A DNA stretch of 64,000 nucleotides from contig CAVVOP010000008.1 in NCBI GenBank assembly GCA_963749915.1, positions 875,651 through 939,650 on the forward strand. Reading direction: 5' to 3'. Source of the DNA: an uncultured cyanobacterium. GTDB taxonomy: Bacteria > Cyanobacteriota > Cyanobacteriia > Cyanobacteriales > Cyanobacteriaceae. The translations under genes and the position numbers were made by a program. Position 1 is the stretch's first letter. Each line of letters opens with the position of its first letter. This document shows positions 1-64,000 of this stretch, piece after piece. A model generated the notes under the pieces. It searched no databases and was not told the origin of the DNA. It saw nothing but the letters and a program-made list of their open reading frames with translations.

Positions 1-416
1 TGTTGCAATTAGATAGATGACATAAGAAGAATAACCTATGAGTCGGCGAAAATAGAAGGTTCTTGCAACGAGGGGCAAGTGACAAACAGTTCTTCTCAAT
101 TAAATTTTTAATGTCTCTGTCTTTTACCCATATCATTTTCGATCGCGCAGCGGCAGGCAAAGCCTGGTCGCCTCTCAATTTCCCACTAACGTTGCCCATC
201 ACCCACCGCAGATAACCTTTGCATCAATACCGAATCACTTTCGTCGGTCGGTGTGCATGGGCGTTGTTAGCTGCAATCGCTTGCTTCAAGGAATTTATAA
301 GAATAGTGAGTTCCCCAAAATTTATCGGTGGGGTAGTAGGAGTTGAAGTGGGGAACGCACCCTACAAGATCGGCGATCTAACCTCGACGGGTTGCCCATT
401 CGGCTCTCTTGATCGC

Positions 417-1097
417 TCAGGTCAGACCTTTGGTGTCATCTTCGAGTTCCTCGACCATCCACTCACCACCGACCTTATCCCACTTCTTGACCTTAGCCAG
501 TAAGTAAGCAAAGCAGGTGTTCTCGGGAATCTGAACTTTGCTAGAAGTAGTTGATGAGGAACTGGCTCCAACGTTCAAAGTGAAGCCCGATGTTCCCAGG
601 GGGGCGCTCACCGAAACGCTGCCGCCAGTAGTCACCCGTGACGCGAGCTCCGCCTCCATCACGATCCACACGTCGCTCACGATCCGCGCGTCTTTCCCTT
701 CTTCCTTAAGATTATTGCGTGCGACGTCCGCATGCTTGTTAAGCAGTCTTTTCAACGCGTTGCTGGGTACGCTGAGCTTGATCAGAACCAGGTTGGCTGA
801 TTTGGCTGCGCCGCGGCTGAAGGCAACCTGACCACCGGCAGCGGTCAGGTACTTGATCCCAACGTTCACTTCCTTGTCGGAGAAGTTGTCCCATTCAATG
901 AGGTAGGGGCCGGATGTCGTGACGTCAACCTTTGCAAGGTTAGCCGGACTGACGGTTCCTGCAAGGTATAAGTAAGGCGCTTTGCCCAAAGGCGTCTTCT
1001 TCTCTCCAAAAGACACAAGGTTGACATCTTCGCAACCACCTCGGAAATAGCTCTTGCCGGAGTAGACAAATTTGGAGTCAGAGATTTTAACTGTCAT
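417..1097 (-). CDS. Gasdermin-like pore-forming domain protein (putative)
   Basis: 226 aa, GC-rich relative to flanks. It has two S/T/G-rich amphipathic beta segments. ARIVSDVWIV...KVQIPENTCFAYLLAKV parallels gasdermin VYVVTEVL...VTIPSGSTLAFRVAQL (by eye). Confidence 0.5.
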   Translation of the reverse strand: MTVKISDSKFVYSGKSYFRGGCEDVNLVSFGEKKTPLGKAPYLYLAGTVSPANLAKVDVTTSGPYLIEWDNFSDKEVNVGIKYLTAAGGQVAFSRGAAKSANLVLIKLSVPSNALKRLLNKHADVARNNLKEEGKDARIVSDVWIVMEAELASRVTTGGSVSVSAPLGTSGFTLNVGASSSSTTSSKVQIPENTCFAYLLAKVKKWDKVGGEWMVEELEDDTKGLT

Positions 1098-1418
1098 GAT
1101 ACTTAACGTGTCTCCATAGAATTCAGATTTTTCAATTGTGCCGGACGTACTTCATCGTTAATCAGCACTCTCAGGATATTAACCCCATACAGGATGATAT
1201 CCCGAAATTTTCTGTATATTCTGTGATAATAGCAAGAAACTTTCTGGGTAACATGCTAAATAGTTATACTATCAAGAAATATTCTGGATATCATATTAGG
1301 TAGGTCAAAACCTCCTAAAAAATTTCTTATAAATTTGTTTTATTCAATATAACTGAAAAACCATTACCGAGATATTTTTCTTAACATATATTTATATCTA
1401 GCTTGAAATACAGTTAAA

Positions 1419-1656
1419 AACATAGTCTTTTTGCCTTCGGTTTATCTCAAAGGCTACTGTTTCCGACCCTAGGTCACTGCGTGGCTGGAACTGGTGAGAC
1501 AATGACACGACCGCTTTTCTATTATACCCGTTCTGTGGTGCGACTAGGCAACACCTTAATTGAAGTCGCTCCGCCGCCATAGTTTAGTTCTACTTGCCTA
1601 TAGTCTTCGTAACGGCTACGCTCCATTTATTTATTTTTGCCTTGCGCACAGATCAA
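1419..1656. repeat. ~237-bp dispersed structured element, copy 1 (inverted relative to 12145-12381); candidate ncRNA
   Basis: Reverse complement matches 12145-12381 with roughly ten differences. It has internal stems such as GCGACT...AGTCGC and GCCTT...AAGGC. Confidence 0.9.
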
Positions 1657-1671
1657 AGTTCACTGTGAAAA

Positions 1672-2004
1672 ATGAGAACGGGTGAAAAGAAGCTGTTCTT
1701 TCGTTGGGGGTTTGTTCCCGTGGTTTCTTTCCGTGTTGTTTCTGGTTCTGCGTTGGCTTGTTCTGCGGTGTCTTGGTGGTTGCGTCCGGGGCGTTCTGGT
1801 GGTGGCTTCCGTCTGGTTGCCCGTTTTCCTTCCTTGGCTTTGGCTTCTTTGTTTGCTCGGCGCTGGGCTGGTGCTTGTGGTTTCTCGGCGGTGGCGGTTC
1901 GTCCTTGTCCTGCTGTTCCGGGGTGCTGGGTTGTGTCTGTTCCCGTTGTTGTTCCTGCGTCCTCGCCCGTTCGTGGGTGGGGTGCTTGGTCGGCTCTTCC
2001 CTAG
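1672..2004 (+). CDS. Adenine-free-codon small protein (110 aa; S/V/G/A/R/W/P/F/C/L-rich)
   Basis: 1692-2050 has only one A (2003), which is in this frame's TAG stop. A hairpin plus T-tract follows. Confidence 0.6.
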   Translation: MRTGEKKLFFRWGFVPVVSFRVVSGSALACSAVSWWLRPGRSGGGFRLVARFPSLALASLFARRWAGACGFSAVAVRPCPAVPGCWVVSVPVVVPASSPVRGWGAWSALP

Positions 2005-2011
2005 TGGCTCT

Positions 2012-2044
2012 GGTGGGGGTTGTTGCCCCTGCCTTCTTTTTTTT
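2012..2044 (+). terminator. Rho-independent terminator-like hairpin after the A-free ORF
   Basis: GGTGGGGG-ttgttg-CCCCTGCC followed by ttctttttttt. Confidence 0.55.
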
Positions 2045-2297
2045 GTCGTTAAACTTTAACTGCCCTTCTGCCTTCTGCCTTCCTGCCTTCTTTAAGATCC
2101 CAAGTATATGTGATACATACAATAAATTTAGGGTATGCTAATGCAACCTTTTCGTACCCTTTGACAGCAAGACTCTTTTTCCCTACAGTTATTTATATAA
2201 AAAGTCGATGATTTTTTATTATCAGCAAAACCCCTGAAGTGTAAAATAACTACCAAGGGCTTGGTAGCTATCGATTTTAATCTGATTAATTAATATT

Positions 2298-2819
2298 ATG
2301 ACACAGTTAGCTACTGCCAATGGTGGCTTGATTCAGCCTTTGAATCAGTCACTCGATTGTATTATTGAGGCTTTAATTGCTTCTAAGCATAAGGCTTCTA
2401 CCCGTCTAACTTATCGTCAAAATCTCAAGTATTTTGCTCATTATCTGATTCATGGGTTCTTAAATAAATGTCAGAAGATAGTTTTACCTGACATCCAAAT
2501 CAAAGCGGTTATCGGTGAGTTTTTAGGTTTTGAAAAGGTGAGGGCCATCGCTTACACTGCTCAATATCAATTAGATTTAATTGAGGCTGATTATACTCCC
2601 AATAGTATCGGTAAACAGGTCATTCATTTAGCACCGAAGACGGTATCAGCTTTAAATAATTGGCTATCTTGTTACTCTAATCCTCAACCTGAATCACCCC
2701 TGTTTATTAGTCTAGCCAACAATACTAGAGGCAATAGATTAACAGGAAAAAGTATTTACTGCATTGTCAGAAAATATAATGTACCTAAACCTAATACTGT
2801 TACTGTAGGGAAAACATAA
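2298..2819 (+). pseudogene. Tyrosine recombinase remnant (internally deleted and truncated)
   Basis: SAM-like N-terminus (STRLTYRQNLKYF) joined to ESPLFISL...RLTGKSIYCIVRKY. The catalytic R and H-x-x-R...Y motifs are missing. Confidence 0.6.
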
Positions 2820-3278
2820 TCTATTCTTATGTGGCACTCAGTTAATTTAATCATTATACTGCTACGCGATCGATCTAGGAATTATAAATTATGAATGTAG
2901 AAGAAAGTGATGAAACTTAAAAAGTTAAGTTGATGATTATTAAGAGTTTAGTTTGTTTTCCTAATTTGATACTCTACATTTAAAAATCTTTTACCCTTGC
3001 CCGACTCTCTTCCTTTACTTTTAATGGGAGGAACTCGTGATGGAGTTATCGCTAATAATACTCAACTTTATGGAATGACGGAAAAAGACCCAATCTACTC
3101 AAATGAACATAATTTGCTCATTGGTTACGACATTCCCATATCACTGAGGCGATTAAGGGTGGTTGTGATTTATCACTTTTTCACCAGTCATTAGGACATT
3201 CAAGTATTACTACTACCCAAATGGCTCTTCAAAATAGTACAGAAGAATTGATTGCCCCATGTCGCACCAACCTTCTAT

Positions 3279-3725
3279 TTAGGCCGTATAAGTAGAGAAA
3301 TATGCCTTGGGTTGATATCCCAGTCGTTTATACACAGGAACTCCAGCAGGTGTAGCATGAAGAATAGTGCGACTCTTCCCAAATTTCTTCTCTGCCTGTG
3401 CTAGGCAATGTCTAATTACGGTTTGAGCATAGCCATGATTACGATATTCGGGTAATGTTGCCACAAACGCTACATAAAATTTCCCCTCGAGCCACAAAAC
3501 CATAGCAGTGGATACAGGCTTATTCTCTAAGTATCCCACCGTGCCCAATACAGTTTTTCCCCAAAATTCTTCTCTTTCTAAAGGTTCACAAAACTGTTCG
3601 GGTCGCATCTGATAACTAACTGCATTAATATAACCCACTGCTTTTCTTGTTTCTTGATTATCAACACAGACACACTCAAGAGTTGGAATTGGTTTGACTG
3701 ATGGTATAAGTTGATCCGTCGCCAT
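3279..3725 (-). CDS. GNAT family N-acetyltransferase (possibly N-terminally truncated)
   Basis: VATLPEYRNHGYA acetyl-CoA motif and LHATPAGVPVYKRLGY. Confidence 0.85.
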   Translation of the reverse strand: MATDQLIPSVKPIPTLECVCVDNQETRKAVGYINAVSYQMRPEQFCEPLEREEFWGKTVLGTVGYLENKPVSTAMVLWLEGKFYVAFVATLPEYRNHGYAQTVIRHCLAQAEKKFGKSRTILHATPAGVPVYKRLGYQPKAYFSTYTA

Positions 3726-3823
3726 TAGTTCATACTGAAAATATTTATGAAAAATAAGTTTTTATGTGCTATCTTAGTTTCGTTTGATTTCCGTAAATCT
3801 GTATTTAAAGATTTCTGTAAATA

Positions 3824-4609
3824 ATGATAATCAGTATTCAAAGTCAAAAAGGAGGGGTAGGAAAGACTACTCTCTCCATTAACCTTAGTTATGCTTTAAC
3901 CAAAAAAAGGTCGCCCAATAAAGTATTACTCGTTGATTCAGATCCTCAAGGTTCAGCTAGAGATTGGGCTAATGCTAGAGAAGATGAATTACCTTTTATG
4001 GTGGTGGGATTACATCGTCCTACTATTCATCGAGATTTACCAAAAATGGCTCAAGATTATGATTATGTGGTTATTGACGGTTCACCTAGAGTATCAGATT
4101 TAGCTAGATCTGGAATCCTTGCCGCTGACTTAGTTGTTATTCCTGTGCAACCATCTCCTTATGATATTTGGGCAGTAGCAGAAACAGTTAAAATAATCGA
4201 CGAAGCTTCTGTATTTAAAGAAACACTGAAATCTGTATTTGTAATTAATCGTAAAATCGTAAATACGGCGATCGGTAGAGATATAGCGGAAGCTCTTGAA
4301 CAATACTCCATTCCTGTAGCGAAAACTCAAATTTGTCAACGAGTTATTTTTGCTGAATCGGCCGTTACTGGTCAATCTGTATTGGAAACCAGTCGTACTA
4401 ATAAAGTTGAGCAAATGGAAGAGTGGGTATCTAATCGTAATCTAGAAGAAGTAAAACAAGAGTCGCCAAAACCAAAAGTAAAGATGAAAAGATTAACTCT
4501 TGATATTAGTGAAGAGCTTCATAAAGCAATCAAACTTAAATCAGTTCAAGAAGGGATACCTATGGCTGACTTACTAAGAGAATTATTACAAGAGTATTTC
4601 TATAAATAA
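3824..4609 (+). CDS. parA: ParA/ParF partition ATPase fused in frame to a ParG-like ribbon-helix-helix domain
   Basis: Deviant Walker A KGGVGKTT, DSDPQGS and VVIDG motifs. The C-terminal KRLTLDISEELHKAIKLKS is RHH-like. Confidence 0.85.
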   Translation: MIISIQSQKGGVGKTTLSINLSYALTKKRSPNKVLLVDSDPQGSARDWANAREDELPFMVVGLHRPTIHRDLPKMAQDYDYVVIDGSPRVSDLARSGILAADLVVIPVQPSPYDIWAVAETVKIIDEASVFKETLKSVFVINRKIVNTAIGRDIAEALEQYSIPVAKTQICQRVIFAESAVTGQSVLETSRTNKVEQMEEWVSNRNLEEVKQESPKPKVKMKRLTLDISEELHKAIKLKSVQEGIPMADLLRELLQEYFYK

Positions 4610-4730
4610 ATAAAGAAATACAGATAATTGTATTTAAAGAAATAAAGATTTACAGAAAGATGAAATGCTCTAATTTTTTGATTCAATCTATAAATATAAT
4701 AAAAGTAGGAATAAAAATAAAAGTAAAGTT

Positions 4731-4934
4731 ATGACATTAAGCGATATCAAAGAAACTAAAAAAGACGCTGAATATTACCGAAAAAAAATAGGAGTAAAAA
4801 AGAAAAATCCTGAAGAACTCCGAAAATTATTTGATGAGATCAATAAAAATCTAGAAGAAATGGCAAAATCTAGTGGTATGAGCGTAGAAGAATTAATTGA
4901 AGTCTTAGATCCTAGTAATCCTTCTCCTTTTTAA
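4731..4934 (+). CDS. Putative antitoxin upstream of a PIN toxin
   Basis: 67-aa charged ORF ending 2 nt before a PIN gene. Confidence 0.55.
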   Translation: MTLSDIKETKKDAEYYRKKIGVKKKNPEELRKLFDEINKNLEEMAKSSGMSVEELIEVLDPSNPSPF

Positions 4935-4936
4935 TT

Positions 4937-5380
4937 ATGCTTTTGGTTGTCGATGCCAACATTTTAATTGGTGAATTATTAAGGAAAAGAGGACAAGAAT
5001 TAATCCAAGATTCTCGACTAATTCTGTATATTTCTGAAAGAGTTTTTAGTGAAGCAAACCACGAGTTAAATAAAAGAATCAAGTTAATGATCCAACAGGG
5101 GAGAGTATCTTCATCTGAAGGAGATTTACGGTTAATTAATGCTCAATCTATCATCGATAATGTTGTTAATATAGTACCTTTAATTGATTATCAACACTTA
5201 GAAGAAGAAGCAAAAAATCGTATTCCTCAAGATCCTAATGACTGGGAAACAGTAGCGATTTCATTATTGCTCGATGTTGATATTTGGACAAAAGATAGTG
5301 ACTTTCTCGGTTGTGGTCGTGCCACTTGGACAACGGAAACTTTAATATATTATTTGAATAAACATAAACCAAATTCATAA
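4937..5380 (+). CDS. PIN-domain (VapC-like) nuclease toxin
   Basis: LVVDANILI, DPND and IWTKDSDF acidic PIN motifs. Confidence 0.85.
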   Translation: MLLVVDANILIGELLRKRGQELIQDSRLILYISERVFSEANHELNKRIKLMIQQGRVSSSEGDLRLINAQSIIDNVVNIVPLIDYQHLEEEAKNRIPQDPNDWETVAISLLLDVDIWTKDSDFLGCGRATWTTETLIYYLNKHKPNS

Positions 5381-6133
5381 ATCAAAAACAACCTGGGTTA
5401 GATGTAGCAAATCAGTTTCTAAGAGCAAAATTCCTTAAGGATTTTCCCGATTTGTTAATGCTTCTTTAATAGATTTAGTAAAGTTGTTGCCGCCCGTAAC
5501 GCTTATCTTCCTCATCCCGAACATGAGCGGGTTAAAGCTGTATTACTGGAATGTATCGATGATGCTGTCGCTTTCGACTTTGAGGCTTGAATATAAATAG
5601 TAACTCTAACCGTAACCCACAGACAGGACAAGCTCAAATTCTGGCACTTTACGTCCGGTTAAAGGTCTCGGTCAATATCCGCCATCCTTTGGATGATCGT
5701 CTTTGTAGTTGGAGATGTGATATATGCCCAAAATAAAGCAATGCGATCGTGCAGCGCTACTTCGTGATCGTTGTAAATTCTACTCAAACAATCCTAATTT
5801 AGTATGTGCCGTTAATCCTGGTGGCGTGGACACGGATACTTGTATTGATTTTAGAAAGTTTTTTCGTCTTATTTAGTACTACTTGTTTCTCAGAGATAGG
5901 CTAAATCTTCGGTTTTTTTAAGTTTTCTCCTCAAAGTCTCCTTCGGGAACAATCCCTAGACAGAAGCACTCAGAAGTGATTGGAGCAAAATCCGCCCCTT
6001 CTCCAAACAAACCGAAATCTGAGTTCAGTTTTTCCCTTTGTAACAATTTGCCCAGTTTTATTAAGATTTGTTGCATTAACTTGTCAAACTTGTTAGGCTG
6101 TGCGTGAACAGTGCTAATAAAGGAGTAACTTTC

Positions 6134-6241
6134 ATGACAACTATGACGATCGCTTTAATTTCCGTGTTGGTTCTCGGCTGGCTTCTAGCTGCCACCATTG
6201 GGACTTGGGCCTACTTTGCCAATGAACGACCCGACTCTTGA
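6134..6241 (+). CDS. 35-aa single-TM microprotein (not in the ORF track), Psb35-like motif
   Basis: AAGGAG RBS at ~6120; translation MTTMTIALISVLVLGWLLAATIGTWAYFANERPDS. Confidence 0.6.
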   Translation: MTTMTIALISVLVLGWLLAATIGTWAYFANERPDS

Positions 6242-6631
6242 GGGTATGAGAAAAACCCCGCCGAGAATGATGAAAATTCTCGATGCCAGGGCTTTCCATT
6301 ACCCTAATCAGTAATTTAGTTGTGAGTTTTCTCAACACAAGTAATTAACTTTCAATCCCGTAAACCGACTAGTCCAGAAAGTTTACGGTTAATATCATAC
6401 AATATTCTCGCTCTCTACTTTCCTTTAATTCGCTACAGAATTCAAGAGCAGTAATTGGTGATTAATTTCTGTGTTTTCTAGTAGTTGCTTTTCATCCATA
6501 CTGTCTAAACTACCATATTTCGTTACCCCTCTGAACGGTTACGATATTTCTCTACTGGTGGAATGCAGAATTAAGAATGTAGAATGCATCAGTGGAAAAC
6601 CTTTTATTTTGAATCATGCCCAATTTACATT

Positions 6632-7231
6632 TCAAAAAAAGGAAATTTGACACCATTCGCACTTTTCTCCGTCGTTACCATTATGATCGATAGCCCAGAC
6701 TCTCCATCTTAAGCTATCGCAACCTACATCTTTTGCTCTAAGATGTATTTTTGAACTATAAATAGGATTATTCATCAGACGAAACGCTACCCCACGTTTG
6801 ATGAACCATGGATGATCTTCTGACCCACGCCATGCAGTTGGATCATCTTTGCTACTACGGCAGTCAATCTCGATTCCATAGGATGCCGCTCCTTCTACAG
6901 GATGCCAGTAAATAGGAAAAAAATAATTATCCGGTGGCCATTTCCTGGCTGAGTTGCACTTAGGTTCTTTCATCACAGGTGGAGGTAATTTAGCTGTCAG
7001 ATCAGATGTCGATTCCGATGAGGTCGATGGTGGCAAAGAGGAAGGTTCTGGTATCGTTGAGGAAGGAGGAGTGTCTCTTGTTAGCAATGGACCTATTACA
7101 GCAGAGATTAATGTTGTAATAACTGTGACTACTCCTGTAATAATGGCAATCGCGACAGCCTTGTCTCTTCCTTGAGAAGATTTCTTATTTTCTGGAGATT
7201 CATTTATCTTTGAAGGCTCTTGTTCGTTCAT
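6632..7231 (-). CDS. Membrane-anchored protein with a Pro/Ser linker and a fibronectin-III-like C-terminal domain
   Basis: TM AVAIAIITGVVTVITTLISAVIG; WHPVEGAASYGIEI...WRVWAIDHNGNDGEKCEW resembles an FN3 pattern. Confidence 0.6.
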   Translation of the reverse strand: MNEQEPSKINESPENKKSSQGRDKAVAIAIITGVVTVITTLISAVIGPLLTRDTPPSSTIPEPSSLPPSTSSESTSDLTAKLPPPVMKEPKCNSARKWPPDNYFFPIYWHPVEGAASYGIEIDCRSSKDDPTAWRGSEDHPWFIKRGVAFRLMNNPIYSSKIHLRAKDVGCDSLRWRVWAIDHNGNDGEKCEWCQISFF

Positions 7232-7548
7232 AAAAATTTACTCCATCGCTTGCCCATAAAATCATGATAGATATAGATATTCAAAGTAGAAATAAACTTC
7301 ACAATCTTCCAGATTAAAACAGTATTAGCTGCAACAGTTTCCGTTCAAGATTCGACGATCGTCCTCAAAGATATAGTTATTTATGATAACTCCTCCCATT
7401 CCAAATTCGAAAAGCTGCGACGGCACAAGAGAGGTAGCTTTAGCTAATCTCTTTACAAATACAATTCGCTTTTGTCCTAATGATTGCTTGAGGAGTCTTA
7501 TTGGCAATGTTCCTTCGCTCTCTTTTATTTTGGAAAAATAGATTAGAG

Positions 7549-7881
7549 TCAAATTCTAGAAAAGGGAGAACAAGGTCTTTCAACACAGGGACCTCGACGA
7601 ACCTGAATACCTCCAAACCGAGAGTCGAAGCAATAAGTAACTTCTCTGATGCTTTGTCGAAAGCCAAGAAATCCAAATGGTGGAATGGGCTGAAGCCGGC
7701 AACGGCTACATTCTTCAAACAGGCTAAAACAATTAAAAGGTGCTACTGGAACTCCTTCTAGAATCTCTCTTGGGTCAAAGAAACCTGAATCAAAATTTGG
7801 TTGAGATGGAGCAATCTTGGCAGTAAGTGGTCTCATGTTACTGTTTCGATTGGTGCCAACAGATTGTATTGGAATTTTCAT
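7549..7881 (-). CDS. Cys-rich peptide precursor 3 (shared leader MKIPIQS...R...IAPS; 6 Cys)
   Basis: Leader homologous to 8229-8486 and 8732-9034; purine-rich RBS. Confidence 0.7.
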   Translation of the reverse strand: MKIPIQSVGTNRNSNMRPLTAKIAPSQPNFDSGFFDPREILEGVPVAPFNCFSLFEECSRCRLQPIPPFGFLGFRQSIREVTYCFDSRFGGIQVRRGPCVERPCSPFSRI

Positions 7882-8228
7882 CTTTCTCTTCTAGAAATAG
7901 TTCGGGTATTAATTTTACGTGAGGCTATATTAGGCTTTGATTCGATTAAGATCACGATACTTTGCCTTTTACCAAACGGACGAAAAAGGGTTCTGTCTAA
8001 AACCAAATACTTGCTCAGGTAATCTAATTAGTAATACTCCTTAAATTGATAAATTTTTCGAATAAAATCAATTATCGTTTGTTTTTGTGTATTGTGCTGT
8101 CGCTAAAACACTTAACACCTTACTAATAAGATCACAAAGAGCAATTAATCTTTTTTACCAATTTGTTTCAACGAGCAAGTAACCTCTTCCAAAAACCTGA
8201 AAATAGGTAAATTTTCTATTGTCCCTTT

Positions 8229-8486
8229 TTAACCAAAGCCAATAGTAAAGTTTTGTGCTATGCAAAACCCAAAAGGAATACAACCAAAAGTATTGTTGCA
8301 GATGCTAGTTAATCGGCAAGCAAAACCTTGGGGACAGTTAACGTATCCTAAAATCTCGCGACAAATACGACGATTATCACCAGGGCAACATGCCGCAGGA
8401 TGCACTCCTACTTTATCTAGATTACTAGCGTGAACACTAATGATACTAGCTCTCACAGTAGAGTTAGCCTGTTTGGGAAGTTTCAT
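8229..8486 (-). CDS. Cys-rich peptide precursor 2 (leader MKLPKQA...R...GVHPA; 8 Cys)
   Basis: GAGG RBS, shared leader, core ACCPGDNRRIC...C...C...C...C...C. Confidence 0.75.
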   Translation of the reverse strand: MKLPKQANSTVRASIISVHASNLDKVGVHPAACCPGDNRRICREILGYVNCPQGFACRLTSICNNTFGCIPFGFCIAQNFTIGFG

Positions 8487-8731
8487 TTTTCTATCCTCTT
8501 AAACAAAAATTTGAACGAATAAGTAATATAAGGTAGTTAATATTGCTAAAGACTCGTTATCTAATAAACCACGATCGCACTATTTTTTCAGCACTATTAT
8601 CTGGACAAAAAGCACATCAGGCGATCGCTAATTCTAACTGAACGACTTTCTTTCCCTAACTCAAACACTTACGGTTTAAGAAATTCTGCCGTTTAATCTA
8701 CCATTGTAAGATTGAGAGGTACGTACGCTAC

Positions 8732-9034
8732 CTAAGGGAAAACTGGCACGGGTCTTGGCCTCGCTTGGAATGGGAAAGGTGGGGATGCCGGATCCTCAGG
8801 AGGAAGCCCAGCAATCGTGCACGCAAAAGTGCAGCCGTCATGACAAATATCAGGAGGAACCCATATAGGACAGGCAAGCTTGCAGAGATCTCGGCACAAG
8901 TTGCCGGGACCCTGCGGTTGCGGTTCGCGTAGGATAGTACCGAAGCGACCAACCCAAGCTGCATTAATGCCAGTATAAGAGGGCATTGCTCTTGTGCTGC
9001 GCGTAACATTGACGGATTGAACTGGGAGTCTCAT
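8732..9034 (-). CDS. Cys-rich peptide precursor 1 (leader MRLPVQS...R...GINAA; CxxxCxxxC twice)
   Basis: GGAGG RBS; core LCRDLCKLAC...ICHDGCTFAC. Confidence 0.75.
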   Translation of the reverse strand: MRLPVQSVNVTRSTRAMPSYTGINAAWVGRFGTILREPQPQGPGNLCRDLCKLACPIWVPPDICHDGCTFACTIAGLPPEDPASPPFPFQARPRPVPVFP

Positions 9035-9196
9035 TTTTGCCTCCTTTTACTAGATGATTGAATTAATTGGAAGTTTCATTTTTGTATTCTTCTTAAAAAG
9101 TCTAAATTTATCGAGTTGTAGTTTTACACGAAGACTACGAATTAAGCAAATTCACGATCGCACTAACACACCCTACAAGATTAGCGATCGCACTAG

Positions 9197-10794
9197 GTTG
9201 GTGTCTTGAATTTTTCGCCACAGATATTAACCATAAAAAGGCGATCTGCTTGCAGCAGCGCTTCGCTCCGCCAAATCTCAAAGGCGATCATTAAACCTCA
9301 AAGGAGATCGTTAAACCTCAAAGGCGATCATTACCACGAAAAGATGGTGGTCTGCTTCATTAAATAATAGATGTCAGTAATTCAAAATTAAGGGAACAGT
9401 GAGTCAAGCCTCAGGGAAAGGGTCGGTTGTGTTTCGCGTGTTCTCGTTGGACAACGAGGAAGAACAAAGTCAGACAACTCATTTCATTGGGAAAAGAGCC
9501 GATTTCATCAGCCTTACGACGAAATTCTTCAAAGAGGCGTTCGAGCAAGTTGGATGTCCGAATTCGGGGATGCAACTCCGCTTCAAATTGGTAAAAGGTG
9601 AAAGTCAGCTCAATATCTCGCAGAAAGACTTCTACCGCTTTCGCTTCTAAGTTTTGCCACTTTTTGACAAAAGCATTGAGTCGTTGCCGGGCCTCAATCC
9701 AAGACTGAGCACGATAGATATCATAAGCGTCTTCTTGAATCTCAAAGCGGCGTTGCTGTTTGGCTTGCTGCTCATCGAAGTCGGCAGTTGTTGTCTCGGA
9801 CGAGGGAGACAACTGTTGATAGGTGAGATAGCGCTTCATTCCTCTCACCTTGTGAGTTGTGCATCGTTGCTGTTGGGCATTGGGTAAGCACTGTGTCATC
9901 ACACCTGGCAGTCCTGAAATCCCATCACTGACTATGAGCTTAACCGCTTGGGGGTCGAGTCCTCGCTCAGTTAAGTGAGTGAAGAAATTTAGCCAAGATT
10001 GACTGTTTTCTCCTTCAGCTATTTCATAGTGCAACAACTGGTAGGTGCCATCGGGCCAGACCGCCATAGCGGCTAAGATAACCCGCTCTTGAGCTTGGCG
10101 TACTTGACGAAGATGTCCAGCTCGGTCAAGTTTCTTCTCATCCAGTGTGTATAAAATATCTATCCAGACTCCATCCACAATCAGAATCGGTGGGGTTACC
10201 TCAATCAGAGACTGACGCCGGATTTCCATCTGTTTTTGAGCCTCCAGAGTTACACGATTGACGGCAGTTAGTGAGAGAACACTGCCAAGTAGATGATACA
10301 ATGCTTCTTGGAGATTTCGTAGAGATAATCCCAAGACATAAAGACACAGTGTCATGTCTAGTAAGCTCTGAAGCCCTCTTTGATAACGTTTGAGAATCTG
10401 CCATTCTCGTTCATGATTGGAGTCGCGCAGTTTGGGGACTCGTAACTCAGGGATTCTCCCATACTGAGTGTCCAACAGACGATGGAAATAACCTGAACGT
10501 CTTGCCTGAGGACCACTTCGGCTAGAGCGAAACGACTCTAACTCTTCCACTAGGGCTGCTTCGACGGTGGCTTTGATAACTCCTGTAACTTCAGTACGCA
10601 GAGTGTTTTCCAGTTCTGAAGTAATTTCTGACTGAAAGCTTTGAGATTTGACACGGAGAATTTGCTGTTCTCGTTCTGCGAGCTTCATAAACGAGTCCTT
10701 AAATATCAAGTTTAATTTCTTGGTTTATCTTGTTTATCTTGTTTATCCTGCTTTCATCAGCTTGTCAAGGTGGCGAAAAATTCAAGACACCAAC
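9197..10794 (-). mobile_element. IS256-family insertion sequence
   Basis: 25-bp terminal inverted repeats GTTGGTGTCTTGAATTTTTCGCCAC at 9197-9221 and 10770-10794 enclose a Mutator-type transposase. No target duplication is visible. Confidence 0.9.
9411..10709 (-). CDS. IS256/Mutator-family transposase
   Basis: RSGYFHRLLDTQYGRIPELRVPKLR, IVDG, VSDG and QRCTTHK motifs, plus IRTSNLLERLFEEFRR. Confidence 0.9.
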   Translation of the reverse strand: MIFKDSFMKLAEREQQILRVKSQSFQSEITSELENTLRTEVTGVIKATVEAALVEELESFRSSRSGPQARRSGYFHRLLDTQYGRIPELRVPKLRDSNHEREWQILKRYQRGLQSLLDMTLCLYVLGLSLRNLQEALYHLLGSVLSLTAVNRVTLEAQKQMEIRRQSLIEVTPPILIVDGVWIDILYTLDEKKLDRAGHLRQVRQAQERVILAAMAVWPDGTYQLLHYEIAEGENSQSWLNFFTHLTERGLDPQAVKLIVSDGISGLPGVMTQCLPNAQQQRCTTHKVRGMKRYLTYQQLSPSSETTTADFDEQQAKQQRRFEIQEDAYDIYRAQSWIEARQRLNAFVKKWQNLEAKAVEVFLRDIELTFTFYQFEAELHPRIRTSNLLERLFEEFRRKADEIGSFPNEMSCLTLFFLVVQREHAKHNRPFP

Positions 10795-11392
10795 TAAAAA
10801 GATAATCAATCCCTTCCTGCCTTAACTCTTGTAACTCCTCCCACAGATTCCGAATGACTAAAATAGTTCTTTGTTTACTTCCCTTACCAACGATCGATAA
10901 ATTAACTAAATCATCATCAACCCTAAAATTCGACCACTTCAAATTAACCGTCTCACTCACCCGTAAACCCAAACCAAACATCACCTTAACTAATAGCTTA
11001 TCTCTAGTCGTTTGGGCATGGTCAATTAATTTCTGTATATCCTCCACCGTTAACAACTTCTGAGAAATAGTCTCATTTACCTTGGGACTCTCAATCATCG
11101 ATGCAGGATTAACCTTGAGATAGCCTGTCTTCACACAGTAGGAAAACAAACTCTTAATAATCATCAACTTCACCTTAATAGTTGATGCCTTTTGTTGTCT
11201 TAATTGTAGAGATCGCAGATAATCTTGAATATCCTCTAACATAATCTCCGATAAATCCTTACCCGTAAATGCCATAAATTGTTGTATCGTACAGGTATAT
11301 TGACTTTGCGTATGTACAGACCGCTTATTGGTTAACCAACTTAAGAGCATTTCCGAGTCGTTGTTAGCACGAGTGACTTTCTCCGAGCGCAT
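10795..11392 (-). pseudogene. XerD-like tyrosine recombinase truncated by IS256
   Basis: SAM domain, RDKLL...GLRVSE and GKGSKQR are present. The frame runs into the IS256 IR before the HxxR/Y motifs. Confidence 0.85.
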
Positions 11393-11844
11393 GATGACCC
11401 CAGGATTTTAGAGAATGAAATTATTATATCTGAGTGAGGATTACTTTGAACATTATATATAGTTATGTTCAATCCGACCTGGCACAGACAAACTTATTGA
11501 GTCAGAATAATTCACCCTAATCTTTACGGTCATTACTTTTCAGCCTGTTGCCACCTGGCTCAAATAACCTTGACTCTTTTGACACCAAAACTCTTGATTT
11601 CACCAAGTATTTTACTGAGTATTTTACTAGTATATTATTAGTTTGACGGACGGGCGATCGCTTTTTTGAGAATAATAAAATTAATTATTTCACACTTCTA
11701 AATCAATATTTATGGCTCTACTGAAAGAGTCAAATAACTCTTAACCCCCTGTTGCCGCACTAGTAAGCATCACCAAAGTATTTCACTTCTTTTCCATCAA
11801 ATGCCATCAATAAGTGCTGACCTTCTTCGTCTTCAATCTGATAT

Positions 11845-12146
11845 AACCCACATTCCGCATGTTCTTTTAGAAAACAATCATATTTTAATGACTTTTACGC
11901 AACTTTACTATAGGTAATACATATATTTATTGTTTTTTGCGAGCAGCTTCGCTGTGCCCTTGGCATCGCATAGTGACAATTGGCGAGCAGCTTCGCTGTG
12001 CCTTTGGCATCGCCATATACAGATTTTTACAGTATTTATATTTGTTTAATCTCAATTTCGTTGTTTTATTACTTGGGGAATATTTTGTAAACAAGGCGTT
12101 AAGGTATTACATGGCATAGTGCAAATTGACGTGCGGAATGTGGGTT
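11845..12146. mobile_element. MITE-like element of ~300 bp
   Basis: Perfect 15-bp inverted repeats AACCCACATTCCGCA (11845-11859) and TGCGGAATGTGGGTT (12132-12146), with no transposase between them. Confidence 0.65.
11939..12013. repeat. Two copies of a 23-nt insertion splitting HIP1 (GCGA|TCGC), SDR5-like small dispersed repeat
   Basis: GCGA-gcagcttcgctgtgccYttggca-TCGC at 11939-11969 and 11983-12013. Confidence 0.75.
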
Positions 12147-12381
12147 GATCTGTGCGCAAGGCAAAAATAAATAAATGGAGCGTAGCCGTTACGAAGACTA
12201 TAACTAAGTACAACTAGACTATGGCGGCGAAGCGACTTCAATTAAGGTGTTGCCTAGTCGCACCACAGAACGGGTATAATAGAAAAGCGGTCGTTCATTA
12301 TCCCCACAGTTCCAGCCACGCAGTGACCTAGGGTCGGAAACAGTAGCCTTTGAGATAAACCGAAGGCAAAAAGACTATGTT
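12145..12381. repeat. ~237-bp structured element, copy 2, downstream of the DGR RT
   Basis: Inverted match to 1419-1656. The homology ends where the MITE IR begins. Confidence 0.9.
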
Positions 12382-12487
12382 CTTTAGGGGTGACAACAAC
12401 AAAACACTGTAAGCCGCTCTAGTTCTCGCTTATAAGTAGAGAATTAGTACATGCGTTTTGGTGAAGTTTAGTTTCAAATTGGGGTGA

Positions 12488-12670
12488 AGTGAGTCGAAGA
12501 ACTGTTCGGCTAATGCTTACCAAGCTCCCCGACTCGGTTTGATTTTTGGATGCTGTTACCAGCATCACAGGAACAGGCTGGACTCTTCGGATACACCCTC
12601 GACAGATTCCCACCTGCCAACTCTCGCGATGAAGAGACCTCCCGCCAACGCACACCACACGAAAACCGTT
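12488..12670 (-). ncRNA. DGR template repeat 3' end (IMH*) and spacer RNA remnant
   Basis: AACGGTTTTCGTGTGGTGTGCGTT encodes NGFRVVC, the end of an FGE-sulfatase/CLec-type VR/TR. A structured spacer with the hairpin GATGCTGGTAACAGCATC follows. Confidence 0.7.
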
Positions 12671-13563
12671 CAGTCTTCGTCTTCCCCGATGTAAGTTACT
12701 ATTTCTGACCCGAATTCGATCGCCTAAAATGCGGAAGCCAAGGAAGCTAGCACCGTATTTAGTGGCAAATAGTTGACTCTTGATGGGATGAATTTTTAGT
12801 CTGAGTATTGCCAAATACTCTTCTATTGCTATTCTGGCATCGGCGAGAAAATCTCGTTCGTCGGCAAATAAAGCGAAATCATCAACGTATCTTACGTATT
12901 GAGAAGCTTTGAGAGTTTCTTTGACAAAGTGGTCAAAAGGATTGAGTATGACGTTCGACCAGAATTGACTGGTTAAATTGCCTATAGGTATGCCTTTTCG
13001 CCTTTGTAAGGGGGTTAGCAAATCATCACCTGGAAAATATTCGATGACGGGTTCTTGTTCATTACTATTATCGATGATGGTATCAATCAGCCACAAAGTA
13101 TCAGGACATTTGATTTTACGTCTGATTTGTCGTTTGAGAATTTGATGGTCGATACTGGGAAAATACTTCTTGATATCGCATTGCAAGACGTAGCGGCTGC
13201 GACGAAAAAACTCGATAAATCTTCTCAAAGCTCGATGGGTGACAAATCCCACTCGGTTGGCATAAGAATCACGAATGAAAGTACGCTCAAAAATGGGAAC
13301 GATTATATTACACAGGCCATGGTGAACCACTCTATCTCGGTAGGGAGCGGCAGAAATCAGACGGCTTTTAGGATCTCTGATATGAAAAGTTCGGTAATTT
13401 CCTGGTTGATATGTTTTAGCCGTAAGCTCCTGTTGTAATTTGATTAACTCCCCTTCTAAGTTGTAGTTGAAGTCTAAAATATTATCTCTAAATCTTTTGC
13501 CCAATTGTGCTTTTCTAGCGGCTAAATAGAGGTTATCAAATGTGATAATTTGGGGGTAGAGAT
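12671..13563 (-). pseudogene. Diversity-generating retroelement reverse transcriptase; N-terminus cut by IS1, C-terminal thumb deleted and fused to TR
   Basis: [30 protein letters not shown] (DGR-type SQ motif) and YVRYVDDF. The ORF-track start lies inside the IS1 IR. Confidence 0.85.
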
Positions 13564-14516
13564 GGTCGTGCATCAAATAACTGTGGGATAGCTAATTAAG
13601 TCATGCCAAGTCCATCTCTGGTCACTCAATCCCGATCTTTGAGCGGCTGTTGTCCCTAACCGAATATTTTTCCAAATCCAGTTGAAATAGCTGACGACTA
13701 ACCTTGCCGTTACTTTCGTTTGCTCCCAGACCTTGGCAAATTTATTTTGTTGCCGATGCCATCTTCCTGTCTGTTGCCGGAGAATTCCATTAGTCCTCTC
13801 CAGCCTTTGGTTTCCTTTTTTACTGATCTGGTGCTCTATCTCCTCTGTTAATACCCTTTGATAACCCCTTAAGCCATCAGTATTCCAGTTTTGGCATTGG
13901 GTTTTTCCTTCTGTGGTCACGAGCATCTCCTCCAGAAGTTGATCCTTCCGTTTTCCTACACGAGCTGCCAGAATCAAGCCACTATCTTGAGCTAAACTAA
14001 TTCCTATCCAGCAATCCCCGGCTATTATTTCGTCTGGTTCGCATTGGCACTGTTTTGTCTTGGTGCGCGTTCCCTTGCGTCTTACGCCGACGCGGGGTCG
14101 CACCGCTTTTCGACAAATGACCACATTTCATCAGCGCTTACTTGTTCTGTTTCCACTTGTTGAACCTCAGCATTATGTATCATTTGAGCTTTTTGGCTAG
14201 CATCCCTAATCAAAGAAACTACGGTGCCGTAAGCCCTGCCACTGATTCGACTCACTCCTCTCAGGCTACTGCCTTCAGCATGAGATTGAAGAATGGTATG
14301 AACTTCGGCCGGATTGAGATGGCGGTTATAGTAAAGAGTCTCAAAATGTTCAGGAAAAGTTTTACCACAATGAGGACATTTATAACCCTGGTGTCCTTTC
14401 TCAGTTTTGCCATGTTTGTAAGCTTTATGGTGACCGCAGAGAAGACATTTCATAGAAATAAATAGAATACTACTTTTCTCTCATACTCTCATCCCACAGA
14501 TTTTTGTTTCACGACC
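13564..14516 (-). mobile_element. IS1-family element (InsA 14082-14453, InsB 13573-14124)
   Basis: IRs GGTCGTGcAtCAAAtAaCTGTGGG (13564) and GGTCGTGAAaCAAAaAtCTGTGGG (reverse complement, ending 14516). It has a Zn-ribbon CxxC...CPHC, an ADEMWSFV frameshift window and LERTNGILR. Confidence 0.9.
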
Positions 14517-14830
14517 GAATTATGTTTGAGAACCCAAGTTGGTATGAGATCCCACCAGCCCACTAAGGAAAATTGTCCGGCGAAGCGAATTTTTGAGTGC
14601 GACTCGACTGTCCAGCACTAGACCACAGACAACTTCCTGCCAGCTAATTAAGCACCAAAAACGGCAATTTTCCGTCTGCACCTTTTCCTCATAAAAAATA
14701 AAATCCTCAAAAGTTTGTTTCAGCCAAGTCAATTCGATTTTAGATTTTTCTTTTGACAACTAGGTTTTCAATCTGCAAACATAGATAATAAGTTTGTTCG
14801 CAGAAAATCAGACTGAGGATCTATGCCACA

Positions 14831-15133
14831 ATGCACTTAATTTCGGCAGGTAAACTGAAACAGGTAGCATCTAAATATCCAGATGTAACTAAAACGATTC
14901 AAGCCTTTTGCAAAACGATCAAACAAGCCCAATGGCAAAATTTAATTCAATTACAACAGGTTTATCGAGATGCCGAAGCTGTGGGAAGTTTTACCGTTTT
15001 AAACATTAAAGGGAATAAATATCGTCTCATTCTCGACATCGACTATGAAGAACAAGTAGCATATTTTAAATATTTTCTCACCCATGCAGAATATGATAAG
15101 GAGCAATGGAAAAATGACCCTTACTTTAAATGA
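14831..15133 (+). CDS. higB: HigB-family toxin
   Basis: NIKGNKYRLI...FLTHAEYDK signature. Confidence 0.9.
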   Translation: MHLISAGKLKQVASKYPDVTKTIQAFCKTIKQAQWQNLIQLQQVYRDAEAVGSFTVLNIKGNKYRLILDIDYEEQVAYFKYFLTHAEYDKEQWKNDPYFK

Positions 15134-15533
15134 AAAAAATTACCTCAAACTTTTAGCTCAAATCAAGATTATTCCCAAAATAATTGAATCAGAAGCTGAA
15201 TACGAACAATATTTAGCAGTAGTTGAAAGGCTCATGGCTAAGAAAAATAACCGCACCCCAGAAGAAACAACCTTATTTCGATTGCTGGTCAAATTAATTG
15301 AAGACTATGAAGAAGAATCTTATTCTTTAGAGGATTGGAGTAACCTTTTACCTCATGAAATTTTACAACACCTTTTAGAATCGAGCGGCAGGAAACAAGC
15401 AGATTTAGTCGGAGTTATCAGTTCTTCTAAAGGGTTGATCTCATCCGTAGTCAATGGTAAACGAGCCATTAGCATTGAACTGGCGAAAAAGTTAGGGGCA
15501 TATTTTAAGGTGAATCCTAGTTTATTTATTTAA
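15114..15533 (+). CDS. higA: HigA-family HTH antitoxin
   Basis: LLVKLIEDYEE and a C-terminal HTH (VVNGKRAISIELAKKLGAYF); overlaps higB. Start inferred at MTLTLN. Confidence 0.85.
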   Translation: MTLTLNEKNYLKLLAQIKIIPKIIESEAEYEQYLAVVERLMAKKNNRTPEETTLFRLLVKLIEDYEEESYSLEDWSNLLPHEILQHLLESSGRKQADLVGVISSSKGLISSVVNGKRAISIELAKKLGAYFKVNPSLFI

Positions 15534-15671
15534 TCCCTTTTTGGCAGATTCCCACCAGGGAATCGCGAGCGCAGCGAAGCCCGAGAGCGATGCACCCAGC
15601 TTCAACCAGCAAGACTAACTTTGGCGGGGAGTGCCACCATGATTCTTACTGAATTGATAATTGATTTTAAA

Positions 15672-16148
15672 TTAGATGTTTTTTGTCCGTTTGCTGTTGG
15701 ATGGCCACCACTGACGAAATTCTTGTTCGTATTCTGACCCCGACAGTTGATAGGTCTTTCTTGCCTCAAAGGCTAATCCAATTCCCCAGCCTAGTATAGG
15801 CCAGTAAGACCAGTCGAGGCTGCCATCGGTAATCAGGTCGATAATCACTAAGAAGGCGTTAACGACCAAATAAGAGAAAAGATGTTTCTGGAATTTTTCC
15901 CGACGATAGCTAATAAAGGCACGTCTGGCTTTTTGCTCGTGTTTTTGCTCGAACCACTGCTGTTCAGCTCGCTCAAGCTTCTGGGGGGAAATGCCAAGTT
16001 CCGCCGCCATTTCCAAAAGTTGCTCTGGGGAAAAATCCGACTGTTCCCATTCCTGCTTCATAGCCAGAGCGAGAATTTGCTGGATATCCTCTTGACTGTA
16101 CGAATCCGTCATCTCCTTTCTCTCCTGCGCTCTTCGTCCATTGAGCAT
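15672..16148 (-). CDS. 2TM-domain membrane protein
   Basis: HLFSYLVVNAFLVIIDL...WSYWPILGWGIGLAF. Confidence 0.8.
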   Translation of the reverse strand: MLNGRRAQERKEMTDSYSQEDIQQILALAMKQEWEQSDFSPEQLLEMAAELGISPQKLERAEQQWFEQKHEQKARRAFISYRREKFQKHLFSYLVVNAFLVIIDLITDGSLDWSYWPILGWGIGLAFEARKTYQLSGSEYEQEFRQWWPSNSKRTKNI

Positions 16149-16413
16149 AATTTTAGCCTGATATTTCGATACTTCAAACAGAATTTTAAAAATTGCCAGC
16201 CAAAATTTCGTCCACCCTCTTACCCCTAATTCGCTCTAGCGTAGTCTACTTAAATTATCAAATAGAGCTCCTCTCTCAGAGAGGGATTAACTCTTCAGTT
16301 TTTTTCAGTTTTCTCCTCAAAGTCTTGTGAGGAAAGAATCCCTAGACACAAGCATACGGTTACAATAAGTTAAACCTTCTACCTCAATAAAACTTAAAAC
16401 AAGGATAAAAGTC

Positions 16414-17375
16414 ATGGCTATATTACAACAAGATCAGTTTGATCTGAGGGTTCTCCAGCTTGTTAATCAATTTCGGGCACAAAATGGTCGGACACCTCTC
16501 ACATTATCTGAAAAACTAGATAAGGCCGCCGATAAATACGCCAATCTCATGGCAAATAAAAACATCCTGTCTCATACTCTTAATAACTCGACTATTGGTT
16601 CAAGAACAACAGCAGAGGGCTATATTTGGAATAGTGTACGTGAGAATATAGCGAAAGGGTATACAACCCCAGAACAGGTAGTTGGAGCTTGGATCAATAG
16701 TCAAGGACATCGCAACAATATGTTAGCCACCGATATTACCCACATGGGACTGGGATACTCATCGAATGGAAATTATTGGTCTCAATCGTTTGCTCGTGGA
16801 GATGCCAATCCAGGAACGTATGTGGCCCAAACAAATGGCGGTTCTGGAGGAGGAGGAACGACTCCAGGAACGTTCAATGGAACTAACGGTAATGACATCT
16901 TAAATGGTACAACGGGTAACGACAAACTTTATGGATATGGAGGTAATGACAAACTTTATGGATATGGAGGTAATGCAAACTTTATGGTGGAAAAAATGAC
17001 ACCTTAATAGGCGGATCTGGTGATGACACCTTAATAGGCGGATCTGGTGATGACATCTTAAATGGAGGAAGAATTGCAGGAACAACAGCTGGTGAACTTG
17101 ATGTTCTTACAGGAGGTTCTGGGAGTGATACCTTTGTTTTGGGAGGTTCTTGGGGAGTTTCTTATTTAGGGGCTAGCAATGCTGTCATTACAGACTTCGA
17201 TTTTAACTATGATTGGATTCGAGTGAAGGGTAGTGCTAGCGATTACCGCATGACAACGGGTAATTGGGGAGGAACTTCCGCGACAGATACAGCTCTCTAC
17301 AAAGGTAATGATTGTATTGCTCTGATCCAAGATACGACTAATGTTAATTTTGGACGGGATTTTCATTTTGTTTAA
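16414..17375 (+). CDS. CAP (SCP) domain protein with RTX Ca-binding repeats; frameshifted near 16977 (pseudogene or assembly error)
   Basis: LVNQFR, ENIA and WINSQGHRNNML motifs, with GGND nonapeptides as 27-bp tandem repeats. One repeat lacks a base (gac>gc), and the downstream frame ends at 17375. Confidence 0.8.
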
Positions 17376-17582
17376 TATCCAATTTGCCTAGCGACTTAAC
17401 TGTAACTTATAGTTGGTAGCAGTATTGTCACTTCTGTTGCTACTCCAGGCTTTGGTCAGATTACCCTTAATGGATTCACAGGATTAGATGCGGGTGACTT
17501 CATCTTTGTATATGTATAATCACCTCAAATCAGACGCTGAGCTAACTCAGAGTTAGGTTAAACAACTTTTTATGTTTTATCT

Positions 17583-17993
17583 TCACTTGAGAGCCTCTAA
17601 AGCTTTTTGGTTGACAATTCCTTTCTCTTCGGCGAGAAATTGGAAGAATTTTCGCAAAGCCACTCTCAGATCATTTTCGGTGGCCGAATCCCACACCTTT
17701 CGTTTATACCATTTTCGGAAATGAGAATTGACCATGCCCTTGGTAATTTCTTCAATCGACTCAACATCAGTTTGCCGACAAATGAAATGGACAAATGTAT
17801 CCACGATATTAGTATGCTTTCTTACCGTCTTCTTGGTATATTTGTCGCTAAGATAGTCAGCAAAGTCCTGATTGAGACTTTCAAGGTGGTTCCGGAAGGG
17901 TTCTCTAGCTGCTTCTGCCTTAGCTAGTGCTTCTAAGTACTGTTCAATCTGATCGCCGGGGATGGCGACTTTACCAGTAAACACTTTGGCCAT
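17583..17993 (-). CDS. Stand-alone integrase SAM-like domain protein
   Basis: FADYL...KTVRKH...LRVALRKFFQFL pattern; no catalytic domain. Confidence 0.55.
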   Translation of the reverse strand: MAKVFTGKVAIPGDQIEQYLEALAKAEAAREPFRNHLESLNQDFADYLSDKYTKKTVRKHTNIVDTFVHFICRQTDVESIEEITKGMVNSHFRKWYKRKVWDSATENDLRVALRKFFQFLAEEKGIVNQKALEALK

Positions 17994-18079
17994 CGGTTAA
18001 CCTCATCAAAAAAAACACCGAATAATCTACCTTGATGAGAGATTATTCATTTTCTCTTTAATTATTGTAGAATGGGGTT

Positions 18080-18435
18080 TTTTGCACAACCCCCCAAAAA
18101 GCGGTTCTGTTTGTCTGCTCTGGTCATATATGTTTTACTGATAATTTGTTCGACCTCAGCAATAAATTGTGGGTAGACTTTCCAGCCATCTGTAACGTAG
18201 AAATAACACTGCCACTTTTTTACTTCTGCCCACAATGGTTCAAAGGTTTCCGCACTATGATCTCCAATTACCCAGTCTAAAATACCTCTTTTAAGTAGCT
18301 GAGAAAGATGTTATGGAACAAAAGAATTTTGTGGAGTCTCTCTCCGGGATTGCTGTCTAAAAAATAGAGTACTCTTAGGAGTGTTATGCACTTCAAAAGT
18401 TTTTGCAACAGAACCCAGATTTTTGTTTCACGACC
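18080..18435 (-). mobile_element. IS1-family remnants (InsB fragment and an IR identical to the end of the element at 14516)
   Basis: Minus frame reads GILDWVIGDHSAETFEPLW...YVTDGWKVY. CAGATTTTTGTTTCACGACC occurs at 18416-18435. Confidence 0.75.
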
Positions 18436-18515
18436 GCTTGTCTTTGGGGCTGATTGAAGGTATGGTGAAGAAGAGAAAAGACATCAGGAAAAGTGATTGA
18501 CCCTCCCAAGTTATT

Positions 18516-21005
18516 GTGAGCAAGCATCGAGTACGAAAAAAGCAGAACCGCCCTCAAGAGCTTTCCCCTTCTGGGGAAAAGCTCCCCCAGCAACTGCAAA
18601 GTCTGATTGGGCAAAAGAGATATAGGGAAGCCTTGAATAAGCTCTCCCAAATCCGCCGCTCTTATCCAGAGCTCGAAATTACTCCTTCAGAAGAAATTCT
18701 TTGGTCTCTACAGGGACAGCAGGAATGGGCTCAGGGGCACTATCGCTTAGCAGAGAAATCCTTTCGAAAATCCCTAGAACTAGGTCTTAATGGAGAAGCA
18801 CACTATTGGTTAGCCAAGTGTCTTCTCTCTTCAGAGCGATTACAAGAAGCCGTCGAGCTGTTCCGCACCGCTTTCGAAACTCGGGTTCTGCCGACCGATT
18901 ATGCAGGATGCTACTTGAAGCTTTTATTTCTGGCGGGTGAGACGGCAACAGTTCAGGAGTTGATTAGTTCTCAGCAGCAGCGGTTTGAGCCCTCTCAATT
19001 ACACTGGGCCCGAGGAATGCTAGCTGTAAAAGCAGGAGAGCCGGCGAGAGCCTTAGTTCACTGGCAGAAAATGCAGCAGCCCGTCACCCCGGAAGATTGT
19101 CCTGACGCTTGGCTGGTCTATGCTCACCAGCAGATGGAAAACTGGTCGGCGGCTTCCTCGCTGCTGGGCTGGCAGAAAGGAACTGATGGGGTCAGGTTAT
19201 CTTTGAGCAATACTGAGCCCAGCCACCCAGCCGAGCAGCGGTTATTAGTGGTGCAAGCCATAGCCACGGGGAATTCCCTGAGGGAGACAATGATTGTCGA
19301 GGAGCGAAAGCTCCCTAACTCGGAAGCCATTCTCGTGTTAGAAATGCTTCGCCTAATTGACGAACAAAACTTCCACGAGGCGGCCCATATAGCCTTAAAA
19401 TTAGCTCGCCCTTGTCGGCAATTTCCCGAAGTCGATACCCTCTATCGCCCACTCATGATCCTAGCTGGCGAGCAGGCTTGGCGAGAAGGAGAGCCAGAAT
19501 GTACCCAAGAGTTCTGGTGGGGAATTGCGGTTGAGACCCCCTTTAACCCCCAGCTGGCAGTGAGACTAAATCAGATCTTGATGGAGATGGGTTCTTATAG
19601 CCAAAGCCAGCGCTTATTGACGAGACTGCTGAATTGGCTCAAAAAAGAAGCACAACAAAATCCCTCGGACTGGCCGTCAAGCCGATTGAAACCGACTCTA
19701 GCCCAACTTAACTGCCAGCTGGCGGATAGCTGTATGGCAGCGGATCAGCGAGAGAAAGGCTTCGGGTACCTGCGATCAGCTGAGCGTCTGTGTCCCAACT
19801 TGCCGGACGTGGTCGGGCGCCAAGGCCTGAGAGCCTACGCTCACGATCAGACCCAAGAATCTATCACTCTGCTGACCAAGGCCCTGGAGTCAGGCTGTCG
19901 CTATGAGGAAGTCTACACCACCTTAATAGAGTGTTTGCAGGAAATCGGCGACCAGTCAGAGAGAGCGGAAGTTCGCCGCCGTTTCGGCAAGCAATTTGGG
20001 GATCTCACCGCTGACCTAGAAATTGAGGTACCCGCCTGGGTTGAGGCCTTATCCCAGCCCAGTTATCGAAGCTTTGAAGGTTTGGCTGTAGAAATCCGCT
20101 CGCAAGAGCCTGCATTGCAGGCCTGTCGCATTTTCCTTCGAGGGGCAGTAGATGAGCCCAATCGGGACCAGCGGGTGACCTTGGCCCAAGAACAAGTGGC
20201 CTCACATTGGGAGCAACTGCTCGAGAGCTTAGACCCCGACGAACAAATTCCCGTGCTCCAGGCCATCGGTCTGTGCCTGCTCCGTTTTGCCAAGCGTAAA
20301 AAAGGTCTGGCTGGTTTAATCAATGATTATTTGCAGAAGCTGTTGGATTTAAGCCAGCAGTATCCAGAAGCACAACTAGCTCACTTCACCTTATTGGTGG
20401 TTAAGGGAGTGAAACCCGAACTTTGGCAGGGGACTTTGCGCCAATACGTAGAGAGAGCAACCCAGCCAGAGACAGCTCTGGCTCAGCTGCAGCTGAAAGT
20501 TCGGCGCTTCGCCCAAACTGAAGCTCTTCTCCCCTTCCTGGACGAAGCACTCCGCCGTCACCCCCAAAATCCTCTGGTGCTGCTGGCTAAAGCAACGGTG
20601 TTTCCCGCTGACAGCCCGGAGTATCAGCAGCTATCAGCACAAGGATTTGAACTGGCCCGTCGCTTGCAAGATACCCAGTCCCTAAAAGCTTGGCGGGAAG
20701 AGTCGGCCTTCCAGTCCAGTCTGAGGACTCAAGAAAAGCTGCCAGAGCTGTTCGGTTTAGGAGATCATGGCCGGCTAGACCTGACAGAAGTCCTCGAAAA
20801 TTTAGCCCAGCAAATTTTGGGAGAAGATCTGTCCCCGGAAGTCTTGGAGAAGATGTTGCCAGAGCTAGAGCAGCTCCTGAGTGACGAACTGCCTGAGGGT
20901 TCAGAGCCGGAGTACGAGACCCCTGACTTCCGCTTTCCCTTTGACCGCCCGTCTCGGTCGCAAAAGTCCTCAAAACGAAAACGCCCACGGGGATTTCAAA
21001 GCTAA
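18516..21005 (+). CDS. Large TPR-repeat protein
   Basis: Repeated helical TPR-like motifs (AHYWLAKCLL, HWARGMLA); 829 aa; GC-rich. Confidence 0.75.
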   Translation: MSKHRVRKKQNRPQELSPSGEKLPQQLQSLIGQKRYREALNKLSQIRRSYPELEITPSEEILWSLQGQQEWAQGHYRLAEKSFRKSLELGLNGEAHYWLAKCLLSSERLQEAVELFRTAFETRVLPTDYAGCYLKLLFLAGETATVQELISSQQQRFEPSQLHWARGMLAVKAGEPARALVHWQKMQQPVTPEDCPDAWLVYAHQQMENWSAASSLLGWQKGTDGVRLSLSNTEPSHPAEQRLLVVQAIATGNSLRETMIVEERKLPNSEAILVLEMLRLIDEQNFHEAAHIALKLARPCRQFPEVDTLYRPLMILAGEQAWREGEPECTQEFWWGIAVETPFNPQLAVRLNQILMEMGSYSQSQRLLTRLLNWLKKEAQQNPSDWPSSRLKPTLAQLNCQLADSCMAADQREKGFGYLRSAERLCPNLPDVVGRQGLRAYAHDQTQESITLLTKALESGCRYEEVYTTLIECLQEIGDQSERAEVRRRFGKQFGDLTADLEIEVPAWVEALSQPSYRSFEGLAVEIRSQEPALQACRIFLRGAVDEPNRDQRVTLAQEQVASHWEQLLESLDPDEQIPVLQAIGLCLLRFAKRKKGLAGLINDYLQKLLDLSQQYPEAQLAHFTLLVVKGVKPELWQGTLRQYVERATQPETALAQLQLKVRRFAQTEALLPFLDEALRRHPQNPLVLLAKATVFPADSPEYQQLSAQGFELARRLQDTQSLKAWREESAFQSSLRTQEKLPELFGLGDHGRLDLTEVLENLAQQILGEDLSPEVLEKMLPELEQLLSDELPEGSEPEYETPDFRFPFDRPSRSQKSSKRKRPRGFQS

Positions 21006-21032
21006 CCAAAATCTATCGGAGCAACTCTCAAA

Positions 21033-21329
21033 ATGAAAGAACACTACCAAAGCTTAGGGCTCGACCCCGATGCCACCCCAGCTCAGATCAAGTCCGCTTA
21101 TCATGCCAAGCTGCGGGAGTTTCCCGCTCATTCTCACCCCCAAGAGTTTAAGGCCGTGCGTCAGGCCTACGAAGCCCTCCGCCAGCGCCGAGCGAATCAA
21201 GTTGAGGACTTCTTCGAGCCGCCGCCGATTAAGGCGACCATCCCCAAGGAGCTACTCAGCTCCTTACGGCAACAGGCACTCGCTCAAGTGCAAGTGAGTG
21301 AGGATGACTTAATTAGATTGACTTTTTAA
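21033..21329 (+). CDS. Small J-domain protein with a non-canonical HPD loop
   Basis: YQSLGLDPDATPAQIKSAY...FPAHSHPQEFKAVRQAYEAL. Confidence 0.8.
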   Translation: MKEHYQSLGLDPDATPAQIKSAYHAKLREFPAHSHPQEFKAVRQAYEALRQRRANQVEDFFEPPPIKATIPKELLSSLRQQALAQVQVSEDDLIRLTF

Positions 21330-21356
21330 ACAACTCAGACAGATCCCAAGACCCTT

Positions 21357-21920
21357 ATGAACCAATCCCCTCGAGAACTAGCTGCCCAAAAAGCGCAACT
21401 CGCTCGCGAGCAGAAGCTTTTCCTTCAAGACCTGTTAGGGATCGTCGATGCCCTCGATCAGGCCTGTGCTCACTGGCAAAAGGCGGAACAGAAGCAAGAC
21501 CCCTCTGGAGCCCGGTCTCCTCAGAAGCCTACCACCCACTCACCGAGGTGGCACCTGTGGCTGCAACATCTTTGGCAGTGTTTCCTGAGGATGCTGGGGA
21601 AACGGCCCGACTCTCCCGGTCAAACAGAGTCGGAGTCCCTAAGGGAAGTTTTAGTTAGTGCCCGGGAGGGGGTAGAGATGATTCGGCAGGAGTTGCTAGA
21701 AGTCTTGAGCCAGCGACAAGTTGTGCCTTTGGAGTCCGTCGGCCAAACTTTTGATCCCCAATGGATGTACGCCGTCGGACGGCAGGAAAGTGAGGAGGTC
21801 GAGGAAAACACAGTGGTTCAGGAGGTTCTGCGGGGCTATCTATGGCAGAAGAAAATTTTGCGAGAGGCCCAGGTGATTGTCGCCGTGAAGCCATCAGCGT
21901 CGTCGGAGCGGAGGGACTGA
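21357..21920 (+). CDS. grpE: GrpE-like nucleotide exchange factor
   Basis: LLGIVDAL, VGQTFDP...AV and VVQEVLRGY...ILREAQVIV. Confidence 0.85.
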   Translation: MNQSPRELAAQKAQLAREQKLFLQDLLGIVDALDQACAHWQKAEQKQDPSGARSPQKPTTHSPRWHLWLQHLWQCFLRMLGKRPDSPGQTESESLREVLVSAREGVEMIRQELLEVLSQRQVVPLESVGQTFDPQWMYAVGRQESEEVEENTVVQEVLRGYLWQKKILREAQVIVAVKPSASSERRD

Positions 21921-22007
21921 ACTAATAGTTATTAGTTATCAGTTATTAGTTATTACTTATTACTTATTCGACATACAATTAATTAGCAAAAGTGAGGAAA
22001 CCGAGAT

Positions 22008-23735
22008 ATGGGAAAAGCAGTTGGAATTGACTTAGGCACAACAAATTCGGTCGTGGCTGCCCTTGACAACGGGCAACCTTGGGTCATTCCTGACGAAGAG
22101 GGTGAGTTAATCATGCCCTCCTGTGTGGGCTGGGGACCGACAGGTGGGCTGTTGCTCGGTCGGGCAGCTCTGCGACAGTATGCGGCCGCTCCCGAGCGAA
22201 CCGTCAAGTCGATCAAGCGCCAGATGGGCACAGACCATCGGACTCGATTAGGGGAGCGGGACTATCTACCACAGGAAATCTCGGCCTTGCTCCTGCGAGC
22301 TTTGAAACAGCAGGCTGAGATGGCTTTGGGAGAGGAAGTCACCCAGGCGGTGATTACGGTGCCCGCCTACTTTACAGATTCCCAGCGACAGGCGACGAAG
22401 GAGGCTGGGGAAATCGCGGGGTTGGAGGTATTGCAAATTCTCAACGAGCCCACCGCCGCTGCCCTGACCTACGAATGGCGGTCTGAGGAGACCGAGGTCG
22501 TTTTGGTCTACGATTTAGGCGGTGGAACCTTCGATGTCTCGATTGTGGAAATTACAGGAGAAGTAACTGAGGTTCTCGCTAGTCATGGCAACAACCGTTT
22601 GGGGGGTGATGATTTCGACCGCCGACTACTGCGGCATCTACAGGAACAGTTTCGTCAGAACCACGGAGTGGAGGTGCCGGACGAGGCCGCCGTTGAAGCC
22701 CGACTGCTACGAGGGGCCGAGCAGGCCAAGATCTCCCTGAGCGAACAGGCCTTCACCACGGTTCGCGAACCCTTTTTAGGGAGTAAAGGTCAGACGGCCT
22801 TACACCTGGAGCTGGAGATCTCCCGGCAGGAATTGGAAGCCCTGATTGAGCCGATGCTCCAAGAAACCTTAGAAGCCATTGACCGAGCCCTGTTAGATGC
22901 ACAGCTGACAGCTGCGGATCTCGACCGGGTCATTTTAGTGGGAGGTTCCACGCGGATGCCACTAGTACGGCGCCTAGTGGAAGAACACTTGGGACAGGCT
23001 CCTTTTGACAGCATCAACCCCGAATTGTGTGTCGCTTTGGGAGCCGCACTCCAGGCTGGGGTTTGGGCGGGGGAGTCGACCGAGGCCATTTTGGTGGATG
23101 TCATCCCCCATTCCCTAGGAATTGCGGCAGCGGTAGACACACCCCTGGGATTGCTCCCAGGAATGTTCAGCACCATCGTGCCCCGCAATAGCGTCATTCC
23201 CGTGTCCCGCTCTGAAGTTTACACCACCCTGAGCGACAATCAGGAAATCGTCGAGATCGAGATCTTTCAGGGGGACAACACTATTGCCCAAGAAAACGTC
23301 CCCTTGGGCTCATTTCGCATTGAGGGCTTGCCGTCCCGCCCCGCCGGTGAGGTTCAGGTTGAGGTTCACTTTGACTTCGATCTCAATGGTATTCTCACCG
23401 TGACAGCGACGGAAAAGAGTGAGGGGAAACAGGCCGCCCTAGTGGTCAATGATGCTACCAGCCGCCGCCTTGACAGCCACGAATTACAGCAGTCTCGGGC
23501 TGAGATAGAATCACTGTTCAACCGGGGAGGACCCGTCAGTTTGAGCAATGAAGAACTTCTTCACTTAGCTAATCAGGCTCTAGAGACCCTCGAGGGGGAA
23601 GCTACTGAGCCGTTGTGCTCACTCCTGACACAAGTTGAAGAGGCCCTCGCTGCTGAAGAGTCAGAGAGAATTTCATCACTTTTGGCTGAATTGTCGGAGT
23701 TGCTCCATGGTCTTGGTCCAGAAAAATTAGAATAA
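22008..23735 (+). CDS. Hsp70/DnaK-family chaperone (accessory paralogue)
   Basis: GIDLGTTNS, TVPAYF, NEPTAAA, DLGGGTFDVS and LVGGSTRMP. Confidence 0.95.
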   Translation: MGKAVGIDLGTTNSVVAALDNGQPWVIPDEEGELIMPSCVGWGPTGGLLLGRAALRQYAAAPERTVKSIKRQMGTDHRTRLGERDYLPQEISALLLRALKQQAEMALGEEVTQAVITVPAYFTDSQRQATKEAGEIAGLEVLQILNEPTAAALTYEWRSEETEVVLVYDLGGGTFDVSIVEITGEVTEVLASHGNNRLGGDDFDRRLLRHLQEQFRQNHGVEVPDEAAVEARLLRGAEQAKISLSEQAFTTVREPFLGSKGQTALHLELEISRQELEALIEPMLQETLEAIDRALLDAQLTAADLDRVILVGGSTRMPLVRRLVEEHLGQAPFDSINPELCVALGAALQAGVWAGESTEAILVDVIPHSLGIAAAVDTPLGLLPGMFSTIVPRNSVIPVSRSEVYTTLSDNQEIVEIEIFQGDNTIAQENVPLGSFRIEGLPSRPAGEVQVEVHFDFDLNGILTVTATEKSEGKQAALVVNDATSRRLDSHELQQSRAEIESLFNRGGPVSLSNEELLHLANQALETLEGEATEPLCSLLTQVEEALAAEESERISSLLAELSELLHGLGPEKLE

Positions 23736-24038
23736 ACCCGTCACAGAGCACTCAAAATTAGTTCTACCTGTAAATTTTCCTTTGATAGACTCAAACCTTC
23801 TCAATAAGTCACGGGAAAATTCTGGTTCTAACGGATTTTGTAGTCCAGGGAAATCAAGGACAATCAGTGTCGGCGATCACTCCGTCAGGACAAAACGTCT
23901 GTGATTGGCTAAAGTAGATTGATTCACACGCTTTCGCCATCCTCAAAAAGATTAAACTGAACAATCACCAACAGCAACTGTAGTTTCCCAATGCTACCGT
24001 CACCTAGATCTCTAGATTTTCTTTACAGATGGAATGTT

Positions 24039-24239
24039 TTAAGCAGATTGTAGCTCTTCTAATTCTTGAAGGGCTTTCGCAATTGCCTCTCTCAAAAATT
24101 TAGTCCGATTGGGCAAGGCTCTAACCTTAGCATCCATATCTGTTGGTAGACGCACAGAAATGGGTCTAATTGCCATTTCTGCTACTCCACTTTCGACATA
24201 TTTGCCTGTTTTTAAATCTCTTTTATATTTCCCAGCCAT
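24039..24239 (-). CDS. Ribbon-helix-helix (CopG-like) regulator
   Basis: PISVRLPTDMDAKVRALPNRTKFLREAIAKAL. Confidence 0.7.
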   Translation of the reverse strand: MAGKYKRDLKTGKYVESGVAEMAIRPISVRLPTDMDAKVRALPNRTKFLREAIAKALQELEELQSA

Positions 24240-24329
24240 AGTTGAGCTTTAAGAAAAGACCTTTTAACTTTTTTTTACTCCCCGTCCCAATTGTAACTGA
24301 TTTTTACCTAAGCAGACAAGGTTAATAGG

Positions 24330-24358
24330 TTGACACCTGCGTATACGTAGGTTATGAT
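24330..24358 (+). promoter_or_regulatory. Sigma70-type promoter with a palindromic operator in the spacer
   Basis: TTGACA-17 nt-TATGAT; the spacer overlaps the near-perfect palindrome ACCTGCGTATACGTAGGT. Confidence 0.65.
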
Positions 24359-24605
24359 AGTTAAGATGAATTAATTAACCCAACCTCCCCTGAGCTAATG
24401 ACACTAGCTCAAGGGGAAACATTCAAAACCGATAGAGTTTTCGAACTATGACTATTCTAACCCAACCACCAAATCAATCATACCAAATCTCTCGATTTTG
24501 TGAGAGTGTCGTCATCTGCGGAACGTTAGCCGGAGAAGTTTTTAACTGGGGCAACGGTACGGAAAATCATCCTGCCTTTCTCTTTTTACGGTAAGGAGAA
24601 GAAAA

Positions 24606-25099
24606 ATGAAACTAACTGAAATATTAGAACGCCTGCGGCAGCCCGTTCCCCAGAATCTAATCAGCTACAAAACCATTAAAGGCAACCCCATAGATTATAT
24701 TTCTTGGGTCAATTTAGCAGATTTACTGGACGCACGTGCGGGCATCGATGGTTGGAGCTGGAAGTTGATCGACCAACAACAGATCGGCCATAGGTTAACC
24801 CAAGTCTGGGAGCTAACCTAACCATTATGGGGGAAGATCGTTCCATCTCCCGTCAAGCCAGTGGAGATGAAGATGTGGACCTCGATGCCTATGGCACTCC
24901 GGCCACGAACGTCGAAGCTCAATGCCTGAGAAGATGCTGTTCAAAGTACGGTCTTGGCAGAATCCTCTGGAAGAGGGAGCACAAATCAAATCCCCAGCTT
25001 TCCCCCACTTTCCCAAAAGTCCCATCATTCCCTAATGGTGAAATCACTAGACAGGAGTGGTTATACCGTTTTGGAAACCAACAAACCCAAAAAGTATAA
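24606..25099 (+). pseudogene. Rad52/Rad22-family single-strand annealing protein disrupted by a 5-bp duplication
   Basis: IDYISW...GWSW and YGTPATNVEAQCLRRCCSKYGLG motifs. Deleting one TAACC of CTAACCTAACC (~24814-24823) joins both ORFs in frame. Confidence 0.75.
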
Positions 25100-25287
25100 C
25101 CCGAAAAAGCCTCGTCTCGTCAGGGGATGGGGTCTCAATACTGCTTAGTTATTACCAAAAAAGGCCATTATTAGGGGAATTTAGAATTTAGAATTTAGAA
25201 TTTAGAATTCTGAACTTAGAAATCTAAGCATTTTATCTTCCTCTTTCGTAATTCGTAATTCGTAATTTTAGCTCAGAGTGAGGTGTA

Positions 25288-26496
25288 ATGATGACGACAT
25301 TAAGCATTGAACAAGAGACATTTAAGTCTTTCTTCCAATTATCTAAAGAGGCGATCTCCAAAATATGGAGTACCAAGTTATCAGGGAACGACTGGAAGGT
25401 TTACAGTTTTCTCAGTTTAATAGATCCCTTTGGAGACCGTTGGTGTGAGCTGCCTGACATTGAGAATATTTGCCAGCTTTTGACCATAAGTCAAGCCAGC
25501 TTTTATCGAGCAATGTCTAAACTGAAGGAGTCCGAATTAATTAACGCTGAGGACAAGGGTTGGAGATTTAAGAATATCTTAGGATTCGCAAAAATGAGAG
25601 GCTATTCTCAAAATTGCGAAACTTTTCTCAAAAATGAGAGACCACTGTCAAAAATGAGAATAGATTCTCAAAATTGCGAAAACCAAAGCCCAGAACCATT
25701 GCCAAAACTTGATTCTAATCTCTCTCAGACTATCCAGACTAATAAAACTGTTCATACTCTTTCAGACTGCGACACACACATAGATTATTGGAGTATTGCA
25801 GAAAAAGAAGAAAATAATCAGCTAGAACAGTATATTAGTTCTCTTAACCAAGAACCTAAGACAAATGTACTCGTTAACCCTCCTTCTGCCTCCTTTAATT
25901 CCCATAACCTCAAGGTCGAGAAAAATGTCCCGGCTGGTAGTATTGTTGTCAGAAACCAAGAAACAGACCATGAACAACAGGATATTAATCATTCATCATT
26001 CATCACTCGTAATTCGATTTGGCAGTGGTTGCCAGAGGGGGCATGGAATGTTAACGGGAAATTAGATTCTGCCTTTCAGGAGTGGTTAGCGAAGAAATGG
26101 GTGGTTAAATATCAAGATTGTGATATTTATGAGTCGAAGGCGAATGTCTTGGCTTATTTCCGTAATGATCCTGCTAAACTGCCTATTCGCTGGAAACAGT
26201 ACCAAGAAGAGTATTTAGCTAAAGTTCAGAACATTAAAAATCGTCTCGATAATGGCTGTACCATTTCCCCAGAACAACAACAGGAGACCATCGCCCTGTT
26301 GGGTGCATTAAGACCTTTAGATCCCGAACAATCAGTATCTTTTGAAGGGAGTGGTCAACAGGGAGTAGGCAGTAGTGAAGAAATCATTATTCGTCAATTA
26401 CCCCAAGTAAAAGAAGGGAAAAGGGAGGTAAAGGAAGAAGAAAACACCGTTCCCAGTTCCCCGTTGCCCGTTGCCCGTTCCCTCTACCGTTACTGA
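25288..26496 (+). CDS. Putative HTH replication initiator; possibly continuous with 26471-27082 across a frameshift
   Basis: N-terminal wHTH (ICQLLTISQASFYRAMSKLKESELI) followed by in-gene iterons. Confidence 0.6.
   Translation: MMTTLSIEQETFKSFFQLSKEAISKIWSTKLSGNDWKVYSFLSLIDPFGDRWCELPDIENICQLLTISQASFYRAMSKLKESELINAEDKGWRFKNILGFAKMRGYSQNCETFLKNERPLSKMRIDSQNCENQSPEPLPKLDSNLSQTIQTNKTVHTLSDCDTHIDYWSIAEKEENNQLEQYISSLNQEPKTNVLVNPPSASFNSHNLKVEKNVPAGSIVVRNQETDHEQQDINHSSFITRNSIWQWLPEGAWNVNGKLDSAFQEWLAKKWVVKYQDCDIYESKANVLAYFRNDPAKLPIRWKQYQEEYLAKVQNIKNRLDNGCTISPEQQQETIALLGALRPLDPEQSVSFEGSGQQGVGSSEEIIIRQLPQVKEGKREVKEEENTVPSSPLPVARSLYRY
25585..25680. repeat. Five palindromic iterons, exact 20-bp period (consensus TTCTCA-AAAW-TGMGAA)
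   Basis: ttcgcaaaaatgagag / ttctcaaaattgcgaa / ttctcaaaaatgagag / ctgtcaaaaatgagaa / ttctcaaaattgcgaa. Confidence 0.85.
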
Positions 26497-27082
26497 TGCT
26501 GAATTAATAGATTCTACCAATACTAAACCCACTAAAGGAAAACAGAAAATAACTAATCCCTTATCTGTAGGCGCTCAGCGAAGCTGCACCGTAGGTGACC
26601 GCGTCAGAATCAAAGATAATCATTATTTTGGTGGAAAAGAAGGAGTCGTTACCCAGATTCCCTCTCCTAGTTCTCTTGTGGTTGCTTTTGATAATGACCA
26701 ACGAGAGTTAATCCGACTTCAAGATTTAGATTTACCATCATTATCTAAACCACAAAAACCTCAAAAGAAAGAAATTCTGATTAAAGAAGGGCTTAATTAT
26801 AAAGCCGGACAAGGTTGTAAATGGTATGTTGAGGTTGAGGAAGAAGATTATCGTCTCTTTCAAGAATATCAAAGACAAGTTAATGCTCCCAGTATTCGCT
26901 CCTGTTTAGTCAGAGCTGTAGAGGGGCAAAAACAGGAAAAATCACCGATTAAAACTGATGATTTACTGATTAATTTAAGTAGTAAAATTAGTTATCTTAA
27001 TCAAGAACAAAGATTGTTGTTAGCGAAACAATTAATTGAATCAGACCCAGATATTTTCAACAAAATCATCAAGGAAAAATAA
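26471..27082 (+). CDS. KOW-motif protein
   Basis: VGDRVRIKDNHYFGGKEGVVTQI KOW motif. Confidence 0.55.
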   Translation: MPVPSTVTDAELIDSTNTKPTKGKQKITNPLSVGAQRSCTVGDRVRIKDNHYFGGKEGVVTQIPSPSSLVVAFDNDQRELIRLQDLDLPSLSKPQKPQKKEILIKEGLNYKAGQGCKWYVEVEEEDYRLFQEYQRQVNAPSIRSCLVRAVEGQKQEKSPIKTDDLLINLSSKISYLNQEQRLLLAKQLIESDPDIFNKIIKEK

Positions 27083-27085
27083 AAT

Positions 27086-27262
27086 ATGGAAGATAACGAA
27101 ACAGTTTTTGTTACCCAAAAATTTGATGGTAAACAAATCAAAAATGTTTATCATGTACCAGTCAGTCCGGAAATCTACTTTCAACTAGAACTACTGAGAA
27201 GACAATTAAACTTCAAAACTCATAGTGAAGTTATTGGCTATTTATTTAGCTCAAAAGAATAA
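27086..27262 (+). CDS. 58-aa small protein, RHH-like
   Basis: MEDNETVF...VPVSPEIYFQLELLRRQLNFKTHSEVIGYLFSSKE, directly after the KOW ORF. Confidence 0.45.
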   Translation: MEDNETVFVTQKFDGKQIKNVYHVPVSPEIYFQLELLRRQLNFKTHSEVIGYLFSSKE

Positions 27263-27567
27263 TATGTGGTTCTGTCGCCAAAAAAAATCTAACAACGCTA
27301 TAGGTAGTGTCAGTGTAAAAAACTATTGAGCTATAGATAGTGTTCAAAAAAAATTGGCAACAGAGCTATTAATTAAGTTATGATTCAGAAAAAAAGGCTG
27401 ACAAAAATTTGGACAAGCCCTGGATATCAGCTCAAACAGATTCAGGAAAGAGAAGATTTGAATATGACCTTTATAAAACCAGCCGGATAATGATACCATT
27501 CATAATTAAGTTGATTTATTTCCTCTTGACTAAAGTTAAGATAAATCATGGAGTGATCCCTTGATTG

Positions 27568-28365
27568 TTAAAGGAGTTTTCGGAAGAGGTTTCGTTCGAC
27601 CAAAGTTTCAAATTGACGAACCATTCGGGAGGCTATAACTGGATCAACTATTAACACTCCCGTTTCCAGGTTGCGTTCATGGGCTGCTTCTGTAAAGTTG
27701 GCGGAAGTGACTAAAGTTTTTGTTTTGTCAATTACTACGCACTTAGCATGAAGGCAGGATTTAGAACCTATTTGTGTAGACAGCGATCGCTGATAGTAAA
27801 AGATTTGCGGAGATCGTTTCCCTGACCAGATCTGAGTGTAGAAGTCATGGACAAAATCTCGCAGTAGTGATGCGTTAGAGGTTTTGCTACCATAGGGACG
27901 AGATATATTAACAAATAATTGGACTTGTAAATGAGGATTTGTATCCATGCGATCGCCGAGCACCTGAAATATTTCCTGAGTTTTTCGACTTTTGTCAAAA
28001 ACATAAGTGGCAATCAAAACACTATGTTGAGCAGCCTGAAACAGTTCCCTGACAACTACCGAAGTGTCTCGGTTTTGGGAACCTAAGAAATCCTCCCCAG
28101 TCCAAACTAAATCGATTTTGTCATTAACAGTTTGAGCAGAAGCTCTTTCCTCTGCTAAAAGTTTCAGAGTGTAGGCGATATGGACTTCAGTCATGGAGAG
28201 AGAGGATAGTTTGTTTAACTCCTTCGCTACTTCGTCACATAGGGAACTGGGAACATAACTGGTTAGATGAATAGGTAAGAAAGGAGTGAGAAGCCTTCCT
28301 GACTCAAGAGCAATCGCCAAATTATTTAATGCCGGGTAACTTAATTGGTGAAAATAAGAAGACAT
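27568..28365 (-). CDS. drmC: DISARM phospholipase D-like nuclease DrmC
   Basis: LHAKCVVID...TSANFT...NLETG HKD motif; last gene of the operon. Confidence 0.9.
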   Translation of the reverse strand: MSSYFHQLSYPALNNLAIALESGRLLTPFLPIHLTSYVPSSLCDEVAKELNKLSSLSMTEVHIAYTLKLLAEERASAQTVNDKIDLVWTGEDFLGSQNRDTSVVVRELFQAAQHSVLIATYVFDKSRKTQEIFQVLGDRMDTNPHLQVQLFVNISRPYGSKTSNASLLRDFVHDFYTQIWSGKRSPQIFYYQRSLSTQIGSKSCLHAKCVVIDKTKTLVTSANFTEAAHERNLETGVLIVDPVIASRMVRQFETLVERNLFRKLL

Positions 28366-30258
28366 TAGGACACAGTATCAGGGAAGAATTCCGCCCCTAA
28401 CTCCTCAACCGTATCAACGACTAAAGCTCGATCGAGAAATTCATTCCGTCGTTCACAAGAAGTTTCTGCTATGAGCAAACAGCCATGACAAGCCGAACCA
28501 TGTAAGTATCTCTCTTCTTGTCCATTAGTAGGTTGATGGCTAGAACAAACAGGATCATTGGAGCATAGCCTGCCTATTTCCAAAGCTTTACTCAAATGTT
28601 CTTCAATTCTTCTGCCTACTTCTACCAATCCTCCTAATGTTCCCTCTGAACCAGATGTTCCCGTGTAAAGTAAGATTCCATAGCCTGTATCATTAGCATA
28701 AATTCTTTCTTTAATGGCACTGGGAGCATAACCGCACTCTAAGGGAAACAGCGGTGATCAGTAAATGAGATAGAGAATGCAACATTATATAAGCTGCACC
28801 TGGAAAATTGGCTTTTTCTCTGGATATATTGCGAGAGTCCAACCAGAGATTAAAACCATCTGACAACTCCTTAACTCTTTGTTTTACGGGATTTTTGTTC
28901 ATCCACTCTTCTATTTTCTCGGGACGGAAATTAAGGAATACACCTTCTCCTTTATTCTCGATCGCTGGAACCCATTTATGCTCAAGATCTTCAAAGTCAA
29001 GACTAGCTCTTCTAACGTTGATTGCCAGGTCATCTAATTCACCCTCGATATTAGGCATAGCCGCTTCAAAACGAGTAAAACCAACTAAAGCAATTACCTC
29101 TCGCAGTCGATGAACTAAGACAATGCGATCGATGAAAGGATACCATTGAGAATTTTGGTCTTCTATTAGTAAGGCTTGAGCGTCAAAGTTATCATTTTCA
29201 CTGCCTGAAGTAGCGTTTCTCTCTTCTCCACAGTTGAGTAGAGCTTCTAACTCTACCTGTTTGATACTCTTTTCCACAGGAGGTTGTCCACTTTTACGTC
29301 GTTGTATTTCCTCCCAAACTTGAGCTAAGGAAAATGATTGTAGGTCAGCATACTTAGGCTTTTTTAATGTTTTTCTGACATCATCAATATCTTCTTCGTA
29401 TTCCAGGTCATCATCGTAAAATTTGTCCAGAGCTGTATTCAATTGGGCATGGGGATCTGGAAGAGAAATAACACTGAGAATTTGGGTGAAATAAGCATTA
29501 CTGGCAGAACGAACTAATAAACGATTGTACTCGGGTTTATCAGTGGGAATTGTTTCTCCATCTTGAACTCGATAGGTATGGCAGGGAAATTGTCTTCCTT
29601 GTTCACCTAACCAAGGGCGATGTCCTTGACAAATACCTAAAACTTTGGAGTGTTTAACTTTAGCCTGTGATAAAGGTCGGCGTTTTCCACATTCACATCG
29701 AATATAAATATCCTCAAAGTCATTGCCTGAACCTGCCTCATCTAGCCACAACTGACGACGACAAGAAGTATTGAAATCATCATGAGCAAATCCATACCAT
29801 TCAATGTCGTTTAAATGTCCATTGACACAGGCTTGAACGAATCTGACTGGAACAACTGAGATGTTATTTCCCTCAAACTTGGCACCCCCTTTTACGGCAT
29901 TGTACCTTAACAAAGGGCGAGTTCGATATTCTTTTACTCCCGTTCTGTAGGTTTGAGCAACATTGCCTAAGAACCATTGAGGAAAAACATAGGCATCAAT
30001 CCCAGAAGAAGGGCTGGTGGGATCTGTATTTTTCTGTGGTGGGGTATAAAATTTAACATCATCGATAGCCAATACTTGACAAACTTTATGTCTCAATCTA
30101 TCTTCCCTGATGTATGTTTTCTCGCCCCTCCAGAAACTTAAACCAGATATGATGACTGATTTTTCAGGTAAATCCACCATTGACCCTGGTCCAAAGGTAG
30201 TCAATAGTTGGCTTTGTCTTAATTCACTATTGGGAATTGATTTTTTGTTTGTTTTCAT
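28365..30258 (-). CDS. drmB: DISARM DrmB (DUF1998), +1 frameshift near 28743
   Basis: LRQSQLLTTFGPGSMVDL, HSLSHLLI and CSNDPVC...ACHGCLLIAETSCE. Removing one base restores SLECGYAPSAIKERIY...GTLGGLVEVG. Confidence 0.9.
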
Positions 30259-30279
30259 CGTGAGCTACCTCCGCATTAA

Positions 30280-33200
30280 CTATTTAGTTGATGAATCTTT
30301 AATCCACAATTCCACCGTTGGCTCAACGTCCCTTAAACTTCTTTGGGCTTTGAATTTCTGTTGTTCAAGAGGAGCTTCTTCGGATTTTAGTTCAAAAGCT
30401 GATAGCAATAAAGCAGAAACACTATCCACTTCGTTTTTATCGTATTGAAGTCGTAGTTCTTTATCGGCTCGACTTACCCATGTATCTACTAAATCGTTAA
30501 TTCTGCCACGCAATTCCTGTCTTAATGTTTCACTTTCTTGACCCGATAATTCAGGATTATGGGCTTCCGCACGACGTGAGATAATTTTGATAATGTTTTC
30601 TAATTCTTCCCTATGTTGATTCACCTGACTAGCACCAAGAGGCTTGGTCATTTTAGCAATACCTAATCGAGCGAGGGCAACCATAACTCCTGCTAAACCT
30701 CGATCTAGGGCACGAGGAGAAAAGGGGGTAACGCTGGTGGCTTCTACAGCACGATAAAAGCTATTATGCCAACTCTGAAAACGTTCATAATGCGATCGAT
30801 CTCGGGGACGATGAATATTTAATAATGTGACTACTAACCCCGGACGTTTGGCATCTCGACCGACACGACTGGTACTCTGGATATATTCGGCGGCGGATTT
30901 TGGTTGTCCTAATACCACCATTAAACCGAGACGCACAATATCTAACCCCACCGAAATCATGTTAGTAGCTAGGGCAACATCTACTCCGTTCTTTTTTTTA
31001 TAGATAGGTGGTTTTCGACCTTTTGTAATCTCAAAAGTTGAGGTGAGCTTATTTTTGGTTTCGGCTACTTTATCAGTGCTAACACGGGAAGTTAGTTCCT
31101 CTGGTTGGTCATCTATTTTTCGATTGTTAAAGTACGGGCTGACAGTTTCTCCTTGACGAATACGACGAGCGCCATAATTTGTTAACTGAGGGTTGATTTC
31201 ATCTTCGACAATACGCCGACTACCTCCTAATTCCCTTAGAGAATTAAAATATCCTAATACTGTCATGTAGGGATCTGCTGGATTGGGGTTAATTCTCTGT
31301 TCATGGGCTGATTCCCATTCTTTTTGAGCGGTAGCAAGGAGAGCAAGATAAACTCTTAACAGAATTACTTTGGGACTTCTGCCTTGAGCGGCTACTCCTA
31401 AGTAGAGTCTGCCAGAGGATTGATCATTGCATTCATCAGGGAAGATTGTTTGAGCAAAAAATGAGTCATGACGATCTGAACTAGGAGGTGGAAATATATC
31501 TACACGAGGACGATCGAACAGAGCTTGTATTTGTTTTTGGGCTCTTCTGACAGTAGCAGTGGAAGCAATTATTTTCGGGCGTATTTTTTTCTCTTCTAAT
31601 TCTGTCTCAGATAGGCTTGAATTAATTTTTAAACTATTTTTTTCTTCTTCTGTTAATTCTCTGGTGCAAAGAGAATCGATCGCTGTTTCGTAAAGTCCTA
31701 CCATTGTACCTAAGGGACCAGAAATTAAATGTAACTCATCTTGAATAATTAAATCTGGCGGTGGCAAAGGTTCAGATAAAGGCTTACCTCCTCTCGTGCC
31801 GTCAGCAGGGCCAAAAAAGCCGATATTTTCTAGATAATGGGTGACTTTCCCAAATAATGCTCCTGTTTGTCCCACCCAAGGAAGGTTAGCAAATTTATCC
31901 ACGGTGGCAATTATGAAGCAGGGTAAACGACGATAGATTGTTTCATCTACCGCAACTATGGGTAAACAGCGATCTCCTCTAAATGTGCAACGACGACTAG
32001 GACAAGTAACTCTTAAATCTTGAGGTTGATCTGGATTTGGTCTTAAAGCAAAAGAGTCGGGATTGAAAGGTTCACCACACCAAGGACATTTTTCCAAAGG
32101 AATGGGAGATGTTTGAGTTTTACCTCTTTGAAAGTCAAGGGTTTTTTTCCGAGCCGAATAATCATCTTTATCCCCTTTTTTGCCCATCTTATTGGGAGTA
32201 GCGGCACTACCTACCCACAAGCCAATCTCAAAGGGATGTTTGCCTAAACGAATATTTTTCATCCGTTCGATTTCTAAGGCACAGATCAAGCGAGATGCTC
32301 TTTCTAACTGATCTAAGGTTAGTAAGCGGAGGGTATAACGCATTAACACCGTCAACCCAGCCGACTGAATCCCAGGGTAACGAAATCTTCTTAACACAAT
32401 GGTAAAAGCCGCTAAACCCAAATAGGCTTCCGTTTTACCACCCCCTGTAGGGAAGAAGAGCAAATCCACAACTTCTCGATCTGCACTGGCAGGGTTTGCC
32501 ATACCTTGGAGATTTAGCAAAATAAATGCTAACTGGAATGGTCGCCATTGAGGTGGGTCAAATTCTGTGGGAGCTTTGCCTTGTTCTTGAGCTAATTGTT
32601 GACGGCGGGAAAGAGCGATCGCTCTATTTGCTATTTGAAATGCCTCTAATACATCGGGAGCTTCTAAAAGGTTTAAACCTTCCTCAATGCGTTTACCAGC
32701 CCTCTGAGCATCATTTAAAAGCTTATGAGCAACATCTTGACACTGTCCTACCAATGGTGTTTGTCTTTGTTCTGCGATCCACTGCTCGTAGGCTGTCACC
32801 ATGGGGCTAATCATAGCTTTGATCGCTTCGGCTGAGGGGGCGGAGGCGATCGCTTCCATGCCTAATTCCACATCGGGAGGAGTAAAGGGTGCAACCCTTG
32901 GCACTTCGGCAGTAGGTAGCCATGTAGTCGCAATTTTATAACACTTATCTTCTTGGGCAAAGGAAATTGCTGAGACGTTATGCCCCACCGCAAATTCATA
33001 ATCATGACGATATTGCAAATTCGCTACTGCTTCATCCCAATCATTGCCATTTTCACCGCGATTGTCACAGCGACCAATAAAACCTTCTTTAGATTCTAAA
33101 GTCAGATGAGTTTGAAAGGCAAAACTGCAATCAATAGCTTCATCAAGGGAGAATATCACGATAGTTGACCACAAAGATTGAGATCGAGCGAGTGCCTGGA

Positions 33201-33877
33201 GGGAAAGAAGCCGAATGAACAGGGCGATTAGTAATAAAGAGTTTTAAACCTCTGCTATTAGGGATATTAATTCTTTGTTTTTGTTTATCTGGGGAAAGAG
33301 GAATCGTAATTTCTACAGAGTTAGGTTTGCGTTGCCATAAGACTAAATCTTTCTTGTTAGTTTGATTGTCCGCTATGGCTTCTGTTTTATCCTTATCTCC
33401 TGATTCCATATCGCCCCCCTTACTGAGATTTAATTCTAGATTGCCCCCCTTAGTAAGGGTTGGAGGGATCTGGATCTCATTCTCAGCTTCAACAGAGGTT
33501 AGAGAGACATTTTCATCCACCACAAAATAATCACCCCAACATACTTGAGCTTTTATGTCGCTAACAGTATCCCTCAGAAGGAAACTTAAACCCATAGAAG
33601 AAGGAAAAGGTACTTTCTTCGCCGTCACATTCTCTGGTATCGGGTTATCTTCGGCGGAGAGATTCCCCACTTCCTGCTCTAAATTTTCATCGCCACTATC
33701 ATCGGATTTTTGTTCTAATTTGGCTCCCAAGGGGGCTAAAAACCCCGTTAAATACCACTTAGAAGGAGCTTGAGTTAGCTTTTCCGTTGCATATTTATCA
33801 TCATCAGATGTTGGTCCAATTAAGTCTAATTGCAGAGCCTCTACCAATCTATTTCTTACTTGAGCTGATGTTGTCAT
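30280..33877 (-). CDS. drmA: DISARM helicase DrmA, +1 frameshift near 33145
   Basis: PSKWYLTGFL N-terminus; FPTGGGKTEAY, IIQDELHLISGPLG, ATNMISVGLD and QSTSRVGR motifs. Confidence 0.9.
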
Positions 33878-33937
33878 AAAATTAACTCCTCATCATAGCA
33901 ATCACTATCTGTCTATTCATCAATTAATCTTTCTCCC

Positions 33938-34222
33938 TTAATGATTGCTAATTTCCCCAAGAGCATTATTAATAACCTTTTCTTCTACTCCGTGACGTTT
34001 TAAGCTATCAATCAATTCTAGAAGATGGCCCTGTTCTAGTTTCTCCAAATCCTGACGTAATCCTTGTCCTATATAAGCTCTAATTAAAGGTTGATAGCCT
34101 GAAAATCCTAATAAGGGGGCGATGGTTTTTAATTCCTCCACTACGTCTTCAGGAATACGGAGGGTAACACTCTTCATGGGGCGATCTTTTTTTAGTCTCT
34201 GTTTCAAAGTCTCAATTTTCAT
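33938..34222 (-). CDS. BrnA/CopG-like antitoxin
   Basis: SVTLRIPEDVVEELK...GYQPLIRAYI; overlaps the BrnT gene. Confidence 0.75.
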   Translation of the reverse strand: MKIETLKQRLKKDRPMKSVTLRIPEDVVEELKTIAPLLGFSGYQPLIRAYIGQGLRQDLEKLEQGHLLELIDSLKRHGVEEKVINNALGEISNH

Positions 34223-34517
34223 AGTAGTTACGTTCTTGACGGGTTGCTCGACGAGCAGAAATAATGCGAATCATGTCGTTTTCTTGTTGAATATGAACGA
34301 CAAATAAGAGGTAATTATTTTTATCCATGCCGATAACAGCATCTCTGGTTTCATGATTACGACTTGCATCTACTACCACTAAAAAGGGGTCAAAAAAAGC
34401 TTCTGCCGCTCTTTCAAAGGTAATGCCATTATGCTTAATCGGGTTTTGTTTGGCTTTTTCTTCATTCCAAATAAAGGTTATACCATTGAGGATAAATTTG
34501 AGATCCATTCTACTCAA
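34212..34517 (-). CDS. BrnT-family toxin
   Basis: FIWNEEKAKQNPIKHNGITFE...IRIISARRAT. Confidence 0.9.
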   Translation of the reverse strand: MSRMDLKFILNGITFIWNEEKAKQNPIKHNGITFERAAEAFFDPFLVVVDASRNHETRDAVIGMDKNNYLLFVVHIQQENDMIRIISARRATRQERNYYEN

Positions 34518-34637
34518 TTATAGTTAACTTCGTATTGACAATGTCAATATTTTATTCTCTCATCAATTTGTCTTTTATCCTTCAAAACAAAGTTGCCAGA
34601 GCATTAGCCTAAATAATCTTATATTTCTGATAACGAT

Positions 34638-35045
34638 TTAATTATCTGAGCTAAACCCTTTACCTTTCTGGGATGATTTACTTGGCTTGATCTGCATTTT
34701 GTTATTAGAGGATGATTTGATAGTTTCACTACCTTCCTCTTTTTGATTATTTCCCTTAGAAGTTATCGCCAATAAGCCCATAAAGCCAATTGATAATCCT
34801 TGAACGGGAGGAAACATCATCAATGGTACTCCGAGAAAAAATGACACGACTCCCAGCCAGATTAAATGAAATGGCGATCGATGAAATGCTAAAACCACTA
34901 CAATACAAATAATATAAAGTAACAAAGAAGGTATAGTGGCAGGAAATACACTTTTTCCATTAGCAATAAGATATCTGAGGGATAAAAACTGCCACAATGC
35001 CCAAAATAATGCAATTCCCAGAGTGATATTTTCAGCTATTTCCAT
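34638..35045 (-). CDS. Hypothetical membrane protein (3-4 TM)
   Basis: Hydrophobic helices with a charged tail ending KGKGF. Confidence 0.6.
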   Translation of the reverse strand: MEIAENITLGIALFWALWQFLSLRYLIANGKSVFPATIPSLLLYIICIVVVLAFHRSPFHLIWLGVVSFFLGVPLMMFPPVQGLSIGFMGLLAITSKGNNQKEEGSETIKSSSNNKMQIKPSKSSQKGKGFSSDN

Positions 35046-35083
35046 AGGTAAAACTTGTTTAGATCATGACCATATAATATAGT

Positions 35084-35504
35084 TTATGGCATTTTTTCAT
35101 ATTCAATTAGATTAGCAATAGCGGTAGTGATTTCCTGTAATTTTTCAGGACTTACCATTCCTAGCTTACGGATATAGCGTTGAAAATCTATGCTTCTGGT
35201 TTATAAAGCATCGGCTGCCGATTTTTTCCTTAATCCATTCGTGGAATTTGCTTCGAGTTCAATATGCCAAAGATTATTGACAAAGTAGTCTTTCCAGTCG
35301 GTTATCGGCACGACTAATTTAAACGGTAACTTACAAGACTGCTGGCTAATTCGTAAAACTACGATTATTTACTACTATGCTCCCCTCTCCCAAAGTTGGG
35401 AGAGGGGCTGGGGGTGAGGGCTAAAGAGTTTTCTTGATTTCTGCCCCAATGGTAAGATCTAAGTTGACTAGCCAAATTTCAACTCTTTGAGGCTTAATAG
35501 TCAT
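35084..35504 (-). pseudogene. PemK/MazF toxin pseudogene interrupted by a palindromic repeat insertion and a stop
   Basis: MTIKPQRVEIWLVNLDLTIGAEIKKT...[insertion ~35340-35426]...KLVVPIT...NGLRKKSAADAL*. Confidence 0.75.
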
Positions 35505-35556
35505 ATATCTCTCCTCTATCAAGGTTAACCCACTCCTGCCATAATTTATCTTGCTC

Positions 35557-35802
35557 TTAGTGCCCTTGAATAGCTTCTGCTTGTTCTGCTAACATTTGAC
35601 GATGTTCGGCAAGGGATGTTTTTATAACGTCATATTGAGAGTTAGTCGATTCAGAGGAGTCATTATTACTATCATTGATAGTTTTATTTTCAGGCACGAT
35701 TAAAATTACTTCTACATTCTCCCCTTCTGGTAATGCGGGGAGGTTTATCTCTAAACGATTTCCTTTTTGTATTGTTGCTGTAAGATAGTGAGTTATTTTC
35801 AT
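35557..35802 (-). CDS. Putative antitoxin (AbrB/AF2212-like)
   Basis: NRLEINLPALPEGENVEVILIV, upstream of the PemK pseudogene. Confidence 0.55.
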   Translation of the reverse strand: MKITHYLTATIQKGNRLEINLPALPEGENVEVILIVPENKTINDSNNDSSESTNSQYDVIKTSLAEHRQMLAEQAEAIQGH

Positions 35803-35810
35803 ATTTGGTG

Positions 35811-36143
35811 TTAATCATCAAAGCCTAACCATTCTCTGAGAGCATTTTTCAGATTTTTTACGTCTTCTGAGTTTAAAATTCCTATTTTTTTGATAATCAG
35901 AGTTTCTTTAATGGTAAAAATACCTCTTTTTACTGAACTCTCTACGTTTAATCCCGCACTTTGCCAATTTGCTAGAATAAACTCTCCTCTTTGTAAATTT
36001 TGAGTGCGACTGCTTAGAGGTACGATAAAGTAGTCTTGAGAAGGATGAGAAGCACTAACAATAATAGCAGGGCGAACTTTGGTCGTAGATAAATCAGAGA
36101 AGGGATATTTAACCAAAATGACATCGTGTTTAGAGTAGCTCAT
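35811..36143 (-). CDS. MazF/PemK toxin
   Basis: DVILVKYPFSDLSTTKVRPAIIVS. Confidence 0.9.
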   Translation of the reverse strand: MSYSKHDVILVKYPFSDLSTTKVRPAIIVSASHPSQDYFIVPLSSRTQNLQRGEFILANWQSAGLNVESSVKRGIFTIKETLIIKKIGILNSEDVKNLKNALREWLGFDD

Positions 36144-36333
36144 TGTAAACTTCCTCGTCTGGATGCTCCCAAATTTGTTCTAATGATGCTTGACTAGCCT
36201 GTAACCAAAATTCTTCTTCCTCCACATCGTTAATTTGTTCATCCTTAGCTATCTCACCAACTAAAAATTGTAAGAGGCGAATTTTGTCTAGTTTATTCAG
36301 TTGTTTAACGGTAGGAAATAAGTCTTGAATCAC
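36130..36333 (-). CDS. Putative antitoxin
   Basis: WLQASQASLEQIWEHPDEEVYNEL tail; overlaps the MazF start. Confidence 0.7.
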   Translation of the reverse strand: MIQDLFPTVKQLNKLDKIRLLQFLVGEIAKDEQINDVEEEEFWLQASQASLEQIWEHPDEEVYNELL

Positions 36334-36443
36334 TTGTAATAATTTCAGGTGTCATCATAAAGAGGATTTCACATATTATAACAATGTTGTTATTTCTCAA
36401 CGATTCTCTTTTTGTACTTTTGCGCTGAGATAGTGAGTTGTTT

Positions 36444-36971
36444 TTATAATGTTAATAAACGAATAAAACCTGCTTGAGTAAAATGTTTATCAGTAAGCTA
36501 GTTTGCATCTAAGTTGACTAGTGAAGAGAGGGAACAGGCAACAGGTAATATTTTCAAGCATTTATTATAGTTAATCTCAAAAAATGTAAGTTAAATGCGT
36601 CTTAGCTTAGTAAAGGCTTCAGTTATTCCTTCTTGTTTCATAATCACGAAACTGATACAGTCAGTCAATCCCCAATCTTTATCCAAACGTTGACAATACA
36701 ATTTCCACCCTTGTTGAAAAAGCTCATTACTAACAGGAATAACTAATAAATCAGATACATTTCTCAAACGATTAATAAAGTTAATTGTCTGCTGTCTAAA
36801 ATTAGCAGAATTTAAGGCATCAGCTACTTCTAAAAAGACAAAATCAGAGGTAATAAATTTATAATGTTCTTTCTTTAATTGCTTTCTTATTCTAATAGCA
36901 GAGTCATGAAAATTATCGTGATTATTGATTAATGCTAACCAGGCGGCAGTATCGACAAAAACTTTTTTCAT
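36444..36971 (-). pseudogene. VapC/PIN toxin interrupted by a MITE
   Basis: VFVDTAAW...WGLTDCISF. Removing the insertion restores EAFTDKHFTQAGFIRLL. Confidence 0.85.
36494..36609. mobile_element. ~115-bp MITE
   Basis: Imperfect IRs TAAGCTAGTTTGCATCTAA / TTAAATGCGTCTTAGCTTA, with AGTA duplicated at the junctions. Confidence 0.75.
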
Positions 36972-37196
36972 TTACTCTGTTTCTCTTTTTGGTGTGCCAT
37001 GAAGATAATGATCGTGTTGATAGGCTAAATCCTTAATACCTGTATCAATTTGACAGTCTTGAATAATTGAATCCCATTCATCAATATCTTCATTTTTTCT
37101 TCTCTGACTACGACTTTTTAAAAGTTGATAAATTTCTTCTAAATCTTCTTCTGATAAGTAGTCTAATTCGGCTTTGATTAATTCTTTAATGCTCAT
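36972..37196 (-). CDS. VapB-like antitoxin
   Basis: DTGIKDLAYQHDHYLHGTPK motif, abutting the PIN gene. Confidence 0.75.
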   Translation of the reverse strand: MSIKELIKAELDYLSEEDLEEIYQLLKSRSQRRKNEDIDEWDSIIQDCQIDTGIKDLAYQHDHYLHGTPKRETE

Positions 37197-37445
37197 TTTT
37201 TTACTCTCCTATAATATTAGTTATCAGCTAAAATTTATCTAGTTTACGGTTGGTGATAAGAGGATGTTTGAAAAGCATCAGACGAACATTTGTGAAGAAT
37301 TGTATGAGGTACTTAAACCCTGATTTGTTCGTGAATAAATCACTAATCCAAAATCTAAAATCTAAAATCCAAAATAAAACACCTGTTAATTAAGTACTTC
37401 TCAAAAACCTCTAAGTCGTTATTTGTTTATGTTAGCTCTAATTTC

Positions 37446-40400
37446 CTATGGCTCATTCCCTGTTCCCAAAGAAAGCTCTGTTTGCTCGCCACTCACTTTC
37501 GTTTTCTTCTTCTTAGGCTTCCTCGTAGTTTTTTTCTTGGGTTTACTGTCATCTCCACCAACTCCCCTTAAGGTTTCTTCCTCAGCCCTCTGTTGATTTA
37601 ACTCTAATAATCTGGCTAAGACTTCATCATGGGTGGTTTCATGCCAACGGTAACGCCACGGTAGTTTACGTTTACCTGTGCGCACCATACCATCAAAATT
37701 CATGGCTTCGTCGGCTGTGTCAAAGAAGTAGTCACCTGTGGCAATCCTTTCCTGTGCTTCTGTGGGTAACTCGGTATCGTCTTCAATGTCAAGGTAGTCG
37801 AGGGCGAATCCGCAGGTGGTGTCGATGTCATCCCAACCGTAAGCCTTTAATACTGATTTATCCATTTCGTCATGTAATTCCCGCAGTTTAATTATCTCCT
37901 CATCGGTTTCGTGGGGGTTATGAAAACGGTTATAGGTGTCCGTTAAGCCTTGATTATTCCGTACCATTAATTCGGCTCGATATTCATAGTAGGTTTTACC
38001 GATTTCCTCTAATTCAGCTTCACTTCTGGCTTGTCTGCCATCAAAGGTATTATCACCCTCACCCCTAACCCCTCTCCCATCGAGGGCATTGTCACCCTCA
38101 CCCCTAACCCCTCTCCCATCGAGGGCGAGGGGAATATTATCAGACTCCCTTCCACCCTTGTGGGGGAAGGGCTGGGGATGGGGGGTATTAAGAGGATAGG
38201 GAAAAGGGAAGGTTTCAAAGCAGTCTGATAGGAGTATAACGTAAGTCTATCTTCTAGTGATGAACCAAAAAATCTAGCCCATACTTCATGAATCTTGATT
38301 GAAGGACAGCAAAAGCTGAATAATTGTCTAATGGAAATACATATTAAAGTATTAGAAAAAACCAGTTTTAACAGGTAGAAAAGTAAAGGATAAGTATTGT
38401 GTACTAAAACAGACATAACTAAAACACGATCGAGGGGTGCGATCGCCTTTTTCAATCCTGGTCTTTTTTCCGCATATTGCCACCAACGAACTCTTAAAGC
38501 ATCTCTTTTTTGTTTATCTCTATCTGGCTTAACCTTTTCTTTTATAATAGCCATCAAATCAGGATAATCTCGCCAACATTCTTCCTCTGGGCGATCAAAA
38601 AAGTCAATAGCATAACGATAGTGACTATGATCGGGATTGCTATTAACTTCCTCACCGCCAATATAAGGAAAAATCACTTCTGCATTCTTGGGATTTTGCT
38701 CAATTAAACGGTGCATCTCAGCGATAGGAGTAGCATCGGGGTTACTATCATCAAAAGTAAAACCCATCCCTAAAACAATGCTACCTTGAAAACTCTTATT
38801 CTGATTGGCTTTTAACTTTTCAGGATCTTCATTTCCCCCTGCATGAAATAGGAAAGCCGTGATTTTATCAGTTTCTCGTCCACCAATGGTTTTTCTGCCC
38901 TGATAGTCGCCTTTAAAGACATTAACCACACTGACAACAACTGCCGCCGCCCCTTGCCATTTCACTCGTTTATCGGCGTTGTATATAGTTGCACCGTTAT
39001 TACAAATAAACCTTAACCCCGTAGTGCGTGTATCCCCTTGAGCGATGGTATTAGTAGCAATTAGTCCAAAAGTACCATGCTGGCGAATGATCGTAAAAGC
39101 CCGACGGAAGAAATGGGCTACTAAATCAGAGTTACCATGAGCTTCAGGATGAACAATTTTCAGCCAATCGAGATACCCTTCAGGATTGCTGTTAATGGTA
39201 GTATTTTTACCAGCAAAGGGAGGATTACCAATAATGGCATCAAAACCCGGATTATCTCGCTCAAACACCTCTGGAAACTCCAATTCCCAATTAAAAGGAG
39301 TAATAGGCTTCTCTGTCTGACGGAGACTATTAGCAATGTTGTAAACGGGATGATCAATTTCACCCTCACCCCTAACCCCTCTCCCATCAAAGGCGAGGGG
39401 AATCTCTGACTCCCTTCCCTCCTTGTGGGGGAAGGGCTGGGGATGGGGGGTATTCATTGATTGTTCACCCTCTTGGGGTAAAGACTGAGAATGAGGGGAA
39501 AAAGATAATTGAGATGCTCTCCAATGACGCACCACTTCGGCATATTCGCTTAACTTCTCCTCCCTTTCTTTTGTCTTGCTACCAGAGAAAAATGCCGCTA
39601 CTTTCACATCACCGATTAATCGAGCCTCTTCTAACTGCATTTCCGCCTGTCGCCACTGCTGTAACTTAATCTCTGCATCCTCATCGGTTTGAGTATCTAC
39701 CGATTGAATTTCATCTCGATAGGATTTAGCTTTATCTATTTTCTCCTTAAGCAACTTCATTAGCGGTAAATCTTGAGTACTATCCTTACCAAAAGAACCA
39801 ATTTCCGCCCTGGTTAAACCGACAAGGGAATCCCCGCATTTAAGAGCATGATCGACAAAAGTAAAGGGCAAATCTTTGGCTAAAGTGACTAACCAAAGGG
39901 ATAACTTAGCTAGATTGACAGCAAAAGGATTTTTATCCACCCCATATAAACACCGTTGAGCCACTAATCGTCGGGCATAAAGTAACGGCTCGATATTTTG
40001 AGGGATCTCCCTTCCACCTTTGTGGGGGTGGAGATGGGGGGTAATATCAGACTCCCTTCTACCCTTTTGAGGAAAAGGTTGGGAGGTATTTAATGCTGTC
40101 CCTCTCCCATCGAGGGCGAGGGGAGCAATAGTAGAAGAAGTTAAGCTATTTTTAATAATTTGTAAGGCTTGAGGTAAGTCTTGCTCTACTCTCTCACTGG
40201 GTATTCTGACAAAACGAAGTCCTAGTGACTCCAAAAGTTCTTGACGTTGCCTATCTAAATCCTTTTGAGCTTCATGAATGCCACCGTCAATCTCTACAAT
40301 TAACCTTTGTTCAGCACAGAAAAAATCAACTACAAAATTACCAATAGGTTGCTGACGACGAAACTTTAACCCTTCTAATTTACGCTCTCGTAATGATTGC

Positions 40401-42619
40401 CACATAATAGCTTCACTAGGTGTTGGTTGTTTTCTAAAATCCCTAGCTACCTCAATCATCTTCTTTCTTAACGTCTCAGGAATCTCCCAATAATCTTGAC
40501 TACCGACTCCCCTCTCCTTTGATAGGAGAGGGGCTGGGGGTGAGGATGACATTCCCTTCTCCTTTGATAAGGTAGAGTTAAGAGTTGAAGCTGATTCCAA
40601 ACCATGATAATCCCACGCCTCCACCAAGTTGTCTGCCAACTGCCGACAGGCTTCCACTAAGAATGCCGCCGAACCCATTGCCAAATCACAAATCTTCAAT
40701 GATAAAATCTGCTCTGGAGTAGGATGTTCTCCCAACTGCTCAAAAATAGGTCTTAAAGTGTTTTCAACTATCGGCTGTGTTAACTTTCGGGGAGTGTAAT
40801 GAGAACCTGTGCGACGACGCTCTTCCCCCGGTTGTAAATACAAACTGCCTTTGGGCAAGAGATTAGGGGTTCGTTCTGATACTTTCCGATCTAATGCCGC
40901 CACGATTTCTTCAATGGTTTCTGCTGACTTAAGAGCCTTGAGACTGTTACCCTTAAGCTCGCATTCAGCCCAATCCTTAAGTAATTTGTCTCTATCACCT
41001 GCCTTCGCCTCTAATAAAGCCTGTACATCTACCACAACTGTTGTCGATATTTTTGAACCCTTGGGCTTACTTTTCACGCCAATAGAAGGATTAACCGCCA
41101 CTTCGACTTCGTAACCCATGATGGCTTCATAAACTGAACCGATTTGCTCTACATCCAAGGCTCGATAGGACAAACGCTCACCATCCAACATTAATAACTT
41201 ATCTAAGAGGCGATAAATTACCCCGTCAGAAATCCGAGGAATATTGGGTTGATAATTTTGGATTTTACTCCCTTCCACCCTCGTGGGGGAAGGGTTGGGG
41301 ATGGGGGGGTTCAATGTCTTATCTCCCTCACCCCTTGCCCCTCTCCCATCAAAGGCGAGGGGAATATTAGTTCTACCCTCAAGGAAGGGATATTCATCGG
41401 GGTCAAATAATTGTCCATGACGGGCGGGTAAATATTCTGGTAAAGCCCCACCGCCATCATAAACTAAACGGAAAAGACTTAAGATCCATGCCCAAGCTCC
41501 ATAACGCATATCCATTGTATCGGGATAGTTACTCATATCCTCTCGCAATCGCTCATATAAGCCTGAGACAGAGTAGTTTTGTTGATAAATAGCATCATCA
41601 GGCATTAAACCCTCATCTTCTGCGTAGAGAAGGAATACCAACCGCATCAGAGTTGTAATTAATCCTCCGTATATGTGCTTTGCTCCCTCTTTATATATTT
41701 CCTCCTTTTTAAGTGGAGTTAGAGGGGATTTATTCTCATCAAGGGCGAGATTACCCTCACCCCTTGCCCCTCTCCCATTAAGGGCGAGGGGAGCAAATAG
41801 TGAGCCATCACTAGCGGCATTAGCCGATTGAAAACCTCGTAATAATTCCCACAGGGCATCTAATACCTGATCTGCTAACTTCGTCGATACTTCCGCTTGA
41901 TAATCCCGACTGCTACTGAGAATTCTACCCAGACGGCGATCGCTTTGTACCTCAAATAATCGAGCCGAGCCAATTAACATCTGTAATGCACCCAGAATCG
42001 ATCGTCCTGCCACTTCTGTCATGGCTTGAACAGGAAAGGTTAAATGTCCCGAAGATTCGCCACGGGGTGCATAAACTAAGCGAATTTCCGTGCCATTAGT
42101 TAATAACCCGATGGGGATTTGAGTTTCTCGTAATAATCGTTCAAATTTTGCTTGAATAGTTGCCTTCCATCCGTTACCCTTCTCATTATCAGGAGGATAT
42201 ACCTCATCCAGAGATAAACCTGCCTCCACCGTTTTAACTAATAATACCCATTCCCCACCATCAGGATCTGCCACTCCATAAGTTGGCTTTAATATTTCGC
42301 CATAGTCAGGTAATGGTACTTCTAATTCTACAGGTAATGGTTTTTGTCCTGGAGTTCCCACCAAATCCTCTGGCAACCAATCCAAAACTTTTTCGGCGAA
42401 GATGGCAAAGTCTTCAATCCAGGGTTTACCTTCCTCTATTCTTCCTGTTACCGCAGATGTAGAGACTATTTCCGTCAATTTTTGTTGCACGGCGATCGCT
42501 TCGGAACGATTCACAAAGGCTTGATGCTTAACTAATGCCAGAGGAGATACCACTAATCCCACTGGCTGTAATAAACCAAGCCATTCTTTATGTTGCCAAA
42601 GTTCTGGATCTGTTTTCAT
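37446..42619 (-). CDS. drmMI: DISARM N6-adenine methyltransferase DrmMI with an in-frame DUF559 insertion; several frameshifts at ~38000-38420
   Basis: TGSHYTP, DLAMGSAAFL, YGVDKNP, IIGNPPF and IATNTIAQGDTR motifs. The C-terminus GLTDTYNRFH...RLLELNQQRAEEE lies in ORF 37446-37967. Confidence 0.9.
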
Positions 42620-42629
42620 CTCTTACCTC

Positions 42630-45600
42630 CTAACTGGATACTGGAATTAGATAAACTAAGCCCACAGGTTCAACTCGACTAGCCTTAACTTCATAGGCTG
42701 ATTGAATGCGTTGAGGTTCACTTTCCATTTCTTCCCGCAACTGCTCTACTCTAATTCGCCAATGACGACGATCTGCTTCTATCTGCCTCATTTCCTCGCT
42801 ATTAAACAAAGATAACTGGTAATTTGCATATTCTCCTTGTTGTTCCAAAATGCGTTTTCTTTGCTCCTCTAAAAGCTGTTTCATTTCCTTGGCTTCTTTT
42901 TCACCTCGTTCAAGTAATTTTCTTTCTGCTCTTTCTGTTAAAATCTCGGCTCTTTTTTGGAGAGGCGACAATAAATCCTCAACATCTCTAGGGGCGTATC
43001 CTTTATATCTTTCTAACAGCAATGGTTTTACTTCTCTTAATCGGGGAGTAGCCAAACAGCGATCTAATTCTGTGAGTATATCCGCTTTTTCTCCTTCATT
43101 TAATGAACGTAATTTACTATTACCTCTGATTTCAGGTTCTATCCACTCTGCGGCTGCCGTAACTATCTCATCATGTAAACGAGAAGCTCGATCGCCATAT
43201 AATGATAAACGTCCCAAAACGATCACCTTGGGAACAGGATCATCTGTATGACAAACACAAGCACGAGTCAATTCGTGATAGAGGAATCCTTGGGAAATAA
43301 ATCGCCCTAAGAGTCTTTGTACTAAACGATGCTCTAAGTGCAGATGAACCACTTTGCCATCTAATGTTCCGGGATCTTTGAATACCACAGGACGAATATC
43401 AGTTTCTTTACGCCACTCCCATAACTTCTGTTTTTTCTGACGGGGAGTTCTCAAAGTATCAAGAGTCGTTGCCCATGTAGGATCACTCCCTGTACGTTCA
43501 TTGAGGACAGGTATAACCCAACGAGCTTGATCTCCTTTGGTTACAACTTCTTTGGCATCTAAAGGCTCTAACGGCTCTACTCCGAGCATTTCTAATGACA
43601 CAGATAATGCTTCTCGAAAATGATTATCTTCTAATCCTAACCATGTTTTAGAATCCCTCAACATATTTTCGAGTTCGATTTGTTGTTGAGCTAACTTATC
43701 TTTACCCATGCGAATAGCTTCTAATTCTTCTTTAATAGTTGTGCCTTTGTTGGGTAAATGGTTATCCAATGGTGCTTCTCCCTTAATTTGTTCGATTAAT
43801 TGAGTCTCTTGATCGATGCTTATACCTTGATCCAGTAATTTAGAAACATTACGAGCAATCACAGGAGATAAACTACCTAATTCTTCCTGAATAGTATTGG
43901 TTTTTTTGATCAAAACATCTAAGACACGATCTTCTGAGCGTTGAGTAAGATGAAAATAATAACATCTCACTATTGGCGATCGCTGTAATTTACGGTCAAT
44001 TCTGCCATTACGTTGCTCCATACGACTGGGATTCCAAGGCACATCGAAGTGAAACAAATCGCTACAATAATTTTGTAAATTAACCCCTTCCCTTGCTGCA
44101 TCAGTAGCAATGAGAATTCTTAAGGGGTGATGTTGCGGATCTGCATTAAAAGCATTTTTGATCCTTTCTCGTTGTTCATCTCCCATTCCCCCTGTAAAGA
44201 CATCAATCCTTTCCTCTGCTAATTCCGAAAGGGCGATCGCTTGATTTAACTGTTCTTGTAGATAACGTTTTGTATCGATGTATTCAGTAAAAATTAAGAG
44301 ACGGTTATTATTCCATTTAGCCCCCTTGCTACTCAAATCAGAGCATTGATTTTCTTTAATCCAATCAATGAGTTTTTTAATTTTACTATCTGGCTGACCA
44401 CGATTCTCTTCGGCTATCTTTGTCATCTCTGCTAACAACTCAAGCTCTTTTTTCGTAATACTTTGCCCAGTAGATTGACTAGCCATTTCCATCTGCATAT
44501 CTTCTTCTGCTTCAACTTCCATCTCCGATAAATCTGCCCTATCATCGTCATTCCCCACAGATTCTTGTAAGAGCGAAAAATTTACACTGACTAACTCATC
44601 TTCTGCTTTCACTTCATGACTTTCAATTTGACGATCGATCCCTTGACTATGCACTCTTAGGGTACGAGCAAAGGCTTCAATGGAAGATAACAAACGTTTC
44701 TGCAGAGAAGTCATTACCAGCATGGCAGTAGCTTGTTTAGACTTAGCAACATCTTTGAGCCTTTCTTCCCGACAAGCCCGATACTCTTGTAATAAGCGAG
44801 ATAATTTTAACTCTGGGGCATCTTCATCTAAGCCAGCTATCACTATCGGCATAATTTGTCGTTGAGGAAAATCACTATCTCCAATTTCTCTCAAATCTTG
44901 TTTTAATCGCCTTACCATAACTGCATCGAGAATTTTCTTACTCTTGACAGGCACACCTCGACAGAAACGTTGAGGATCTAAGATTTCCAACAAAGCGGCA
45001 AAGCTATTAGAGTGACCATTATGGGGAGTAGCTGATAAGAATAACTTATGTTCAAATCGGGGAGCCAAATCTCTTACTGTGCGAGTTAATTGAGAATCGA
45101 TCCCATAGCGAGAAGCACCAGCAGGAGCGGCATTATGAGCCTCATCTAAGATAAACATTGAACCAGAACTAAAATCTCCCAACCAATCTCTTAGAGAAGC
45201 TGCATAAGTTTCATCCCTTAGCAAAGCATGGGAAATAATGAAACGAGAATGAGTTTTCCAAGGATTAATACCGTAGCCTCTCTCCCGACGCTTAGAAGAG
45301 ACAAAATCTCTGTCAAAAATCTGAAACAACAAACCGAAACGACTTTCCATCTCTTCTTGCCACTGTTTTACTACTGAAGGAGGACAGGAAATAACTACCC
45401 GTTTGATTTTCTGCCTCATGATCATCTCTCGCAGAATCAAACCAGCTTCGATCGTTTTTCCCAAGCCTACATCATCAGCTATAAACAAAGCTACTCTTGG
45501 TTGTAATAGAGCCTTGCGTAAAGGCTCTAACTGATAAGCCTTAACTTCAATTCCAGCACGATAGGGAGCTTGGAACAACTTGGGATTTGTTGAAGTAACA

Positions 45601-45890
45601 CAATTCCATTTCAAAGTATGAAAATAAGCAGAAAAATAGCGAGGATTATCAAATCCTTTTTGGGTTACAGAATCCCATGAAGAAGCCCCCACCAACCGAG
45701 CATCTATTTCTCTTTCCCAAAATACTTCCAGACTTTGTCCCTGAGCATCATCTTCCAAACAGGAAAGTCTAACGACGGTATCCCCACCACCGACATTAGG
45801 AAGGATTGATTCTTCCACTATGTATTGTCGGGAACGAATATGAACTATTTGCCCTGTTTCTAGTTTCATTAGCAGAGTGTTAATTTTCAA
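42630..45890 (-). CDS. drmD: DISARM SNF2-like helicase DrmD
   Basis: IADDVGLGKTIEAG, DEAH, LSATPHNG, ATDAAREGVNLQ and EQRNGRIDR; first gene of the operon. Confidence 0.92.
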   Translation of the reverse strand: MKINTLLMKLETGQIVHIRSRQYIVEESILPNVGGGDTVVRLSCLEDDAQGQSLEVFWEREIDARLVGASSWDSVTQKGFDNPRYFSAYFHTLKWNCVTSTNPKLFQAPYRAGIEVKAYQLEPLRKALLQPRVALFIADDVGLGKTIEAGLILREMIMRQKIKRVVISCPPSVVKQWQEEMESRFGLLFQIFDRDFVSSKRRERGYGINPWKTHSRFIISHALLRDETYAASLRDWLGDFSSGSMFILDEAHNAAPAGASRYGIDSQLTRTVRDLAPRFEHKLFLSATPHNGHSNSFAALLEILDPQRFCRGVPVKSKKILDAVMVRRLKQDLREIGDSDFPQRQIMPIVIAGLDEDAPELKLSRLLQEYRACREERLKDVAKSKQATAMLVMTSLQKRLLSSIEAFARTLRVHSQGIDRQIESHEVKAEDELVSVNFSLLQESVGNDDDRADLSEMEVEAEEDMQMEMASQSTGQSITKKELELLAEMTKIAEENRGQPDSKIKKLIDWIKENQCSDLSSKGAKWNNNRLLIFTEYIDTKRYLQEQLNQAIALSELAEERIDVFTGGMGDEQRERIKNAFNADPQHHPLRILIATDAAREGVNLQNYCSDLFHFDVPWNPSRMEQRNGRIDRKLQRSPIVRCYYFHLTQRSEDRVLDVLIKKTNTIQEELGSLSPVIARNVSKLLDQGISIDQETQLIEQIKGEAPLDNHLPNKGTTIKEELEAIRMGKDKLAQQQIELENMLRDSKTWLGLEDNHFREALSVSLEMLGVEPLEPLDAKEVVTKGDQARWVIPVLNERTGSDPTWATTLDTLRTPRQKKQKLWEWRKETDIRPVVFKDPGTLDGKVVHLHLEHRLVQRLLGRFISQGFLYHELTRACVCHTDDPVPKVIVLGRLSLYGDRASRLHDEIVTAAAEWIEPEIRGNSKLRSLNEGEKADILTELDRCLATPRLREVKPLLLERYKGYAPRDVEDLLSPLQKRAEILTERAERKLLERGEKEAKEMKQLLEEQRKRILEQQGEYANYQLSLFNSEEMRQIEADRRHWRIRVEQLREEMESEPQRIQSAYEVKASRVEPVGLVYLIPVSS

Positions 45891-46047
45891 TCACAGGTTA
45901 AATTATAAAAAAACCATCAACAGTACAAGTAACAATAGCAGTAGCAATGAGCCTAGTAGCGTTACTACCTAATAATCCAGCAATAGAGGTAACAATTCCA
46001 CTTTCTCTTTTTTTCTTCATTAACCACTTGATAACCAAAATATATTA

Positions 46048-46380
46048 TTAAAATCCCGATAATTTCTGTAGTTGTAACACAGGCTCTAAAGTATCAATAT
46101 TTACATCAGTTACTACCTCTTCTTCTCCAACCGCACACTTATAAACCATATAAGTCCAAATACCGGGATTACCCGCTTCCGCACTTTCAGCTTCATAAAA
46201 AGTAGTCGTGCCATCTTCTTCACATTCATAGTAAGCAGAATAGATATCTTCCCAATCACAATCTGAATCCTCTAAAGTTTCTCGAACTTCAGCTAATACA
46301 CCAGCAATATGATGTGGTTGAGTTTCTACTTGAACTAAACGTTCTTCTTCCCAAATGAAATTGTGTAACTCAAGAGCCAT
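46048..46380 (-). CDS. Highly acidic hypothetical protein
   Basis: 110 aa, very E/D-rich, AAGG RBS; directly upstream of drmD. Confidence 0.65.
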   Translation of the reverse strand: MALELHNFIWEEERLVQVETQPHHIAGVLAEVRETLEDSDCDWEDIYSAYYECEEDGTTTFYEAESAEAGNPGIWTYMVYKCAVGEEEVVTDVNIDTLEPVLQLQKLSGF

Positions 46381-46884
46381 AATAAATACCTTTTGTTAAT
46401 TAGTTTATTTTTTGTGCCAGTTGCTATATATCCTGCCCTACAATCAAAAGGAAAAACATCGGTATTTCCACTTAAAAAGTTTTGCAAATATCATCTAGCA
46501 ATAGTTTCAAGCTAGTTCTAACCCTAAATGATAGAATTAATTTCCCACTGGGTGTTTGAACAAGATATCTCAAAAGCGACCAGGCTTTGCCTGCCCCTGC
46601 GCGATCTGCGAAGCAGGCGTTTTCAGCGATCACAGGGTAGCTGTGCTACTGGTTCGCACTCTTATGGGGGCGTGCTACAGACGAAACCCCACAATCGCTA
46701 ACACAACAATCATTTCAGCTTCTGTCTGAGTGAACAAACCGCCCGTGCTGCCGCACCGGCTACAGGTGAATAGATGTCCGTGCTAAAGCACAGACAATAG
46801 CATTAAATATGGGGACGTGAACACAATTTCAGTAGATGGAAAAGTTTGGATTTAATGCGTGAATTAAAGTCGCCAACAGTATCC

Positions 46885-49005
46885 TTATCTCGGTTCTCCT
46901 CGATATACATTTAAAGTATCAATAGATAATTCAATAATTTTAGTTTGCAACACTTCAGGTTTATATACCTTAATGCTACCACCAAAGCCTAAAATCCATC
47001 GGAGTAAGTCATAATCCTGTAGTGACCACTCTGGTAAGGTCACTTGAAAACGATAAGGTCTTTTTATATCCTTACTTTTGTTGAGGGTAAATAATGATTG
47101 ATGATGACTTAAATTCGAGATTGATTTCGATGGTTTTGTCATCTTCATTCGTTGTGGAGGAAATCTTTTTGTACCTTCGGCGATAAAATTAAAAATATTT
47201 TCACTAAACCATAATTCAAGAGTTATTTCTACCGTTTTTTGTTCTTCTTTATTACTACTTAAAAAGGCTTTTTGTTTACTAGCATCGTTACCTAAAAATA
47301 TTCCTGCACTAGCAGATAGTAATTGACTTAGTTTTTTTAAGGCTTTTTCTTGTTCTTTTTTGCCTCTAGTTTCTGGTAATTCACTTTCTAAATATAAGCG
47401 ATCGAGTCTTTCTAAATGCACTAAACCATCTTGTTCTCCTCCGTAACATTCAAATGCTAAATACCATGCAAAATTATAAAAAGTTATTTGTAATAACCAT
47501 GCACAAAAAGCTCCTATTTCTTCCCCTTCATGAATGGGACGATTAGCAAATTTATTTAGTTTTACTAATTTTCTTTGTTCTATTATTTCCTCTATTCTAC
47601 TGGTTTGATGGCTTAATGTTCTTATATTTAATGAATCAATATCTACTATAGAATGATTAGCGATTGCTCTAACAGGATAGGTATAATGTTCATCAAAATT
47701 AGCCCATTTCATTTTAGTTTCAAATTTATTATATAAATCTAAAGCAAGGGGATCATCAAGATTTTTAGCTTGATTTTGTAATAACCGAAAAGTTTGGATT
47801 AATTCGTTTTCTGTGAAAATACCCGTACCGAAAAAATAACCGTTTCGCATAATATTATGGGGGAAAAGTTGATAAGGATTAAGGACTATTTCAATATCTT
47901 TTCTGAGCAAATCTCGTCTTGTTTTTAAATAACGTTCATGGCTATTTTCCCATTGGATTAATTCAAAAGCTAGATTGGTTAAATGACCACTAGGAATATT
48001 ATCCCATGGTAAACTTTCGTTATCTATTTTAGGAGAAAAAGGATAATAAGTAATAGTTTTAATAGTATTTAAAATGCGTTCAAAAGTATATTTGTCAGAA
48101 GCATAATGGGTAATAATAGGAGAAGAAGAATCTATAAAAACTTCATCAACAATAACCCTAAACTGTTCTAATTTAATCTCTTTTTTATGACTGTTTATTA
48201 AATTATGATTGCTCAAAAAGTTTATATCCTGTTGAATCAATATTTTATCAGCATAAATATTCCCTTTTAATTTTGCCATCATCGCCGTAATTTCTGATAA
48301 AGAATCATCAAAACTAATGGATTTACCAAAAATTCGCTTTAAAATATCAGGATTAGTAAACTGTAAATTACCTAAATCTGGATAGTTAATCAGCAAAGAA
48401 ATGAGGTGCATTAATCGCTCAAAATCTAATAACTTTGAATAAGAATGTAAAACTAAATTATCGTTTTTAGTACGGTTTTGTCGATTAATTAAACTACGAT
48501 TTAAACAATTAATTTTTTGCTTAATAAATTCTCTTTGATATTCCTGATAATTTTTGATTTTTTTTAGATCAATAAAACCCTCAGCTACATGGGGAGGAAA
48601 CTGTTTCAAGGATTGTGCCATATTATCAATAATCTCATCAGGTACTTGTTTTTCTCTTTGTCTATTCCATTGTTTACAAGTGCCTAAATCAATATTAAGA
48701 TACCATGCTAACCAGTCAATTTTACCGATGTTTCTTTCTAGTTTCTGTAGTAATTCCATCCGCCACGAGCGTTGAGCGTTGGTAGCATCATAAATAACAG
48801 GAGTATTAATGACCATCGCTTTTTCAATTTGATGAATAACTTCCGCTTCTATTTCTAACCAATTACCCTGTATAGTTTCATCTCCATAAAGTTGTTTTCT
48901 AATGGCATCGGTAGAAATTATTTGACAGTTATAAAGTTGGGCTAAAAGTTGAGCAAAAGTTGATTTACCAGCCCCCGGAATACCGATTAAAAAGTGACAT
49001 AGCAT
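46885..49005 (-). CDS. AAA_33 (P-loop kinase) plus WYL/WCX domain protein, CRISPR-associated regulator-like
   Basis: GIPGAGKST, DAIR and YDATN motifs; FYNFAWYLAFE...RLDRL; LLRWILGFGGSIKV. Confidence 0.85.
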   Translation of the reverse strand: MLCHFLIGIPGAGKSTFAQLLAQLYNCQIISTDAIRKQLYGDETIQGNWLEIEAEVIHQIEKAMVINTPVIYDATNAQRSWRMELLQKLERNIGKIDWLAWYLNIDLGTCKQWNRQREKQVPDEIIDNMAQSLKQFPPHVAEGFIDLKKIKNYQEYQREFIKQKINCLNRSLINRQNRTKNDNLVLHSYSKLLDFERLMHLISLLINYPDLGNLQFTNPDILKRIFGKSISFDDSLSEITAMMAKLKGNIYADKILIQQDINFLSNHNLINSHKKEIKLEQFRVIVDEVFIDSSSPIITHYASDKYTFERILNTIKTITYYPFSPKIDNESLPWDNIPSGHLTNLAFELIQWENSHERYLKTRRDLLRKDIEIVLNPYQLFPHNIMRNGYFFGTGIFTENELIQTFRLLQNQAKNLDDPLALDLYNKFETKMKWANFDEHYTYPVRAIANHSIVDIDSLNIRTLSHQTSRIEEIIEQRKLVKLNKFANRPIHEGEEIGAFCAWLLQITFYNFAWYLAFECYGGEQDGLVHLERLDRLYLESELPETRGKKEQEKALKKLSQLLSASAGIFLGNDASKQKAFLSSNKEEQKTVEITLELWFSENIFNFIAEGTKRFPPQRMKMTKPSKSISNLSHHQSLFTLNKSKDIKRPYRFQVTLPEWSLQDYDLLRWILGFGGSIKVYKPEVLQTKIIELSIDTLNVYRGEPR

Positions 49006-49011
49006 AAGTTA

Positions 49012-50274
49012 TTAATGTCTGTTGGAAAAGGTATTGAGATTATGCAAAATTATTCTATTTAAAGTATCAAAAGGATTTTTATCAGGCATTTTAGTTAATA
49101 GTTGTAAAATTTTAAACATCGACTTTTCCAATACTTCTGGATTATAAATATCATTAACCCCTGTTATTTCATGAATATATAAATGTCGATCTTGAACATA
49201 TCGATCGATAGATTTTATTTTATTTAATAAATCTTGCTCATCTTTTTTAATATCTGATACAAATCTCATCATTATGGGAATATTTAAGTGGCTGATATTA
49301 GAGTATTTTGTATTAATTTTTTCATATAGTTTACCTTGGTCAAATATTTTAATTTTATCAATAAGTTCTGTCTCAATATCCCTCCATTTTTTTTTAAAAG
49401 AGATAATTTTGGGAATAAATTTTTGTATTAATAAATATTTTAATAAATTTTCTTGAAAAGCAATTAACCACACCACAAAATCAGCATATTCTTTTTGTTG
49501 TAATTTTATACTAGCTTTAAAGTAAACTTCTTGAAGTAGAGAAAGTATCTGTTTTTGTCTTAACAAACCAAGCTCATTAGCTAAATTTTTCATCACCTTA
49601 TCTTGATGTTTATTCACCTGACTATAGGCTTGATTAAAATTGAAAGCTAGTCTTAATTTTCCGTAAATAATTGCATCTTCAATTTTAGAATGATATAGCA
49701 AACTTTTTTTAATAGTAAATAATGCACCACTATAATTGTAATTTTGTATTTGTTGAGAAATAACTTTTAAATCAATTTCTTTTTTTAGACTGTTTAAATT
49801 AGTAGTAAAAACACGTTTTTGATTGGTTCTAACTTGATCAGGATGACGTACCTGCCAGACATTGCTAAGAGGTGCATAACCAGCAGATTGTAAAATAGCC
49901 CAAGCTGATTTCATGATGGGAGTACCAGAGGAAGCATTTAAAGCTAATACATCCCCTTTCTGTTGTAATTTCTGAGCAAAATAAAGGGCTTTTTTTGCTT
50001 CTTGTATCGCTAAAGTTAAGTTAACAGGATCATCTGATAATTTATTATCAACAGGAATTAATGTTATTTTTTGACAAGTATAATTTTCTTCTATCCAATC
50101 TTTAGTTAATTCAGCTTCTGTTAATGTACCTTCTGTGTGCAATAAAATAGCATTTTTTATTATTTGATTTTCTGCGGATAATTCTTTAACTAAGGTAACA
50201 ATAGATCCTTCCTCTCTATTTTTCGATGAAAATGGGTCTTGTTTTCCCACAAAAGATAATAAGATGATAGCCAT
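49012..50274 (-). CDS. Csm6-like CARF-HEPN ribonuclease
   Basis: LLSFVGKQDP and NASSGTPIMK CARF motifs; C-terminal RHLYIH (RxxxxH). Confidence 0.75.
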   Translation of the reverse strand: MAIILLSFVGKQDPFSSKNREEGSIVTLVKELSAENQIIKNAILLHTEGTLTEAELTKDWIEENYTCQKITLIPVDNKLSDDPVNLTLAIQEAKKALYFAQKLQQKGDVLALNASSGTPIMKSAWAILQSAGYAPLSNVWQVRHPDQVRTNQKRVFTTNLNSLKKEIDLKVISQQIQNYNYSGALFTIKKSLLYHSKIEDAIIYGKLRLAFNFNQAYSQVNKHQDKVMKNLANELGLLRQKQILSLLQEVYFKASIKLQQKEYADFVVWLIAFQENLLKYLLIQKFIPKIISFKKKWRDIETELIDKIKIFDQGKLYEKINTKYSNISHLNIPIMMRFVSDIKKDEQDLLNKIKSIDRYVQDRHLYIHEITGVNDIYNPEVLEKSMFKILQLLTKMPDKNPFDTLNRIILHNLNTFSNRH

Positions 50275-50320
50275 TGTTTTTTTATTGATTTTTTAATAAT
50301 AAAAAAAAATAAAATATTAT

Positions 50321-51829
50321 TTAAATAAGGGAATCAGATAACTTCTTTAATTCATTCGTTAATTTTTCTCTGGTATAATCTAAGTTTATTAGTTTTATTG
50401 CTTGAAAAAAAGGTGTTTTTACTTGTTCATTATAAACTTTGGAAACATCATCTCCAGAAGCATTTTGATCAGCTAATAAATATTTAATAACGTCTTGTTT
50501 TTCTATTCCTCTTAAATTATGCATTAATTGATTTCTCAAGTCATATTCTCTATTACGAAAAGATTCACAAGACCATTTTAACAAAGCCCAAGGTTTTAAT
50601 GTTGGTTCTAATAACTCTAACCATTTTAACATTATATGATTTTTGTTAGTGTTATATAAGTCTTTATCTTGATTAATAGGATATGATTTATAGGGATAAA
50701 ATAATTGATTTAAAACTTCTTTTTTTGCTCCTATTGATTTGACGATATTAGTTAAAAATAAACCTTCATTATTCCATTGTAAACATTGAGAACCTAAGAA
50801 AGATTTTTGCTCACATTTGACAGTAATATTTTTGGTTTTTTCTAAAATTGCTATCTTCATAAATGTTTCCTGAGCTGAGGATAATAAAGTAATTCCTGCT
50901 AAAAAATTCTCTTGATTAAAAAAGATTCCGATTAAATCAAGAACATCTATAATTCTTTGAGTAGCTGATTCAATGGAAAAATCATTATCATTATTATTTT
51001 GTGTTCGATTAAGGTTGAAAAAATCAACAAAATATTGTAATTTATTAATAGTTTCTGGTTTGATGTTATCAATATTGTTTAATAGCTTCAGGGCAGCTCC
51101 GGGGGAATTAGTAACTAAACTTTTAGCTTGTTGTATTTTTAAACCTCTTAAATAACGAGAACTATCGATAAGTTCACAATAGTTTTGTTGTGATTCACTA
51201 CTAACTAAAAACTGAACTTTATCTCCAAATTTTGCCAGACTAATAAATTGTAAAGCAGAAGATAATGCAGGAGTCCCTGCTTGATGACTAATATATACTT
51301 TTTCTCGATCGAGGATGGTAATTTCTCCTAATTTTTTATTAACTAAATCTAAAGTGCTATCCCAAGAATCTAAACCTTTTGTATTAAGTGAAGATCTTAA
51401 AATAAGAGGTTTAATTTTGGTATTTGGAAATTTATTTTGCAGATATTTATTAATAATTGGTTCAACGGTACAAGTATCTTTCCAATAAGGACATTTAATC
51501 GAATAACGATCGCTATCATCAAATAAATTAGACTGATCAGAAAGTAAAATAATAATCTGATCTGGAATAATATTTTGCTGTAGTAAAAGCTCTGTAAAAG
51601 AGTCTAATAAAGGGAAATATAAATATTGATAGTAGTTATCTAAATCTTGAGTATAAGCTAATCCTACTGCCCTCGCCGGTACTGTCCATAAGTCTTCATT
51701 TTCTACTTTATTTGGTACAAAAGGGCAGTCATATAGTTGATTGTAAATATTCAATAGTAAATCATCCCAATGCTCATTTGTTTTGAGTTGAATGTCACTA
51801 TTTCCGATGGTTAAAATCCATGTAGTCAT
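50321..51829 (-). CDS. CARF-like plus HEPN effector
   Basis: TIGNSD and HQAGTPALSSAL; C-terminal RNQLMH (RxxxxH). Confidence 0.7.
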   Translation of the reverse strand: MTTWILTIGNSDIQLKTNEHWDDLLLNIYNQLYDCPFVPNKVENEDLWTVPARAVGLAYTQDLDNYYQYLYFPLLDSFTELLLQQNIIPDQIIILLSDQSNLFDDSDRYSIKCPYWKDTCTVEPIINKYLQNKFPNTKIKPLILRSSLNTKGLDSWDSTLDLVNKKLGEITILDREKVYISHQAGTPALSSALQFISLAKFGDKVQFLVSSESQQNYCELIDSSRYLRGLKIQQAKSLVTNSPGAALKLLNNIDNIKPETINKLQYFVDFFNLNRTQNNNDNDFSIESATQRIIDVLDLIGIFFNQENFLAGITLLSSAQETFMKIAILEKTKNITVKCEQKSFLGSQCLQWNNEGLFLTNIVKSIGAKKEVLNQLFYPYKSYPINQDKDLYNTNKNHIMLKWLELLEPTLKPWALLKWSCESFRNREYDLRNQLMHNLRGIEKQDVIKYLLADQNASGDDVSKVYNEQVKTPFFQAIKLINLDYTREKLTNELKKLSDSLI

Positions 51830-51909
51830 TTTATTTTTTTCTTGATTAATTACTTTAAGTTGTGGACATATTGCTATTCAATAAAAGGGCTAAAGTCCTT
51901 ACTATAAAA

Positions 51910-53550
51910 TTACCAAAGTCTCTGAAATTCACTGCTATTTGAGTCTAAATATCCAAGAAAATCTGTTGTTTTTTGGCTATTATCTGGAAAAATAGTTAGT
52001 AATTCTACATATTCTTTAGTCATTCTCATTTTTTTGTCATCATCTTGAATTTTGCGAGGGTACATCCGATGCCATATTCTGCCAATTTTCCCCATTCTTC
52101 CTGTTAAATCAGAAGCCTTAATGGTTCGATTTTGTTGATATTCTTCGTGAAAAAAGTAAATAGCTTCACTATCTTCTTTATCTTCCGCAATTCTTCCCCA
52201 TACTTGTACATTACCTTTTTTGAAGGCTTCTCGCCAATTTGTGCCTTTAGGGTTTAATTGTTCTTTACTTACTTTAGTTACCCAATTTTCTATATTTTTA
52301 TGAACTGCGTCAAGAAAAGCAGTAATATCAGCTAATTGATTAACTGTAATATATAAGTTAGTTGAAGGTGAAATAAATTGCCAATGACAACCAATCATCG
52401 GTTTATTGCCATTTTCTAAGTAATCGGGGAAGAATAAACGATGATCTACTCTCCGCCATGATTTGCCAAAACCGCCCAACAATAAGCTGAATTGTATTAA
52501 TTTAACAAGGAATTTTTGAAGGTTACTTTTACGTTTATCACTGATTTTTCCCATGGCCAAAATATCCAGTTTGCCCTGATTGAGTTTATAAATAGGCATA
52601 TCAAAGGAATTTCTGGCAGGAGTATAGCTGAAATTATCTAATTCTAAATCAATGGGATCAAATACGATACCTAACTCTCCTACTACTGCACCATCTCTTC
52701 CAGCAAAACCCCCCCATAATTTTTTAGTTATTCTCTCCGCAGTTTCTGCATCTGTTATACCTCCTAGTAACCTCATGGTATGACCCCGAAGAGCTGCCTT
52801 AAACATATTGGCTCTAAATTCTCCTTCTTTATTGATTAGTTGAGAGGCTAATCCTTGTCCTTTCAGGTTTACACTAATGATAGAGTTTAATTGGCTACGA
52901 TCGAGCTTGACTTGTCCATAACCTGCACTTACTCTTGTACCAATACCTTGAGCAATGGCTTTTTCCCATATTTGCCAAATTTTCTGCCATTCTTCAGGGC
53001 TTAATTCTTCCTTACTGGAAATACCAAAAGTTAATTCAGGTTGATAAAGGGAAATTTGAATAAATGCAGAGTGATTACCTCCACTTTTTAACTGCCAATC
53101 TTCTTGAGGGTGAACTACATCAACGATATCTTGATTACTCCAATCAGCAGTAGGATAGCCACCATGAAACCTTAAAATACCGGGGTGACTTTCTCCCTCA
53201 CTTTCGTAACCACAGTATTTTTCTCTTTTACTTTTAGGGCAACTTCGCCAAAAAGCACCTTTCATACTCGAACCCGGAAAATAAGGAAAACCTTTTGCAC
53301 CGATAACAGGACGTATTACCCCTTCATCTTGACCGCTATTAGTAATAAACCTCCATGTAATTTGATAGGATTTAATTTCTACTTTGGGGCTAAATTGATA
53401 ATCCTGAGAGTCGGTAACTGCTTCTACCCATTCATCTGCCCAATCCTGTGCTTGTTGTACTTGGGCATTAGGTACTAATCTTTGTATTTGACATCTACTA
53501 TTAATTTGACTTCTAAACATTAACGGTACGCGCTCATAGGCATCTCTCAT
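51910..53550 (-). CDS. cmr6: Type III-B RAMP Cmr6 with a second (Cmr1-like) RAMP domain
   Basis: PYFPGSSMKG...GIGTRVSAGYG, then FKAALRGH...LLGGFGKSWRR. Confidence 0.8.
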   Translation of the reverse strand: MRDAYERVPLMFRSQINSRCQIQRLVPNAQVQQAQDWADEWVEAVTDSQDYQFSPKVEIKSYQITWRFITNSGQDEGVIRPVIGAKGFPYFPGSSMKGAFWRSCPKSKREKYCGYESEGESHPGILRFHGGYPTADWSNQDIVDVVHPQEDWQLKSGGNHSAFIQISLYQPELTFGISSKEELSPEEWQKIWQIWEKAIAQGIGTRVSAGYGQVKLDRSQLNSIISVNLKGQGLASQLINKEGEFRANMFKAALRGHTMRLLGGITDAETAERITKKLWGGFAGRDGAVVGELGIVFDPIDLELDNFSYTPARNSFDMPIYKLNQGKLDILAMGKISDKRKSNLQKFLVKLIQFSLLLGGFGKSWRRVDHRLFFPDYLENGNKPMIGCHWQFISPSTNLYITVNQLADITAFLDAVHKNIENWVTKVSKEQLNPKGTNWREAFKKGNVQVWGRIAEDKEDSEAIYFFHEEYQQNRTIKASDLTGRMGKIGRIWHRMYPRKIQDDDKKMRMTKEYVELLTIFPDNSQKTTDFLGYLDSNSSEFQRLW

Positions 53551-53585
53551 GATTTTTCCTCTTAAATAATGGTTATTTTAACTGT

Positions 53586-54005
53586 TTATTTTTTAAGTAA
53601 TCTAATAAATCCTGCTTGTTCAAAATGATGATCATTGGTTAAGGCTTGGCTTAATTGTTTCTGTTTCATAACAATAAAACTAGAGCAATCAACTAAACTC
53701 CAATTTTTATCAGGTCTTTGTTTAAATAATTCCCACGCTGATAAATCTGTTGTTTGATCTATATGAATAATCTCTACATAATTAGATTGTTTTAAACTAT
53801 CAATAAATGCAATAATTTTTGAACGAGGAATACGAAGGGGACTTGACAAAAGAGTAGTTAATTCACCTATTATATAATTAGTTGTAATTAACTTATATTT
53901 ATCCCTAGTCGTTGTTTGATAGAAGTTAACAGCTATTTGGTGATAAGGTTGAGAATTATCTACTAAGTTTCCCCAGCCTGATGTATCTACAAAAATATTA
54001 GACAT
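53586..54005 (-). CDS. VapC/PIN toxin inside the cmr operon
   Basis: IFVDTSGW...WSLVDCSSF...TNDHHFEQAGF. Confidence 0.9.
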   Translation of the reverse strand: MSNIFVDTSGWGNLVDNSQPYHQIAVNFYQTTTRDKYKLITTNYIIGELTTLLSSPLRIPRSKIIAFIDSLKQSNYVEIIHIDQTTDLSAWELFKQRPDKNWSLVDCSSFIVMKQKQLSQALTNDHHFEQAGFIRLLKK

Positions 54006-54016
54006 TTTTGTTTAAA

Positions 54017-54256
54017 TTAATCTGTTGATTCTAAATGAGATTTTCCTAAATAATAATCATGATTTTCAAGCCAATCACTGTTATTACTATTAAAAGCACC
54101 AATAAAATCGTCTAAGGGATCTTCTTCTATTTCAACTGTTATTTGATCTAGGTATTTTAAAGCTATACTTTCTAAAGTTTCCTCTTGTTTTTGTGCTTTT
54201 ATAATTAGTTTTTGATAAATATTTTCGGGAATATTTAATAATAGTTGATGAGTCAT
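54017..54256 (-). CDS. Antitoxin paired with the PIN toxin
   Basis: RHH-like start and DPLDDFIGAF...HDYYL. Confidence 0.75.
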   Translation of the reverse strand: MTHQLLLNIPENIYQKLIIKAQKQEETLESIALKYLDQITVEIEEDPLDDFIGAFNSNNSDWLENHDYYLGKSHLESTD

Positions 54257-54310
54257 AAGTTGTTCCTCTTGATAAAAAATATTTTATGGTGGGTACCCCC
54301 CACCCTACTT

Positions 54311-54709
54311 TTATTTATACCGTTGTGTCCACCACACCATTGATTCTGTTAATTGAGTGAGAACTGCGATCGCAACTTTCCGTTGTTGTTGATCAAAATT
54401 CCATAGCTTATCCGCCATAGCTTGAATTTGTTGGGTATTATTAGCACTGACATTATCATTAGGTAAATTAACCCCCGCCCTTTGCATAATTTCTACTAAT
54501 TTTTGCCATGTATCCTTCCAATACTCAGCTTTAGTTTGTTCTCCACGAGTACCCTGTAACCGTAATTGTTCTCCCCAAAAACGTTCTAAACCGTAGGCTA
54601 CTGTCATGCGCATTTTATAGCCTTGATTGAGCGCATCCTTGTCTTTACCTTTATATTTCAAAACTAAATCGTGTGCTGCCTGATCTAAATTGTAAGATTC
54701 CCAAGCCAT
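54311..54709 (-). CDS. cmr5: Type III-B small subunit Cmr5
   Basis: 132-aa helical protein directly after cmr4 (YGLERFWGE...WWTQRYK). Confidence 0.7.
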   Translation of the reverse strand: MAWESYNLDQAAHDLVLKYKGKDKDALNQGYKMRMTVAYGLERFWGEQLRLQGTRGEQTKAEYWKDTWQKLVEIMQRAGVNLPNDNVSANNTQQIQAMADKLWNFDQQQRKVAIAVLTQLTESMVWWTQRYK

Positions 54710-54823
54710 AATAATAAATCTCCAAAATAATAATAGTTCGTTAACATTGGGGGATTAGCCCCTAAATCCCCAACTTTGGGGACTTTTATCTTCTTTCTTC
54801 CCCCAGAATTGAGAGCAAGGGGA

Positions 54824-55633
54824 TCAAATGCCCTTAATTTCCACCGCACAATGCCCAAAACCGATGGATTCTAAACCACCTAAATAAATTTCCCCAGTGG
54901 TAGAATCATCTCCGAAGGGTTGCCATTTTGTTTCTTGATTATCCTTAAGAGCAACAGGGAAGATTAACTGAGTGCCTTCGGGTAAGGCTTCGGTGTTAAA
55001 AAATGCACCTCTAACCACTTTTTTCTCATTTTCTTCTAACCTAACTCGACTTTGACGGTATAAAGCCATATCGTGAATCATCGCAATTTCATCATCGGCT
55101 ACCACCACCGCAGGTAATTCTTCCCCAAAAGGAAACCACGCCGATAAATTTTGATTAGGATGATCAATAGTTAAAAATCCAAAGTTGAAAAATAAAGTAG
55201 GTTTTCTTTCTACTTGTAAAGGCTTTAATACTGATGAGCCACTATAAATTTGAGGAATTTTATCAGTTATCCCTGTTATTCTTTGGTATCTTTTTAACAA
55301 TCTTGGACAACTAACCCAGACTACGGGTTGCCCCGGACAAAATACTGGTAGCCATATTACCGAAGCATACTCAAATTTAACCAAAGATTCTGTAGTTGAA
55401 TCTGCTACTCCTGAATCTGCATCATGACCATACCATAGATTAACTTTATCTTCACCACTGATTGAATATAATTCTGAACGAAAACGTCCTCGAATAGAAC
55501 TACCCGGTATAACACCTGTTTGGGTGTATTGATCTCGGAAAATCAGGTTTAAGTTACCGCTTTCTTCTCCAGCGGTTGCCCCTACATGAACTGGTGCAAG
55601 GGTTTCAATGATTCCGTAAGCTTTTTTGTACAT
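54824..55633 (-). CDS. cmr4: Type III-B RAMP Cmr4
   Basis: PVHVGA, IPGSSIRG, FFNTEALPEG and LGGLESIGFG. Confidence 0.88.
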   Translation of the reverse strand: MYKKAYGIIETLAPVHVGATAGEESGNLNLIFRDQYTQTGVIPGSSIRGRFRSELYSISGEDKVNLWYGHDADSGVADSTTESLVKFEYASVIWLPVFCPGQPVVWVSCPRLLKRYQRITGITDKIPQIYSGSSVLKPLQVERKPTLFFNFGFLTIDHPNQNLSAWFPFGEELPAVVVADDEIAMIHDMALYRQSRVRLEENEKKVVRGAFFNTEALPEGTQLIFPVALKDNQETKWQPFGDDSTTGEIYLGGLESIGFGHCAVEIKGI

Positions 55634-55635
55634 TC

Positions 55636-56658
55636 TTAATTAACTCCGTTAATATCTAAAGGTAAACATAAACCACTACCTACTCTTTTAAGGGAGTAGC
55701 CTTCTTTGGGAAACCAGTCTTCTTGCCAATCCCACCATGATTGATTCAAGGATTCTTGTAATACATATACACTTCCGGCACTAACTCCATAACGCCCCCT
55801 ACCCATTCTTCCCCCTGCTCGATAACGATAGGGTATAGCTTTATCCGTAAGGAGTTTATCAACTTTAGGAAAAGAAGTATCTTGTGGGTAACGATAGGAC
55901 AATCTATTTGAACCCCACACTGCCGATGAAATTAAGGCAAAGGTTTTTCTGATGGGCTGTTGTAAGAGCTTAAGAATCGGATTATTCTCGTTTATAGGAA
56001 TGGTTTTAACTTCCACTAAATGATTCTCACCACCAAAACGATACCAACCATCAGGTAATTCATGGGTAGAAAGATAAATTAAGCAAACATCATCATCCAT
56101 CTGTACTGCATTTTCTAAAAATAAACCACCTTCTTTGGTATGACGTTGCTCTTTTTTCATTTTCGGATGTAACATCGGTACAAATTTCCAAGGGCTTTTT
56201 TCCACAGCTTTATTCTCTTTAATTGTCTTCGCTGATTGATTCCATTGATTAATTTTTAACCAACTATATTCAGGTGTTAAGTCTAAGTCAGGATTTTTTC
56301 TTGACCATTTATCCCCATTAATTTCCCATTCATCGCTATTTTTTTCCTCAATTATTTTTGTCCAAGGAATAGGTACATAAAAAAATTGTGGTGAATTTTC
56401 TTTTGCCCAAAATGTTCCGGCGATGTGCAAATTTCCCCTTAAATTATCGTGATTAATGCCGTTATTTTGTAAATCAGCACTAAAGAATAAACCTGATACT
56501 GTGGCAGGATCTGGGGGAAATTTAGCACGAGATCTTCCTACCAAATTTTCAGGCGAAAGAAAACCTCCAGCACTACCATATAAAAACCCTAAAGGTTTAA
56601 TTGTAATCAAATATTTAAACATAATATTTAACGTTTTAACTGCATAATTGCCAACCAA
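55636..56658 (-). CDS. cmr3: Type III-B Cmr3 (likely start MFKYL at 56622)
   Basis: ITIKPLG, FPPDPAT, RFGGE and VSAGSVY motifs. Confidence 0.85.
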   Translation of the reverse strand: MVGNYAVKTLNIMFKYLITIKPLGFLYGSAGGFLSPENLVGRSRAKFPPDPATVSGLFFSADLQNNGINHDNLRGNLHIAGTFWAKENSPQFFYVPIPWTKIIEEKNSDEWEINGDKWSRKNPDLDLTPEYSWLKINQWNQSAKTIKENKAVEKSPWKFVPMLHPKMKKEQRHTKEGGLFLENAVQMDDDVCLIYLSTHELPDGWYRFGGENHLVEVKTIPINENNPILKLLQQPIRKTFALISSAVWGSNRLSYRYPQDTSFPKVDKLLTDKAIPYRYRAGGRMGRGRYGVSAGSVYVLQESLNQSWWDWQEDWFPKEGYSLKRVGSGLCLPLDINGVN

Positions 56659-58201
56659 CTTGGACTAAATCATCTACCCAAATTTTAAAACTATTTACAT
56701 CCTTTTTTCCCACAATATTAGTTCTATTTTCGAAAATATTATCCCCTTTATTTTGAAAGTAAATATTTAATAAACTTTTTGGTAAAATAGCATCATTAAT
56801 AGGTGTTTCTTTTTTATTAAAAGTAATAGCATGACGGGCTTTTAACTGAGCTAAATCATTATAAATATGACCCCAATTTTCTCCTTTATTTCTATCTTGA
56901 TATTCTTGTAAAATACCTAAATTATCCCAGGGAGTTGTCCATTCAATATATTGACCGCTATTAAATACAATCCGAATAGTAATGCGATCGCGCCCTTTAG
57001 TCTTAGCTACTTTTTCCGCTTCCCGACAATGTTGTAAAACATCCCGTTGGGGTACACTCCCAGCTACCCAGACAAAACCAACACTTAAAGTAATATTTTG
57101 TCCGTGTTTTTCCCATTGTTTCTTAAGGGTTAATAACCACTCCAAAGCCTTTTTTTTCAGTTCTTGAGAACTATTAATAGTCGGATTTTTACTATAAACA
57201 ACTCCTAAAAAATCATCTCCTCCTGCATAAATTATTCGCCCTAAATCTTTAGGAAAATCATTACTTAAATTTTCTCCCCATTGACGCATTGCTTCACTAA
57301 ATTTCTTTAGCTTTTGCGCACCATCAGTTTGTTCACTTAACTTTTTGAGATGATTCCCTACTTTGTCACCATCCCCCATAAACCAACCAGTCCATTGACC
57401 TGATATACCATTATGAGGATCTGGTTTTCTCACTAATTCCGTGAATTTTTCCACAAAAGGCATATCTTCCTTAGGAAATTTTTGAGGAATACCAGTATTA
57501 GGTAAAGTGATTAATCTTTTTACCAATTCAGGGATGCTTAATCTTTCGTTTAAGTCTAAAACTTTTCCTTCTGTGACTTCTTCACTACTGCCTTCTAAAA
57601 CTGCGGATAATCTTAAATAAAAGCTATCAATTCCTTCTTTTTCCTGTTGAAGATCAAGGGTTTTTGGGTTACGACTACCACTACCTAAACCATTCCAAGC
57701 GATGGCATCTGTACCAGTTAAACTAGAACTTTCACCAATCCAATTAATCCCTACCCAATCACGGGATAACTTGCGATTTTCTAAATCTTCCATTGCCGTA
57801 GTAATGGAGTCACCTTGTCCCCAAAAATATTCCCATGTATGAGTAGCCCACATTTCCCAATCTCGATGCCAATGATAAAAGGTATCGGGAGAAGTTTCGG
57901 GGACTTTTCTTTCAATCCATTGTTTACACTCCCAAAGCACTTGTTTCCATGACTCAAAAATAGTTTTTTTAACTAAATCTTGAGGAAAATCACCTTCTAT
58001 CAAAATACGATTAGGCATTCCTTTCGCAAGATTAGGCAAACCCGGAGAAATAATCTCATAGTTATTGTTTCTAGCTACATCAATGATTTTCTTACTCAGA
58101 TAAGAGAGAATCAACGATGCACCATATAAATCTCTCAATTTACGGGATTTCTCAATAAACCCTTGTACTGGAGAAAAGGTAATTGCTGTATAAACTACCA
58201 T
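56636..58201 (-). CDS. cmr2: Cas10/Cmr2 without an HD domain, intact GGDD cyclase motif
   Basis: Starts directly at FSPVQGFIEKSRKLRDLYGAS; GDGDKVG and YAGGDDFL; only 521 aa. Confidence 0.92.
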   Translation of the reverse strand: MVVYTAITFSPVQGFIEKSRKLRDLYGASLILSYLSKKIIDVARNNNYEIISPGLPNLAKGMPNRILIEGDFPQDLVKKTIFESWKQVLWECKQWIERKVPETSPDTFYHWHRDWEMWATHTWEYFWGQGDSITTAMEDLENRKLSRDWVGINWIGESSSLTGTDAIAWNGLGSGSRNPKTLDLQQEKEGIDSFYLRLSAVLEGSSEEVTEGKVLDLNERLSIPELVKRLITLPNTGIPQKFPKEDMPFVEKFTELVRKPDPHNGISGQWTGWFMGDGDKVGNHLKKLSEQTDGAQKLKKFSEAMRQWGENLSNDFPKDLGRIIYAGGDDFLGVVYSKNPTINSSQELKKKALEWLLTLKKQWEKHGQNITLSVGFVWVAGSVPQRDVLQHCREAEKVAKTKGRDRITIRIVFNSGQYIEWTTPWDNLGILQEYQDRNKGENWGHIYNDLAQLKARHAITFNKKETPINDAILPKSLLNIYFQNKGDNIFENRTNIVGKKDVNSFKIWVDDLVQVGWQLCS

Positions 58202-58377
58202 TTTTAGTTATTTTTGTTTGATTTACTCAACTATCAACTATAAAGTAAATAATTTTATTTAATTCTTTTTTTAGGCGAATATCAAAAATCTTAATATTCA
58301 TTTACAAAAGTAATGGGTAATTTATTTTAAAAAAATTTATTAAATTCCTTGTTCGCACGAAATACAAAACAAAAAGT

Positions 58378-59268
58378 TTGACATTGGTTTTAATGAAAAT
58401 ATGGCAAGGAAAACCAGTTTCAGAAAATTCAGGGGTTATAACTATGACAGTAGCGACAGCAGTAAGAACCATTAAAACTAATCCTGTACAAGATTTTAAT
58501 CCTCAAAATAAAGAGCATCAAACCAAAGGCAATAATCTAGTACCTATTGGCGGTAAATTACCATACTATTTAGAATTACAAACAGGTAAAGTTTTAGATA
58601 TTTTAATTCAGTTATTTCAACATCAATTACCAAAGAATAGATCTGAAGCTAGAGCAAAAATCAATGGTTGGCTATATAATCGTACTCGTCCGGGTTGCTA
58701 TTTAGAATTAGGGCAACATTTTCATATTGCTTATGGGCATCAAAAAGATGGGCGTGGTACTCAACATTACTGGCGATTATTTTTTGATGACACCTTAAAA
58801 AAGACTATTGAAACTATTGTTAATAGCACTGCGATGGTTATAAACCCTCAAAAAACTCCTTCTGGTAACGATAATTCTGGTAATGGCAATGAAGGTTTAA
58901 AAGAATGGGGTGGAATGTATTTTCGCAGTGAAACTGAAATCCGTTTGGCAGAAGAATTAAATCATCGTGGTTTAATGTTTTTCGCCAATGTGCGAGGCAT
59001 AGTTAACACCGCATCTTCTCCCATTTCTAAAAATCAAACGACAGGAAAAATGGAAATTGATTTTTTTGTTTTTCATCTAGGTAAATGTATATCCATCGAA
59101 GTTGACGGAATTCATCATCAACAAATCGGGCAGATTAATCGAGATTATGCCAGAGACAGACTCTTATTAAGAGAGCAAATTCCTACAGCTCGTTTTACTG
59201 CCTATGAATGTTATCAGCAACCCGAACAAGTTGTTTCCGAAATTATTGCTTTATTTAATCATTCTTAG
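58378..59268 (+). CDS. Protein with a C-terminal DUF559/Vsr-like PD-(D/E)XK nuclease domain (start possibly ATG 58444)
   Basis: FRSETEIRLAEEL...EIDF...IEVDGIHH...DYARDRLL. Confidence 0.7.
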   Translation: MTLVLMKIWQGKPVSENSGVITMTVATAVRTIKTNPVQDFNPQNKEHQTKGNNLVPIGGKLPYYLELQTGKVLDILIQLFQHQLPKNRSEARAKINGWLYNRTRPGCYLELGQHFHIAYGHQKDGRGTQHYWRLFFDDTLKKTIETIVNSTAMVINPQKTPSGNDNSGNGNEGLKEWGGMYFRSETEIRLAEELNHRGLMFFANVRGIVNTASSPISKNQTTGKMEIDFFVFHLGKCISIEVDGIHHQQIGQINRDYARDRLLLREQIPTARFTAYECYQQPEQVVSEIIALFNHS

Positions 59269-59468
59269 TATCTTCATAATTTTCAGAATTTAAAAATGCT
59301 ATTGCTGTCCTTGATATATTTTTTCGCCATTTTGGGCAGACTTTATTTATAGACTAAAATTTGCTGAAACTCTATTGAATTAAATGTTTGGCTTTTGAGG
59401 TCAATTTGCTACATCCCTGAATGGTTACAAATAAAGTTAAACAATAATTTATTTAGTGATAATTAATA

Positions 59469-59761
59469 ATGCTTATATCATGGAAAGGTGGTTTAATTAA
59501 GAGTATTGCGATCGCTTTTATTAATGGCCTAATTACTCTTATTCTTTTATTGATTGCACCATTAGGACTAGCTATTGTAATTACTAATACTATTATCATA
59601 GCTTTTTCTAGTTTTATGGTGAGTATCGTCTTTGATTTTATTACCATTTGGCTTTTAAAATCTCCTAATAATAAATTTTTTGATGTGCCTTATGGGAATA
59701 AAATTGGTCAAACAAAAAAGAACAAATCTTCAGCAATTCAACGACAAAATTATGAGAATTA

Positions 59762-59762
<1 letters not shown>
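59469..59762 (+). CDS. csx18: CRISPR-associated membrane protein Csx18
   Basis: INGLITLILLLIAPLGLA...NT motif, directly upstream of cas1. Confidence 0.75.
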
Positions 59763-61035
<1,273 letters not shown>

Positions 61036-61216
61036 CTGCGAAGCAAAAGGAAAATAACCTCAAATCCACTAAATTCGTTCTGAGCCTCGGCAATATACAG
61101 GGTATGGGTTTCAGCTGTGTAAGTAGAATTAAACAAACGCAATCACTAAGATTTTTTGATGAGCCTCGCAAACCCCTCCTAGACACTAGACAGGGTAAGG
61201 GCTTACAATGAGGGGG
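61036..61216 (+). promoter_or_regulatory. CRISPR leader
   Basis: Non-coding gap between cas2 and repeat 1, with an internal duplicated TGAGCCTCG...CAGGGTAWGGG motif. Confidence 0.75.
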
Positions 61217-64000
61217 GTCGCTACCCTTCGGGGTAGTGGAATTAATGGAAACTTCATCCGCGTCAACTCAATCGTCGATCTAATTTTATTGATAGTCGCT
61301 ACCCTTCGGGGTAGTGGAATTAATGGAAACAAGAGGGATTATAACTGGTCGGTGGACTTGAATAGTCGTACCCAGTCGCTACCCTTCGGGGTAGTGGAAT
61401 TAATGGAAACAAATAGTCGAGATTAGTCTTTTGACCTCATCAGCATAGTCTTGGTGTCGCTACCCTTCGGGGTAGTGGAATTAATGGAAACATAATATAA
61501 AACCGGTTAGCATAACTCGAGATTAGTGTCGCTACCCTTCGGGGTAGTGGAATTAATGGAAACTTACATATTATGCATAATCCGCTTAGGATCTTATTGC
61601 AAGTCGCTACCCTTCGGGGTAGTGGAATTAATGGAAACTCAAATTAGCCGTAAATGCTTGAACTGCCACCAGATTTTTTGTCGCTACCCTTCGGGGTAGT
61701 GGAATTAATGGAAACACATGGGATTATCGTTAGCAAATTCAAAGTCACTGTTGAGTCGCTACCCTTCGGGGTAGTGGAATTAATGGAAACAACATGAAGT
61801 TAAGAAAGTTGTAAGCTTCCTTAAGTCGCTACCCTTCGGGGTAGTGGAATTAATGGAAACCGTTAATAAAGTAGGATAGTTCACCTACTAAGTGTCTGTA
61901 GTCGCTACCCTTCGGGGTAGTGGAATTAATGGAAACATGTTAAACCAGGTTTCTTGAGCTACACTCATATTTAGCTTTGTCGCTACCCTTCGGGGTAGTG
62001 GAATTAATGGAAACATCAAGTTAAGCAAAGGTGAGGTACTAGAAGTAGTGAGAGAGTCGCTACCCTTCGGGGTAGTGGAATTAATGGAAACTTACTTCGA
62101 TATCTCCAATGTGTGAGCGTAGGCTATTGTCGCTACCCTTCGGGGTAGTGGAATTAATGGAAACTCGCATCAGATGGGGGTTGATAGATTAAGCTAATCA
62201 TTATAGGTCGCTACCCTTCGGGGTAGTGGAATTAATGGAAACAGTCATTGACTAGAATGGTCTTTATCGCCTGTTTTACGGTTGTCGCTACCCTTCGGGG
62301 TAGTGGAATTAATGGAAACATTCTCAGGTAATTGCTGCTCTATCGAAAAACTGACTATATCGTCGCTACCCTTCGGGGTAGTGGAATTAATGGAAACGAG
62401 GTCGCGGGTAATAACGTATCTATTTCTTATAGTGGTCGCTACCCTTCGGGGTAGTGGAATTAATGGAAACGAGCTAACTCATATTTAGCTTTAGAGCCCA
62501 CATGCAGCGTCGCTACCCTTCGGGGTAGTGGAATTAATGGAAACACCATTTTCTTTTGCATAGCTTATGGCCTCAGCTGTCGCTACCCTTCGGGGTAGTG
62601 GAATTAATGGAAACACGCAGTTAAGGTGGCTATGTTTATCTGCTAAATTAATAACAGCATGTCGCTACCCTTCGGGGTAGTGGAATTAATGGAAACTGAA
62701 CTAGGACAGTGTAAAGACATGCATATAATCAGAAGTCGCTACCCTTCGGGGTAGTGGAATTAATGGAAACAATCTTTACGATCATACAGCTCTGAGGAAT
62801 CCATGTACTTGTCGCTACCCTTCGGGGTAGTGGAATTAATGGAAACACTTAAAGTATGAATCACCGATCCTGACAGAGTTTACGACAGTCGCTACCCTTC
62901 GGGGTAGTGGAATTAATGGAACGACAGCCATAGTCTTGTCTTTCACGTAACACCCATGTTGTCGCTACCCTTCGGGGTAGTGGAATTAATGGAAACGCTT
63001 GTAGTGAAATCTATCTAGACTTGGTCGCTACCCTTCGGGGTAGTGGAATTAATGGAAACATTCAGCATTTTCCAAGAGCTTTCACCAAGGTCAATCCAGT
63101 TACGTCGCTACCCTTCGGGGTAGTGGAATTAATGGAAACACAATGCTGTGCACCGTCTTCCGGTAAGCGGGATTCAGGTCGCTACCCTTCGGGGTAGTGG
63201 AATTAATGGAAACTTCAGTCAACACCATGAATATATTTAAGGTGTCATATTCTGTCGCTACCCTTCGGGGTAGTGGAATTAATGGAAACATAAATTACAA
63301 AAAGTATCCCCATCTATGAATAACATGTCGCTACCCTTCGGGGTAGTGGAATTAATGGAAACTGATAAATCGATACCAAGTTAACTACTGATAACGGTAG
63401 TCGCTACCCTTCGGGGTAGTGGAATTAATGGAAACTAGCTATGTCCAAGCTGATTGGAGGCTGAAGCTCTCCAGTCGCTACCCTTCGGGGTAGTGGAATT
63501 AATGGAAACTAACGTTATAGATTACCAAGTCTTCAACATAGTATGTCGCTACCCTTCGGGGTAGTGGAATTAATGGAAACTTTAAGTACATTCCATCTCT
63601 CGAGACTCAGGCAGCAGTCGTGTCGCTACCCTTCGGGGTAGTGGAATTAATGGAAACCATTCTTCAGCATGTACTGTTGTTTTCAGACTTAGGTCGCTAC
63701 CCTTCGGGGTAGTGGAATTAATGGAAACCTAATTATAATTTAAAAAGTACTATCAGTGCCAGGTCGCTACCCTTCGGGGTAGTGGAATTAATGGAAACTA
63801 GTACTGTAGCACCTTGGACTAATACTTGTGCAAGTCGCTACCCTTCGGGGTAGTGGAATTAATGGAAACCGTGAGCGCAAATGAATTAGCTTTGTGTATA
63901 ATGATTGTCGCTACCCTTCGGGGTAGTGGAATTAATGGAAACCTCGATGATGGCGATGGGGGATGTTCGGCTTGTAGTAGAGGTCGCTACCCTTCGGGGT
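61217..64000 (+). CRISPR. CRISPR array, 36-bp repeat GTCGCTACCCTTCGGGGTAGTGGAATTAATGGAAAC; 37 full repeats plus one partial; continues beyond the window
   Basis: Counted by eye. Spacers are about 27-46 bp. The repeat at 62888 lacks one A. The repeat hairpin is CTACCC-TTCG-GGGTAG. Confidence 0.99.

Follow-up and report, generated by a model that had tools for sequence, protein, structure and literature searches.

Three short open reading frames (ORF1, ORF2 and ORF3) lie in tandem in the 64,000-nucleotide stretch of cyanobacterial DNA analysed here (the window), and we asked what kind of peptides they encode and which machinery would process them. An earlier note on this DNA had described three co-oriented small frames and a stub, a shared N-terminus and unrelated cores, and had compared them with RiPP precursors served in trans by an uncharacterised export or processing route. 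The three frames and the stub were recovered, all on the minus strand; the features of the array and of the adjoining insertion element are given in Table 1.

Table 1. Features of the array and its borders, in window positions.
Feature	Position	Strand	Description
ORF1	7549-7881	-	110 aa, 6 Cys; leader MKIPIQSVGTNR...AKIAPS, long core after
ORF2	8229-8486	-	85 aa, 8 Cys; leader MKLPKQANSTVR...KVGVHPA, core opens with CC
ORF3	8732-9034	-	100 aa, 6 Cys; leader MRLPVQSVNVTR...TGINAA
Stub	9050-9079	-	MKLPINSII*, 9 codons
Possible decayed fourth copy	7328-7555	-	...KQSLGQKR...ATSLVPSQ..., end NGNCCS; without ATG, without MKLP start
Shared upstream motif ACGATCGCACTA	8567-8582		about 80 nt before ORF2 start (repeat family D7; upstream-region alignment)
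IS256-family element	9197-10794		25-nt perfect terminal inverted repeats; transposase match 211 bits
IS256 transposase ORF	9411-10709	-	inside IS256 element
Tyrosine recombinase gene, cut	10795-11392	-	broken at IS256 end, at about residue 199 of 283-284

Comparison of the deduced peptides revealed that M-[KR]-[LI]-P-x-Q-[SA]-x4-R is common to ORF1, ORF2 and ORF3, as is a second box, [GK]-[IV]-x-[PA]-[SA], which reads KIAPS in ORF1 (residues 23-27), GVHPA in ORF2 (27-31) and GINAA in ORF3 (22-26) and aligns with the corresponding column of the family described below. The cores, of 58-83 residues, are pairwise nearly unrelated (phmmer 0 to 5 bits), and the Cys residues of ORF3 are arranged as CxxxCxxxC, eight residues and CxxxCxxxC; the common N-terminus and the unrelated cores with 6, 8 and 6 Cys were thus confirmed. 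In the 4.69-Mb genome of the organism, starts of the form M[KR][LIV]Px[QN] matched 24 times and only ORF1-3 reached at least 40 aa, the next longest frame having 34 aa; further copies or paralogues of the three were not found in this genome.

The GC content of third codon positions was 0.25 in ORF1 and 0.28 in ORF2 against 0.45-0.51 at positions 1 and 2, which supports coding, as do the intact environmental variants described below, and good ribosome-binding sites precede ORF2 and ORF3. The upstream motif ACGATCGCACTA, which contains most of what we take to be a HIP1-like sequence (GCGATCGC), recurs at 9150-9165 and 9180-9195, preceding the stub. Consensus scans of positions 7200-9300 detected neither a terminator nor a promoter immediately before any of the three starts, an Rfam scan of 1-20000 gave no match and no tRNA genes lie within 1-30000. 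The start region of the stub is 81% identical to that of ORF2 over 31 nt (repeat family D2; blastn). The stub represents what is left of a former family gene, its 5' end, and now stands directly before ORF3, which lies inside a sharply bounded GC-rich cassette (about 8720-9045, GC 0.48-0.63 against 0.23-0.42 in the flanks and 0.375 in the genome).

Analysis of environmental sequences revealed an ORF1 variant (P0006) with nine changes, all in residues 41-95, which keeps the leader and all six Cys. One ORF2 homologue (P0005) has three changes and another (P0002) is 79% identical with all eight Cys kept; 18 columns differ between ORF2 and P0002, 17 of them in columns 39-70, one in residues 1-38 and none in the last 15. 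Environmental homologues carry in-frame indels without loss of any Cys, and a separate environmental contig bears intact, near-identical copies of both ORF1 and ORF2. As judged from these deduced peptides, the leader and the Cys are conserved and the cores variable, in line with the likeness to RiPP precursors proposed earlier. P0021 is identical to ORF3 at 23 of the 29 N-terminal residues, through GINAA[WF]V, and has an unrelated core beyond, the identity stopping just past the second box. This pair, the distribution of differences between ORF2 and P0002, and the stub followed by the ORF3 cassette of foreign GC content indicate that the family likely diversifies by core exchange behind a fixed leader.

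DNA contigs of 151-251 nt from four sediment-metagenome runs, at least 99% identical to the window over 7756-8413, indicate presence only; a 35-nt piece from these runs proved to be an unrelated contig. In the homologous-protein search ORF1 and ORF3 matched only themselves, and a full-length homologue of ORF3 was not found. The ORF3 matches P0018, P0019, P0020 and P0022 from a search of 1.84 billion proteins are long, repetitive or Cys-rich and were taken as composition matches, P0020 being the only one of the four inspected. Related-locus searches of genome contigs with ORF2 plus P0002 and with P0021 gave nothing; the metagenome-contig locus L009 obtained with ORF2 plus P0002 was a false match to non-coding DNA of an unrelated contig, and ORF2 against 60 relatives gave chance-level matches only (best E 0.014) that lacked the family features.

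The AlphaFold2 model of ORF2 (three sequences, mean pLDDT 63) has a disordered leader and a core of a helix plus a beta-hairpin at pLDDT 72-82. Foldseek comparison of this model with the PDB gave nothing at E<=0.001, a profile of the leader had no match among PDB sequences at E<=10, and Atlas look-ups returned scores of 0.78-0.82, which are of lead level only.

The leader proved to mark a wider family. Written as an IUPAC pattern it occurred at 25 places in 401 genomes of the phylum (nine for the reversed control), and 12 of the 22 places outside the organism's own genome open family-like ORFs, across nine genomes. Eight of nine fetched loci encode within 4 kb a protein of 636-732 aa with Peptidase_S8, PatG_D and PatG_C domains, which is directly upstream and co-oriented in six of the eight; the three proteases checked all scored 728-793 bits on TIGR03895 (cut-off 421). 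A further sample was anchored on the protease, its loci being picked by PatG_C and independent of the leader motif of the window. Of 400 other genomes of the order, 103 contain the PatG_C domain. Among the 30 best loci, 27 have a leader-bearing ORF of at least 40 aa within 1.5 kb downstream of the protease, 13 of these loci being of PatB type and 14 Cys-rich or other. Most loci of the relatives have, as far as their ORFs were scanned, a single protease and neither a cyclodehydratase nor a prenyltransferase. Pfam and NCBIfam have no model for these precursors, and a module of a PatA-type protease with Cys-rich precursors has apparently not been described in the literature that our search covered.

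A leader HMM was built from 24 protease-adjacent peptides of other genomes only (13 genomes), ORF1-3 being left out. Among 64,620 six-frame segments of the organism's own genome it ranked ORF1, ORF2 and ORF3 first, second and third, with alignments that extend over the MKLPxQS box as well as the xPS box; the E values were 9.8e-5, 0.15 and 0.27, the last two being weak individually. These ranks place ORF1-3 within the family at the level of sequence, and the possible decayed copy came fourth and weak (E 1.6, 10.9 bits). In a sample of 401 genomes of the order, 31 genomes other than the organism's own had a leader hit at E<=1e-3, and PatG_C was present in 30 of them. After removal of the 13 genomes that supplied the model, PatG_C was present in 17 of 18 leader-positive against 73 of 369 leader-negative genomes (Fisher 7e-11, a value which treats related genomes as independent), and in each of five further loci checked the protease was adjacent. 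The HMM proposed in the earlier note therefore recovered both a wider family and a co-occurring protease, and the processing route can no longer be called uncharacterised in kind, since relatives encode the co-occurring enzyme, a cyanobactin protease of the PatA/PatG family, in cis and immediately upstream.

Across the family the N-terminal box takes the form M-[KRN]-[LI]-P-x-Q-[SA]-x-x-x-x-R, and the second box, [GA]-[VI]-x-[PA]-[SAQ], lies some 20-30 residues from the start with a variable core behind it. Most family members have Pro-[VI] as residues 9-10, which the leaders of ORF1-3 lack, as do the protease-adjacent members L046, L048 and L049. Second boxes of family members read GVEAS, GVKPS and GVAPS, and PatA-like enzymes cut after G(L/V)E(A/P)S according to PMC10885120, a site to which the second boxes of ORF1-3 are similar, not identical. 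The GxxP[SA] motif suggested earlier as a cleavage point resembles this published PatA-type site.

The organism's own genome gave no match to PatG_C (PF18065) at E<=1, and a TIGR03895-level protease is absent from window and genome. The best score (85 bits, cut-off 421) belongs to a membrane-anchored generic S8 protease on contig C8 at 624 kb, 260 kb off, the match being confined to the catalytic domain with 31% identity. Searches by tblastn revealed no protease remnant in the genome, and 19 genomes belonging to the same family likewise yielded no PatG_C. The 27 ORFs scanned at positions 1-30000 included no exporter or peptidase gene, C39 and ABC types included, and the lack of a modifying enzyme or exporter nearby agrees with the earlier note. 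Since the genome contains neither PatG_C nor a protease of TIGR03895 level, the array looks orphaned.

The side on which relatives carry the protease is occupied here by the IS256 element and the cut recombinase, and the junction is abnormal. The element is single-copy in the assembly and has no target-site duplication (left CGCACTAG, right TAAAAAGA), the reading of the recombinase does not continue on its other side, and the 90% cluster of the recombinase holds full-length members of 283-284 aa. The earlier suggestion that IS256 may have removed context agrees with these findings. The surroundings are of mobile type, with ParA, PIN, reverse transcriptase, IS1 and HigB/HigA. An integron with attC-like sites between its cassettes was considered, yet integron-integrase models give the recombinase lower scores than XerC/XerD models do, and only weak inverted repeats lie between the genes. 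A CAP-domain protein is the only accessory gene recurring in the window and in protease loci (37% identity), probably by coincidence.

We consider it probable that ORF1-3, with the stub and the possible fourth copy, are an orphan precursor array of a family whose partner elsewhere is a PatA/PatG-family subtilisin. The family comprises leader-tagged, mostly Cys-rich precursors directly beside this subtilisin in other cyanobacteria, and the enzyme is predicted, from its adjacency and the likeness to the PatA site, to cleave these precursors behind the [GA]-[VI]-x-[PA]-[SAQ] box, whereupon the released cores would fold with disulfides. A mobile island would have carried the array in, and a rearrangement at IS256 would have parted it from the protease. 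We infer that the protease was lost here rather than never present; the array may also have arrived without it.

Another reading is that the array functions in this genome, its processing or export in trans being due to an agent other than a PatA-type protease, for example the S8 protease at 624 kb or some exporter. That ORF1-3 are intact, and that intact near-identical copies of ORF1 and ORF2 occur in the environment, is more in keeping with continued function than with decay, so that a role in trans or independent of the protease is conceivable. The ribosome-binding sites at ORF2 and ORF3, the strict retention of the leader in ORF1 and ORF2 variants whose cores vary, the generic S8 protease itself and one genome (G676) with a leader-bearing ORF and no detected PatG_C point the same way. 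The leader-positive genomes other than this one nearly all carry the PatG_C protease, however, usually adjacent; the S8 protease is distant and matches in its catalytic domain only, the scanned part of the window holds no exporter or peptidase, and the protease of G676 may be unassembled, since the ORF sits 1.5 kb from a contig end. We regard this reading as unlikely, and the processing in trans favoured by the earlier note has no support here. Present function is least certain for ORF3 because of its odd composition, its Pro-rich tail and the lack of a full-length homologue. Rather doubtful, too, is the idea that the leader-tagged genes are self-contained mobile cassettes which swap cores, cross GC contents and work without a PatA-type protease, the leader having a second role in export or trans-processing.

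It is very unlikely that ORF1-3 are small accessory proteins of the PatB/AcyB/McaB kind rather than precursors. PatB-family proteins do open with the same M[KR]LPK[QL]SxPVKR box in the same place after the protease, two leader-bearing ORFs score 119.9 (L037) and 58.4 bits (L038) on TIGR04220 (cut-off 55), and two PatB clusters are among the Atlas neighbours of ORF1 (score 0.78, lead level only). Against this, ORF1-3 have no TIGR04220 match at E<=1, lack the conserved PatB core with its HGANYNDP stretch, and resemble the non-PatB group in their hypervariable Cys-rich cores and their xPS box. That the three are chance ORFs or a repeated non-coding promoter/RBS cassette, as the DNA-level repetition of the upstream regions and first codons and the lack of consensus promoters and terminator might suggest, is scarcely credible in view of the leader HMM ranks, the codon-position GC and the intact homologues with in-frame indels and all Cys kept.

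The cyanobactin combination of protease and leader appears to have found renewed use in a product class far larger than that of the known small macrocycles. Its members would be long, hypervariable peptides of disulfide type, produced with the help of one protease. Genome mining keyed on the enzyme would miss the array of this window, which represents a natural experiment with precursors devoid of their enzyme and signs of cassette replacement behind the leader. The PatB proteins, long unexplained, carry the same N-terminal tag, and a role as substrates, decoys or chaperones of the protease becomes testable.

Compared with known systems, the family is close to the cyanobactin pathways (pat, tru, acy, pir and others), with which it shares, in the loci of relatives, the protease family (TIGR03895; S8, PatG_D and PatG_C), a short conserved N-terminal leader with hypervariable cores and several precursor genes per locus; its putative cleavage box is similar to G(L/V)E(A/P)S (PMC10885120). 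Family members match the cyanobactin precursor models TIGR04446 and NF042906 weakly (E 0.012 and 0.1), and ORF1-3 have no match at E<=1 to TIGR03678, TIGR04446, NF042906, DUF5837 or DUF5840 (NCBIfam, Pfam). Cyanobactin cores have 3-20 residues according to the review PMC4663559, while those of ORF1-3 are far longer and Cys-rich. An AYDG-type macrocyclase signature was not seen, ORF1-3 containing no [ASF][YA][DG] motif and the genome no PatG macrocyclase (PatG_C). With their long Cys-rich cores and no macrocyclase signature, ORF1-3 are not canonical cyanobactins. The PatB/AcyB/McaB proteins (TIGR04220), small cyanobactin-cluster proteins of unassigned, non-essential function, share the N-terminal box and the place immediately behind the protease gene; they are conserved, whereas the cores of ORF1-3 are hypervariable. 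Precursors of bacteriocins with a Sec signal or a double-glycine (PCAT) leader are unlike ORF1-3, none of which has a hydrophobic run of at least 12 residues, in agreement with the earlier exclusion of a hydrophobic Sec leader, and which have no C39/ABC gene among the ORFs scanned nearby. In the prochlorosin-type arrangement many hypervariable precursors share one conserved leader and some lie far from a single modifying enzyme. That enzyme is in the same genome, unlike here, and the leader type and chemistry are others; the arrangement nevertheless resembles the array in its conserved leader and hypervariable cores and provides a precedent for precursors situated away from their enzyme.

Analysis of the array in the window revealed that the three small genes, ORF1, ORF2 and ORF3, and a short stub share the start M-[KR]-[LI]-P-x-[QN], which in the three ORFs is followed by [SA]-x4-R and, some 10-15 residues further on, by a second box (KIAPS, GVHPA and GINAA, respectively). 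Past the second box the three were hardly similar (0-5 bits pairwise, phmmer), and the earlier description of three co-oriented ORFs plus a stub, with a conserved leader and unrelated Cys-rich cores (6, 8 and 6 Cys), was borne out. No Pfam or NCBIfam match was found for the three at E<=1, nor any further copy of the array genes in the 4.69-Mb assembly. The GC content at the third codon position was 0.25 in ORF1 and 0.28 in ORF2, compared with 0.45-0.51 at the first two positions, and that of the intergenic spacers is 31-34%; in a genome of 37.5% GC this is a coding signature. Directly downstream of the array lies the gene of a 199-aa predicted membrane-anchored protein, which had no Pfam or NCBIfam match and is alone in its 90% cluster; it combines a hydrophobic segment at the N-terminus with a linker rich in Pro and Ser and a C-terminal domain that contains Cys.

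Features of the array, its surroundings and related loci (L, loci fetched from other genomes; other positions are those of the window)
Feature	Position	Strand	Description	Leader HMM rank; E
ORF1	7549-7881	minus	110 aa, 6 Cys	1; 9.8e-5
ORF2	8229-8486	minus	85 aa, 8 Cys	2; 0.15
ORF3	8732-9034	minus	100 aa, 6 Cys as CxxxCxxxC twice	3; 0.27
Segment	7328-7555	minus	directly after ORF1	4; 1.6
Stub	9050-9079	minus	9 codons, end 12 nt ahead of ORF3 start	
GC-rich block	~8720-9045		ORF3 and its own AAGGAGG ribosome-binding site	
Membrane-anchored protein (predicted)	6632-7231	minus	199 aa	
IS256-family element	9197-10794		perfect 25-nt inverted repeats; starts 117 nt upstream of stub	
Tandem repeats in IS256 left end	9273-9333		three of 20-21 nt, AAAyCTCAAAGGmGATCrTTA	
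Reverse-transcriptase ORF (RVT_1)	12419-14453	minus	abuts IS1-type transposase pieces	
HigB/HigA pair	14831-15533		after RVT_1/IS1 region	
CAP domain protein	16414-17007	plus	with RTX repeat	
CAP protein of genome G191	L035:10571-10957		directly after both precursor genes	
PatB-type examples	L037:9673-9888(-), L038:9820-10056(+), plus 13 of loci L045-L074			
Arrays with long or Cys-free leader-bearing ORFs	L086:12562-13304, L088:7214-7998(-), L089:6024-6759(-)		long ORFs of 105-127 aa	
Mini-ORFs	L038:10805-10852, L039:9498-9545, L043:7257-7295(-), L063, L071, L086:10034-10075, L087:9778-9825		12-15 codons	
ORF of genome G676	L092 (G676:C118:1570-1749)		59 aa, 3 Cys	

The leader was recast as a degenerate DNA pattern and scanned over 401 genomes of the phylum, giving 25 matching places, compared with 9 when the pattern was reversed as a control. 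Outside the window's genome there were 22 places, of which twelve, in nine genomes of the same order, open ORFs starting MKLPxQ[AS]xP[VI]xR; these often occur two or three per locus, and their cores are mostly Cys-rich and mutually unrelated. When 12-20 kb of DNA surrounding one place per genome was fetched from the nine genomes, eight loci contained within 4 kb a protein of 636-732 aa with Peptidase_S8, PatG_D and PatG_C domains, encoded directly upstream and co-oriented in six. All three proteases tested scored 728-793 bits against the NCBIfam model TIGR03895 (cut-off 421), which describes the PatA/PatG family cyanobactin maturation protease, and the seven inspected have the catalytic domain at the very start and no signal peptide. 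The protease was also adjacent in each of five further fetched loci, with arrays of up to six leader-bearing genes, and no Pfam match above cut-off was obtained for 16 family peptides from other genomes.

Some arrays include long ORFs that bear the leader and have an acidic core rich in Ser, Glu and Pro with hardly any Cys, and others have Cys-free amphipathic cores after GVEAS; the leader is thus not limited to Cys-rich products. Conserved mini-ORFs (MK[VLF]PIQAGH[VI]P, then a few residues) were present in at least six genomes, mostly in protease loci with a leucine carboxyl methyltransferase-like gene; the L043 locus (genome G421) carries an ABC transporter and a methyltransferase, with no protease among the ORFs scanned.

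A test independent of the window's motif was provided by searching PatG_C across the order. The domain turned up in 103 of the 400 other genomes searched; all 19 genomes from the family of the window and all six from its genus were without a match. In the best-scoring 30 PatG_C loci, inventory of the 1.5 kb downstream of the protease revealed a leader-bearing ORF of at least 40 aa in 27, of the PatB/AcyB/McaB type in 13 and Cys-rich or otherwise variable in 14. A leader HMM was built from 24 distinct peptides of the Cys-rich or variable kind, none from the window, and run against all 64,620 stop-to-stop segments (>=30 aa) of the window's own genome. The three ORFs ranked first to third, and the alignments to the top-ranked segments span both boxes; the fourth-ranked segment is possibly what is left of a fourth copy after decay.

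For co-occurrence, a 27-row leader alignment (A5) was applied to a 401-genome sample of the order at E<=1e-3. Matches were found in 31 other genomes, 30 of them among the 103 with PatG_C. The window's family, represented by 19 other genomes, gave no leader match. Without the 13 model-source genomes, PatG_C was present in 17/18 leader-positive versus 73/369 leader-negative genomes (Fisher 7e-11, a value that overstates the case because related genomes are not independent). The sole leader-positive genome in which PatG_C was not found at E<=1e-10, G676, possibly holds a second orphan; its leader-bearing ORF lies just 1.5 kb from the end of a contig, and the assembly consists of 500 contigs. The pattern scan and the leader HMM thus supplied the wider family and co-occurring peptidase gene that the earlier note had proposed looking for, the peptidase being of the PatA/PatG type, and ORF1, ORF2 and ORF3 are real genes and members of this protease-associated family.

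The PatB/AcyB/McaB proteins are small, non-essential proteins of cyanobactin clusters without known function. Those of this family (TIGR04220) start M[KR]LPK[QL]SxPVKR, the same box as in the precursor peptides, and their genes lie directly after the protease gene, which suggests that they may be bound or cut by the protease.

Analysis of natural variants indicated that the second box also marks a boundary. A passage of a review on RiPP leader proteases places cleavage by PatA-like enzymes after G(L/V)E(A/P)S (PMC10885120). At the aligned place family members carry GVEAS, GVKPS, GVAPS or AINPS, and we infer that the family peptides are cut at this box. P0021, a 61-aa protein matching ORF3 (E 9.7e-5, library of 1.84 billion proteins), is identical to it at 23 of 29 positions through GINAA[WF]V and continues into an unrelated 2-Cys core. 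ORF2 and its homologue P0002 are 79% identical and retain all eight Cys; of 18 differing aligned columns, one falls in residues 1-38, 17 in columns 39-70 (including two in-frame one-residue gaps) and none in the last 15. A single 2767-nt environmental contig bears variants of both ORF2 (3 changes) and ORF1 (9 changes, all within residues 41-95, with the leader and 6 Cys identical). Some cores recur in other genomes, with weak pairwise scores: a CxxxCxxxC-loop-CxxxCxxxC framework is common to ORF3 and a protease-adjacent L049 peptide, and ORF2 agrees with a protease-adjacent L045 peptide in KVGV[HA]P, in a CC-G motif and, towards the C-terminus, in GCIPxG...CI...IG.

The ORF3 block is sharply bounded (GC 0.48-0.63 inside versus 0.23-0.42 alongside) and lies directly behind the stub, whose start region is 81% identical to that of ORF2 over 31 nt; the motif ACGATCGCACTA precedes each of these two starts by ~80 nt. 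This is most simply read as a foreign gene of the family having taken over the body of a resident one. Together with the same leader and unrelated cores of ORF3 and P0021, the stub and the foreign-GC block point to an exchange of cores while the leader stays in place, by which the family would diversify its cores.

In the window's genome no match to PatG_C (PF18065) was found at E<=1, and the best TIGR03895 score was 85 bits versus the cut-off of 421. A PatA-type query gave only a catalytic-domain match (31% identity) to a 582-aa subtilase 260 kb away, whose N-terminal signal sequence and multi-spanning C-terminal part set it apart, and tblastn detected no protease remnant in the window or genome; the assembly is rated 100% complete, though in 34 contigs.

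In relatives the array is preceded by the protease gene, and at this position the window has an IS256-family element. Such elements normally produce an 8-9 bp target-site duplication; here there is none, the two flanks reading CGCACTAG and TAAAAAGA. Beyond the element, a tyrosine recombinase gene breaks off at about residue 199 and does not resume on the side facing the array; complete proteins of its 90% cluster are 283-284 residues long. At least one flank of the element has therefore been rearranged, and the neighbour that once lay upstream of the array is no longer there; since relatives have the protease gene before the array, that neighbour was presumably the protease. Three tandem repeats sit between the inverted repeat at the left end of the element and the transposase stop. 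Mobile-element genes around the array include ParA, PIN, reverse transcriptase, IS1 pieces and HigB/HigA. Encoded 7 kb from the array is a protein with a CAP (cysteine-rich secretory protein) domain, and G191 has a 37%-identical one, which may be a coincidence. ORF1, ORF2 and ORF3 are likely an orphan array carried by a mobile island, whose protease may have been lost or may not have arrived with it, and whose peptides may still function.

Full-text literature searches yielded no paper in which a PatA-type protease standing alone is paired with long Cys-rich precursors. Cyanobactin membership of the window ORFs fails on four points: their cores have 58-83 residues versus the 3-20 given for cyanobactins in a passage of PMC4663559, they lack a macrocyclase signature, they match no cyanobactin precursor model, and their genome is without the proteases. 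The likeness is to the first half of the cyanobactin pathway, namely a leader, a putative PatA-type cut and a hypervariable core.
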